Of a DNA stretch of 64,000 nt, positions 1-64,000 are shown piece by piece. The DNA is taken from contig JAYWIR010000002.1 of assembly GCA_036172245.1 (NCBI GenBank), positions 4,030,001-4,094,000 on the forward strand, read 5' to 3'. The number at the start of each line of letters is the position of its first letter. Position 1 is the stretch's first letter. The notes under the pieces were generated by a model. That model was given only the letters and a program-made list of their open reading frames with translations. It did no database searches and was not told the DNA's origin. This DNA is from Raillietiella orientalis. Its lineage: Eukaryota. The position numbers were made by a program, and so were the translations under genes.

Positions 1-1807
1 ATACAATTGATAACTTCAAATACATTTCAAGTATTAGGTGTTTAGAACTTTTCAAATTATTTATTAGAAGTAGTATTTCTAAACTGGTTCATCCATTTTG
101 AAATGATCACAAAGGAAAAAGCAAAACATCTAATCCAAGAAACTGCAGTAATCGAATCCTCTATCTGAAATACTGACATTGTATGTGTAGAATACTGGAA
201 AATCAAAAAAAAAAGAAACATTAAATGCAGTTAATCTATTACAACTTCTTTATGCTGGTATAGCAATCGTGAAATAACTTCTGCATTTTACAATGTTAAT
301 TTGATTTACTATTGAAACGTTCCCCATAACAAAATTAATGAGTACAAAATACAGTTGTTAGTAATGTTTTATTTCACATCTTTTGTAAAGATATATAACA
401 AAAATAAAATGTTACCTCTGTAAAGAAAATCCGCGTTAATTTTATATTTATTTATACCTTTCTTATTATTGGAAAAGAAGTGCAGGATGACATTTGAAAA
501 TGACTATCTTCTAAGCTGGTTTTTGGTGAATATAAGAGCATTTTTGTTTATAGTGATATAAGGAGTCGTTCTTATAATCACTCTAATTTTGCATCAAGGT
601 AAAGTGAATTTTGTAATCGCAACTAGGTAGACCTAAAATGCAGATAATGTTGAAAATCATTACATAGAGTGGTCAGCAAGCAAAGAGTGCAGTGCAAATT
701 TCCTGGGTGATGAAAAACTTCCTGAGATAAAATTTCCAACCGATAGAAATCATCAGTTCAATAATACAGGTGAAATAAAATCACTTAGGTGAAGACATTC
801 TACTTCGGATTGATGGGTCTGAATGTCAGTAGATAATCAGTTCTATGAATACACCGTAGAATTATCGGTGCACTTCACGTGAGCCATTCATTTCTGCATT
901 AGAATAAGTATCATTGGAGTGCTGTCGAGAACATTCCATTCAAACCTCAGATAGTAAGTGCAGTAAGTCTCCTATATTGTTGTGGGAAATTTAAGTTATG
1001 CTGTCGTGAAAAATACTATCGCTAAAATCAAGTAGTGCTGCACAGCGGCTAGAAATGCTATGGCTAAGGAACGGATTGTGAAGTTTGCCGTCGTGGTTTT
1101 TACAGCTGGATGGGTAACGTCATGTGCTTTCTGAGAATGGCTTGTGTTCACTTAAACCTTTGAAATCGACAGGCGGAATTGGGACGTGCATTATGTGTAA
1201 GCCAGTGTTAGCTATTAAGAACTGAAACTGATGTAAGCATTTGTTAGTCTTTGCTTTCGTTAATGAGTTGCAAATTCACCCGGTGATACCTTCATGTTCA
1301 TCTTCTAATAATTTTATGGCACATTAGCAGGGTTTGGAAAAATGCATGCATGTTCACCAGTGCACGCTGCAGCAGGTAGTAACAGCTGGTGGGGTGAATT
1401 TATGTGGCTTGAGCATCGTAAAGTGTACATCCCATACGAATGTATCATGTGCACATGTATAAACAAATTTATAAATTAGAACCCAATGGCATATTTTTGA
1501 GCAGCAGTGGGCAGTTTCCTGGATCCTTTATTTCGAGCAGGTTTATGCTACACAGCCACAATAGTAAACTGGTGCCCCCGACACTGAGAAAGGTGTTGCG
1601 ACTGGGTGTCTCTTGAGCTCATAAAACTAATTTTTTCCATTCATAAAGTCCAGTTGTCCCCAGTCCGATAAGCGGAGGGGTATTCGTTAAGTCCAAAGTC
1701 ATTCTCTGAGGTTCTGGGTTTATATTCTTGAGTTGACGAATTAAGGGCATGTTCAAAGATGTTCAGTTTCGTGAGATTTTTACTCTTGCACTCTTTCATA
1801 ATTGACT

Positions 1808-1813
1808 TTTATT
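1808..1813 (-). terminator. Candidate poly(A) signal of the cyclin L gene
   Basis: AATAAA on the minus strand about 340 nt downstream of the stop codon; not verified. Confidence 0.35.
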
Positions 1814-2151
1814 GATGCAGTTGTGTACTGAATTACTGTTTCAGCTGCAAAATACTTTGCAAGGTAACTGCTACATCTGGTCCCCTATTGCACTTCAGCA
1901 ATGAAAATTTGCCCAGTGATAAAGTTATTAACTAAAGGTGATAGGAGACATGGCAACATTTATATTTTCTTATATGTTCACCTTAAGAATACTTTCAACT
2001 AATAAGAATTGTGGTCATAATGATGCTTCAACAAAAATTCCCATAGTGAATACCATCAAATTCCAACTGGTCTCTTGAGATAATTACAGCATACTCTTTA
2101 TCAAGGTTGATTGCAAAATAGAATTGGGAATGGTCCATTTGTGAAAACGAG

Positions 2152-5100
2152 TCACTTTCGTTTCTCTCGGGAATGGGATCGTTTGGAAGAACCTTTATGC
2201 TTGTGCATTTTATGGGACCTACTGTGATCTAAGGATCGTGAATGTGATCGGGACTTATGTCTGGATTTGACTTTGCTGCTGCTATGATGATTGTCAACTA
2301 GATTTCTACCGTGTGATGACAGCACTGTTCTCATTTTTTTTGTTTTAGGAGAAGGGGAAGACGTACGACTTCTTCTCTTCTTTTTCCGATGTTTTTTCTC
2401 CTTGTGATTAGTTTCTGGACTAACTGACCTTGACTTGGATCTTGATCTAGATCTAAAAACAATTTCAAGGGATGCTTCTAACAGAACGCACCTGGAATTC
2501 ACTCGTTTTCTCTCCTTTCGATTTTGATTAGACCTTGATATGGGCGAAGGAGAATGTGATGCTGATTCATCTAGTTGACTGGAGGACTCAGCACTTCCAG
2601 GACTATTTTTTCTAAAATCCGATAATTATACCGCACAATTTATAGATCATCCTACTTGGCAGAAAGACTTTTATCCTCCTTGTCTCGTTTGGCAATCACA
2701 TGATTAGGGCTGTTTTTTAGTGGAGTATCTGGACTGAAGCCTTCAGGAGCAACTGGTATAGGAGTTCCTGACCCTGACAAAGCTTTTGCTCGTAGTTTAG
2801 CTTCCTGTTGCATTTTGCGCAGGCTCTCTACAACTTTCTCAATGCGTTCCAAGTCAGGCTACATATCAGTACAGAGAAATATCAAGAAAAACAAACAAGT
2901 ACTTACTTTTCCGCGACGATAGGCACGCATCAATGTTAAACATATTTCTTGAATGTCCTTCTCTCGAGCACTGAATACTTCAAACCAATGTGGCTTGCTG
3001 GGAAGAGGTATCCGCAAAAACCGGGCAGCAAGGTAGATGCAAGCACTGGCTATGGTTTCTGGTTGAAAGCGGACAAACACATCTGTGCGGAGAGCATCAT
3101 TCATGTTGTTCCTAGAGAAGAAAGAGGGTTGCAGGGAGAGGGAGAGGCTAAAAGGATAACAGGAGGGAGGGAGAGGCACAGTGAAATCAAAGAACCTCCA
3201 AAAACTAAGGATCCTTCCTGGTGACTTGGGTGGATGCTGAATGAAGGCCTGTAGATGACCAGGTTTTCGCACAACGGCTTTGTGCTTGAATTCTACACAA
3301 TAATGTACATGGTATCCCTTCCACATAAATCCCAACCAAGGGTGCAGTCCCTGCACGGTGTGCATACCTATCCCACCCTGCAGCTGCCAGCTAAAGAATT
3401 GGTATTACCTAAGCAACATAATTCAAGAAGTCTTCATAATCAGGAATGCCACTCCGTTCATCCTGTGTCATCCTATACATCACAAGATACATAATCTAAG
3501 TTACTGTCCAAGAGAAACAAGCAGGTCTTACCTAGCCATTCATCCCTCCATGATTAAAGGATGCTGGATTGGCCCAGTTCTGGATGGATGGCTACTTCAT
3601 CTCTGAAGAAGATGCACAGTTTAATGGAGTGCAAACAGACTAGGAATACCCTTAAGGGTGGTCTACTCATATACTAAACTGGCAGCCGTGAGAGCCGAAA
3701 AATTCCCACCCAATATCACCGCCGTGCAAGGACTGCAGTCCCCAAGAACTATAGATTCAAGAAACACTCATGCCTTGGTTGTGTCCTTCATGTCAGTCTT
3801 GTGAGGGTGAGCAAAAGGCCTTCTTGGCTCACCTACTTACCCAAGTTGCAAGGCCCTCCCAGAACTAAAGGCTGTTAGGTAGAAATCAAAAAATATAAAT
3901 TAATGACTGCTTTCAGACTGGCTACTTGTATGCATACAATGCTGAGGCCTTAAGACCACAGCCAAGAACCTCTTTCTGGTCATGCCTAGGGCAGTACTAT
4001 TGCAAAAGCAAATTCTCTGCTCCCAGCTACTTTACAGAAGAAAATTGTTTTTAAAGTACTGCATCCCAGGAAAGACCCTTATTTTTAAAGGTTGTTATAA
4101 TAAAACCAATTTACACACAATTAAACAAACATTAAGAGGTTTCTAAGAAATAAAATTCGAAATAAGAATACCTACCATGCAGACTGGACAAATCGATTAT
4201 TCTTTTCTTGTTCCAGAACTTGCATGTACATGACAATGATCTGAAAACAATAGATACATTACTATCATACAATTTATGTGAATCATGGATGAACAGAATG
4301 AAAATAGCAGAAATTACTTACTTTATGAGGATGTTTGACATGCACACAAAAACCTAATTCTTTCAACACTCTTCTTTCTGCCTTAATTATTTGATTTTTT
4401 AATGTGACATAATTATAATCTAATATCACAGGCGTTATAGTTCTAGAAAAAATAAGAGATTATATAACTTAAGTTCAAAACAAAGCAACTTCAACATGAA
4501 CCCCATAAAATGTGAAAAGACAAATGTGGAAATGACAAATACCTCCCAGCTTTGACTTGTTTGATGTGATGAACTACATTGACAACATCCCTTATTCTAC
4601 GGGGAGCTTCTTCAATTTTGGATGCAAGGTATATGCAGGCCATGGCAAAAATTTCCATTGGATGATTAATAAATGATTTACAATAATAAAATCTCTGAAA
4701 CAATATCTGACCAGTAGCCATTGCAACCTAAAACAATACATGATGTACAAGAAATCTTTAAATATAGAATTAATCTACTTTAAAACTCTATTTTGAAACT
4801 GCCCTTTAAGGCCACAAAATCAATGTGCCTACACTGTGAAAAGTATGCATTACTGCTTCAACAAGTCAGACTGTAAAGTACAATTCAATAGCACACAGCA
4901 AATAAACTAGATATGAACTTTCATGCAGAACAGCAAATTTTATTTCAAAGAATTGAGCTTATGAAACATATATCGCTGTATGAATGAAGCAAGTGTGCAT
5001 TGTTAACAGGCAAAGAAATCCGCACATACAATAACATTTGCCCTATAAACCTTATGTCATTAAGTTTCCATTGCTCAACTCAACTTGTAATGCTTGTAAT

Positions 5101-6344
5101 TAACTAATAAAATCATGAAAAACCACTACATGTACACAAAAGAAATATTCAGAGAGGTTTTGAAATTCCCAATGCCAATAAGTACACGCACATCTACGGA
5201 AAGTTGTGATCGTAATCGAAATTTGCTGATTAATTGACCTGCTTTCTTAAGAAACCTCGCTACACTTTTCGCAATGCGCATTCTTCGTAAAAGGCTTTGT
5301 TTGCTTCAAAAACACAAACACCATGATCAGTAACTTTTAAGTTTTACAAGAAATGATTAAGAAATTCGAAAAGCAGCCACAGGATCAAGTATTAAAATCA
5401 ATTTCTAACAACTTACTAGAGATAACTGTAGGCTGCTTACGGCAAGTGGGATAAATCTTCGAAATGGAGAATAATTCATATATCTCATATGAATATAATA
5501 CTTTAATATTAAGCAGTATTACCTCAAAACGCGACAGCATAAATTAAAAAAGATTAATGTTTACTTCACTTTTGAGGCAGAGAAAAAAATATGAAAAGAT
5601 GGGGAAGAAGAAAATAACTGAGGAAGGCTCTCCACAACCCCTCGCAAACAAGCTATGCAATTGCACACAACGAACAATAAAGTTTCTAGCATCTAGCTGT
5701 CACTTAAACCTAATGATAACAGAAACTTTACAAAATGCGATCGTTGCACAAAATACTTGATTTATTAGTCTGGTTACTTATTACAAGCGCATAAGAAAAC
5801 TTTTTTCTTCATCCAAATGATTCCAAATGATTTACTACATTACAGGCTTAAAACAATCGCACAGGTCTATTACTTTCAATTTCATAAAATAACCAACACT
5901 TCCAATAATCAACGAGGTATTCATATACAATACTTAATTATTATAATCTTCTTTGCCATTCTTAATTAAAAATTATTTAAGACCTCTCTGCACAAAACAT
6001 TTACATTTCTCAGTACCAATACATGCTACTGTAAAAACATTATGGAAAACAATAGGTAAGGTAAAAACTAAGCATGACTGACTTACTTGTGGTAATTTCA
6101 ACAGAATACCAGCCGTCTGAATTAATTCACAGCCATAAAATCTGAGTTCAGTTTCTAGTTCCTTATCCAATCCTTCAGCACCTGATGGTGTGGGATGTAG
6201 TCTTTCTTCCGGTAACAAAACATTCTCAAGATTAATTACAACTTTGCCATACAAAGACTGTTTTGCAGTAGTAGTAGGAACACTTTTTTCCCCCTCTTGG
6301 GAAGCTATACTAGTCATGATTTGTGGAACATCAAAATGACCCAT
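2152..6344 (-). CDS. CCNL1: Cyclin L (CCNL1/CCNL2-like): N-terminal cyclin boxes plus C-terminal RS-rich domain, about 485 aa
   Basis: Exons assembled by hand with GT-AG sites and consistent phases: 6344-6087, 4727-4543, 4442-4322, 4240-4176, 3111-2907, 2858-2656, 2611-2492, 2452-2152. Diagnostic peptides: [110 protein letters not shown], then an RS/KH-rich tail ending in TGA. The start could instead be the ATG at 6318. The symbol denotes the cyclin L family. Confidence 0.95.
3841..3871 (-). other. Candidate alternative (poison) cassette exon in cyclin L intron 4
   Basis: Minus strand reads tttatattttttgatttctacctaacag|CCTTTAGTTCTGGGAGGGCCTTGCAACTTGG|gtaagtaggtgag. Inclusion after the phase-2 TG gives TGC CTT TAG (stop). 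Confidence 0.6.
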
Positions 6345-6732
6345 AAATCATCGACTATAAACGTTTTACAACGTTGGTACATCACATACTACAAACTGAT
6401 ATGGCGGACGAAGCTTGCTGAAATCGAGTTACCAAGTTCAATTTTTGAAAATTTTCAAATTGACATTAAATTATGAATACGATCCAATAATGTTGACAAG
6501 TTTTTGAAACTGATGCATCAGAATGAATACTAAATACATTTTCCTTTGGATTTTTGTATGAATCTTTTAATCTAATTTTAATGATTTGGAGGAGCATTTC
6601 TTTAAAAAATCCAAAAAATCCACTTGATTCAAGAATGATGTTTTTTCAAGATGGAGATGATTATAAGGTGATAAAAATATCAAAAAAGCATGATGTATCA
6701 TATACATACGTACACACATATACATATATATA

Positions 6733-6819
6733 TTGTTTGCTTGTATAATCCATATTTGTATCATCATATATATATTTGATGTCAGTGTTTATAAACATGG
6801 ATTATACAAACAAAAACAA
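6733..6819. repeat. Imperfect inverted repeat (hairpin) upstream of cyclin L
   Basis: ttgtttgcttgtataatccatatttgta ... tataaacatggattatacaaacaaaaacaa: about 19-bp core stem with two G-T pairs. Confidence 0.6.
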
Positions 6820-8495
6820 GAATGAAAATATAATCTAAAGTACTTTCGAGAGCAAGTTGTCTTGAGTCAACAAATCCACGAAACATTTTATAAGCTTTAC
6901 GTAAAGTCACTATAGTGCTGGATTATTTGTTCCTATTTAATGACTTTCAGTATCATTTCTAAACCGAGTCTTATGGATTTGGAATGGTGGAATGCAACAG
7001 TAATTAATATGATGTTAAGATATATCTTCTTTTAAACCCTATAAAATACAGTATCCGAAAGAAATGAAGATGATTGCCGTTAATTAAGAACCAAGATGGA
7101 ATGTTCATATTCTCTTGTACTTGAATGCTCATGAAACCTGAGTTTTCGAATTCAGATGATAAAGTTCAAGTTGAGTTCAGAAAAACAAGTGAAGCAAGAA
7201 TCAAATAGCAAAAAAAAAAACAGTCAAAATAATCTGGAATTCATTTTCTGTATTCAGCTTTATAGTTTTGCATTGGCTCCAAAATCTCCCACTGAACTGA
7301 AATCGTTTTTTGTTTCCATGAAAAGGCATGCAGACCGTATTCATATTTTTTTTAAAAAAAAAAGTTGCAAATAAAAATGACTCTGCTTGCAGTTTAAAAT
7401 AGCTTTTTAAAATAAGATGGACAGCAGAACAGTTTGATAATGAGATATTCTCCTGCCGAATTACTAAAACTGTTGTGTACTATTGAGATTACGAGAAAAT
7501 TTTCTTAATAGGCGATTATGTTTTGTGAAACAGCAAAGAACGAATACGAAGATTGAACCAATGTTGTCGTTGTTACATCAAATCACCAATGTAAATATGA
7601 TTTGTGTAATATATATAATATTTTGAACGGAGTTTCACCTTTTTTTTTAACTTACAATTCTTTGATTATGCTCATTACTCTCGAGTATAGAATCCTAAAC
7701 TAGAGTTGGAACCAGAGTCCTAAACTGGATCTTGAACTAGCCTTTTAATGTTTGCAAGTAAAACTGCAGTGACATTAACATTCAGAAAATTATGAAATAA
7801 CGAAGAACTAAATCAAATGAATGAAAATAATGAAAATAATTATTTCTGTAAAGAACAAGCTGCGCCCATAATTAATAGGGTATTCGAATTTGCGGCGCAG
7901 ATTTACAAAACAACAGTGAGCACGTGGGGAGTAATAACCAGGAAGGCACAACAGCAGCAGTTCTCTAATTAAACGAAACAAAATATGAACTGATCGAATC
8001 TCGGTTATCGAACCGAGAAATGCTTTGATAACAGCTATAGAAATTCGTTGGTAAAGATCTCTTATTTTAAACAATGAACGTAGTCATCATCGACAAAAAA
8101 TATTGCAAGAAAAGAAAATTCATTTAAAAGAAAACATTGAAGTAATCGAGTATATGATCTACAATTTAAAGTGAATAGCAATATGAACGGAACACGTGAT
8201 CAGACATTTTTGAATTACCTTTGAAGATTTTCCAATGCTGTGCAAACGTTTGGAGAACTTCCTTTTAGCAATTGTAGTTTGTTTAATGAAATGTAAGTAA
8301 TGTTTATAATATGAATTCGAAAGACAAAACCATGATTGGAAAAAGAAAAGAAAAGAAAGAAGAAAAAAACTCCTCCGAGAAGGACAACTGCTACAGTGCA
8401 GCGCACGAAAGTCGTACTTGTCATTAAAGCAGAAGAGGAACATTTGACCCCATTAGTGCATCATTATCTCTGTTCAATCCTGTCCAAATAGGGGA

Positions 8496-9100
8496 TCATA
8501 ATGGTTTCAAGTACAAATTATGGTAATTTAGAAGAACGAACTCGTTTCGCTCTATGAAGATCGCAGGGAAGGGAAAAAAGGTCACGGGAAATGTCAAGGC
8601 TTCCAGAAAGGAAAGCGATTCCTGAGAATTCTCGAAAAATGTGGTCGCTGTTAAGTCGGACACGAAGAAGCGATCGAGCTTATTGGGTGAAAAGCCGAGA
8701 ACTCGCAGGTGCTTTGGATTATTCTGCTTTGTATATCGCAGTCTCTTCATCCACAAATCTTGGACTTTGCCTTTCTTGGGATTCCGTTCCTCTCCTCTCT
8801 GTTCAGCTTTCCCGGGTCGGTCTCCTCTTGCAGAGGAAGCGTCGAACTCCTGCATCAGGGAACGGCGTCAATGGCGTCCTGCGTGGAACTTCACCAAAGG
8901 AACGGTTCCCCTGTCGGATGAGTTGCTCCAGTCCGGTTAGAGGAAAGCAGGACGGAAATTCTCATCACCAGAGAATCCATCCTGGACGACGTCCTCCTGA
9001 AACCACAGGGAGTCTATGGAGCATTGTAGGTTGAAGTGCACCTGGAAACGTCTCCGGAAAGGTCGAGTGGACCCAGCTGGAAACCTTGGCAGCAGCACAC
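8496..9100 (-). mobile_element. Decayed non-LTR retrotransposon AP-endonuclease fragment (L1/Tx1-like)
   Basis: Translation has ...VQDLW...KLDRFFVSD, resembling the L.D.W and SRIDY/RLDRF motifs of APE domains. It starts an abrupt GC-rich island (about 8550-13300) between the host genes. Confidence 0.55.
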
Positions 9101-9799
9101 CCGCCACGGAGATGGGGACTTTCTTCTCTCACCTTCCGGTGGTTCCGCTGCCGATGTCTCTCCTGTGGGCTCCCCGAGGGTGGCGCGCGCGCCTCATCAC
9201 TTCTCGGTTCGAAACCTCAACCGAGGGTTCACCGTCGTAACCTCCTTGCCGCCACCACTCCCGGAGTCACAGTAGGGATAGGGTGGGGGGATGAGGTCCT
9301 CAGAGCTGCACACAACTGACAGCTTTGCAAGATGCTGGAGAGTGAATGTCCTCTTGCTCCTGGAAACCGAGAGCAGGGGAGGGGGGGGGCACGCATGATG
9401 GACAGCCGGTAGCCTTGACGCCGTCCGTACTGTCGCCTGGGGACTCTCGTCGAGCGCTGCCCTATTAAGAGATGGAAGAAGCTTCATCTCCTCCAGGGAA
9501 CAGCGTGCCTGAGTGCAGGTTGCCGGTTCGTCTCGATCCAGCCCCTCTCCCTTCTGGTTTCCTGTCACCCATGACCGACCTCGTCGTCCACGATTGAACG
9601 CCCGCTGGCAGATTAGCGACTAGCTGCATGCCTTTTCGGAGTAGACCGCGGGAGAGAGCACCGTGGACGTGATGGGCTCCTCCAGGAGTCCATCGGTGGA
9701 GTGCTGATGGCCGGCAGCGGCAGTTACCCGCGGTTCCCGAGCGTGGCTGAGGAAAATGAGGGAGGGTGCGACGGCCCCCTCACATCGTGAGGGAAGAGG

Positions 9800-10520
9800 G
9801 TGCTCTGGAGGCGAGAGGGGTGTCGTGTGGTTGCTGGGGTCAAAATCGAAGCTCCCAAGAACCATCCGCTTTGCAGCAGCTCGGACCACCACCTCCTGCG
9901 CGGTAGCAGAGCTCTTCAAGGTTCGGTGAGCCTTCGCTCGCTGTTGATGCTCGCGGCGGCGGCAAAGATCAACAGTGGGGTAAGAAGGGGATGCCCCAGA
10001 TGGGGGAGGGGAGGAACTCCGGAACCTCCCCCTATTTTTCTCTCTCTCTCTCCTCTTGGTCGGAGTCTCCGCTTCTCCGAACCCCCACGGTCTCAGCATT
10101 CTTTGCTTCCGGTGCGGAATTTTTGGTGCCAGAATCTTTCGGAGCCGTCGCAGCCTCCCACCGCGCACACCACGGTGCGGAGACCGCCTGGTCGGACACT
10201 GCCCTCCCTCGAGGACTTTTCCGGGAAGGATTCGGAGCAGTCACGAATTCCCGGTTTAGAAGAACAGAGCGCGGTCGGCACCCGCTCTGGCTTCGTGCTA
10301 TGGGCTGGACCGACCCTCTCGCTGATGCACCGTCCCGTCCTCGTGCACTACACGGGTGCAGGGGGCACGCCCTGTCGACTTCTGATGGGAGCCCACTGGT
10401 CGTGGTCCAGAGTGTGCCCTCTTCTGACGAGAAGGCAAGGTGGTTCGGTTCCAGCAGAGGACGGTTTCTCCGATGCGCTTCGAGCAGGCGCGGCCCGGAA
10501 GATAGAATCGCATTGAGCAC
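9800..10520 (+). mobile_element. Decayed Tx1/L1-like ORF1 fragment (zinc-knuckle region)
   Basis: VLVHYTGAGGTPCRLLMGAHWSWSRVCP resembles the V.Y.GQP..C..C...GH....CP pattern of Tx1-type ORF1. Confidence 0.4.
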
Positions 10521-13500
10521 CACCTTCTTGGCGGACCACCTCGCTGATCTCTTAGCCGCCAAGCCTTCCCTGAGTGGCGGCCCTCGCCTCCGATCTTGGC
10601 ATGTCCCGAGGGAAGCTCGCGGGACATCGTGAACGCGCCAAGCCCGGGATGAAGGTGGCAGATTCCTGGTGACCCAGGGATCAACGACCAGGGAAGGCAG
10701 CCGGTCTCGGTGCTAGACCGTACAGATGAGTGCTCTAGAGAGCCACCAGATGGAACCGCGTCGCAGGTGTGCCTCTCCTCGTCGATCTTTGAGCCTCTCC
10801 TGCTGTCCTATGGTGAAGCTTCCGTCTCCACCCGGGGACGATGACAGCTCTCCTTCGCCGACGATCCTGGAGAGCGAAACCGCGGTGACCTTTGAGGACT
10901 GGGGGAGGTGCAGGCGTCTCCGAGGATCGGTGTGCCGTTGTCGAGGAGATTCTCCCCTCTGGTGCATTCCGACCCCGTGTTTACAGGCAGCTCCGGAAAA
11001 TAATCGTGCGGCCACGTCTGCGGGAGTCGCCGATGACGTCATCTCGTCCGAGTTTTCGATTCTGATGACGTCCAGCACATCCACCAGAAACTTGGTCCGG
11101 GTGGCCCCAAATGTGGTTGCATACCTGGAAGCGCACAGAGTCCCGCGTCCGGCCATGCGTTTGGACAGTCTCCGAATGTGGGATTATGTGTGACGCAAGA
11201 TGGGCCTGGAAATCACATGTGCTGCTGCTGTGCCAGATAACGGCATCGCCCTCTTGAATTCGGGGTGGAGGTGCTCGAGATGAGTGCGGGAACGCCCTGA
11301 GGTTAAGAAAGGGGGCATGAAGGTGCAGGGACCATCCCTCTCAGGTAGATGTAGCTCTGCAGCTGTTCCCTGCTCGGGATCCGCTGGGGACTCCTCCATT
11401 ACCGCCTCTTAGAAGACTAATCCAGACAGGATGCCTATGGAGATCAAGAGGGAGGGGAATCCTCTATGTTCTTCCCTCCATTCGTCTTCTCCTCTCTTCG
11501 GCTCAGAGTAGATTCCCCGGTTTCTGCTCTGCCCCGTTGGCTATCCCCCTCTCGCCCCGACCGAAACGCTAAGGAGAGTGGGTAGCGACTCCTCGGGTAC
11601 CGGAAGGAGGATGCAGAGATACAGTGGGCGCTTGCAGTCTCTCTGTGGGAACGAACAAACGGAGGAAGAGGCAGAGATTCTTGAGCGGCCTCAGCAGCAG
11701 TCACCGTGAGCGACGCCCTCTCTTCGTATGGCAGTCCCTCGCCTTTCCCTATGTCGCCCTCATCGTCCCCTGCGGAGCATGAAGGAGCTCCAGGTAAAAA
11801 AGAAGGTCCCCCCGACCGTTTCCATGATCGCGCTGTCCACTTCACAGGCCTCGGAAGAGCAGGAGAGGCGTCTCCCTTCTCGCTTTCCCACAAAATGCCG
11901 AGGTCCTACCGCAATGATCGTCGCACGGTGGGCGGGAGGGCGGACCGAAGTCGAGGTTCGAACGGGAGAGTTTTTTGCGAGGCGTCAGAAAGAACAAAGT
12001 GGGAAAGGCACGCAAGAATCTTTCCGCCGTGGAACGGTTTCTCGCAGATCACTGACGCATCTGGCTTAAGGGCACGCCTAGATGAGAGGGGGCAGTGGTG
12101 GACCCCCTGCGCGCTCCCTCGCAGTGGAAGGAAGTAAAAGCAATGCGCCTTAGAGGTTCTCCTGAGAAGGACTACTGGTAGTGGTGCCTCTTTGACTACC
12201 ATTTTTCCAGCTCGCTTTCCTCCGTCGTCCCCTAGGGCACGAAAGGCGCTCGGAGTTCTTAGGGGACTTCTCTGCGTCTCTAAGGAAACAGCTTCTTTTC
12301 TCCATGGGTAACAATGGGGCTTTGATATTTCACTACGTGCGAAGCGCGCGCAAGAACGCAATCTCGCAGCCCGCTTTCGATCTCAGGATGCCTACCTGTT
12401 GACTCATTCCCGAGGGAAGTTCTCCTTTCCCATGAGGCGGAAGTCTCCATCCTCCTGCTTTTCCCTCTCCTTGAAAAAAAAAAAAAAGCCAGGAATTCCT
12501 TCCTCTCACTCCTCAATCCAGATGTGAAGCATTTGGCATCCCTGCCGAGGCAGGTGAGCGAGGGAATGCGCCTGCAAAATGCGGACGTGCAAAGCGCAAT
12601 ATGGCAGCTGCATAACGTACGGTGCCCCATCAATACCCTGATTCGGTTTCCTCCATCAAGATGTTCCTGAAACCCTGCTCACACGATGAGAGCAACATGG
12701 CCAGTGCCCTCAAAAATGAATTGGGAACAAATGCCTTCTTCCGTCAAGATTGTCAGTCTCCACAGATACCTCCATCCAACGCATTCCTCTGAAGTAGCGC
12801 TCCTGCTTCTCCGAAAGCCTTGCAGTTCGGGCAATGAAAGCAGATACGTTCCGATCGGATGGACGTTGGCCAGGAAACTTCAGTGTGAGGCTTTCGACTT
12901 GCATGAACGAGGAGGCACAGGGGGAGGGATGATGTCTCATCCTGAAGCGCACCTGCGCTTGCACCTACCTTCGAGAACGAAATTGCGGACCGAGTTCTCG
13001 AAAGAGCGACATCTCCACTTACACAGAAGAAACCAACGCATTCACTCGGCATTCCTAATCTCACATATCGCAATCTGATCCAACGGGAACGATGCATTCC
13101 ATCATATCATCCCCAACTGCTTTATCCAGACGTAGTTTGTACACTTCAAGGAATTCACATACGGAGCGGCGAAACCTACCCCTAGACCTGGTGTCCATTC
13201 TGTTTCATTCTATTTCCAATTGTGTGACTGAACATCTGAATTCCAGAGAATTCGCCTTGTTCTTCCACGATTTCCAAAAAACCGAATCCCGCATCACTTA
13301 CTAGTTACCTCTATGTACCTACAGGCAGAGATGCCAAATGCTTTTCCAGTTTCCATGCAATTCCTAGTGTAACATCAGATATGAGCTGACCTGCAATTGG
13401 CAAAACTTTACAAGCAGCATCACATAGCATATGTATAGTATAAAGTTGTTGTACTGTCATTTTGCTCATGAAAATTACCATCTAAAGTCATAACAGCAAT

Positions 13501-14661
13501 ACTAAACTATCGATACTATTCAGAACAATGGAAACACAATCACTTTATGCAATAAGAGTACTGTGATCATATTTAATGGAATCATAGAAATATGAATGAT
13601 GCAATTATACAATACACATTCATTGGATTCGTTTATTCCATGAAATATATGTATATATGTATATGTATATGAATATGTGGTTGCCTTATTTACACAAATA
13701 TTTAATTCGCTATCAGAACATTACTTCGACTCGTATATGAACATTTAATGGATGACTGTGTGGTGATTCACTAGAAGTCATTATTTGAAATATAAATAGC
13801 TTTAAAATTCATCATCCATACAGTAAAACTGTGTAATTTTCAAGGCCCAAACTGTTCGTGCTTTCTGCCATTCTTATTCTAATGACAAAATAATAACATT
13901 ATCTTGCTTTTTCGATGGTGCAATTTCACATTAAAAGTGATAATACTATACGATGCTCATAAGTTCCACATACTTATGAAGGACTACCGATATATCGACT
14001 TATACAAGTGAATTACTCCTCAGTATATGCTTATATCTCACACTGCCGAACACACTGAAAAAATAGCAATTTTCAATCGAATTACTGGTTGCATAATTGG
14101 TGCTCTATTCCCTTTTCTCTGGCATTCGTTTCATTTTTCTATTTTGTTTTCACAAAGGTTACTCAATGGATTTCCACATTCCCAGCTTTTGGAGTCAATT
14201 TTTTTATCAGATAGTAAAAGTTTGAACACAAATGTGATTCTCTGATGAGAAAAATTTCAAGTTCATAAATTTGTAATAAATTACGCAACATATGATTCCA
14301 AAGATGTATTTTTATTTTACTTCCAATAAGTTTTTTTGCGTATTTGGGTTTCTGAAAATGCACACTAATATTCGCCCTTTTTATGACTATATATATATGG
14401 ATATAAATACAAAAATAAGAAGATATCAGTGCCTAAATATTTACATTCTTCTCTACTACTTGGCGCTGATGCATGCTTTTGTATATTTATAATTAGAAGA
14501 AAAAGCATTTTGATATTTCAGTGTGAAATACAAATAAATTTTGTTGTTAGATTGGGCTGCAACTTTTAAATTATTCCTCGGTTTTTAAAGTAATTTTTGT
14601 GTATGCATAAAACGGTAAAATGTCTCTTATCCCGTTTTTATTGCTCATTCAAAACTGCATG

Positions 14662-14698
14662 GGAGTTTATGAATAAACTACGTTTATTCATAAACTCC
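14662..14698. repeat. Perfect 17-bp palindrome with 3-nt loop (possible minimal MITE)
   Basis: ggagtttatgaataaac-tac-gtttattcataaactcc. Confidence 0.85.
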
Positions 14699-16019
14699 TG
14701 TCAGCGAAACCAGTTTATCGCTAGTTTATAAAACCTTCCTAAGCTGGAATTTTTCGTCTTTGTTTTCGATCAGAATTTAATAGAAGGTCACGTGCAAGGA
14801 ATTTCGAAGAAATGTATTGTTTTGAGTAATCTGTGAAGGATGAAATGCTTTTAGAATACCAAGCAAACTTCTGCCTGATCTATTTCCTACTTTTGTTGTA
14901 AATGCTACTTTTAACGGGAATTTAATTTTTCATTCTATGTTTTCAAAGAACATTGAGTACTCTCAAGTTTCTAGTAAAAAAACATGCATAGACAATAGAT
15001 AAAACAAACAAGCATTCCTTTTTGAGTTTTCTGGTAACAGTCTCTCGGTCAGCCTCATTTTCACAAAAATATGTAGAAGTTTTTAACTACCCAATTAGAA
15101 GAACAAATGTGTTGAAAACACAAACGCTAAATATTCTAAAGGATTTTCTATGGAATTCTTTATGCTTAAAATTTTCATTCTTTTGTGATCATTAATAAGC
15201 CATTTGGAGGAAGCCATGTAGTAAAGCTTACTATAATTGTTAATGTGATTGCCTGTTTATCACTGAAGAAATTTATAATTTTACTGAAGACAAAAGAACA
15301 AATAAGGAACGCTTTTTTATAACGGATTTATTTTGCTAAGTATACCAAATACTGTATCTCTTAATATTCATTGAAAAGTGTATGATTTATCATGAATCGG
15401 ATTGTCAAAGTCATTGTAACCCATATATAACATAACTGTAAGTCTTACAATCACTAGTATCCAGTAAGTTTATAGGAATCATTTCTGCCTAGTTCACTGT
15501 GCCTCATGCAAACCCAATGCATTTCTTCTCAAAAGCAATCTAATCACTTTAAAAATAAAACTGTATACTGTCTTTGCATTTGAAAACACGATCTTCATCC
15601 TCACAATTGTTTGTGTGGTAATTTTTAGATTCTTTTTTACTTAATAATCAAGAACCAGTAAGCCTTGATTTTAGGTAATTACATTTAAATCTGCTTTTGT
15701 TCTGAACGTGATCAGTCCAATTATGGCTGTGGATGAGTTTGTTATAATGTTTTTCAAGAATTATTATGAAGAACGTAGTCAAGTCAATAATCAATCTTCT
15801 CGCAATGTTGAAAACATACACTGGCATTACTGTTTGTATTGTTGAAAGGTTTTTCTGACGATGTGTGGTAATTGGAGTTTTAAATTAAATGAACGTTGTA
15901 ATAATGATAAGAAATGAAATTTTTCAATCAAATTTGTTTTCCTACGCAGGTTTTTCGAATGTAGTTTGTGGTATGCAGCTTATTTGATAATTAAAATATG
16001 GAAGTTTATAAGCGGGAGT

Positions 16020-16160
16020 TTTGTCCAATCAGAATGAAGCTTGTTTTGCGATATTTGCGCTATCCAATGTGGTCTTGGTTTGCTCTTGGAACCATGTCGC
16101 ATGTACAGCAGTGTTAGCGTCATCCTAATTTCAAATTAAAATAGTGTTACACGGTAGGAG
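16020..16160 (+). promoter_or_regulatory. Candidate tra2 promoter or non-coding leader exon
   Basis: Two CCAAT boxes (about 16025 and 16065) followed by a donor ACG|gtagga at 16154. A strong acceptor at 15949 means this could instead be an internal 5' UTR exon. Confidence 0.35.
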
Positions 16161-16956
16161 ATAATAATCTTCAATGTTAGCAAATGTGAATTATGTACTT
16201 AATTGTTACCAACATTATGCGTGCGAAGTCTTCAGTTGCTTTTCATAATACTGTTAGATTTGCAATTCACAAAAAATACATGAATGTAAATGATCTCATT
16301 TGTCTGCTGCCAAGTGATTATAAAGAATAATTAACTCTTTTTATATGTTTGCTGAAGTAATTTATTAAAGAATCAAAATTGATAGGTGGTTTCCATAGAA
16401 CGGTATGCCGAAGATTATGCAGCAACATTTAAAGAATCCATAGTTTGTACAAAAACTTTGTGCTAATCAAGGAAGTAACTTTAATTTTTAATATGCCTTT
16501 TCTGAACATCAGAGATGAAGACTTCTAATATTTGAGTACTTTTGTAAAGACTGTTTGCAGAGAAATCCTAATTAATGAATAGTAGAATGTTTCATTCTTG
16601 CTTTATGTTTAAATGAGTTCTTATAACCTTTGTACTGTGCTACTGCTAATAGACTTTTTCGTTCATGTTTATTTTTTTGTGAATACAGAAATCTGAAACG
16701 ATGACTAGGCAAGTATTACATTCACTATAGTTATTTTTGAGTGAGTGACAGTTTAATAAAAACTAGATCTTATTAGTTTATTAATTCAGTGTCTTATATG
16801 AATAGTTTTTTCAAGGGTATGTAAACCCGGCTTATTGTTTTAAAGCAAGTTTCCAAGAACGAATAAATGAGAATTCTAGAAACCTTGTGTTACAGCTTTT
16901 GAAATTTATTTCAAGAGGTGTCATATTTCCCAAGTTGAAGTTTCATTTGCTGGAGG

Positions 16957-18129
16957 ATGAATGATAGAGATGTAAGTATTTCTGAGTTCATAATTGCTAA
17001 AGGTGTGGAGGTGTGTACTTTGAGTATTTGGGGTTTCATTCATTATTTTGCCCTGTATATAAAGTGTTTTGTGAAAACCAATAGTTCTTTGACTTGCTTG
17101 CTTTTAATTCAAAATAACTGGTAAGCTCAGGGAGCTTTTGATTAAAGGATAAGAGAGAGAGAAATGGCACAAGGCATTCATTGGAGATAGGCAAGTCATC
17201 AAAAAGGGGAGGGAATTGCAAAATTGAAAGAAGCCTCACACCTGAGGAGCACTGTAACTCGAAGCGAGAAAAAAGGAGGGACTGTTCCAGGTCCAGGTAA
17301 GGGGCCATGCCTGGAAGGCTGCCCCCAACACATCCCCTTCTGCTGACAGGAGTGGTTCACCTCAACGATCATATAGGAGATATCATTCACGCAGTTTATC
17401 TAATTCTCCTTTGCGAGATGGAAGGTATTCTCGATCACGATCTCGTTCCTATTCTCCACGTGGTCGAAGACGGCATGATTATGATAGAAGATCACGATCT
17501 CCCATGTCTAGTCGAAGAAGACATGCTGGCAGTCGGGTAGATATAAGTAATTGCTTATGTTACATTCTGTTGGCTTAGGATGAGCCTGATCCAAGTCGCG
17601 TTCTTGGCGTATTTGGTCTCAGCTTATACACAACAGAGCGTGAATTGGATCACATCTTTGCCAAATTCGGTCCAATTGAAAAAGTGGTTATTGTATTAGA
17701 TGCGCAGGTAAATTTGCTTCAAGTCCAACTTTTCTTGATTATTCATTTGAAGACTGGTCGATCTCGAGGGTTCGGGTTTGTGTATTTTGAGCATATGGAA
17801 GATGCACGAGTAGCCAAAGAGGAATGTTCTGGGATGGAGATAGATGGACGACGTATTCGTGTAGATTACAGTATAACTTCTAGGCCACACACTCCTACAC
17901 CAGGAGTATACATGGGGAAACCCAGCTAGTAAGCTAGGATGCCAGTTTTGTATATTTTCAATTTCTGTGTTCTAGTGGAGGTTATCACCGTGGAGGAGGA
18001 TTACGCCGTTCACCATATTATAGTCGCAAACGCTATGACCGTTATAGCCGCTCACGATCATATTCTCCACGTGAGTACTACATGAATGTTTGCTTTAGTA
18101 AATTCTATGCAGGTCGCTACCGCTACTAA
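16957..18129 (+). CDS. tra2: Transformer-2 homolog, copy A (RS1-RRM-linker-RS2), about 255 aa
   Basis: Exons 16957-16971 (MNDRD), 17148-17296, 17350-17536, 17579-17707, 17753-17928, 17976-18070, 18113-18129; total 768 nt in frame. Peptides [80 protein letters not shown], ending SYSPRRYRY*. AATAAA at 18177-18182. Confidence 0.93.
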
Positions 18130-18379
18130 GCGCTGGCAGAATTTGGCATTTGTTGAGATGATCTTCACCTTGACTCAATAAAAATGCCTTACTGAATACA
18201 AGGGTTGTGGGTGTCAAGGTTATGGGCAGCAGAACCAAAAGTTCCTGCTGAAAGGGGTTTCTGCAGCCCTTTTCCTCCCTAGCAGTGAATTCCATGGTTT
18301 ATGGTGTATGCTTGACCATGTTATGTTTTAGGTGACAAATTTGATAGAGTCCAGAACATTGCAACTGAAGTGTGTTACC

Positions 18380-19394
18380 ATGACTGATCGTGAGGTATGT
18401 AAAGGATCAGTGGCTGGGTGCAGGTTTTTGTTTTTTTTGTTTGTAGAGTGCCAGTGAACGGAGTCCATCACCACATGATGGACATTCTGAGTTCAATGAC
18501 AAGGATGTTTCACGTTCTCCTTCACTGATAGGGTTAGGAGGGAGAGGTATCAGTCGTTCACGTACTGGATCACCTGCTGATGATAAACTCGATTTAAAAA
18601 ATCATTCTTTTTCGCATTCCCGTTCGAGCTCAGCACATGGAAAAAAGAATTATCGGCGTTACTCTCGAAGTCGTTCTCGATCACCCCGTCGTTACCGGGA
18701 AAAATATAGTCGATCCCATTCTTATAGTCCAAGACGATCCCGTTATGATAAAAAACGGGGTGGTCGCCATAGCCACTCACGCTCACCCATGTCAAACCGT
18801 CGTCGGCATACTGGTAGTAGAGACAATCCCGAACCTGGGAGAGTTCTGGGTGTGTTTGGTCTGAGTTTATACACCACAGAAAGAGAGTTACATCACATTT
18901 TTTCCAAATTCGGGCCCATTGAAAAAGTGATGGTGGTGTTGGATGCTCAGGTAGGGTATGTGTTTACGAGTACACTTAATGTCTTTTCTGAAGACGGGAA
19001 GATCGAGGGGATTTGGATTCGTGTATTTTGAAGCAACTGAGGATGCTAAATTAGCTAAGGAGGAGTGCTCAGGAATGGAAATAGATGGTCGTCGGATTCG
19101 AGTGGATTTTTCTGTGACTCAGAGACCTCATACTCCTACTCCAGGCATCTATATGGGAAAGCCTACTTAGTAAGTTCATTAACCATCTGCTCCATCCTAT
19201 TTTCTCCCAGTGAGTCGAGAAGCCGAGGTTATTACCGCAGTTATCAGCGTTCTCCATCACCCTACTACAGAAGCCGGGGAAGACGCTATGATCGCTCTCG
19301 TTCCAGATCTTACAGTCCTCCACGTAAGTTCATTTTGCCAACTGAATGGTCGGACTTTCTAATGATCGTGGTTTCAGGCCGTTACCGTTACTAA
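18380..19394 (+). CDS. tra2: Transformer-2 homolog, copy B, about 274 aa
   Basis: Exons 18380-18394 (MTDRE), 18447-18950, 18994-19169, 19211-19323, 19378-19394; total 825 nt in frame. Peptides [76 protein letters not shown], ending SYSPPRRYRY*. AATAAA at 19492-19497. Confidence 0.95.
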
Positions 19395-22300
19395 TTTCAT
19401 CCCTTGGATGATGCTCTCAAAAAAAGTTCATCATTTGTTAAGAACAGATAGTTCATTGGACCCTCCCCTTGGAGGATGGACTGGACTGCACAATAAATTG
19501 GTGCATCCTTGGCTTCCCTTATTCAGTCCCCTGGCACGGTTCGTGCGTTATGTGTCCTGGGTGCGCTTAGCTGCGTAGGATTGATGCCAACCCTTTGTAT
19601 TATATTTTATTTTGCGCATGCACCACTTCATTTTTGTGACAGCATCATCAATAGCCACATATGTAAAACACGGAAGCTGAATCCAAACAAGATGAAGACA
19701 TCATTCCATTGGCATTCATTAGTTCATTCACCCATATTATTTATAGGCCACATTTTTTAACATTTCAAAAATCTTCCCATACGAAAGCACCATTGTGTTT
19801 ACCAATCTCTGGCGTTATAAGTTCGCAGTTTCTGTGGAAGGAGCATTCAGACAAATTATTAATTTTGATTCATTCTGTTGTTAAATGTTACCAGAAATTT
19901 TGTGTGTGATGAATTTATTGGATTACTTTGCATTTTTGTTATCCATGCGGTAACTAAAATGTATTTTTAGGTTATCATCAATGAACACTCACATCCAACT
20001 GTTATAACACAAATGAAATAAGAAAGCCTTTCCCTTCTGCCACATAAGAATCGAATGAAGTTGCCGTTAAGTACGAATAGATCGTAGTTCAAGAATGCTC
20101 GAAGAGTGTGTGCATTGGTTGTTTAGCGCAGGCAGAAGCATTCAGTGGTGCAAAGGGCCCATGAATGAAACAAAAAATTCCAATAATTAATTTCGAATTG
20201 AAGAATCAAGTATTTGAAGAATGCGTATCGTTCAAGTTATTCAAGCACACAAGTCTTCTTGCAAGGTTTATTGGGTAGGTCACAGTTACGTGCCTCTATG
20301 TGAAACCAGTTTCAGACCAATAAACCAGTGTGCTTTTTCAGAAGCGTCCAGTTCTCCGAATAGCGCGCGTTCATTTTACTTTGCGTGGCATTTTCTGTTT
20401 TGCGCTGCTTAATGTATAGGGCTTACGATGTGCTTAAAGACGGGCTTCTGCATAATTTATGTATTACTTCATTACGAAGTCTATTTATAATATACATGTT
20501 TTGATATGTTTCGCCAGAACAAATAAGAGTATCACCAGCACCACATTCCAAGTAAAGTAGCTCGGAAGCTTTTTGTTCACAGATCAAGCTTAGAATATTC
20601 AGAGTAGGCGCCATCATCAATGTACTACAAGTACACTTTAACAGAAGTGCTGGCTTTAAGAAGACTACGATTATGTGCATCAGCAAATGGGAGTCATAGA
20701 ATCATAACATGTTTACAGCGTGCATCCTCCCTCCTCCCTTCCCGTAGATTTGTCAATTTAAGCATTGCATGTGCTATTGCGATAGTGTTTGGTCGATGCA
20801 TATGAAAATCAGCTTTCTTTCCTCGCTTTGCTAAACCTGGTCTACCCACAAACATTGTGTGCAGTTGTCTCAACGCGATTTCAGTAAGGAGTAAGGGCGG
20901 TGGCACTGTTCGATGCGTACCATAAAATTTGGTCATTTGTCGGCCGTTTTTTTGCTTTCGGTAAATGGCTAGTTTAGTTTCATGAAACCCAGCAATTGTG
21001 GTATTCTGCCGGTGTACGTCAGTATAGTTTAGCTCAGTATGGCCTCAAGAAATTTGTCGTTTTGTGAGGTTCGGGGTACAGAAGCACGTTTTGGAGATCA
21101 TGATTGGGTCAATTGAGTCGAGTGAATAATTTCAAGGTGGAGTAGTAGTAGTATGTACCTTTCCGTTGTGCCCTGCTTAAAAGCTTTGTGACGGTTGCGT
21201 CGTATTTGTCATATAAGACATTGCAGCTACTTTGAATCGGACACATCAATTGAAATCTTCAGCGGTGCACAAGGTATCGGAAAATTGCAAAGTAAACGAA
21301 CGAAACACTTTTGGGGAGATATTTGATCCACCTTTAACCGAGTACTTTGTTTCCGATGTCATTGGAAATGCGTCGAGTGGAAAAGGCGTCTTTGTCCTTT
21401 TTTCCTCTTCCGTCTGTCTGTGGAGTCATATCCAGTAGGCAGCACATTTAAATGATCGAAGTCCACTGACACGAAAGAATCCATGCTTTATTGGATTCGT
21501 ACCGTGCCAATATGGCAAAGTGATTATGCAGGGCAAACTTTCGTGTACTTCCACAAATTAGTTTGACAGTAGAAAGGAAACGTTTTCGAGTCCCTGGTCA
21601 GTGGCTCCAAACATACACATTGCATGGCAGTGAAGTTTTCGATTTTACCACCTGGGCCAAAAAGGAGATACCTACAGAGCAACCAATACAGCAAGGATGT
21701 GGGTTTTTTTCGTCTACGGCGTAAAGCCGTTCGTGTGAAGAAATGAAATTTTCAGTTAATGCCGTGAGGAAATCAAACGGAAGCGAATTCTTGCGCTGGG
21801 ACACTTTTCCATCCGAACTGATGAAACTACTGTGACTGCGCAGGGGTTCAGCTCCATTTCAAGGATCTCACGAAATGCGAGGAAGCTGCTAGTGATCATC
21901 TGCTTAAGCGATCTGCATGAAAATGGAATCTCACCTCTTTCAAGAACCATTCTTTCTGGGCCATGCTTACAGCTGTCTTGGATTTTCTCGAACGCAGACT
22001 GGAATCTGGAAAAGGAGTTTATTTGAATGGATGATACATACAGTGTCTCACCACAATTCAACGGTTTTGTTTCGTTTTGTGGAATTCTCAGCTGCCTTCG
22101 TATGTGTTACTTTGCTATCTGACTGGCTGAAAGGCATCTTCGCGTATTACGAAAAGTTTCCCGCAAAAACACTTTGTTTTTTTGAGAATGCGCTTCAAAA
22201 ATCCCTCCGACCCGTCTTTTTTTTCATCGTGCTTCCTTGTTTGCCAGGGTGAATGCATGCTTAATGGTTTGGCTCGGTTCGTGGTTACCCTTGCTCCTCT

Positions 22301-23787
22301 CCACTGTTTGCCTTTTATCAGGTAATGATGGTGGTTTCATGTCATCCCGATGGATTTCAGCGTTTGCGCCGATTTATTCTCTGGTATTGATATGTACCAT
22401 AGCAATGTAATTTAGCTTTCAGCGTGAATCACGTCCAGAATATTTTGAAATTTTTTCTTTCAATTACGACTGTCAATACAGTCAGTGAGTGCCGTCTTGT
22501 AACTAATGTTACCTCGCTACATTAGATGCAGTGCAGTCGTGTTGCTAACGAGGTGATTGCTGTGTGTTGGGGCAGTGCTTGACGGTTCAAGCCCGACAGC
22601 AAACTGGAATCGTTCTGTAGTTGGACGGTGGTTGATTACTGTGGTCGTTGTGGTCATTGCGAATCAAGACTTTGCATGTGGATTGCTTGTCTTGGGAGGT
22701 TGACCACATTCGTATGTATGGGAAGTGATTTTCATGTGGAAGTCTCCAAGTTCTTCGTAATTGACTTCTTGTCTGAGTTGCTACGTTTTTTTCTTTGAGC
22801 TTTCTTTGGATACTCTTCGGTTATTTGCATCAGTACGCATCAGCTACTCCACAGGCGCAGTACCTGTATTCGCAAACTTGGACCTTCAGATGGATTCGAG
22901 TTCCACTGGAGAAGAATTTCCCAGCTCCTCTACACCGTTCCATTCTCCGAATCTTCCTTTTCATGGATGCCGTTTATGTCAGAATTGCTGTGCATGAGTA
23001 GCTAATGTGCACCTTATAGGTTGTCATTGAAAATCATTGAAACGCTTTGAAATCTTGTTTGGCCCTTTTAAGGCGCGCATACTCCGCTTTCTTGCTATTA
23101 ATGTCCAAGGAACATCCAATTACCTCTTCATCGGCCTTTTTTCTTCTCCGAAGGCATTAATCATAGGCAATACTGAATACTTGGCATGCAGAAATATTGA
23201 AGGAGCGGTGCGAAGCGTAGCCATTGTTCTAAACACTCTCTTCACACACACGCACGCCGGCACGCACACACCAATGTGATTCACTTTCGAACTTTCGGGT
23301 TTATTGAAAACCTGTGAGGTGGAACCTCACATCCTCAACGGATCTTGTGAATGGGAACTCGCTATCCGGCTGGTGTAGTGGATTTGGATCGTGGTGCCCG
23401 TGCTGGGACAACCGCAGGCACCATTCGCCATCTCTTATGCAACACGAGGCGGCGGTTTCGTCAGAGGGCTTTGGCTGCCCCGGCTTTCTCAGATCCTCGA
23501 TGCAGTCGAGTTGCACATCTGGAGCCGGAAGAGTTGGCATGGCAGTATGAGGTGGCTCGCGTACTCGAAAGGATCGTCAGATTCGGAGAACGAAGGAATC
23601 CTTGTGCCTTAAATCCAAGTTTCAAGTTGTGTTGTTCGCACTCTTTTATATCGCTTAGATCTGTTAAGCATTCATTTCAAGCGAATAATTCAACTGCCGT
23701 GACGGGTTTTCCTTGTAACCGGAAGATCCCACTTCGAAAACCTCCAGGACGATCTAGGTTTGCGAGAGCTGCTGTTCGATTTCCGTG

Positions 23788-23819
<32 letters not shown>

Positions 23820-25859
23820 AAGTTAGCTTTGTTCTCGGTGTTCTCGTTAAGCACAAAGAAAAAATTGCAGCTAAAAGCCCAAGCAGGTAAATCCGAACTG
23901 GGAATTGCTTTCCGTTGTCTGCTCTTTAGTTGCTCAGGGCTTGTGCCCCACGTTTTTTATCGCATACGCAGGGATATATCTTGTGTGATTCAAGAATTTT
24001 TTTTTTTTTATTGCACTCCGGAAAGTTCAGTGCGAACAGATCAGCTATTGCTGGAGAATGCCACATTTTCAGGAAATACCCGAACTCTCAGGAAAGATTC
24101 ATTCCACATTATAGATTGTGCATGTTTGCAACTGCTTTCATTTTTTCTGCACGCTTTTTGTTTACGAATGTGCCATGGAATTTGCTGAATTGAGGCCTTA
24201 CAGCTGTTGCTCAATTGCAGTAATTGGATTCTGCGTACATAAAAAGACAGCAAACAAAAACAAAATCAGCACACGGTAAAGAAGAAATGTGCTGTCGTTC
24301 TTGCAGTGAAGTTTTACTATTGTAAATCCACGGGTTGCAGGCTGAGACCGTGTCTTCCACCAGGAAAATATATCCGTAGTCGTCTTTCCCGCGCCTTCTC
24401 CGGTTTTTCCTGACCCTGAGGTGCGCGGAGTAAAATGTGTCCTACCATGTGAATAAAGTGAGAATTTTCAGCCATTTCTGATTATGTCTGGTTCGTCGTC
24501 TGCGTCCCATCTTCCGCGACCGAACTCTCTGGCCGGTCGAAATCTGCGGAAAGCCCAAGGCAAAATAAAATCCGCACAAAGATATCGAAGGGCAACTGAT
24601 TTTGATTCCTTTGAATTCTGAATGAAAATTACAAGCGAAAATATTTTTCCTTTCCATCCTGAGCATTTCATGGCTTGGTGTTTCCCATTCGAGTTCATTC
24701 CGTTCGTGCGCGCTGCCGACCGCTCGAGTCAGCGACGCACGTGGTCGCGTGCGCTAATGGTCGTCCGCCCACGTCGACGAACGAATTCGCCGCCGCCGAC
24801 GACCTCGCAGTAGTCGCCGACCTTGTGCGTGTTTGGAAGTTCGTTCGCTGAGCCGAGTTTCCGCGGAAGCACTCCCTGGTCCCGAGGCGATTTAGCAATG
24901 CCGCACCCCGAGACGTTACCCTGAACGAGTTGTGCGATCCGTCGCAAGCTTGGGGTCGCCCCGAACGGAAATCAGTAAACACGAGCGGTCACCGGTCCAC
25001 GGGAGCACGAAGCTCCTGAAGCGTACTTGATGCATTTTGGTCACCAAGTACGGTCACGGCGGGATTCCCCTCGCTTCGCAGCGCAGTTGGCGTTTCCCGA
25101 AGGTGTACCACGTGCGTGCGCCCGCGTTTGCTTTTTCCAATTCTGGACTCCCCCCTCCCCTCCGCTTTTTTTTTTTCCCCCTCCCTGAAGGAGTGTTCTG
25201 TTTCCCGGAATGGTGTTCCCGCTCTCCGAATCGCACCCGATTTTGTGTGTTGACTGATCACTTCCAAGATATGAATTTGTTTCGTCTTAACGTCAGTGCC
25301 GTCCCCCCCTTCCGCGCCTTCAGCGGATCCCGAAAACATCCCGACTCAAATGCCTTACTTTCGGGCTTTGCGTGTGCGCCTTTGCTCTAATCTCGAGCCG
25401 AGATTCAAGCGGGTCCTCGAGTTCAGCAATTCGGCGCGGAGTGTTCACGATGGCTGTCTTAAATCACAGCAGGTCCCTGGACCTGTCACCAATTCTGAAT
25501 ATTCCGATCACGCCTATCGACCCGCCTTTCAACCATGAGCACGGAATCCGTCCTTCCCTTGTCTCATGTGTCGGAAAAGTCAACGGTTCAGTTATGGGTC
25601 GGGTGATCACATCTTTCGAATGTTTTCCAACCCGGTTCGCCGAGGCGCATGCAGGAGTACCAGTAATGACGACGGCGGCAGCGGCGACACATTTTTTTCC
25701 CTCTCTTTTTCTTGCTTTCGGTGCTTCATTTTTGAAATCCCAGGTTCAAGGTTCTGGTGACGGTGGGACTCCGCAGCCCCAACCCGTGAAACCTTTCAAC
25801 AGGCGTTCGGGATGCCTCGTCCGACAAATTCTTCCTCGGCCGCCCGAAGCTGCCAGTCA

Positions 25860-26408
25860 CTCTGTTGGGGAGCGACCCCGTAGGGACGCCCTAATGAATC
25901 CAGGGAGGTTCCAGAGGGAGGAGTCTGTTTCCCTCTGGGCTTATTGGGGAGGAACCCCCTCGCCCTGGCGATCTCCGAAGAGAACCTCTTTCTCATTCTC
26001 TCCGGAAGGACTCCCCGGTTTGCGTGAGCCGCTCATTTCCTCTCCGGGGGGAACTCTCAGGAGAACCGCCCCTCAATTACTACTCCTCTGAAGGGCTCTC
26101 CCCGGAGAGACGCTTCTAATTTTCCCTGGAGGCACTTCTCCGAAGGGAGCAGCGCGCTTCCTACACTGTCGAGAGGCGACCCCCTCTGGGGGGTCATCAA
26201 CCAGCTCCATGGAACGCGATGGGGGTCCGGGTTTGCACGGCTGGAGGGGGAGAACCCGGAGATAGCCGATTCCGTGCTCCTAGGATCGACCCCGACGCAC
26301 GCCTTCCCCCCTTCCCCTCCCGTTCTCAGCGTGCATTCTTCAGGGTAGGATGTGACTGCGGCTGCCACGCCTGGTGCCACGCGAGGCAGCTGCAGCCACA
26401 AGGCCGCC
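25860..26408 (-). mobile_element. Diverged copy of tRNA-headed SINE-like repeat
   Basis: Degenerate head ggcggccttgtggctgcag..., shared body motif atcaaccagctcc, and the ccgaag subrepeat block; homologous to 49996-50730. Confidence 0.55.
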
Positions 26409-26439
26409 GACGAGGGCGGGGTTCCCGTCGGCTCGCACC

Positions 26440-27560
26440 GCTCTTGCGGGTCGCCTGCTGTGGAAACTCGACGACACCGTTTTTCCCTCATGTTCCGTCC
26501 TCACCGGTGATCCCCGTTTTCATGTGCAGGTCGGCGTAGGAAGATCGAGGGCTGCCTGCAAGAGGCGGCCTCGAGGAGGGGGCATATGCGCAGCCCAGCG
26601 TGGGAGGCGCCATCACGCCGGAGAGGACTTTCATCCCGTCCTCGAGCTGTCCTTTCGTCAACAATGGCACAATCGGTTCTTCGAAAGGCGCGAGCGAACG
26701 CGGTGGTTCCTGCCTTCCAAGAATCGGACACGGGCTCACGGGACCTGGGCCTCGTTGCGAATCTACTCCGAGATGTCGACCTCTCTCAGCCCAACGAGCC
26801 ATCTGCCCATTGCGTGTGGTCGTAGTCAGTGTGTCGTGTGTTTGGTGGACACTAACGGATGGTTGGCATTGTCCTCCGCAAGAGGAACGACCAAGAAAGG
26901 GGGTCTTCCGGCTGGTCCGGACGGCATCACGGGATGGAGGAATGACATAGCAACCACTCCTTCAACCACCGGATGAAGCGCCGTGACGGCGGCGACGGCT
27001 ACTCAAGGAGCAGTCCCTTCCGACGCACTTATCTCTGGGAACGCACAGGCAACAGCTGCAAGCCCGCGCTCCCCGGCGTGGTGAGCCATGGGGGACGCCA
27101 CCAATGAGCTCGGAAGCGAGCTGGAGAAAGTGAGAGGGGAAAGGGGAACCCTTCCTTTCCCTCGCGTCCGTAGACGCCATAGCACGCGGATGCCATGCGC
27201 ATAGTCACCCGTTCTGAACGAAGGGGTCGGCCGAGCTCAGGTGACCAGAGCTCCGACTTGCGTCCCAGGTGGTTCGATACGCGACCAACCTCGTCGAAGC
27301 GAACGCGTATGCGCCATGGCGTTTCGCATCAAACAAACCTGGTGTCTCCAAGGAGCGGGTTCCACCGTATCGCCTCCCAGAGCAGAAGACTTCAGCCCCC
27401 TTCCGCCTCCCAATGACAGTCGCTGGCTGAATGCCGTCGGGGACAGAAGGTCGGTGTACGCGGCGAACTCGTGCACCGTCGAACCTGGAACCTACGGCTC
27501 TCACGACCACGTCTGCCTCGATGACCGCCTCTGTTCGCGGGTGGGCAAAAGGAGAAGTGA
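26440..27560 (+). mobile_element. Decayed L1/Tx1-like ORF2 (reverse transcriptase) remnant
   Basis: Motif remnants in the expected order with frameshifts: GRLLWKLDDTVF (WKLN), PAGPDGIT (SPGPDG), LQGAGSTVSP (RQG..SP), SVYAANS (YADD). Confidence 0.55.
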
Positions 27561-27839
27561 GACCGATCCTGTCTATTCCAGGAGCTGCATCCGCCCGGGA
27601 GGGGCCACCGATGAACGTATTTTTACCTGCTCACGGGCAGTATCGCCGCCGCTGATCTTTAGGGAGGCGCGATTATTGCTAGTTGAAACTTTACCTGCTC
27701 GCAAGCAGCTTGCAGTGAGAGGAACCCATTAGAAAAAAAAGAAAAAGGGGGAGGGGGGATCTAAGACCCCCAAAACATCTATCTATACAGGTCATAAAAA
27801 AAAAAGTTCAAAAAGACTGAGGGGCAACAAAGGGGATCA

Positions 27840-29200
27840 CAGATGCTTCCCCAGCGTCCTCCGCATTTTTTGCGGGATTCCAGCAAGTTCCTCCTTGTAG
27901 CGATTCAGGTGCGGTCACTTCAGCGCGATCCTGAAGAGCCAAGGCGATGGAGATGGTGTTGTGGTGTTGAACCAAGGCGATGGAGATGGAATCCCTTTGG
28001 CTCCCTTGACCTCTGTCAGAGGGTCTTCTTAGCTGCCGCGACTCCACGGACGAAGCACAAGGCTGCGATCGATGCCGCAGGCGACGTCCTACCGCGAACG
28101 AAGAGGCCATTCTCGGCACGCTTCCCTCGTTGTCTCTCGGTGAGTCCAGGAACTCAGCGGAACGTTCGCAAGCACTCTGGAGGGTGGCACGCTCGAAAAG
28201 CAGGTGCGAAGAGGTTCCCCTTGCATCGCACCTGGCACAGTCTGGAGCCACCCTGGTCCAGTGCTGGAGATGCGCGTTTCATGGGACAGCCCGGTGCAAC
28301 AGTCGCAGCTCCGAGTCTTGCCGTTTCAGGGGAAGCGCGGAGCTGTCCAGAAACACCGCGGGGACCCTCACTTCATCCAAAGGGATTCGCAGGAGATCTG
28401 TTCAGCGGAGAAGTCCTTTGGGACGGGTAGCGGGGGTGGACACGTAAGCCAGCTGACGCGCCGTCCAGCACCCCAATCTCTCTTCTCGCAATTTCGCAGT
28501 TGATCTCCCATCCTGCGGGCTGGTCGCCGTCGTGATCTTCCCGCAAGGGCGATAGCGCTTCAGCAAGTAGGTTTGTCCGGGTCCGCGATGTTTTCCTGGG
28601 GCATCCCGTCATCTCCTTCAAGGAGCAGGGAGCGCAGCTGGACTACCGTAGACGCTGCGTTTTCTCCGAGGTCGTGCCGTTGTCTCGGTCCACGTCTGAG
28701 CTGTTTGCTGTTTCCGGGCACTGCTGTTCGCGGGCGAGCAGGAAGTGCAAGCGTGGTGTTGAGCCAAGGCAACCGCCTGCCCAAGCTGATACCCGCATCG
28801 GAGCAGTCTTCGGTGGCAGTACACGAGAAGCGAGGTCAATGCCTCGGAGACAGCTGCTCGCTTGGCCGTGGGAGTGTTGCTGGCGCGCACCAATCTGTGG
28901 TCCGGTAGTCTGCTGCCAGCGTAATCTTCTGAACCGCAACTGGCATTCCATTTGGTCCAGCGTCAGCAGGCGAGGATCGCCGTCCCGATGCGGAGCGCAC
29001 AAGTCCTTCAAGCGGAACCGGGTCCTCTGCGTTCTCCGAAAGGCTTTCTGCATGAGGCCCTCGGTCCGCTTTTTCACTTTCCCGGGGAAGAGGCACACAA
29101 AAAGGCGGGGAGGAAGAATGGGGAGCAGAAGCGGGGGCTCCAATCGTGCTTGTGGCCGTGACCTGCTCCTGCAAGGGAAACCTGCCATCCTGGAGAGGGA
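27840..29200 (-). mobile_element. Decayed L1/Tx1-like ORF2 remnant including 3' end
   Basis: SSPADAGPNGMP motif near 28960, and APDCARCDARGTSSHLLFE zinc-finger remnant at about 28250 homologous to the other 3' ends. Confidence 0.5.
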
Positions 29201-29399
29201 CGAGGGTCGATCCTGCTTTTTGGAGGTGGCCGGACAGCGTTCACTCCAAGAACAAAAATTCCTCAGCGATACACGGAAGTACTTTGAATACCCGTTCGTG
29301 AGGATCTCCAAGTGGATTCGGTCCGTCTGTCCAGCCCGCGCCGCACCAACCACGACCCCCTATGACTTCGCCCTGTTTGCCTCCGCGCCGGTTCCGAGT

Positions 29400-30790
29400 C
29401 CGCTTGAAGGACCTGCGTGCTCCGCGCCGCGATGGTGATTTCGACCTCTTGGTTACTCTGGAACGCCTGGAACGGCAGCCCCAGTGGAGAACTGGTCCTA
29501 GAGACGAAGTATCGAAGCCCCAACTGGTGTGAGCCTGCACACCTTCTGGTGAGGGAGCGAGCTACCAACTGCGAGGGACTCTCTTCCCTTGTGCAACGCC
29601 ACCAGAACGTAGCCCACTGCGGACTTCAGCTCCGGTGAGTAGCTGTGCTGACCAGAGAGAATACCTGGATTTCCCGCCTTCTATCGAACAGTAGTGCCTG
29701 GCTGAAGGAAGCCGTTCGCACGTAGGCGAAGGCCAACGAGACGAGCCCGGAACCTCGGCAGCCACTGCAGCGATCCCTCTACAAGAGCTCCTCACTCCAG
29801 GAGATCGTCGCGCTACCCACCAAGCAAGCGTGGATCGAAGCAATCTTCCTGGCCCCCGGCGCTGCCCTCCCTGAGGAAGCTTCTTGGCGGTAGCCTACTT
29901 GCAATGTGGGAGGTCTCCTGCGAGGGCCAACGTCAACTCCAGGAGGAAGGCTGTAGGTGGTTGGACCGCGGAGCAGCAGACTGAGGCTGCGACCCAAGTG
30001 CCCCACCGAAAGGACTCACGGCGTCAGGAGCGAGCTACTCGAAGTTCCCCGGGAATACCTCGAGTGACCCCTAGTGCTTCTGAGCAACTGCAGCTTCGCC
30101 TCACGCGGCTTCCGTCGCTTCTTCTCCCTTCTTCCCGTGATGAACCCGAAGGACAGTGGACTAATCCCGTCCGCGCCTTGGAACGCTGATGGCCGGAAAC
30201 GCTCGCCAACATCACTCGACTCGGACGGTGGCAGTGGGGTAGACCCAAACTGCAGCAGTTGCTGGGAACGTGAATCCCTCTTGCACCTGCTCGTGGACCC
30301 TGCGACCACTGTGAGAAAGTTTTGCTCGACGGCCCTCCGGACCCTATGTGACAACCCCAGGGACTCACGAAAACCCCTCTTCGTGCATAACGCACTGCCG
30401 CTAGCCGCATCCCCAGCATCTCATTGCTGCCTACCCGAGATTGTGGTGCTCTGGAACGATGCCAGAGGAGGGGATCGCGCTAGTATCGCCATCCGCTTCT
30501 CCCTACGTTTTTTGCAGATGGCAGCGAGATGGTCCCATCTGAGGAACACGCAGCAGAAACTTGCCAGCTTCCTCAAGAGGATGCAGAGGACGGCTACCAG
30601 AAGGCTATGACCCCTTCCCGTTCACTCCAAATTTTTCTTCCTGTTTATATTTTTCCTTTCTTTTCTTCCTTCCCCTCTGCTATCGAGTCCACCTTCGCTG
30701 GCCTGGGCACCGGCTTCTCGACAGGTTCCTAAGTGTCTATGGATGTGGTTTTCCACTTGGATACGTCGGGGCATATATTATGAAAAATTA
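29400..30790 (+). mobile_element. L1/Tx1-like element 3' part (C-terminal zinc finger, stop, T-rich tract, structured 3' UTR)
   Basis: VDPNCSSCWERESLLHLLVD (Cx2C...E...H zf-RVT-like), then AIRFSLRFLQMAARWSHL...LASFLKRMQRT*, a C-terminus shared by at least 6 other copies in the window. Confidence 0.75.
30105..30465 (+). repeat. Inverted repeat 2, left arm (361 bp; partner 34947-35307)
   Basis: Reverse-complement identity with mirror sum 65412; one mismatch seen (30429). Confidence 0.92.
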
Positions 30791-30799
30791 TAATAAAAG

Positions 30800-32260
30800 T
30801 CGTTGATTACATTTCTGTGGTGGAACACTTGGTTCTACCACTCGCGATGGACTTGCCACAAACCGGTTCGCAGACCGGTGAGATCCACTCCAGCAGCGAA
30901 AGGGGAGGGAAAACCACAAAAAAAAAAACAAAAAAGAGAGAAAGAGAGGGTGGGCGGGTGGAGATGGAGTGCTTCTTGGGGGAAAGGAAGGCGGGGAAGA
31001 AATCACTGTTCGCCTAAAGACTTCCTCTACATCCTGTCCAGGATGCTGACAAATCCTGTTTTTTTGTGTGGTTTTCCCTCCCGGTGGAGCCATCGGGAGG
31101 CGGTCTTTAAGAAGATTCCTACCGAGCAGATGGCAACACTGCTATTTTGGACTCTTCTTGCGTTCCAGCTTGCTAGGATTCCTCACCCAAGCAGAGAATT
31201 GCTAGAGATGAGGCTGGAGACAAGGCGTCACGCAAGGCGCCGGAAAATGTTCTTAGGCTCGTCTGCCGGGATTCTGAGGATCAAGGAGAGTCGATACCAA
31301 AGGGCACGGAGGACGACACAGTCTACCAATAAGCGCAGGAAGGTCTCCTCCTCTCCGCACTTTGCACAATGGGTATCGATGCTCCCCAGTGCCTAATGAG
31401 GGAGGCGTGCTTTGCATGGGATTTCTCAATGCAACACTAGCAACGTCACCTCTAGCCTCGTGAGGGGGAGGATGCCACTGCCATAACACGCTGGGGGTCA
31501 CTTCATCTCCTCTGGAGGTATTGCGAGCAGCTTGCTCCAGCGTTAGAAGTCCTTTTGGCGAAACATTCGGGGTCACAGTGTCCGCTAGCAGCTGAGTTGT
31601 CCACGCGCTTGAAAATTCTTTCCTGCCTTGGAGCAGCAGGACACTTCCCATCTTTCCGGGAAGTCGCTGACCCTAGCGTTTTTGAGGGAGAGCAGCACTG
31701 GGGTAAGGAAGGTGAACGAGACCCACAACAGATTGCGTGGGTTGCACACCATCTCCCGCCGTGGCTGTCGCGCGTACCATCCCTTCAGGAGGCAGGCGTA
31801 CCACGCCTCGCTCGAGCCGTGGATCTTTCCCCATGTTAAGACTGACTCCCGAAGCCAAGCAATGCAGTTCATGGGGAGTCAGGAGATCCAGCTGTTCTCC
31901 TGCACCAAGGCAACCATTCGACACAACTGATGGCCACATTGCCGCAGGCTGATGTTGTTGACCAAGGATCAAGGTCAATCCTTTGCGGCCGGTCGCTCTT
32001 CGGCTGAAGGGGCGTGCAGATGGGCACCAAGGCATTGCCCGAAACTTCGCCGCAAGGGCGAGTCTTCTGGATCGGAGCTGCGCTCCATCTTCTCCAGCGT
32101 ACGGAGGCCCAGTCCACCATCCTTACGCAGACCACACAAATCTTTTAGACGAACTCGGGGCCTCCCTGTTCCCTAAAGGGCTTTTCTTAGGAGGTATTCG
32201 GTTCTTTTCCCGATGTTGAGTGGGACGGGGCAAACAAAAAGCAGGGGGTGGAGGAGGGGA
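30800..32260 (-). mobile_element. Decayed L1/Tx1-like ORF2 remnant, tail-to-tail with the previous copy
   Basis: Same C-terminal region, T-rich tract and 3' UTR hairpin (accggtctgcgaaccggt) on the minus strand; weak RT-like remnants (LLQG, LLADTVT). Confidence 0.5.
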
Positions 32261-32399
32261 GCCGAGAACTCGTTCCACACCGCAGCCTGTTATTGCAAGT
32301 GAAACTTGCCGTTCTGGAACGGGCCGGGCTCCATCTCCACTTTTTGGAGACGACCGGACCAGGCTTCTGCAACGCAGAAGTCCCCCAACGGAACTCCAA

Positions 32400-33200
32400 G
32401 GCACTTGAAACACCTGCCCCTGGGGATCCGCAAGCGTATCCAGGCTGGCTGTCTGATCCACGTCACACCGACCGGCACTATGGACGACTTCGCCCTGTTC
32501 ACCCTCAGGCCCTCAGGCCCGTTCCCCGGCTAAGCAGCTAGAACAAGCTCTCAAGTTTCACATGCAAAGTGGTAGGAGTCGGCGCTGTTGAGACTGTACT
32601 GGGGTCTCCCGTGCAACGCCCGCCTTTATCCCTGGACGTGGGGGTTCGTGGACCCCAATTGTGTTAGGTGCAGGAAACGAGAATCCCTCCCACACCTGTT
32701 AGTGAACTGTGTTGCCCTCCGGTCTCAGAGGGGACGGAGGGCAACACGCTTTGCCGCGGCCCTGAAAACCCCCAGCGGCAACTCCAGGGACGCTATAAAC
32801 CCCTCTTCATTCGCAACGCGCTTCAGCCAGTGGCCTATCTAGCAGCCTTGTGCTGCCTACGAGGGATCGTCGCAGCCTGAAGTAAAGCAACGGGAAGACC
32901 CAGAGACAGGGATGCCATCTATTTGTCCATCCAATTCCTCAGGAGGGCGACGCGATGGCCCCACCTGGACAGGGATATCCAGGAAGACCTTGCCGGCATC
33001 CTACAGAGCATGCACAGGACCGCCACCAGTAGAACGTGATCTCTTCCCGCTCCCTACCCAATTCTTTATTCATTTTTGACTTTTGCGTGTTTATATACTC
33101 CTATCCCCTCTGCTGCCGAGGTGGACCGTACCGGTCTGCGAATTGGTAACCCGGCAGCCTTGTGCATCTAGCGCGTGGCTGGACCACTGGTTCAGCCACA
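32400..33200 (+). mobile_element. L1/Tx1-like element 3' end
   Basis: WGFVDPNCVRCRKRESLPHLLVNC, later ATRWPHL...LAGILQSMHRT, T-rich tract and ctgccgag...cccggcag hairpin. Confidence 0.75.
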
Positions 33201-33899
33201 GATTCTCTAGATGTTTTATTCGAAAGAGTAAACGCCCTGACGCACCGGGTGGGAATCGAGAGTCTGCAGCCCAAAACCTCGCAGGAGTGCGCGGAGATGC
33301 TCCGCTGCTCCTGCGAGGTTCAACCAGTTCCCTGGCATGCGCCACGCTTGGGACGGATGTATCTCGAACGTACGCCGGGAATGGTGGGACAGCGTTGACT
33401 AGACTGCTCCTCGATTTGTCAATCTTGAGCACAGGTAGTTGTGGAGAAATACGTCATCGATGATTTCTGTCATCCCGGCTTCTTCAGAGACTCTCGACAC
33501 GTGGACGTGGTAGGGCCAATGGCCCCACTACTTTTGTGCTGTTTATTTTTATTTTTTTTTCAATGAACAGACACTCCGGAGCAATCAGGTGGAAATCCGT
33601 TCCGGTTCCTCCACGCATCACCCTGGAGTGTGGAGTGAGTCCGCCGAAGTGCACGTCAGCAACAGCAGCGGAAGATAGTCTGCACACGCAGACACGGCTG
33701 CCGTGCCAGTTCACGAGCGCAGCTGGTGTCCCAGAGTCCGCCTGTGAGCCCTCAGCGCCAACTCCAAGTAGTTGCTGAAGAGCACCTACTTGGAGTGAGC
33801 ACTGGGCTGAGGCTGCCCCCCTGCCGTGCGCAGCACCGCACCGGCCAGCACACCTCGTGCGTGTTGACAAAGATGTTGGTTTATTACCCGGTCATGCCG

Positions 33900-36480
33900 G
33901 GACCTTTATAAAAAAAAATAAAAATCCATGTGTAGGGTCATCGGCCCTACATTGTTCGAAAATGCTCGGAACCTGCCGAGTAACCGGTATTCAGGCCGGC
34001 GAGGTTCGTCTCGGCAGTGGAGGGGAGATAGCAAACAGGAATAAAAAGAAAACAAAAAATATATACAAGAAATTGGGAGGGTCAAGGAAGGGATCACTGG
34101 GAGCTGGAAGGCGTCCTCTGCATCCTTTCCAGGATGCCGGCAAGTTCCTTCTGATTTTGTCCCAGATGAAACCATCTAGCTGCCGTCCGCAGGAAGCGCA
34201 GGGCGAAGCAGATGGCGTCCCTGTCGTACCGTCCTCCTCTCGTGTAGCTCCAGGCCGCCACAATCCCGCGTAGGCAGCAGCAATGAGCTGCTGGGGATGC
34301 GGCTGACAAAAGGGCATCGCGCACAAAGAGGCGCTTCATCACTTCCCTGGAATCGTCCGTCGATGCACCAAGGGATGTTGCGTAACGCAACCACAGGGAT
34401 CGAAGGGCAACAAAGTCTACAAGCAGATGCGGGAGGGATTCCCTCTCCCTGGACCTGCAGCAGTTTGGGTCCACAGCCCCCCGGGTCTAGTGATACCGGC
34501 AAACGTTGCATGGGAGACCTCAGTGCAACAGCAGAAGTGCCGACCCTTGCCACTTCAAGGGGAGGGAACGGTTGTTCTTCGGGGCTGGGCCACTCGATGT
34601 CTTCCTGAGGGATTCCCAGCAGCTCGTTTCAGAGCAAAGTCCTTCCGGCAGGGCACTTGGAATCGCAGCATCTGTTGGTTGGTCCATGGTCCAACCACCT
34701 AGCTCCTTCGTCCGAAGACCTATTTCGCAACTGACGTCCCATTTGGATGGCTGCTTGCTGCCCAGGTGCTCCCTGAGGGAGGCCAGTGCCGCGGTTGGGG
34801 AGGTTCTTTGCGCCCACGCACACCTGGTGGGCTGCACGATGATGTCCTGCAGCGAGTGGATGTTGTAGAAGGAGTGCAGCAGTCGCTGCCGCATCTCCGA
34901 CTCGCTTCGTTGACAGAGATGTTGGCGTTACCTAGCGCGGTCCTCACTGGCATCGTTCCAGAGCACCACAATCTCGGGTAGGTAGCAATGAGATGCTGGG
35001 GATGCGGCTAGCGGCAGTGCGTTATGCACGAAGAGGGGTTTTCGTGAGTCCCTGGGGTTGTCACATAGGGTCCGGAGGGCCGTCGAGCAAAACTTTCTCA
35101 CAGTGGTCGCAGGGTCCACGAGCAGGTGCAAGAGGGATTCACGTTCCCAGCAACTGCTGCAGTTTGGGTCTACCCCACTGCCACCGTCCGAGTCGAGTGA
35201 TGTTGGCGAGCGTTTCCGGCCATCAGCGTTCCAAGGCGCGGACGGGATTAGTCCACTGTCCTTCGGGTTCATCACGGGAAGAAGGGAGAAGAAGCGACGG
35301 AAGCCGCAAGACCTTCATGTCCCTGGACAATGGATAACCTTAACTTCGGGCAGCCAGCTGTCCTCTTTTGTTGCAACTGCAACCGTGAGCTCGTGAAATG
35401 GGGCAGCTCGAAGTTGGCATTTCGTCTCGGGAACAGTAAAAGTCTGCTCCGGGCTGGCAACGGACTCCTCCGCGTGCCCCAGCAGACGCTGGGTCCAGGT
35501 TTTGCCAGCAACTTGGTGTCCGTGTTTAAGACGGGAACAGTCCTCCAGTTGCCGAAATCGCATGTAGGTAGGAGACGCTTTCGGGAGACGCTTTCTGATC
35601 AGATCTCTTGTTGATCAGATCGAGGCGGGCATCTTGTCTGTTTCACACATCAGCAGGGTCAATCTCTGCACCAGGGAGGGTCAGCTCTGCTGCGAAGTCC
35701 CTACACAGCTCTGCAGGCAAGCCATCCTCTTCTGGCGCCTTCCAATTCATGAGCTTTTCGTCTCCCCCATTGCGAAAGACCTTCCAAGGTCTCAAAATAC
35801 CTCCTTTCCTATCGCTGAAACGTCTTCAGGTAGCCACGGTTGCAAGAGATTGCACTCTCGGGTGCCCTGCAGCACGGGGAAGACAAGAATTCTCGCATGA
35901 TGCGCTCTACTACCACGGTCAGGAGCCGAGAGTCCCTGGCCGTTTAGCAAGGAGTCCCCAAGACGGACTGCTGGGCCTCGCACTCGGCCCCGTCTCGAAG
36001 TTCCACCATTCGAATTTCAGCATTCTTTGGCAGGACCGTGCCTGCAGAAAAGCTAACTCGCCACGCATCCTTCCGCTGAAGCCGGAGAGGGAGCTCCGCA
36101 TCAGGACGGCGCAGACTCGGCCTCCTGACACCCTCGAGCGAATATGGAGATTCAGTTGCGATGGAGATTGCTGGACATCTCAGACACGTACTGGAACACC
36201 CTCTGGTGCGTTCCCGCACTCCTTTTCGCCAGCCGTGCGGTCGAAAGCAGACGACTCGCGTCCCACCTTTTTTGACGTGGCCGAAAGGTGAAAAAGTGCG
36301 AAATCCTGGGATGGTTGGCCACACTGGCGAAGGAAAACGGCTGGATACCCTGCTGCCCCGACAACTGTAGTGCTTGGTTACAAGAAACAATTGGCACGTG
36401 TTGAAGATGAATGAATCCAGCTTAGAGACTTGGAATGCGGAATCGACGTTCATGCTCGCTGAGGAAGTTCCTGGAGAGTC
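33900..36480 (-). mobile_element. Best-preserved L1/Tx1-like ORF2 remnant (EN-RT-zinc finger-3' UTR), frameshifted
   Basis: KAPEEDGLPAEL (about 35710-35745), NWRTVPVLNTDTKLLAK (about 35500-35550; RT motif WRPISLLNTDYK), KELGGW (about 34700; PK..GGLG), DPNCCRSRERESLPHLLVD (34474), 3' UTR hairpin at about 33970-34020. Confidence 0.8.
34947..35307 (-). repeat. Inverted repeat 2, right arm
   Basis: Reverse complement of 30105-30465. Confidence 0.92.
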
Positions 36481-36599
36481 CCAACATCAGCGAGTGGCCG
36501 GAGCGCAGCTATCTCCATCCCCACCCCTCCCCTGCCGCAGCGATGTCCTTCCTAAGGAAGGCGGATGGTAGTAGCCTACTGGCGAGATGTGAAGTCTCC

Positions 36600-37400
36600 T
36601 GAGAGATCGCAAGTAGGAGGGATAGAACAAGTGGTTGTTCCATGATGCAGCTGACGGACGCTGCGACTCCAAGTGCCCTTCCACGAGGAATTCAACGCTA
36701 AGGCGAGCTCCTCGGCACTCTTTGTGAAGATCCCGTAGTGTTCCCTGATGTTTGCAAACGGTAGCACCCCCCGCCCCGTGAAGTGGCAGGAGCCGGCGCT
36801 TCTGTTGTTGCACTGGGCTCCTCCCTGCAACTCCGCCGACGCCACTGGACACTGGGGAGTACAAGCTCAGACTGTCGCAGGCGTGGGGAAGGAGAATCCC
36901 TCCCTCACGTGCTGATGGACCGTGTTTCCTTGCTACCCCTATGATAACGTTTTTCGACAGACCTTCGGATTCTGGTGGGCAACATCAGGGATGCTCTACG
37001 ACTCCTCTTCGTGCGTGGTGCCCTTCCGCCAGCCGCAGTCCCAGCAGCTCTTTGCTGCATCAGCAAGATTGCGGCGGCCTTGAGCGAAGTCGACAGAGGA
37101 ATAAACGAGAGGGACGCCGTCCAGTTCGCAGTTCGCTTCCTGCGGATAGCCGCCAGATGGCCCCGACTGGAAAGCGTGCAGATGGACCTTGCCGGTATAC
37201 TAGCAAGGATGCAGACAGTTCCCTCCAGCAGAATGTGGTCATTTCCCGAACTCACCCAATTCTATTTCTATTTATTTTTATTTTTTTGTTTGTTCCCCTC
37301 CTTATGCTGCCGAGGCAACCCTCTCTGGTTTGCTCACCAACGTCTCGGCAGGTTCTATGTTTAGGGACAGTGGTTAGGTGAGGTGCTTCAACCGTGGCCA
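36600..37400 (+). mobile_element. L1/Tx1-like element 3' end
   Basis: SSDCRRRGEGESLPHVLMD remnant, DAVQFAVRFLRIAARWPRL...LAGILARMQT, T-rich tract, ctgccgaggc...gtctcggcag hairpin. Confidence 0.7.
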
Positions 37401-38014
37401 CTTTCGTTATATTGCTCACTGTTTTTGGTAAACGCCTTGGCTCCACCGGGTGACAACGTCGAAGCCTGCGGAAAGCCGATCTGCCGGGAAGCTTCCCGAC
37501 AAACCCTCGGGCCGAATGCTTCAGAGCGTCCCAGCCCTCGAGCTGCTGCACGGCCGAGCCTCGCAGGAAGCGGAGTAGAGGCTGTGACGGGAGCATCCGG
37601 CTACCACAGAGGGAAGGAGCGGAAGGACGAGGGCAGCTCTCCCTCCGGAAGGGCGTGGAGCTTCTGATGGGAAAACGGCGGCTGCAGCAGCACCGGAGGA
37701 GAACCTGCGGAGCCACAGGTTGAATGGTTCCACGACGCCGGCGTCTCCTCCACCCGAGGCCTCGCGGCGCCTCGGATCTTTTGGCCCGCCTGCTCGGGAA
37801 GTTCTTCAAGTTCCCTTCTGAAGTCGGGTCCCCTTGAGGTTGTCAGAGAGGGGCTTCTTCGAAGCGCCAGCAGAGGAAGACACGAGTTCCGGCTGTGGAA
37901 TCTGAGCACGCATCGAGCTGCGCGCCTCCTGGTTCGACAAATGAGCTCTACAACCATGGCCAGGAGCCGAGCGTCTGCATCAAGACAGAAAAGGATGATG
38001 GAAATCCTTTTCTG

Positions 38015-38762
38015 TCTTCGCAGTTCTTCGACACGGTTCCACACCGCCCGAGGGTGGGTAATTCTTCAAGATAGGGGGTACCCTGGGAGAGGTCCTCCCT
38101 GTGAATCCAGGAAGGACTCGGAGTCCGTTCCTCTCACGCCTGGAGAGGGATCCCGGAAATGGAGATCACCTCCACCCTGGTTGTCTCCGAAGGGGAATCC
38201 AGAAGGGAATCTCCTTCCTCTCCGGAGGACCCTCGGAGGGGTCCGCTCCAGTTTTCTTCTCTGAAGGGAACCCGGAAAGGATCCGATCCTGGAATTTCTT
38301 CTCCTGAGGGATCCCCCGCAAGGAATCCGCTCTTGTTTTTACTCCTCTGAAGAGAACCCAGAAGGGACGCTTCCGAAATTCAGAAGGACGTAGCTTCCCC
38401 GAAGGGATCGGCTTCCTTCTCTACACTCTCTGGAGAGGTGGTGGCGACACACCTACTCCATCAGTACGACGCGGGAGATTCCCCCAGAATGGGGAGTTCG
38501 CTCCTTCACAATCGGAGGGAGAACCTCCCACTCCTAGATTCCTGGAAGGACCCAGAGTTCGACTCCCATTTGTCCCGGCCCTCATCGGGAAGCATTCGGA
38601 TTGGACCGTTACCAGTGTCGCACCCGGATGAATGTAGGCCAACAAGCGTCATCTTGTGGGATGAAATCGGAACCCACAACGCACTGCGTCGATTCCTTCG
38701 GGGTATTCGAACCTACGACGCATGGTGCCATGCGTGGAGACCACCGTGACCACACGGCCTCC
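38015..38762 (-). mobile_element. tRNA-headed SINE-like repeat
   Basis: Minus-strand head ggaggccgtgTGGTCACGGTGGtctcc...taGGTTCGAATACccc (A and B boxes), shared body, and five to six tandem 35-42 bp subunits at 38185-38410. Confidence 0.7.
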
Positions 38763-39699
38763 GGCGAGCGCCTCTGAACCCTGTCCTCCTCTGAGATTCC
38801 GGAAGGAGAAACCACTCTACTTCCGAAACCCTCTTGCCAGATCCTATTGTAACTGATGGAACTTCCAGGCATACCAGTATCCTTGATTGCCCATCAGCTC
38901 TGCTGGATGCTCTGGCTGGTGGTGTCCGTACGTACATTGCGCCTGTGGGGGAGAGGGAGGAGATCCGCAGGGAAAGAGCCTGAGACCTCCAATCCTTAGC
39001 AGCTACTTGGAGCTGCTGCTCGACGGATGCAAGAAGACTGTGGCGAACCTGCCGTCTTCCTGGCCTTGCAGACAACCTCCTGCTGTCGTCCATGCCTACC
39101 GCGACGGCGCCGCTCGTGTCGCCAAGAGGGCGGAGTCAGTGATGGTAGCCGTGGAGAAGCATGGGCAGAGCGGCGAGGTTGGAAAACCTCGGACTCGACA
39201 GCTGTTGAGAGCATTTTTCAGCACATCGGGGATTCCGCCATATTCCGACCGCTTCCACTGCCGCCCATTTGCACTTCGGGGTTCAGCGTTTTCACCGCAC
39301 GAGACGCTTCTATTCCTTCTGGGATGCATTCATTGCAGTAATCGCTCCGGCGTTACCGAGTAACGATTCCCCCCACACGCATAAGCAACGTCTTCCAAAG
39401 GTACGAGGTCTTAGGAATTCGACGTTGGTAGGGGATGAAAGTTCCCTATAGCCGTGGCAACGAGCCCGAAATCCGGTCAGTGGTGTCGCTCTGAGACTTT
39501 CGTCCCTCAGGTGAGAACGCGGGGGATAGCCGGAGAGGCGGACCACCTCTGAGGAGTTCGGTGACCCATGCAGTAGCGCGGCACAACCTTCAGCTTGCGC
39601 TTTCGCCTAGCGAGGACTGGGCCACATCCTAGGGCGCTGCGCAGGCCCTCCTTTAGGCGCCCTGAGCCAGCTTCCCGAGCAATACTCTGCCGAGAGACA

Positions 39700-42617
39700 C
39701 CCAGCAGTATGCCTCACTCACGGACCAAGAGTCCATCGCGAACCTTTACGAACCACCTTCAAAGGTCCACTGCCCGCCCTCTGCCATCGCACTTGGCGCT
39801 TCGTGAGGCAACAGAGAGGCACCCACCGGAGCAGTGCTGAGAGAGAGGGCAGCCGCCTGCCCCAGAGGCAACTCCCAAAAGGACTGCCCCCCTCCTGGAG
39901 CCGCTGCTGCTGCCGCCACCGCCAGGCGTAGGGGGCAGCCGATCTCTGCGACCGGCCGCACGACCGACCAGAGGTTCCGTGCCGGGCCGCGAGGCGTCAG
40001 CTTCGGGCAGTCTCCGGGTATTGCCTTGGCGCGCAGTCCGCAGGCGCGCCCGCGCTTGCGTCGCCGGCAGCGGACTTTCCCCTGGGGCGCTTCGGGCATC
40101 GAGGGGTGCGGTTGCTTCCGCTCGTTCGATCTTGGGCCGCGTGCCCTTCTGGCAATCAGAAGACGAGCTTAGCAGCGTTGCGGACTCCCTCTAGCCTTGA
40201 CCCGAGACCCCGACCCAGAGCGCAGCCTGCGGCTGCCGTTGCAGCGCGAGCCCCCCGCGTCCGTTGAGTCGTCTCCCGCCTCTGCGCCGGGAAGGCGAGA
40301 GAAGGAAGCGGCCTCCACAGGCGGACTCTCTCCGCGGAGAATAGCTCCCTGCCGCACAGGGCGTCGCATCGCTTCCCGCGTGGAGCTCGTGGCTCAGGAG
40401 GTGACCCCCCTCCGAGAGGTCACCTGTTTCCGGGTCCCGGAAACGGTCTCAACGGCACCCTCGCAACCGTCACGGCCCTCCCTCCTCCAGGAAGAACCAC
40501 CCCGGAGGAGGGGCAGGGAATCGGAGAACCAGACGGCACTGGAGAAACGAATCCGGAGAGTGGAACCCGCCGTGATGCGAGGCAGCCTCGAGAGGCAGGA
40601 AGACGGGGACAATCTTTCTCTGACCCTCTGCCAGCAATGCGAGGTCTCCCGATCCCGCTTGCGCATCCGCCAGGATCTCCTCGCTCTTCCCCCCTTCCTC
40701 GCACCCTCCGATTCCCTGCGCTCTCGTCCAGGTGAGGCGTCCGCGGGCCCGAACCGAGCGGGGCTTCCGGGAAGCGACAAAATAGAACAGCGCGTCCCCT
40801 TCCGGCCACTCCCTCCTGCGCCGAAGGAGCGGTGGGGAGGTGGCGATCTCAGTCGCCACCGTGGCGTTTCCGCGCGCCGCGCTGCGCCCGTTCATCCCTC
40901 CCCTCGACGGCGCAGTACGCAGGGAGAGGTCGGCGGCGGATCCGTCCCTTTCGACGACGCGAAGGGAAGAGACCTCTGTCCTCTCGTCCTCTGACCTCTG
41001 ACCTTCGCGAGACCTTCCCGTCCTCGCGTAGTGCGGCTGCTCGAGTCCGGGAGCGAAAGGGGGAAGACGAGGGGGGGAGGGGAGGAGGACTGGACAGGGA
41101 GAGCTAAGGAGAGAGGACCGGGAAGAGAACAAGAAAAAGAAGAAAGGGAGGAGGAGGAAGGGACAGGGATGCTCCTGCACGATGCACGCGGGCGTTCGCG
41201 CACCTCAAGCGACGTAAGCCCCTGGGAGCATTGGAAGAAAGGGGTAGGGTGGGGTAGGGGGAGACAAGGAACGAAGGGATGGGCACTCCCGGATCCGCGG
41301 CATCGGAGAGGGTGCGGGGGAGATTCCGAGGAACGCGACGAGCACGACCCGCGTGAGCCGGCAGGAAGTTTGCTTCCCGCACAAACGGGCAGTCTCTGTC
41401 CCATATCTCTGCGGCAGGAGCACGCCACGGAGGACGCAACGGCAGCAGACCGCCGCCGCCTCACACGCGATCCGGCAGCGCCGACGTGGGGCCCAGCGCG
41501 ATGCCTCGGCGACCCTGGCTGCGTTTCCATGCGACCGAGCGCGTGCTGCTCATCAACCGAACCGCGCGGGCGGGAGCACCCCGCTGGAAGGCAGCGGACC
41601 ATCCGCCCTGCTCGGACGAGCTCGCTGCCCTCCTCCCGCGAGGGGTCTGGAGACGGCCTGGACCGTACACCGAGCTCACCAGGCAACCGGACGCTGCTGC
41701 ATCGCGCCCTGGAGCTCCCTCTGCGTGCGTGCGTGCGTGCACGCCTACGCCTTTGCCGAGAGAAACCCAGCAAAAAGAACGGGCAGGACGGTTACCCGCA
41801 GCGGTGGGAGAGAAGGTCGCGGACTGTGAAAGGTCATTTTTCGCCCGAGAGGTGCAGTAGCCAAGGAAGGGGGTGGAAAAGGGTGTTCCTTCCCGGGAGC
41901 ACCCGAAGCGACGGCGTCCGCGTGAAACTTCGCTCCGAGGAGGGAGGTCGTCTCCCATCCCTCTCGTGCAGGGATGCGGAACGCCAGGATGCCGGAGCGT
42001 GGGATCCCTGCGGCGAGGTCTCCCCGGAAGAGACGCGGACAGGAAGAGGCGGGGGGAAGGGTCGTGCAGAATCCGGGCGAATGTGAGGGGAGGGGAAAGG
42101 GGGTCCGACATAGTTCCGGGAACGCGTCTTCGGTTCGCTGCTGGCTGGAAAGGGCAGCGTTTCCATCGGAACCCTGCCGTTTCCGGAGGCGGGAAGACGG
42201 GGACCGGTAATCAGCGCGGTCTCTCCTCCGCGAGGCCTTGAAGCGCAGCAGCGATCCGAGGCCTCCGCCACCGAACGAACGGGCGGGGCGGAGGGCACCG
42301 TTGCCATGACGAAACGCGCGGAGAAGAACGTGTGCGGGACGGGGTCGGCGCCACTTCCGGGGAGGCCTCCTCCCAGCAGTTCCCCGCCCTCGGGTGCGGA
42401 CGAGGGATGGGCACATGCGCGCTGTCGCTTCGCGGACGCTGGCCACCGTGGTCGATGGATTCCGTCATCGTCTCTGAAGACATCCGGATGCTGCATCTTC
42501 GGGTGTTTGGATTCGTGGCCTTCATCCGCAGCGAGGTCGGCTGCGAGCGTTCGAGGTGCGTCTGGAGCAGGCGAAAGGAGCACTCTGGCGCGGGGGAGCT
42601 TCGACCTCGGGGAGGGT
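39700..42617 (+). repeat. Inverted repeat 1, left arm (2918 bp; partner 46470-49387)
   Basis: Mirror-image ORF sets with constant coordinate sum 89087; only three substitutions noticed (39819, 40520, 42097). Confidence 0.97.
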
Positions 42618-42699
42618 GTTTAGGTCCACGCCCAGCACCCACCATGTGCACCGTGACAGGATGAGTCCTGGAATTCACAAGAAATGGACCTGCTAGTTT

Positions 42700-43450
42700 C
42701 AGACTCTTTGGCATCTTTGGAGATAGGGTTTAGTGGGATTGAAAATGATCCAGCGCATGATTATAGGTGTGTGGTGTGGTGCATATCACTCCGGAGTGCG
42801 GTTGTTTTTCCGTTGCAGCACTGTCGCGGTGGCTGTTGTTCGATCGCTGGGTGGGTGAAGCGATGTTTTGCGCTCGTGCTGCTTCGGAAAAACCGTTTTG
42901 CTTAGTGACCCCTGCCTCTGGCGCCACTTGCAGGAGTGCCAGGGCGCGAGTGTCGTGAGTCGCAACCTTTCGGAATCATTGTCATCTGCAAAGCGATCTA
43001 TTCGAAACTCCTCATCTATTATGGGCACTTTGGCCAATCGTTCCCCTGGCGCAATTCTCGAACTCTCTTTGGCTGATAGCTTGACACGCGGCACTTGATT
43101 TCTTCTAAACTGCTGGCGTCACGGTCCGACCCCACTACCGCCGCAGGAGAGCGGGATCTTCCCTCGAGCGAGTGCATATCTGTCGGAAAAGCCGTAGCCG
43201 GTCTCTTCTGTCAGCAGCGCTCCCCTTGTTCACTGACAGCATCCTCGTTTCCTGAGAGCTGCAAGGGCATCGCCGGCTCGGTGATCGTCGCACGAGAGCT
43301 TGCCTTCCATTCGAATGTACGGTACATTTGTATAGAGGGCATTCCGCTCATCTGCACAGAACACTTCTCGTTTTCTCCGCATGCGTGGAGCAGGAAGGTG
43401 CTCCAGGATTTTTCACGCATTCAAAAACCTGCCAGTCTTTCACGCCGCCA
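42700..43450 (-). mobile_element. Possible RTE/CR1-type endonuclease remnant
   Basis: Frameshifted AAL-QETRM and LLTEETGY resemble IAALQETR...GY of APE domains; lower GC than its neighbours. Confidence 0.3.
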
Positions 43451-43799
43451 GTCGACGCACAACTGACGTCATCAAACCAAATGGAACGGGGCGTGACCAA
43501 ATGGCGACGTGTTTTTCCTCAGCCCCTTTTTATCCTGTGTGTGCTGGAGAAGGATGACGTGCAGCAACATACAGCAAGGCAACACCGCTCTTGCAAAGAT
43601 GAGGGAATACACGAAGAGATTAAAGTACTGTACTGGAGAATACAGAATACGCCAGAAGATGCTCGGATGAATCCAAGAATACCGGCATCAGAGCGTTGCG
43701 AGGTGGTACAAGAATACAAAATCCCGCGGTCCACGCAAAGAGGGAGCACCGATTACGGAGAGTCCGGTGGTTCGGTCCAAGAGAAAAGGACGCAATCAT

Positions 43800-44330
43800 G
43801 AAGAGACAAGGCCACAGGCGCAATTTCGACCCTCAGAGAGGCGGTTCCGGAAAGGAGCTGTCGCTCTCTTTTGTGTGCTCCCATGCCCGACGGCGCGTCT
43901 GGGGGTCCCCGCGAACAGACCAGCTCCTCAGGGAAGCTGCCGCTGCCTCTCCGGACCCGTAGGCTGCCAATGCTCCTCATGGCCAAGACTCTCGGTGGTG
44001 CAGCCCGAGCAACGTCCGGAGGACTACGCAGTGCACAAGAATCGCAGTCGGTGTGCCTTTCCCTCGTGGGCACGACTCCCCTCGGATGATGAGGAGCCTT
44101 TCAGGGCCGGAAGGGCTCTTCGGGGACGCCGGAGGTTCACCCACCGAGCAAGAAAGAAGGGGCAGGACCGTTGGCTCTTGGTCCGCCCACTGCGTTTCCG
44201 TTGGCTGGCCAAGAAAGTCCCGACGCGTCGAAAGGAAGGTCGGGGCACCACCTCGAGGCCGAAATCCGCGAGGGCATCGCACGCCCTGTGGTCGTTCTGT
44301 AGCACGCAGATCTTTGGCTGATTCGGTGGT
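43800..44330 (-). mobile_element. Decayed Tx1/L1-like ORF1 with zinc knuckle
   Basis: ACDALADFGLEVV...ALP...GKAHRLRF...GRCSGCTTESLGHEEH follows the L..FG.V ... IP ... C..C...GH layout of Tx1 ORF1. Confidence 0.5.
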
Positions 44331-46469
44331 GCTACCTCTCACCCCCGTCGGCTGATTCGCTGGTTCCCCCCCTCTACACAGTCTCCCTCCTCCTACCACC
44401 CATTCCTCCACACAGTCTCCCTCCTCTTCCCCCTCCCCCCAATGGTGTCCCTGTCCAGACTGCACTCGGATTCCCTGCGGTGCCCGCAAGAGCTGGTGGA
44501 CCCGTCGTTCTGTGGCTTCCGCGGCGACGTCAGAGCAGGGAGTCGCGGTTGCATGGCAACGCAAATGCCTGTTCCGGCCTCATCGCGGGGTTCTCGAAGC
44601 GGTGAAGCAGCAGCGCGTAGATGGTAATTAAAGTCATCATTAGGATGAGCGTTTCCAAGCCTTCCGAGCTCCTAGATGTCACGGAGATGGTGATGGATGA
44701 TCTCTCGCACGTGGCCGGTTCTCGGAACGTGCAGCTCGGCTTCTCTGAGAGGCTGCTTGACCTCTCCTTTCTGCTTCTTCCCCCCTCGAGAGACGCCTCC
44801 TCAAGGACCGGAGCGCAACCGACTCGTGACGTCACGAGGGGAAGGGAGGAGATCCAGTTCGGAGCAAGGCACAGGCAAAAATGAGATACTGAGTTGTCGA
44901 ATTCCCAAGACTCTGCATCCGTCACGAGGCACGGAATATGCTGGATGCAAGGAGCAAGCAACGTGCGCTCTGATGGAAGGGCACGCGTCCCTAGACTTTG
45001 ACTGAGAGGCGGCGGGTTCCTAGGAAAGCGAAAGGACGGAAACCCGGAAGAAAGAGAAACCCTCGAAGGTCGGGAGGAGCACGAGGGGATCTCCTTGCGC
45101 CCCCCTTCGCCTCAGGCCTCAGCAGCGCCCCGGAAATTGTTGCACGCTGCAGGGGGTGGTTTGGCGCAACCCTGCGGAAGTGGTGGCTCCAGGTGAATAA
45201 CGCCCAGCACGCACGTGACCTTCTTGCTCCTGTTGTTACCAGGGATCTCCTTGAGACCCCTGAGAGGACAAGGAACACTCATCCCTTCTTCGTGAACTGT
45301 GGGCCGGGGGATGCTTCGGGGAACCAAGAAGCGATGCTGCTGCTCGAGGCACATCCACCAGTCGGGGCAATGGTCGTTCAGGCTTCTTTCTCTGGACCTG
45401 ACGTGACTCGGAAATCACCCGCATGCTCAGATGCAGCTGCCACCATCCCTGCCCGTTCGGAGAACCGGCGTGCTGCCTTGGAGATATCCCGTTGCCACCG
45501 CTCGCTCGTCTCTCGACCTCAAGCACAAGCTGCACGTGTTTCACTTTTGTCAATTCCACAGACGTTATTTCCTGGACCTGCACTTCCGAATGGGCATTTG
45601 ACCTGTCTCGCACCAGCCGGACCGAGTCTCTCTCCCTCCGGGGATGGAGTCTTATTCTGCCCTGTGACGGGATGTCTGCCCACCCGAGAAGGCGTGGGCT
45701 CGCGGAGCCACGGACACCATCCACTTGGTATTTCGCCTCGAAACGCCCTTGGTTCCCTTTGGGTTCGATTTTCGAGCGAGTTGACATGGACGCACTACCG
45801 GCATGTAGGGAAAGAGCGCCAACGCGTTCGTGTTGGCTCCAGAGGACGCAGTGCCTCCAGGTGATGCGACTGCTCCTACAACGCTCCCATCGCCGCCAGG
45901 AAGAGCGATCGGGGCGTGCCGGCCGCGGTCTCCCTTTCCGCTTTTGCAAGTCTGCAGCCTGGACGCCGGAGGAAAACTCCCCGTTCCGGGTGCGTGGCTC
46001 AAGGGAGACATGCGAGCGAAGAACAACGGCTGCTAGCCTTGCGGAGAAGGGAGAGAACTGTTTTCCTGTGTTTCCATAACAACCTTGGAAATCAGCGGAG
46101 CTGTGGGCTCCTTTTCTGATTCTATAACATCCCCAAACCTTCAGAAGTCAGCTGCACGCTAGAGGGTCAGAGAAAGATTGCAGCAGGATTACGGCTCAGT
46201 CTCGAAGTCCCTAGGGAATCCTCCCTGAAGTCCTTTCGTCCGTCTTTTTCGCAGCCGCCGTCGCTTTCTCCGGTCGCCTCCCAGTCGCGACCAGACCTTC
46301 CCAGCTTTCGCAGCGTTCCTGATCCCGCGCAGGCCCCTATCCTATTACAGCTACAAATGCCGGCAGCGCATCTCTGGCGATCGTGCGGCTCACCATCCTC
46401 CCACGAGCGTCGAGGCGCTTCGAAAAAAACCATCGGGACTGCGAGCCCGATCTTCCTTGCAGCCTCAGA

Positions 46470-49387
46470 ACCCTCCCCGAGGTCGAAGCTCCCCCGCGCC
46501 AGAGTGCTCCTTTCGCCTGCTCCAGACGCACCTCGAACGCTCGCAGCCGACCTCGCTGCGGATGAAGGCCACGAATCCAAACACCCGAAGATGCAGCATC
46601 CGGATGTCTTCAGAGACGATGACGGAATCCATCGACCACGGTGGCCAGCGTCCGCGAAGCGACAGCGCGCATGTGCCCATCCCTCGTCCGCACCCGAGGG
46701 CGGGGAACTGCTGGGAGGAGGCCTCCCCGGAAGTGGCGCCGACCCCGTCCCGCACACGTTCTTCTCCGCGCGTTTCGTCATGGCAACGGTGCCCTCCGCC
46801 CCGCCCGTTCGTTCGGTGGCGGAGGCCTCGGATCGCTGCTGCGCTTCAAGGCCTCGCGGAGGAGAGACCGCGCTGATTACCGGTCCCCGTCTTCCCGCCT
46901 CCGGAAACGGCAGGGTTCCGATGGAAACGCTGCCCTTTCCAGCCAGCAGCGAACCGAAGACGCGTTCCCGGAACTATGTCGGACCCCCTGTCCCCTCCCC
47001 TCACATTCGCCCGGATTCTGCACGACCCTTCCCCCCGCCTCTTCCTGTCCGCGTCTCTTCCGGGGAGACCTCGCCGCAGGGATCCCACGCTCCGGCATCC
47101 TGGCGTTCCGCATCCCTGCACGAGAGGGATGGGAGACGACCTCCCTCCTCGGAGCGAAGTTTCACGCGGACGCCGTCGCTTCGGGTGCTCCCGGGAAGGA
47201 ACACCCTTTTCCACCCCCTTCCTTGGCTACTGCACCTCTCGGGCGAAAAATGACCTTTCACAGTCCGCGACCTTCTCTCCCACCGCTGCGGGTAACCGTC
47301 CTGCCCGTTCTTTTTGCTGGGTTTCTCTCGGCAAAGGCGTAGGCGTGCACGCACGCACGCACGCAGAGGGAGCTCCAGGGCGCGATGCAGCAGCGTCCGG
47401 TTGCCTGGTGAGCTCGGTGTACGGTCCAGGCCGTCTCCAGACCCCTCGCGGGAGGAGGGCAGCGAGCTCGTCCGAGCAGGGCGGATGGTCCGCTGCCTTC
47501 CAGCGGGGTGCTCCCGCCCGCGCGGTTCGGTTGATGAGCAGCACGCGCTCGGTCGCATGGAAACGCAGCCAGGGTCGCCGAGGCATCGCGCTGGGCCCCA
47601 CGTCGGCGCTGCCGGATCGCGTGTGAGGCGGCGGCGGTCTGCTGCCGTTGCGTCCTCCGTGGCGTGCTCCTGCCGCAGAGATATGGGACAGAGACTGCCC
47701 GTTTGTGCGGGAAGCAAACTTCCTGCCGGCTCACGCGGGTCGTGCTCGTCGCGTTCCTCGGAATCTCCCCCGCACCCTCTCCGATGCCGCGGATCCGGGA
47801 GTGCCCATCCCTTCGTTCCTTGTCTCCCCCTACCCCACCCTACCCCTTTCTTCCAATGCTCCCAGGGGCTTACGTCGCTTGAGGTGCGCGAACGCCCGCG
47901 TGCATCGTGCAGGAGCATCCCTGTCCCTTCCTCCTCCTCCCTTTCTTCTTTTTCTTGTTCTCTTCCCGGTCCTCTCTCCTTAGCTCTCCCTGTCCAGTCC
48001 TCCTCCCCTCCCCCCCTCGTCTTCCCCCTTTCGCTCCCGGACTCGAGCAGCCGCACTACGCGAGGACGGGAAGGTCTCGCGAAGGTCAGAGGTCAGAGGA
48101 CGAGAGGACAGAGGTCTCTTCCCTTCGCGTCGTCGAAAGGGACGGATCCGCCGCCGACCTCTCCCTGCGTACTGCGCCGTCGAGGGGAGGGATGAACGGG
48201 CGCAGCGCGGCGCGCGGAAACGCCACGGTGGCGACTGAGATCGCCACCTCCCCACCGCTCCTTCGGCGCAGGAGGGAGTGGCCGGAAGGGGACGCGCTGT
48301 TCTATTTTGTCGCTTCCCGGAAGCCCCGCTCGGTTCGGGCCCGCGGACGCCTCACCTGGACGAGAGCGCAGGGAATCGGAGGGTGCGAGGAAGGGGGGAA
48401 GAGCGAGGAGATCCTGGCGGATGCGCAAGCGGGATCGGGAGACCTCGCATTGCTGGCAGAGGGTCAGAGAAAGATTGTCCCCGTCTTCCTGCCTCTCGAG
48501 GCTGCCTCGCATCACGGCGGGTTCCACTCTCCGGATTCGTTTCTCCAGTGCCGTCTGGTTCTCCGAGTCCCTGCCCCTCCTCCGGGGTGGTTCTTCCTGG
48601 AGGAGGGAGGGCCGTGACGGTTGCGAGGGTGCCGTTGAGACCGTTTCCGGGACCCGGAAACAGGTGACCTCTCGGAGGGGGGTCACCTCCTGAGCCACGA
48701 GCTCCACGCGGGAAGCGATGCGACGCCCTGTGCGGCAGGGAGCTATTCTCCGCGGAGAGAGTCCGCCTGTGGAGGCCGCTTCCTTCTCTCGCCTTCCCGG
48801 CGCAGAGGCGGGAGACGACTCAACGGACGCGGGGGGCTCGCGCTGCAACGGCAGCCGCAGGCTGCGCTCTGGGTCGGGGTCTCGGGTCAAGGCTAGAGGG
48901 AGTCCGCAACGCTGCTAAGCTCGTCTTCTGATTGCCAGAAGGGCACGCGGCCCAAGATCGAACGAGCGGAAGCAACCGCACCCCTCGATGCCCGAAGCGC
49001 CCCAGGGGAAAGTCCGCTGCCGGCGACGCAAGCGCGGGCGCGCCTGCGGACTGCGCGCCAAGGCAATACCCGGAGACTGCCCGAAGCTGACGCCTCGCGG
49101 CCCGGCACGGAACCTCTGGTCGGTCGTGCGGCCGGTCGCAGAGATCGGCTGCCCCCTACGCCTGGCGGTGGCGGCAGCAGCAGCGGCTCCAGGAGGGGGG
49201 CAGTCCTTTTGGGAGTTGCCTCTGGGGCAGGCGGCTGCCCTCTCTCTCAGCACTGCTCCGGTGGGTGTCTCTCTGTTGCCTCACGAAGCGCCAAGTGCGA
49301 TGGCAGAGGGCGGGCAGTGGACCTTTGAAGGTGGTTCGTAAAGGTTCGCGATGGACTCTTGGTCCGTGAGTGAGGCATACTGCTGGG
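46470..49387 (-). repeat. Inverted repeat 1, right arm
   Basis: Reverse complement of 39700-42617; spacer 42618-46469 (3852 bp). Confidence 0.97.
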
Positions 49388-49995
49388 CATTTCTCGTACC
49401 ACGTGATGTGTGTGACGGCACGCACCCCACTGCCAACCGATCACGGATCCAGCGCTTCATGCGTGCGCCAGCGGGGGCCGAGGTTCCAGGCTACGGGATG
49501 TGTTCCAGGCCGTCTGCTCCCGTGCCTTCCAGGAAGTTCATTTCGTTCCGCTGGAGTCGGGAAGCTGTAGGCCGCATGGGTGCCTGTTATGAAGAGGTCG
49601 ATCAAGTCCCATCCCACCTGTGTTTTGGCTGGCCTACGCGACCACCTGTGTCGAAGGGAACGGTTTGCCTCATCCGCGCTCCGTGCGTCCCCGGAAACCT
49701 GCATGCGGAGCCCCGAAATCCCCCTCAAGGGTCATTCCGAGGAGGGTTCGACCCCGCGGATCGTCTGCACGGAGAGCCTGCGTTCCTCCTGCTGGAGCGC
49801 GCGATCGGTACCCGTTGGTGATTCCCTCCAAGCGGAGTCGCGTCTCCCGGCGGCCGTCCCGTGGGCTGCTGATGTTCCGGTAGCCCGTGTGCGGGTAGCG
49901 CGCGAAGGAGCGAGCCGCCTCCCATCACGCCAGGTAAGACGTCAGTTTCCCTGCCTTCCCGCGTGGCAGGGGGCCACTCCCCACCCATCTACGAT

Positions 49996-50730
49996 GGCGG
50001 CCGTGTGGCTTGGCGGTCTCCGCGCGCGGCACGAAGCGTCTTGGGTTCGAATCCCTGCTTGGACGATCGACGCCGAGAACGAAAAGGGAAAGGAGCATCG
50101 TGGAATTTCGGGTCCTGTCCGCAGGATGGCGCTGGTTGGCTTATTCGGGTGTGGCACCGGCGAAAGCTGAAAATCCCCGGATGCCTTCGGGATTGGAAGT
50201 CGATTCTCCGGGGTCCTTCCAGGAATCAAGGATTCCTTCGGGACTACCCTCCGGCTGTGCAAATGGAGCCGTCTCCCCCCCCTTCCCTTCCTCCTCTAGT
50301 AGGGACCCTGCACTCATATCAGGGAGCTGGTTGATTCTTCTCCAGAGTGCGAAGAAGCGCGATGCTTCCTTCGGGAGAGACCATTCCGAGAAAATTTCGG
50401 AAGAGTCCCTTCGGGGTTCTCTTCAGAAGAGAAAACGGGGAGCGATTCCCCTTGGGGCTCCCCTTCAGAGAAGAAATTCCCGGAGCGGACCCTTTCCGGG
50501 TTCCCTTCGGAGAAGAAACAAGGAGCCTCCCCTCCCGGGATTCCCTCAGGAGACATTCAGGTCGGAGGGTTCCCTTCGGGATTTCCCTTCCAAGCTCAAG
50601 AGAGGAACAGACCCCTTCCTCCTTCGGGCCCCTTTCTGGATTCGCAGGGTGTTCCCTACGGGGTGGTTTGCTGACCTGAAGAGCCGCGTGCACACCCGGG
50701 TGGCGTGGACAGGGCCGAAGAGCTTCGCTA
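49996..50730 (+). mobile_element. tRNA-headed SINE-like repeat (best copy)
   Basis: Pol III A box TGGCTTGGCGG (50006-50016) and B box GGTTCGAATCC (50044-50054). The body and about 40-bp tandem subunits (50360-50630) are homologous to copies at 25860-26408, 38015-38762 and 56830-57416. Confidence 0.75.
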
Positions 50731-51639
50731 TTCCCCCCCCTCCCCCTATAGCGAGGCTCGGGAGGCGAACCAAAAAGAGGGAAACCCACGTGGCGTGGGA
50801 GGCTGCCCGGCCGCTTGCGTGGCTGGTATGGCTGCGGGTAGGCTCTTGGCTGCATTGCCGCCACTCCCTTCACCGGTAGTCCTGCCTCTTCGTCCTCCGG
50901 AGAGTCAGGAAAGTGAGGTCAAGCACGCTTCCCCCAGGGAAGCGTGCTTGCACCGGAAGGACTTGCCCTTCCCGACATATCCTCTCCAAGGACCACTTCC
51001 CTCCTGGGAGCGCGGGAACGCAGTCCCCTGGCGGGTCTGCGCGGTTTTCTCCCCGCACTGCACTCCAGACGTCACTGATTGAGGCTTCCAACCCTGAGGT
51101 GACTTTTGGATGGGGATGAGGGGAGAGGAGAAGGTAGTGGGTTCCGCTTCCCTCTGAAAGCGCCAGCTCCGAGGGTGTCGAGCGCGCAGGTGGGGCGGTT
51201 TCTTTCGCCTCCTCATTCACCACCTACAGGCTTTCATCCCATCACATAGAGAGCGGTGTTGTTTCCTCTGTAGCATTTCTGGATATCCCCGTGGCCGGAT
51301 GCGGACGCGTCCTCCGGGAGGCGGGAGACCCGGCGATGTCGCTGCACCAGCTAGTCCACGCGCGCGCCTCGAAGGACTCCCGGATCCCTTCGTCCTTTAG
51401 CTGTTGCGCGGTGGGATCCAAGGCGATCTTTCAAGCCGGCGCTGTCCTGAAGGTTGCGGTTCACGGGTGTCTGCTGTCCACAGGGTGGTCAACAGCTCTG
51501 CGGAAAGCTCCAGACTCTAGAACTGCACTCGCGGCTCGATATTCCGCCGCGTCTGGGTGTCCGAGTCAGCATCTCGACGCGGCACCACCAAGTCCTGAAG
51601 GCAGGTTGCGTACCTGGCAGATTCCCACAAAGTTTCCAC

Positions 51640-52520
51640 CCTGCGTCTGCTCCTTCCGACCTGTGGGCGCGCCAAGATCATCGTATCCATGACGATCTCC
51701 GTCCCTCTCTCGCCCTTCCCTCGCGTGGCCTCCTCTTTACTCGAGCATCCGGAGGCGGAAGCTGCTGCGACCAGAGTGCCGCAGCATCGACCTCGGGACA
51801 AGGGGGAGAGGTCACTTGCCGCCGTCAGGCTGACAAACTTCAGACGCCAACGCGACGCTGCTGACGCTGCCGCGCCTACTCCTCCCTCCGCCCTCCCTAC
51901 CCCCTCCTTCGCATCCGAGCTGCCCGCTCGAGGACTCCGCGCTGAGTCGGGCGGGTTCTCCTGCGCGAATCGATAACACCCACGTGGGATTCCTCCCCTC
52001 CTTCCTCCTGCGGGGGAGGAGAAGGATGCCTGGGGGAGGGGGAAATTCGGTGAGGATGGGGAGGAGAGTGTTCTCTCGAGGAGATCTCCGCAGCAGCAGC
52101 CCGGTTCCTCCCAACCTGGACGAAGGAGGCAGACAACGTCGCCGTTGCCGTCCAGGGGAAGGAAGGTCTCTCGGCGGGCGTCACTCCGACCCTGGAGCGC
52201 CCGGAGGTGGGCGCCTCCTTCTAGCGTTCGGGCTGGAAGCTTCGGTCACCCTCCTTCCTTCGTTCTGCGAAACACTTCGGTTATCCCCCTGGAGCAGAAA
52301 GGAATGAGAAGCAGCAACAGCCCTTCCCGCCTCTCCTCCTCTCCGACGGGGGGTCTCGTCACGACCTCGACTTTCGTCTGACTTCTGCTTCCCCAGCTCT
52401 CGCCACCTCCTCCTTCCCGCGGATGTCTGCCGCTCTCGGTGCCGTTCCCTCTCCTCTCCCCCGGCGCCCATCCCTTTCCGCCGATCGTTCCATGCCCTCC
52501 CCGACTCCCCTGCGCAGGAC
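51640..52520 (+). repeat. Inverted repeat 3, left copy (diverged paralog of 59430-60070 with identical core 51706-51910)
   Basis: 205-bp perfect core (mirror sum 111612). Flanks are homologous but carry many substitutions and copy-specific indels. Confidence 0.88.
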
Positions 52521-53149
52521 TCCTCCCTTCCCTTTCCTTCTGAGTCTTCCCCAGTGTGTGTTCTCTTGAACGCCCGAGGACGAATCCGACCTCCCGTGCT
52601 CGGGACGCTCTTCCCTGGGGGTGATTGGCCCCAGCGCCCCCTTGCAGCGAGAAAAACTCTCCCGTCCGCTAGCGGGGCCGAATGGAGGTGATCTCGAGCT
52701 CCACGAGGCTGCCGGTGTCTCCTCCGCACTCCCCTTCCTTCTTCCTCTAGGGGCTCCTCACTCACCGTTGAGTGCGTACGCGCATGCGCGCGCAGGCTGC
52801 GTCTGACTCCAGTCCCCTGCGGGCGCATTTACTTTTCGGACCGGACCCCGGGAAGGGAGAAAGGACGCCGTGGTGAGATCACGGTGCCCGTCCCGGTTCA
52901 TCCAACGCCTCGCGCCCACCCCGGGATTTGACCTTTGCCGAACGTGGGTGGTAGCACTGTTCTCCCGTGGAACGCCTCGGAAGCGCAGCCGCGTCCCGTC
53001 AACCATTTCCAGGGCCCTCCACCCATCTGTCCACGGGCCAGCGGCGCGTAGGGGTGCACACCGGGACAGGGGCCGTGGCCCAGGAAAAGAGTAGCTCTGC
53101 CCGTTCCTCTGGAGGAGGGCAAAGTGCGGTTCCTGTTCCACCCCCTCCC

Positions 53150-54080
53150 CCTTTTTTTCCTTCCTGTCGTTCCCGTGCGGCGAGCGGAAAGACTTGAAGA
53201 GGAAGAAAAGGGGAGGGGAGTGGGGGAAGGGAGGAGAGGAGAGTGGATTAAGCTGGAATTTCTGGTTCGCGCGGGAAATCTCGCGATGGCGTGACTCCGA
53301 ATTAGAGATTTTCTATCATTGTGTTTCCACGAATGTTAACGAAAGATCCAGAATAATTATAGAGGGCGCCTTAATTACGCAAATTCTGCTTTCCGTTTCC
53401 CCGCGACGGACTCCCGAAAACAAAGCGAGCTTCTCCGGGCGGGGGGAGAGGCGGCGGCTATCCGTCGCTCAGCCCCGACGGTCGGCAGACGCGAGGAGCC
53501 GCCGCGCGCGCTCGGGGTGAGGAGCACACGCGAGGGCGAGCCCGGAGGAGGCGCGGGGAGTGGGCGGGAGGGCGATCAAAGAACGGCTCGCCGAATTGCG
53601 GCCGCCGCGACCGCGTCGCGAGGCGCGGTTAGCATGGAAACCGGGAGCGGGTGGAAGAGGAGGGAAGGGGGGGGGGGGAGAAGAGGAGGGGCTGGGAAGG
53701 GAGAGCTGCAAGTCTGGGAGACCAGAGACCGCCAGCCGGTCGCTGCTGCTGCTGCAGCGACGGTGCAGTGGGGGAAAGCAATCAACGGGAAGCGGTTCCG
53801 GGAACTTCGTAAAGGAGCAATTATGCGTCGCGGGAATCGCGGAGGGGCTCGATAAAATCATCGGCGGGAGTGCGAGGAAGGACGCACACGGCCTCCGGCT
53901 CTCTCCTCTCGGCGGGCCCGGAGACCGGGAGACCAGGGCGAGCGAAGCGCGGGAGAGGGCGAGAAAGGAGGAGGAGGAATGGATCACGGAGACGGGGGGG
54001 GGGGCAACGGAGCTGCTCCTGCACGTAACCATCTCTCCATCACCATCGCTTCTCTGTCTTTTGGCTAAGATCAAAGTGTA
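53150..54080. promoter_or_regulatory. CpG-rich, promoter/5' UTR-like segment
   Basis: Dense CG/GCC runs, GC box (tgggcggga), X-box-like gttagcatggaaac at about 53628, donor-like GGG|gtgagg at about 53516; no retroelement motifs recognised. Confidence 0.3.
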
Positions 54081-54719
54081 GTCAAGACACGCTGTGGCGG
54101 AGGAGAGAAAGGCGTCCCGGCCCACGCAGGGAGCAGTCAGAGGACGGAGCGGTGCATCCAGCCAAAGACGACCGGTAGACTATGTGCTTCTCCCGGAAAG
54201 GAAGGAACCCCGGAGACTCAAACCGATTCACCCGCCGGCCCGGGATGCTGTGCCTCCCCCACTCATCTCCGGGAAAGCCGCGGCCTCACCCTGCCCACTC
54301 CCGAGAAGCACAAGTGAGAAGCTACCCTCGGGCGAAGGAGTCGGGAGCTCCGCCCGCGCTTCCTCCCTCTCTAGTCGAGGGAGATCCATGCAACCCTGGC
54401 TGTTGGCCATCCAGGAGTGCGAAGTGACCCCCCCGTGTAGGCAGATGGCGGCGGTTCCGCTTGAGAACTGCGCTGGCGTGGTCATCACGTGTCGCTGATT
54501 CGAGGCTGGCCAGCTTCCGTTTGACTCGCTTTGAGGGATTCCTGTGACTTGAGTCGGGTCTTCCGCTCCTCCCACCTCGAGTTCGCTGCCTCCCTTCCTG
54601 CGCAGACGTCGTCTGTCCTTCGAGCGCAAAGTGGCCTCTGAGCAGGCGGCACCATCCTGAGGTCAAAGGAGGATCAGCTCCCTCAGGAAATTCCAGCCTG
54701 GAGCAGTGCTCCAGGAGAG

Positions 54720-56830
54720 AGAGATGGAGGCGGAGGTTCCATCCCTGTTCTTCGGAAGTCGCAAGAAACAGAAAGCGACCAACCACCTCCAGATGATGGA
54801 GAACAGGTGGACGGGCAGCTGATCCGACGGAGCAGCGGTCAGGGAGGGACGCGAAAGGGTAGGAGGAAGGAGAGGCGGGTGTCTGAGACGCTCCCGCAGG
54901 GCAGCAGCACGGGTGCGGATGGAGGAGGGGGGGGGATAAATGCTCGGGTTTGTTTCCCGGCTCGGCTGTTCCTCTGCACCGCAGCTCCGGGATCCCTCTG
55001 TCCGCATCGTCCCGCTGGGCGGATCTTCTGGATACCTCCGCAGTCTTGCAGGGGAAGCGGTCAGGCGTGCCCAACGCTTCCTCCTCCGCGTCGACCTCCT
55101 TCTCGGGTCGCAGCCTCCGCGTACCCTCGCGGGAGGGGGCAGGTGGAGACCGCCTGGACCTTTCGACCCGAAGGGGTGACGACTGCAATGGCGGCTGACG
55201 ACAGTGGTCTTGCAGCCGGACCAACGCTACTGCTCGATTGGGACTTCCTGGAGAGTTCCAGAACGCCTCTGAGGGAGATCCATCCAGGGAAACCTCTCCC
55301 TTGTCCCTCCTGGAAGAGAAGCTGCTGCTCCGGATTCTGGAAGGTTCCTCGACTCCCCTGCCCGGGGGCAGAGGTGCCGAGGATACTGCTGGAGCTGGCT
55401 GAGACAGCGTCCCTGGAAGTTCCCCCCCCCTCCCCATTCGGCGGCGGCAATCTTCCTTTTATTGGTCCTTCCGCTTCCGGGGTAAACTCTCCATGAGTTG
55501 CCGGAGGGGGGAGGAAGGAGATGCAGTGCGGCACGCAATGAGGATGCAAGACGAAAGATCCTGATGGGAAGCAATAAAGCGATGAGGGCGCGACCCTCGA
55601 AGGATCATGCGCTCCCGTTCGCAAACCGTTCCCATGGTCGCCGGAAAGGCAACAAGGCGACAGGCGATCTTCAGGAGCGAAAGTGCTCCCGCCGCCGCCG
55701 CCGCCGGTCTCCTCTCCTGGAGCGCCCTGACGAAGAGAAGGGAAGGGGGGAGGGGGAGGGGAGAGAAATCGGTGGGGGTCGCCCTGCCTACTTCAAGGGC
55801 TCCTCTGTGGCGCTCCCCTCTCCGAACGAGCGGCCGGCCGTGCCCGACTGATATCGGTCCTCGTCGGCAGCTACCAAAGTCCAGCCCGCGCTGGGCATCC
55901 TCTGCGACCGGGCGGATTGCCTTGACGGAGGAGAGCGTCCACATCAGCACCTGCCTCCCCGCGAACTGAGAAACCTGGATCCAAGGAGAAGGCTCGTGTA
56001 CGGGAGAAGATCCATGACACGCGAGCGCGGAAGGTTGCCCACCCTCAGATAGCAGGCGCTCTTGTCAGTAATTGCAGGAGGTCGACAACGATCCTCGAAA
56101 GTGCCTGCGGGCTTCGTAAACCCCCATTGCCGCAGCGCTGCCCTCCCAGAGGGAGTCATGGTAGCAGCGGAATATCGGATGATGGAAGTCCTTCAGGGCT
56201 CTTCAGTTTCGCTGCTTTCCTTGGAGTTCTTTTTTTTCTTTGGGGTTTCTGGGTTGCCCCTTTCCCCGCGTCTGACAAAGGTTCGGATCCACGCTGACCC
56301 GGATCCAGTGACGGAGACGTACTTCGCATGAGACGCCCCGTTGCAAGGCCAGCAGCGCCGACAACTGCTGCGTTACCCAGAGGCAACTGTCCGTCCCGCC
56401 TGGATCGCTGGAGATTGGATCGCTTCAATGCTAAAGAACCGTCCGCCCAGGGGCCCATGAAGCTCCCGGACATCGCCCATGACATCCGAGGGTGAGTGTT
56501 AGGGAGCATCCAGGAAATCGGCTCAGTAGGACGGCGCTAAGGTCCGGGTACCGGAGTCGCGACGCAGAAAAGCGGCCGAGCCAGGGAGCGAACCCGCCGA
56601 TCCTGAGCATCTCCCCCCTTCTCCCCCATCCGCACCTCCGCTGCTGTCCTGCAAGAGCGTCTCAGCTGCCCTTCGGGACCCTGACGCCAGCCTCTTCTTC
56701 CTCTCCTCCTTTAACGTTCCTCCCTGAGCGCCCCACCGGCGGATTAGCTGCTAGTCCACCTGTTCCCCACCACCTGGAGGTGGTTGGTCGCTTTCTGTTT
56801 CTTGCGGATTCCGAAGAACAGGGATGAAAC
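54720..56830. repeat. Diverged inverted pair 54720-54950 / 56600-56830 (retroelement-derived)
   Basis: Both translate to ...HPH..CCPA.ASQ...PPV.HHLEVVGRFLFLA.SEEQG on opposite strands. Confidence 0.7.
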
Positions 56831-57416
56831 CTCCGGAGAAAACCCTCGCTCTGGTTGTTTCCAAAGGGAATCACTTCCTGATTCTCTCCGGAGGGGTCCC
56901 CCAGAGTGCCATTCCTCACTTCTTCGAAGGGAAGCCGCAAGGGAACTGCTTTTCGTTAGTCTTCTGAAGAGAACTAAGGGAGATTCTTATTTTCTCTGGA
57001 GGGAGCTCCTCGAAGGGAGCAGCGCGTTTCTGTCGATCTGGAGAGGCAACCCCCTTTAGGGGTATCAACCAGCTCCATCATGCAATGATGGAAGGTCCTC
57101 TCTCGAAAAGGGGTAGGGGTCGGTTCCATTTTCGCAACCGGAAGGAAACCCCGAAGGGCTCCTTGATGTCCTGGAAGGACCTCAAGGCCAGGACTTGCAA
57201 TCCTGGCCACTCAACGGGGGAGCATCCGGGTCTTTTCGGGCATCCATCGGTACCGCACCCGCAGTCTACAGGCCGACCAGAGCCATCCTGCGGGGGGGAC
57301 TCGAAACCCACGACGCACCCACCCCATTTCTCGGCGCCGATCCTTCACGTGGGGATTCGAACCCGAGATGCTCGGTGCCAAGCACGCTGAGAGACCGTAA
57401 CAGCCACACGGACGCC
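56830..57416 (-). mobile_element. tRNA-headed SINE-like repeat
   Basis: Minus-strand head ggcgtccgtgTGGCTGTTACGGtctc...tcgGGTTCGAATCCcc (B box at 57353-57363), shared body and subrepeat block. Confidence 0.7.
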
Positions 57417-57419
57417 AAC

Positions 57420-58260
57420 TCAGGGTCCGTTTTGAAGAGGAGTAGCGATGTCCGCGCCGTTGGCGGCCCTGTGGCTACGAGCTGCGTGCGTGGCGCTGAC
57501 TACCCGCTGCCTACAGCAGGAAAAAGGAAACCTTTGGGCGTGATCGTAGTCGACACGCGACCCCGAGTGTCCCACCGAAAGGATTGACCCGCTGGATCTA
57601 GCTTTCGTGGATTCCCCAGGTGTGGCGATGCTCGCTATCCCCACGGACAGCTCAATTCCCTCCCCCCTCCCTCTCTCCCTCGACGCGGCAGTTGCTGGCC
57701 TCGCATCATGCAAAGCGCATCTCCGTCACTGGGTCCGGGGGAGAGTGGGCCCGAACTGTTCCAGGAACGGGAGAAAGGGAGACCCTTCCGTACCAGCTTG
57801 TGAACTGCTCTGCCCTCCGGTCCCTGTGGGAGGCTATGGGGCCGTCGGGAGTGACTTTTTCCGAAGGTCCCATGGACGCCGGTGAGCGACCCCAGGGGAG
57901 TGGCCGTGCATAATGCGCCGCCACAAGGCGCGCATTTAGCAGCTGCTTGCTGCCTGCGCGGGATGATGGTGTCTCGGAGCGCCGTGGGAAGAGACCGACA
58001 CGACGGGCAACGCTACCCGGTGAGCGATAAATCCACATGGGGATCGCCGCCAGATGGTCCCATCTAAAGGAACGTGCCGGTGTTCTTGTGAGGGCGCGAA
58101 GGACGTGCCAGGAAACAAAAGGAGACCACTTCCTGAACCCTCTGAAAATTTCTTTTGGTTCTTTTTCCTTTTACCCTTTCCCTTCGTTGCCGAGGAGATG
58201 CTCGCTGGTCATCGTGCCGGCATCTCAGCAGGTTCCGCGTTCTCTGGCTCTGCGGCCGTC
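57420..58260 (+). mobile_element. L1/Tx1-like element 3' end
   Basis: VGPNCSRNG...ETLPYQLVNC, IAARWSHL...AGVL, T-rich tract, ttgccgag...ctcagcag hairpin. Confidence 0.65.
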
Positions 58261-59429
58261 TGCTTCTTGAAAACGCCCCAGAGTCAACCGGGTGGGGAAC
58301 CTCGACCTCTGCCGCATCGCCGACACCCGTTCTCACCGGACCTCGTGCCGCATATGACCTCCGCTAACTCCCAGGGAAGACGCTCTCTCGTCACTCAAGG
58401 CGCAGAAGGGAAACGACGGTGGCTTCTTCACAAGCACGGGGCTAGCCAAAGAGGGGGATGCCGAGGAATTTACGGCAGCCCTTGTCCTCTTTTCCCTTCT
58501 CCTCCTCTTATCCTCCCGCTCCGTGCCGGACGAAGCCGGGACGATGGGAGGATGTGTCCGGCAGCGCTCCCGAACGTAGGAGCGTGGAGAGAGAAAGAAG
58601 GGTCAGATCAATCGAAGAGAGAACCTACAGACTTCCTCCCGAGTGATGGATTCCCTGTAATAGACCGCAAAGGAGCCCGGCGCCGGCGGGGGCCAGTGAG
58701 GATGCGCCACTGCCTCCGGGACTGCTGACCGCCGCAACACAGCCGTCCTAGGCGGGGTCCCCGCTTTCTTCTCCCTCACTCCGGAACTCTTTAGGAAGGG
58801 GGCATCGCGAACTGATCGAGGTTTGACAACCATTCGCAGGGGTCGTCCCCTGTTCCCTGTGGTTTCCCTCCTACCGCACCCGTCTCCGTGGAGATACGTG
58901 GACTTCAAAGCCGTTATGGCGCACTGCGTCAAGGTAGCCCGAGTCTTCTCGGGGACCAGAAAGGCAGGAAGGATAGGAGTGGAGTGGAAAGGCCCCCTGT
59001 CAATCACTCGGTGATCATTTGATCCTTACGATTCTCTTAATGAGGGTCAGAAACCAACCCGCCTATTCCCATCCACCCAGCTCGGCCCGTGTGAGGATGC
59101 CCAGCATCCTTCTTCATCGATCCGGAGGAGCGCACAGGATGAGAGCGCCCGGGGAGACGTGAGCACATGAGGATGTCCAGACCAGCGGACGAGATCCCCT
59201 TCGTCGTCCAGTGACGGCGGGGCTTGGCGCGGGGCAACTGAATCCATTAGCCTGATGGGGAGAGCAGGGATGGGGGCTCTGCAGCCACTGGGGTTCAGGA
59301 AGGGATAGGAAAAGCAGAAGGACGCCGTTCGGTCGGACGGATCAGGAGCAGCGCAGCAGCGTCCGTAGGTCGCATTCTCGGCGGGGAAACCCGGACAGTA
59401 AAGGAAAGGAGGAAAAGGAGGAGTTCTGC

Positions 59430-60070
59430 GCAGGGGGACCAGGGAGAGCATGGAACGAGCGGCGGAAAGGGATGGGCACCGGGGGAGAGGGGAGGGAACG
59501 GCACGGGAAGCGGTGAACATCCGCGGGAAGGAGGAGGTGGCGCGAGCTGGAGGAGCAGGGGCATCCCAGAAGTCGGACGAAGGTCGAGGTCGGGACGAGA
59601 CCCCCCGTCGGAGAAGAGGAATCCCACGCGGGTGTGATTGATTCGCGCAGGAGAACCCGCCCTACCACAGCGCGGAGTCTTCGAGCGGGCAGCTTGGGGG
59701 TGAAGGAGGGGGTAGGGAGGGCGGAGGGAGGAGTAGGCGCGGCAGCGTCAGCAGCGTCGCGTTGGCGTCTGAAGTTTGTCAGCCTGACGGCGGCAAGTGA
59801 CCTCTCCCCCTTGTCCCGAGGTCGATGCTGCGGCACTCTGGTCGCAGCAGCTTCCGCCTCCGGATGCTCGAGTAAAGAGGAGGCCACGCGAGGGAAGGGC
59901 GAGAGAAGGGAGAAAGGGATTGGATCAGCTTCGTGTCTTCTCAGATCAGCGGACCGGCTCGCTGCAGAGTCTTTGCTCTTGCAGCGGACTGGTGCGGCCG
60001 GAAAGAGGGACGGAGGTCGTCATGGATACGATGATCTTGGCGCGACCGCAGGTCGGAAGGAGCAGACGCC
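59430..60070 (-). repeat. Inverted repeat 3, right copy (identical core 59702-59906)
   Basis: Reverse complement of 51640-52520, with an extra ~100 bp at 59907-60002 and lacking ~340 bp (51996-52335). Confidence 0.88.
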
Positions 60071-60962
60071 TAAAGGCCTCCGTGATAACGCAGCAGGGCA
60101 CCGGGAGGAAGGAAAGGAAGAGGAGGAATGGCGACCTACAGGAATGATGCACTCCGTGGACCGGGCGGTGCAGGACGAGGTGGACATGGAGTGGAGAGTT
60201 CCCGCAGGTCGTCGTCACCTCCTCCGTCGCTGCCGTTGCTCCCTCTCCTCTCACAGGTCAGAGGGATGCCCTCGTCTAGAGCGTGAGGATATCGGGGCCG
60301 AAATTCCTTCCCTTGGCAGCAGAAATGGATGTCCTGGTCGGGTTCGCCCCACCTTATGCTCAGCCTCCTTCTTGGTGCTGCTTTCCGAGTTCCAAGGAGA
60401 TCGCGGAAGATTCCGTCAGGGGACGAACGCGTCGAGGGACGTTTTCCCGGTCGCGTCACCATGGTAGCGGACTGGGGGGGGGGGGGGAGAGAACGCCGGT
60501 GATAAAGTGGGAGGGAGGAAGGAGGGGACGTGGGAGGCGGCGGCAACTTGGCGAGGGAGCGTCACGCACCGCTGTGAGCGCCTTGCGGAGCCGAGCGCCG
60601 CCCGCCCGTGCAGGCGCGGTATGGCGGCAGCGGCTCTCGACCGCGACTCTCGGCGGAGACCGAGTCGACGTCGGGACGTTCCCGACGACGTGAGTTCGTG
60701 CCGGAGGAGGTGAGGAAGCGGCCGGTTCCGAGGGGCGCTCATCCGCCGCGTAGGGCGCGGGAGGTCCCCCCACTTCTTCTTGCTGCTGTGGTTGTCCTCT
60801 CCCCCCTCCACCTCCACCTCCCACCTGCAGGTTCCTCCGCGAAGACCCTTTTCCTCCCTTTCCCTTCATCCCTTTCCTTCCTCTTCCCTTCGCCGCCACC
60901 CTGCTCCCAGCGCCGCATCACGCGTTCCCGTCCTTCCGCGTGCCGGCCAGCCACTCTTCACG

Positions 60963-61124
60963 ATGAAGAAGACCGCGGCGCACTTCCGCCAGGACCTGGT
61001 GCTGCGCGTCCAACGATGGCTCTGCGCTGTGCCGTTCAGGGAACGCCTGAGCGGCGGCCGCAAGATGTTCGGCAGCCTCGCGTCCTTCGTCTTTCTCGTC
61101 GCCTTTGTCGCCGCCGGAGGGAAG
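60963..61124 (+). CDS. Candidate first coding exon of a secreted or membrane protein gene continuing beyond the window
   Basis: Exon 60831-61124 is bounded by a pyrimidine-rich acceptor (cacctgcag|) and a consensus donor (AAG|gtaagc); upstream donor gtgagt at 60690. In-frame ATGs at 60963 and 61065, the latter giving signal-peptide-like MFGSLASFVFLVAFVAAGGK. Confidence 0.45.
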
Positions 61125-61659
61125 GTAAGCTGTCCCTTGACCCGCTCCCGCCGCCACCCCCTGGGAGCGACGAAACCTCTCGCCTGCGGTCCCTCAACCC
61201 GTTCCTCCCACTCCCTCCAGGACGAGGAGAACGAGACCGAGAGAGCAGGGAGGAGGATGGGAGAGGGCAGTTGGAGAGAGACTCGGGCGCTCGCCGGCGC
61301 TCTTGCCAGCGATGAGGGCGCCGGCGCGGGAGCGAGGCAGAGGGTGAAGTGAGCGAGGAAGTCTCTCCCGATACACTCCAGGAAAATCCCTGGAAGACCC
61401 TCTTCTCTCCACTCTTCCTTTCCTCTATTCCTCTGTCCCTTTTTGGAAAGAACCGCCCTCCGACGTCGCCAAGACAATGACTGGGGCAACGATGCCTCCC
61501 CGTCGGGAAGAAGAGGGGGTTCCGGGAAGTTCAGGGAGACGGTTGAGGGGAGAAAGGGGAAGAGCTGAGCAGCTGGAGTCCTCCGGAAGCGACGGCCGTT
61601 TCTCTTCGGCGTAAGGGAATTCCCTCTGGAATTGAAAGTTCCGTAAGGTGCAAAAGTTC

Positions 61660-63920
61660 TGAGTGCTCCCGCGAGAGCTGTCCCTTGCCAGGATCACCTT
61701 TGCATGGTACCTCCAGCCTTGCATCCTGCGGCCGCGCGCGCCGCCTCACGCTTCTCGGTTCATCCTGCAGGAGAGGAGATCCAAGAGCGCAGTGTGCTTT
61801 CCTGTTCTTGGCGGGGAGGGGAGAGTTCAGGGGATGGAGACGCTGAGCTCAAGGAGAGCCTCAGGCAAAGGGAACGCTCCTCAACCTCCACTCACGCCAA
61901 CAGCAACAGGAGCTGCTGGCGCTTCCCATCCGCCAGACTCCGTTTCCCCGCGGGTCTGGACGGGACTTCTCACCTCCTTCGGTGAGGAGTCCCGTCCGGT
62001 CAGGATCAGTGAGCTGCTGACCTCTTGCCGACTCTGCCGATGCTCACCCTGTCCAGTTTATTAGTTCGCGTAGCCGAATGGCGCCCCCGGAGAAGACATC
62101 TTCTGGTCACGGGGAAAGGTCAGGCAGCAAGAAGCAGAGAAGCGTTCCACGGACCCTTGCCTCTAGGCGTTCCTCTCCTGCTGCACCTCCCCGAGCGAGC
62201 ACGAGTGCCCACTGATCTTATCAGGCTGATCGTCCCTTCCCCCCTCACTCTCGCCGAATCCCAGCAGCCTTCCCTTCGCTCCCTTCTTCGAGAGCTTCTT
62301 GGAAGACCACTGGCTTGCCGGGCTTTTTCAGAGGGGCATTCTCTCAGCGCTTCTCGTTGGGCACCCTGTCGTCTTGGAGTTCCTCCTTCGCTTCCGAAAG
62401 ACATCTATCTCCCCCCCCCCTCTTCTCTTCTCGGCTGCCGCGACCGCCGATCATTGCCCTTCTTCGGCTCCATTCCGTTGCCGCTGCCCGCCCTTCTGAG
62501 CGACTTTGCCCCTTTCTTGGCGAGTCAGCCAAGGCGTGCGAGTCATTCCCCCTGTCAACCAGGGGATCTCCCACTTAACCTTCCCACTCCTCTTTTCCCT
62601 CGATCCGCCCGCTAGAGATGGTCGTCGTCTCGCCGTGAACACTTTCTCGTCCCGCAGCTACCTTTCTACATTGCTGACCTTCCGCGTGCTCCCACTCATC
62701 CCTGGATTCACCCATTTTCAACTTTCTTCTCCGCTGCCTCCTCTTTCGTCTTCCGCCCACCTACCGGGTGGAACACTACTGCCTCTTGGCGGACGCCCAG
62801 CCGGGGTGCCGCATTCTGTTTCACTCCCCCCCTCCCACTCCACATTGGTGGATGCAAAATGCGTCACACGCTCTTGAGTGACCACCCCGAGGTGCTTGTC
62901 GTCTCTCTACTGGATTGAAGCGGTGGCCTGTATCAGAGATGGAGGTCCGCTCACTCTGCAGGTTTTCTCAGCCTCCCACCACCGGAGCTTCCGCCCGCAT
63001 GCAGCGCTTCATCTCCATCTTCCGTATGCCTGCAGGGGCGCAGTCTCCATCCCAACACCACGTTTCACTTCACTTGTGAAAGAAATGTCGCTTGTGGGCA
63101 CGTCGCTCCATGTTCTACCGTGCAGCAGGCGAAAGGAGGTTCTTCCTCTCTCTTGCGGTTTTCGGAAGCCCTCAGTCAGTAATACAGTGCTCCACCACAC
63201 GGTCGAGCCATCTCGTGCAGTGGTACCCCTACTGCCGAAGCACTCTTAACGCCCTCGCACCCAAGGCAGGGAGGACGTAGTCACCAGGCAGAATCGAAGC
63301 TGCGTGGCTCGGACGACGAACTGGAAGATGCAGCATCCCAGGAGCCGAAAAGTCTTTCCCATCCTGTCTACTCGAGTGGGCACTGAGAACATGAAGCCTC
63401 CATCACGCTGCTCTATTCCCAAGAAAAATGTCCGAGCAGCGTTTCGCATCAGCCTCCAAGGGTCTTTCGCCATGCTTCCGGTTGCCGTGGTTTTGCTGCT
63501 GCGGGGCACGCCGTAAGGAACGATGTGGTTGTGCTGGGGGAGTCCGTAGCAGACGCTGATCCCGTTGCAAAATCTTCCTGCGAGGGCTGCTTTTCCCTAA
63601 GGGCTTCCGGGAGGCGAGGTGCACGCAGCAGCCTGGAATACCAGGCGCGGCATCCCTCTCGTGTCGGGCGAAGGTGAGGAAGGTCGGTGGCAGAGGTGCC
63701 TTCTGTTGCTCCGCCGAGGGATTTGCGCCAAAGGTCCGTCTCCCATGGCAACGCCAGGCGCTGCGAAGGGCAGGTGCTGGGCGGGGCGCCGTCTCGAACT
63801 CCCACCTGCCTGCTTCTTACTCCTCCTTTGCTTCTTCTTTTGTGTGCGTGTCTTTCCTTTTTTTTTTTCTTCCTTCCTTTCTTTTTTTTTCTTTCGTGTT
63901 TTTCCGATTACAGCTGGTTT
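61660..63920 (+). mobile_element. Strongly shortened L1/Tx1-like remnant (ORF1 - EN - RT - 3' T-rich tract)
   Basis: TSCRLCRC knuckle remnant (about 62040), LTFRVLPLIPGFTHF (L.D.FR..HP...FT; about 62700), AVVPLLPK (about 63230), T-rich 3' tract at 63830-63905. Confidence 0.4.
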
Positions 63921-64000
63921 CTCTTAGTCTCTGTCCTCTTCCCTCTTTCCCGAAGGAACTTCCGGGAGTGTCCCTGGAGAACGCGTTGTCGGACCGTCGG

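Follow-up and report, generated by a model that had tools for sequence, protein, structure and literature searches.

Two diverged tra2 genes 250 nt apart and a possible separate start site for the downstream copy

We describe an old tandem duplication of transformer-2 (tra2) in which both copies, tra2-A and tra2-B, have stayed intact, are expressed and evolve under purifying selection. According to open reading frame and splice models, the two genes are complete and follow one another in the same orientation on the + strand of the window, by which we mean the whole 64,000-nt stretch of DNA analysed. As to how the downstream copy is transcribed, the best explanation is that tra2-B has a start site of its own, a reading that we favour tentatively and place a little short of an even chance. 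The tra2-A transcript would end at its own poly(A) site, and tra2-B would start at a compact TATA-less site towards the end of the 250-nt gap between the two coding regions.

Results

The tra2-A model encodes 255 aa in seven coding exons and the tra2-B model 274 aa in five, both with an RS-RRM-RS order of domains and GT-AG introns (Table 1). Nine of the ten introns of the two genes are 41-54 nt long, and the distance from the tra2-A stop to the tra2-B ATG is 250 nt. The DNA around the pair is gene-poor, yet the spacing stayed at this length. The first coding exon of tra2-A, with its ATG at 16957, ends in ATG AAT GAT AGA GAT/GTAAGT (the slash marks the splice site), and that of tra2-B, with its ATG at 18380, in ATG ACT GAT CGT GAG/GTATGT. 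Coding exon 2 of tra2-B (18447..18950) is without two introns that are present in its tra2-A counterpart. Both copies have a single central RRM with an 87-aa core that can be aligned with Tra2 from 10 other taxa; Pfam RRM_1 was matched at E 9.9e-18 in tra2-A (ORF 17579-17926) and at E 1.3e-5 in tra2-B (ORF 18447-19028, which holds the first half of the RRM only). RS/SR dipeptides number 20 on the N-terminal and 6 on the C-terminal side of the RRM in tra2-A, and 21 and 12 in tra2-B, and the R+S fraction is 0.41-0.48. Exon 2 of tra2-A is GA-rich, which may at most hint at a role in sex-specific splicing or autoregulation. Outside the locus, no additional copy or fragment of tra2 was found: all 65 weak HSPs there were low-complexity and RS-like, the best of them (E 2.45e-5) falling on the RS tail of cyclin L. 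Rfam gave no match at the gathering threshold in the window and none at E <= 1 in 15500-20000, and no tRNA genes were found.

A protein search returned 792 proteins at E <= 1e-3, and the named top matches were mostly arthropod transformer-2 homologs; full-length blastp identity to Schistocerca Tra2 was 57.6% for tra2-A and 61.1% for tra2-B. The better-conserved copy is tra2-B, with a tree branch of 0.29 versus 0.56 for tra2-A, and it keeps the N-terminus M-x-D-R-E, which is common to insect, tick and spider Tra2, together with its donor. In the tree, A and B group with an ostracod protein (SH-aLRT 87) outside the copepod clade, and their RRM motifs are shared with ostracod and copepod Tra2; constraints placing A and B with insects (p-AU 0.50) or as sisters (p-AU 0.57) were not rejected. 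In a search with a cyclin L exon, 84 candidates yielded 42 matches with identities of 53-75%, of which 23 are from beetles, 3 carry other names and 16 are unnamed; another exon was closer to Octopus (72.6%) than to Tribolium (64.1%). Judged by their sequences, the tra2-A and tra2-B proteins are arthropod, with insect and crustacean placement not separable by the tree. In metagenome contigs, an exact 25-nt pattern from the tra2-B first coding exon had no match, and none of 338 pattern matches to tra2-B exon 2 was confirmed.

The RNA evidence comes from one public run (X1, 0.07 of words), which gave three short contigs, all inside coding exons. These contigs cover both tra2-A and tra2-B and thus show that both copies are expressed. 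They confirm introns 17537-17578 and 17708-17752 of tra2-A and introns 19170-19210 and 19324-19377 of tra2-B, and all nine coding differences between the genome and the contigs are synonymous. Positions 17884-18734 lie between the covered parts, no contig spans the two genes, and the contigs cannot show the absence of transcripts. Between tra2-A and tra2-B, pN is 0.29 and pS is 0.84; since the synonymous sites are saturated, the duplication is old.

Table 1 Features of the tra2-A/tra2-B locus, with positions in the window.
Feature	Position	Strand	Basis or content
Candidate promoter upstream of tra2-A	16025..16068	+	CCAAT boxes 16025, 16064; motif scan, CpG-retaining patch; putative
Putative non-coding leader exon	16105..16153	+	ATG-free, ends at weak donor GT 16154
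Putative 5'-UTR intron of tra2-A	16154..16895	+	29% G+C, CpG o/e 0.51, many ATGs
tra2-A first coding exon	16896..16971	+	61 nt ATG-free 5' UTR, MNDRD, donor GTAAGT
tra2-A coding exon 2	17148..17296	+	69% purine; frame and GT-AG model, outside RNA contigs
tra2-A coding exon 3, RS1 domain	17350..17536	+	3' junction = RNA contig joint 17535>17578
tra2-A coding exon 4, RRM first half	17579..17707	+	RNA joints both sides; Pfam RRM_1
tra2-A coding exon 5, RRM second half	17753..17928	+	RNA joint 17705>17751; Pfam RRM_1
tra2-A coding exon 6, RS2 domain	17976..18070	+	model only
tra2-A last exon	18113..18182	+	RRYRY, stop 18127-18129, 3' UTR, AATAAA 18177-18182
A-B gap to acceptor-like AG	18183..18331	+	45% G+C (52% in 18201-18293), 0 CpG
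G/U-rich stretch	18202..18226	+	20-44 nt past tra2-A AATAAA; putative function
Five-ATG cluster	18294..18325	+	directly upstream of AG 18330-18331
Branch-like cttgac, short pyrimidine tract and AG	18311..18331	+	sequence scan
tra2-B first coding exon	18332..18394	+	48 nt without ATG or stop, MTDRE, donor GTATGT
tra2-B coding exon 2, RS1 and RRM first half	18447..18950	+	RNA contig 18735-18946; Pfam RRM_1
tra2-B coding exon 3, RRM second half	18994..19169	+	RNA joint 19169>19211
tra2-B coding exon 4, RS2 domain	19211..19323	+	RNA joints both sides
tra2-B last exon	19378..19503	+	RRYRY, stop 19392-19394, 3' UTR, AATAAA 19492-19497; RNA contig to 19503

A separate start for tra2-B is favoured by the end of tra2-A, where a canonical AATAAA is followed 20-44 nt on by a G/U-rich run. 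The run at 18202-18226 reads as a downstream element that would complete the tra2-A poly(A) site, and the tra2-A transcript would end there. The gap that follows is G+C-rich: at 52%, its part 18201-18293 is richer than every one of the 3603 non-coding windows upstream, only 2.2% of the 3392 windows downstream reach its value, and since the putative 5' intron of tra2-A has 29%, the gap is unlike a leftover intron. The strand skews of the gap are like those of that intron, in counts too small to weigh. Most tra2 genes described so far begin with their ATG exon, and tra2-B has retained an ATG exon of its own with M-x-D-R-E and a donor; both points favour a separate start. Eight ATGs lie between the tra2-A stop and the tra2-B ATG, and five of them are crowded into 18294-18325, a density of at least five ATGs per 36 nt that occurs in 0.16% of background windows; the 48 nt before the tra2-B ATG are without ATG and open in the tra2-B frame. 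The cluster weighs against a separate start: either tra2-B starts at most 53 nt from its ATG or its mRNA has several short upstream reading frames. The likeliest start would be at about 18327-18379, past the cluster, with a 5' UTR of at most 53 nt. Against a separate start, a motif scan of 17900-18400 found none of the core-promoter motifs CCAAT, TATAAA, TCAGT and TCATT, and the pair is still 250 nt apart in gene-poor surroundings. The original prediction had seen almost no room for a promoter with leader exon and intron between the copies, which was a judgement and not an observation; 197 nt lie between the tra2-A AATAAA and the tra2-B ATG.

That prediction had also placed a splice acceptor of its own before each copy. 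The motifs were located correctly, with AGs at 16894-16895 and 18330-18331, cttgac at 18311-18316 and AATAAA at 18177-18182, and the spacing of about 150 bp from AATAAA to acceptor is borne out by the 147 nt between the tra2-A AATAAA and AG 18330-18331. The AGs are thus present, but their signal strength is not above chance: in an acceptor weight matrix, 27% (16895) and 32% (18331) of the 411 background AGs score as well, the matrix being built from 10 local acceptors and of low power (left-one-out scores of real sites, -4.2 to 8.3). AG 16915, an alternative acceptor for tra2-A, outscores 16895 in the matrix, and 16895 is unremarkable on AG-free distance and pyrimidine content. AG 18331 is AG-free for 46 nt and has 10/15 pyrimidines, which 29 of the 411 background AGs (7%) match, and with 17 AGs in the gap, about one as good is expected by chance. 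The donor of the putative leader, 16154, has a score of 0.47, which 28% of 457 background GTs equal or better, against 4.1-11.1 for the 10 real donors. The splice signals behind the earlier shared-leader inference are not above chance, and this counts for an own start of tra2-B, under which the acceptor-like AG 18331 would be a chance motif.

A single promoter near 16.0-16.15 kb could instead serve both copies, its leader being spliced either to tra2-A exon 1 or to AG 18331; we regard this as possible, though on the doubtful side. Under such a scheme tra2-B would need read-through of the tra2-A poly(A) site, the choice of acceptor and poly(A) site would set the A:B ratio, and precisely this layout would result from a tandem duplication whose breakpoints lay inside the 5'-UTR intron and shortly after the poly(A) site. 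The CpG footprint speaks for it. In 15.7-20 kb, only one non-coding patch, 15751-16250 with its two CCAAT boxes, retains its CpGs. From 16251 on they are depleted, the gap included, and past 20 kb the level is back at about 1.0. CpG counts are 8 versus 7.3 expected in 15904-16153, 6 versus 6.1 in 16000-16153 and 7 versus 5.9 in the 250 nt before the neighbouring cyclin L ATG, whereas they are 0 versus 7.3 in the gap (18183-18331) and 1 versus 11.4 in the 250 nt before the tra2-B ATG, where 0/5000 shuffles were as low. On the assumption that lost CpGs reflect methylation of gene bodies in the germline, the gap resembles the interior of a transcription unit and not a promoter, which is evidence against an own start of tra2-B. 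This argument is calibrated by two promoters only, one of them itself inferred, and methylation of the gap could also come from transcription that reads through the tra2-A poly(A) site.

Further features fit the single promoter: the ATG cluster stops at AG 18331 and the 48 nt that follow are ATG-free, the AG has its 46-nt AG-free zone and a branch-like cttgac, and when the putative leader is joined in silico to the first coding exon of either copy, no other ATG precedes the main one. None of the 14 GTs in the gap scores like any real donor, so that an upstream exon of tra2-B, if any, lies beyond the gap. On the other side, the X1 contigs, which stop short of the 5' ends, hold no supporting junction, donor 16154 is weak, and neither acceptor motif is above chance. 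The strong-looking poly(A) site of tra2-A and a G+C-rich gap unlike its AT-rich 5' intron also weigh against a shared leader, as does the lack of residual homology between the regions upstream of A and B (local alignment score 19 versus a shuffle mean of 20.7; 256 of 300 shuffles as high).

It is improbable that tra2-B is made from tra2-A read-through, whether as a dicistronic mRNA with internal initiation or by chimeric splices from A exons. The frame would be kept if the donor of A exon 1 were joined to 18332 or 18447, the 48 nt before the tra2-B ATG are open in its frame, and the CpG footprint of the gap fits read-through as it does a shared promoter. In the available part of a Drosophila survey (PMC4528330), polycistronic-only loci have spacings of -34 to 319 nt, a range that includes 250 nt, and similar genes are found together in about 18% of such loci. 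However, the eight spacer ATGs rule out simple re-initiation, the gap RNA shows no excess of structure over shuffled sequences (z = -0.61), and inefficient internal initiation would ill suit the better-conserved copy. The canonical poly(A) signal after tra2-A and the ATG exon that tra2-B has kept for itself likewise argue against read-through.

Least probable is an operon, in which a polycistronic precursor from a promoter near 16.1 kb would be resolved by spliced-leader trans-splicing at 18331, and perhaps at 16895 for tra2-A. An AG with a pyrimidine tract lies 48-61 nt before both ATGs, and about 150 nt separate AATAAA and acceptor. The lineage is also not settled, given the RRM motifs in common with Tra2 of ostracods and copepods, and trans-splicing does occur in calanoid copepods, according to the accessible part of PMC4664967. 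These points are met by acceptor motifs at chance level, by the position of A and B outside the copepod clade and by an Rfam search that found no spliced-leader RNA family in the window, a weak point because such genes would lie elsewhere. Spliced-leader trans-splicing is unlikely here because the proteins are arthropod (insect versus crustacean not separated, p-AU 0.50), insects lack the process, and no operons are reported in the copepods and amphipods that have it, as far as the accessible part of PMC7986045 goes.

Discussion

We prefer a start site of its own for tra2-B, with the reservations given above, and known systems offer partial parallels to each arrangement. The original prediction spoke of an undescribed regulatory system. 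This label cannot be kept, as shared-promoter and dicistronic pairs are already catalogued in Drosophila: the available part of a FlyBase-based survey lists 130 genes with a shared promoter and 5' non-coding exons, for example Ip259 and RpS27A, along with 159 dicistronic pairs, of which about 18% consist of similar genes (PMC4528330). Like the shared-promoter pairs, the proposed tra2 layout would have two coding regions that alternative splicing connects to a single promoter through the same non-coding 5' exon. In contrast to them, the tra2 coding regions are paralogs, the upstream one has a full poly(A) site that would need read-through, and the leader junction is putative.

Among dicistronic genes, Adh and Adhr of Drosophila are tandem duplicates, reportedly described as dicistronic by Brogna and Ashburner in 1997. 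They too are tandem paralogs a few hundred nt apart, the downstream copy there without its own promoter, and the tra2 spacing is in range; in the tra2 pair, the eight spacer ATGs and the canonical poly(A) signal of tra2-A speak against translation from a dicistronic mRNA. The human genes C2 and factor B are close tandem genes insulated by a G-rich pause or termination element, and the tra2 pair likewise has a short G-rich gap after a poly(A) site before the next gene, a likeness of base composition only. Operons resolved by spliced leaders occur in nematodes, tunicates and flatworms (accessible part of PMC7986045). The tra2 pair resembles them in an acceptor-like AG about 100-150 nt past the upstream poly(A) signal with no evident promoter between, but its lineage is arthropod, where trans-splicers have no reported operons.

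Vertebrates have a Tra2 paralog pair, TRA2A and TRA2B. Altica lythri has tra2.1 and tra2.2, which are recent copies, 91-93% identical and on different contigs (PMC10066108). As in both of these cases, Tra2 was duplicated here and both copies were kept, each RS-RRM-RS; unlike the Altica copies, the present pair is old (saturated synonymous sites, about 60% protein identity) and 250 nt apart. Among the literature listed by our searches, no paper dealt with tandem tra2 genes sharing a promoter, and the accessible part of PMC4392698 contains nothing on tra2 duplication.

Whichever reading holds, Drosophila already has catalogued arrangements of this kind, and what makes the locus of value is its particular gene, not a new mechanism. 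If tra2-B has its own start, the locus is no more than a tandem duplicate of great age whose spacer is very short. Tra2 is sensitive to dosage as a splicing regulator and serves as a cofactor in the sex determination of arthropods; if there is one promoter, the ratio of A to B protein would be a splicing decision open to Tra2 feedback, a neat circuit. An operon, if true, would have no reported precedent among arthropods, and it would concern a splicing regulator. The old, tightly linked and diverged Tra2 pair offers a natural case for how splicing-factor paralogs stay balanced.

A tandem pair of tra2 genes

Two complete tra2 genes were found on the plus strand between 16.9 and 19.5 kb of the window, tra2-A upstream and tra2-B downstream, separated by a gap of 250 nt from the stop codon of A to the ATG of B; no further tra2 copy or fragment was found in the 64-kb window. 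All ten introns are GT-AG and nine of them measure 41–54 nt, intron 1 of tra2-A being 176 nt long. Each protein contains a single RRM (Pfam RRM_1) with an Arg/Ser-rich domain on either side, the top matches of both are arthropod transformer-2, and over the full length A and B are 57.6% and 61.1% identical to a Schistocerca Tra2. Two introns of tra2-A in the RS1 region (17297–17349 and 17537–17578) are absent from tra2-B, whose exon 2 is one exon of 504 nt (18447–18950). Exon 2 of tra2-A (17148–17296) is 69% purine with six GAA and is 149 nt long, not a multiple of three; use of an AG at 17122, upstream of this exon, would add an in-frame TAA after four codons. Regulated or unproductive splice choices are known in other Tra2 genes, and the region 17100–17296 might hold a putative choice of this kind.

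Features of the tra2 pair and of the surrounding sequence
Feature	Position	Strand	Remarks
tra2-A CDS	16957-16971, 17148-17296, 17350-17536, 17579-17707, 17753-17928, 17976-18070, 18113-18129	+	255 aa
tra2-B CDS	18380-18394, 18447-18950, 18994-19169, 19211-19323, 19378-19394	+	274 aa
AATAAA, end of tra2-A	18177	+	
AATAAA, end of tra2-B	19492	+	
cyclin L	2155-6317	minus	ATG exon 6087-6317; RS-rich tail 2155-2625
cyclin L Cyclin_N exons	4536-4727, about 4175-4447, 2724-3119	minus	
Inverted repeat	39691-42624 / 46463-49396		100% identical; arms 2934 nt, 3838 nt apart
Inverted repeat	30105-30465 / 34947-35307		100% identical; arms 361 nt, 4481 nt apart

The tra2 pair is real, old and expressed. The only public RNA run found with the locus, a metatranscriptome (X1; word share 0.07), yielded three contigs that are 95–99+% like the window: one spans introns 17537–17578 and 17708–17752 of A, one lies inside exon 2 of B, and one spans introns 19170–19210 and 19324–19377 of B and ends at 19503. 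None of the X1 contigs extends to the 5′ end of A or B, and two scans of metagenome contigs gave no find of the locus. Of ten differences between the X1 contigs and the window, nine fall in codons and are all synonymous (two in A, seven in B), and the tenth is in the B 3′ UTR. Comparison of the two copies shows saturation at synonymous sites (pS 0.84), with pN at 0.29 overall and at 0.11 across the RRM core, indicating that the duplication is old and that both copies are constrained. The two are sisters in the best tree found, with branch lengths of 0.29 for B and 0.56 for A.

Judged from their sequences, both proteins are arthropod. Their RRM has motifs in common with ostracod and copepod Tra2, and their N-terminus has motifs in common with insects; the tree groups A and B with an ostracod (SH-aLRT 87), and a tree constraining them to insects was not rejected (p-AU 0.50). 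An exon of the neighbouring minus-strand gene, cyclin L, retrieved mainly beetle proteins (53–75% identity), and for another cyclin L exon Octopus was closer than Tribolium. No close relative was present in the protein collection searched.

Surrounding sequence

Introns of cyclin L include short ones (about 50–90 nt) alongside others above 1 kb, and those of tra2 are almost all 41–54 nt. Beside the gene region of 30–45% G+C lies a long block of 55–67% G+C (24000–64000, also 8500–13000) with a CpG observed/expected ratio (o/e) of about 0.89. The block contains no tandem repeats, and none of 191 open frames of at least 110 aa starting from 25291 onward matched a Pfam family. The two perfect inverted repeats in this block may be genuine palindromes or may have arisen as a fold-back artefact of the assembly.

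The 5′ end of tra2-B

We lean towards a start site of its own for tra2-B, a reading whose likelihood we put a little short of even. The original prediction had B produced either from an upstream leader shared with A or by trans-splicing, with acceptors at 16895 and 18331 and a leader donor at 16154. Its coordinates were all confirmed (AGs at 16894–16895 and 18330–18331, cttgac at 18311–18316, the AATAAA of A and a spacing of about 150 nt); the proposed splice signals scored at chance level against background. With an acceptor weight matrix, which was built from ten local acceptors and has little power, 27% (16895) and 32% (18331) of 411 background AGs score equally well. AG-free distance (median about 30 nt vs 13) and pyrimidine content do separate real acceptors from background. 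On these measures 16895 is ordinary, and 18331, with 46 AG-free nt and 10/15 pyrimidines, is equalled by 29 of the 411 background AGs (7%), so that about one such AG is expected by chance among the 17 in the gap. Donor 16154 scores 0.47, against 4.1–11.1 in ten real donors, and is equalled by 28% of 457 background GTs.

Several features point to two ordinary genes. The AATAAA of A is canonical and followed by a G/U-rich run 20–44 nt downstream. The segment 18201–18293 has 52% G+C, exceeding all 3603 upstream non-coding windows and reached by 2.2% of 3392 downstream ones, unlike the putative 5′ intron of A (29% G+C). Regions upstream of A and B are no more alike than shuffles, and B retains its own ATG exon, encoding M-T-D-R-E and followed by a donor, this N-terminus being found in Tra2 of insects, tick and spider.

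A shared cis-spliced leader supplying the 5′ end of B is the next most likely reading, rated somewhat below a start of its own; CpG content points to a single transcription unit. Within 1–24000, CpG o/e is 0–0.4 in many 250-nt windows of both gene bodies; flanking DNA and presumed promoters have values near 1, and this pattern is what gene-body methylation would be expected to give. The gap holds one CpG (11.4 expected; 0/5000 shuffles as low), 18183–18331 none (7.3 expected), and the 250 nt before the ATG of A two (5.5 expected). Between 15.7 and 20 kb, beyond which values return to about 1, the only non-coding patch retaining CpG is 15751–16250 (eight in 15904–16153, 7.3 expected), and two CCAAT boxes (16025, 16064) lie inside it. 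At cyclin L, the 250 nt before the ATG keep their CpGs (7 vs 5.9 expected), and depletion is seen in the ATG exon (o/e 0.24) and over a large part of the body (0–0.36 across 3001–5000); this calibration comprises two promoters only, one of them itself inferred, and presupposes that CpG loss reflects germline gene-body methylation. The footprint could also be left by polymerase passing the poly(A) site of A.

The shared leader is also favoured by five ATGs packed into 18294–18325, a crowding matched by 0.16% of background windows. This cluster ends at the AG at 18330–18331, and the following 48 nt are free of ATG, as are 36% of 48-nt background windows. All 14 GTs in the gap score below every real donor, no CCAAT, TATAAA, TCAGT or TCATT occurs in 17900–18400, and splicing a leader (16105–16153) in silico onto the first coding exon of A or of B introduces no ATG ahead of the start codon.

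Read-through or dicistronic RNA is an improbable source of B. Eight ATGs lie in the gap RNA, which shows no excess of structure (z = -0.61), and a dicistronic mRNA is therefore unlikely to yield B protein. A spliced-leader operon or trans-splicing is more improbable still. In the available excerpt of PMC7986045, insects are without spliced-leader trans-splicing, and copepods and amphipods trans-splice, with operons unreported there; a 46-nt leader is common to calanoid copepods (excerpt of PMC4664967). The remaining probability falls to other routes, such as initiation within A or farther upstream.

Relation to known systems

A record-level literature search found no published report of tandem tra2 genes under one promoter. 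According to the portion of PMC4528330 available, FlyBase lists 130 Drosophila genes with a shared promoter and 5′ non-coding exons and 159 dicistronic pairs, in about 18% of which the genes are similar, and stop-to-start spacing is -34 to 319 nt where transcripts are only polycistronic; the two cis readings originally proposed thus belong to known classes. Tra2 is likewise duplicated in the flea beetle Altica lythri, where, in the excerpt of PMC10066108, the duplicates are recent and on different contigs, whereas tra2-A and tra2-B are old and in tandem.
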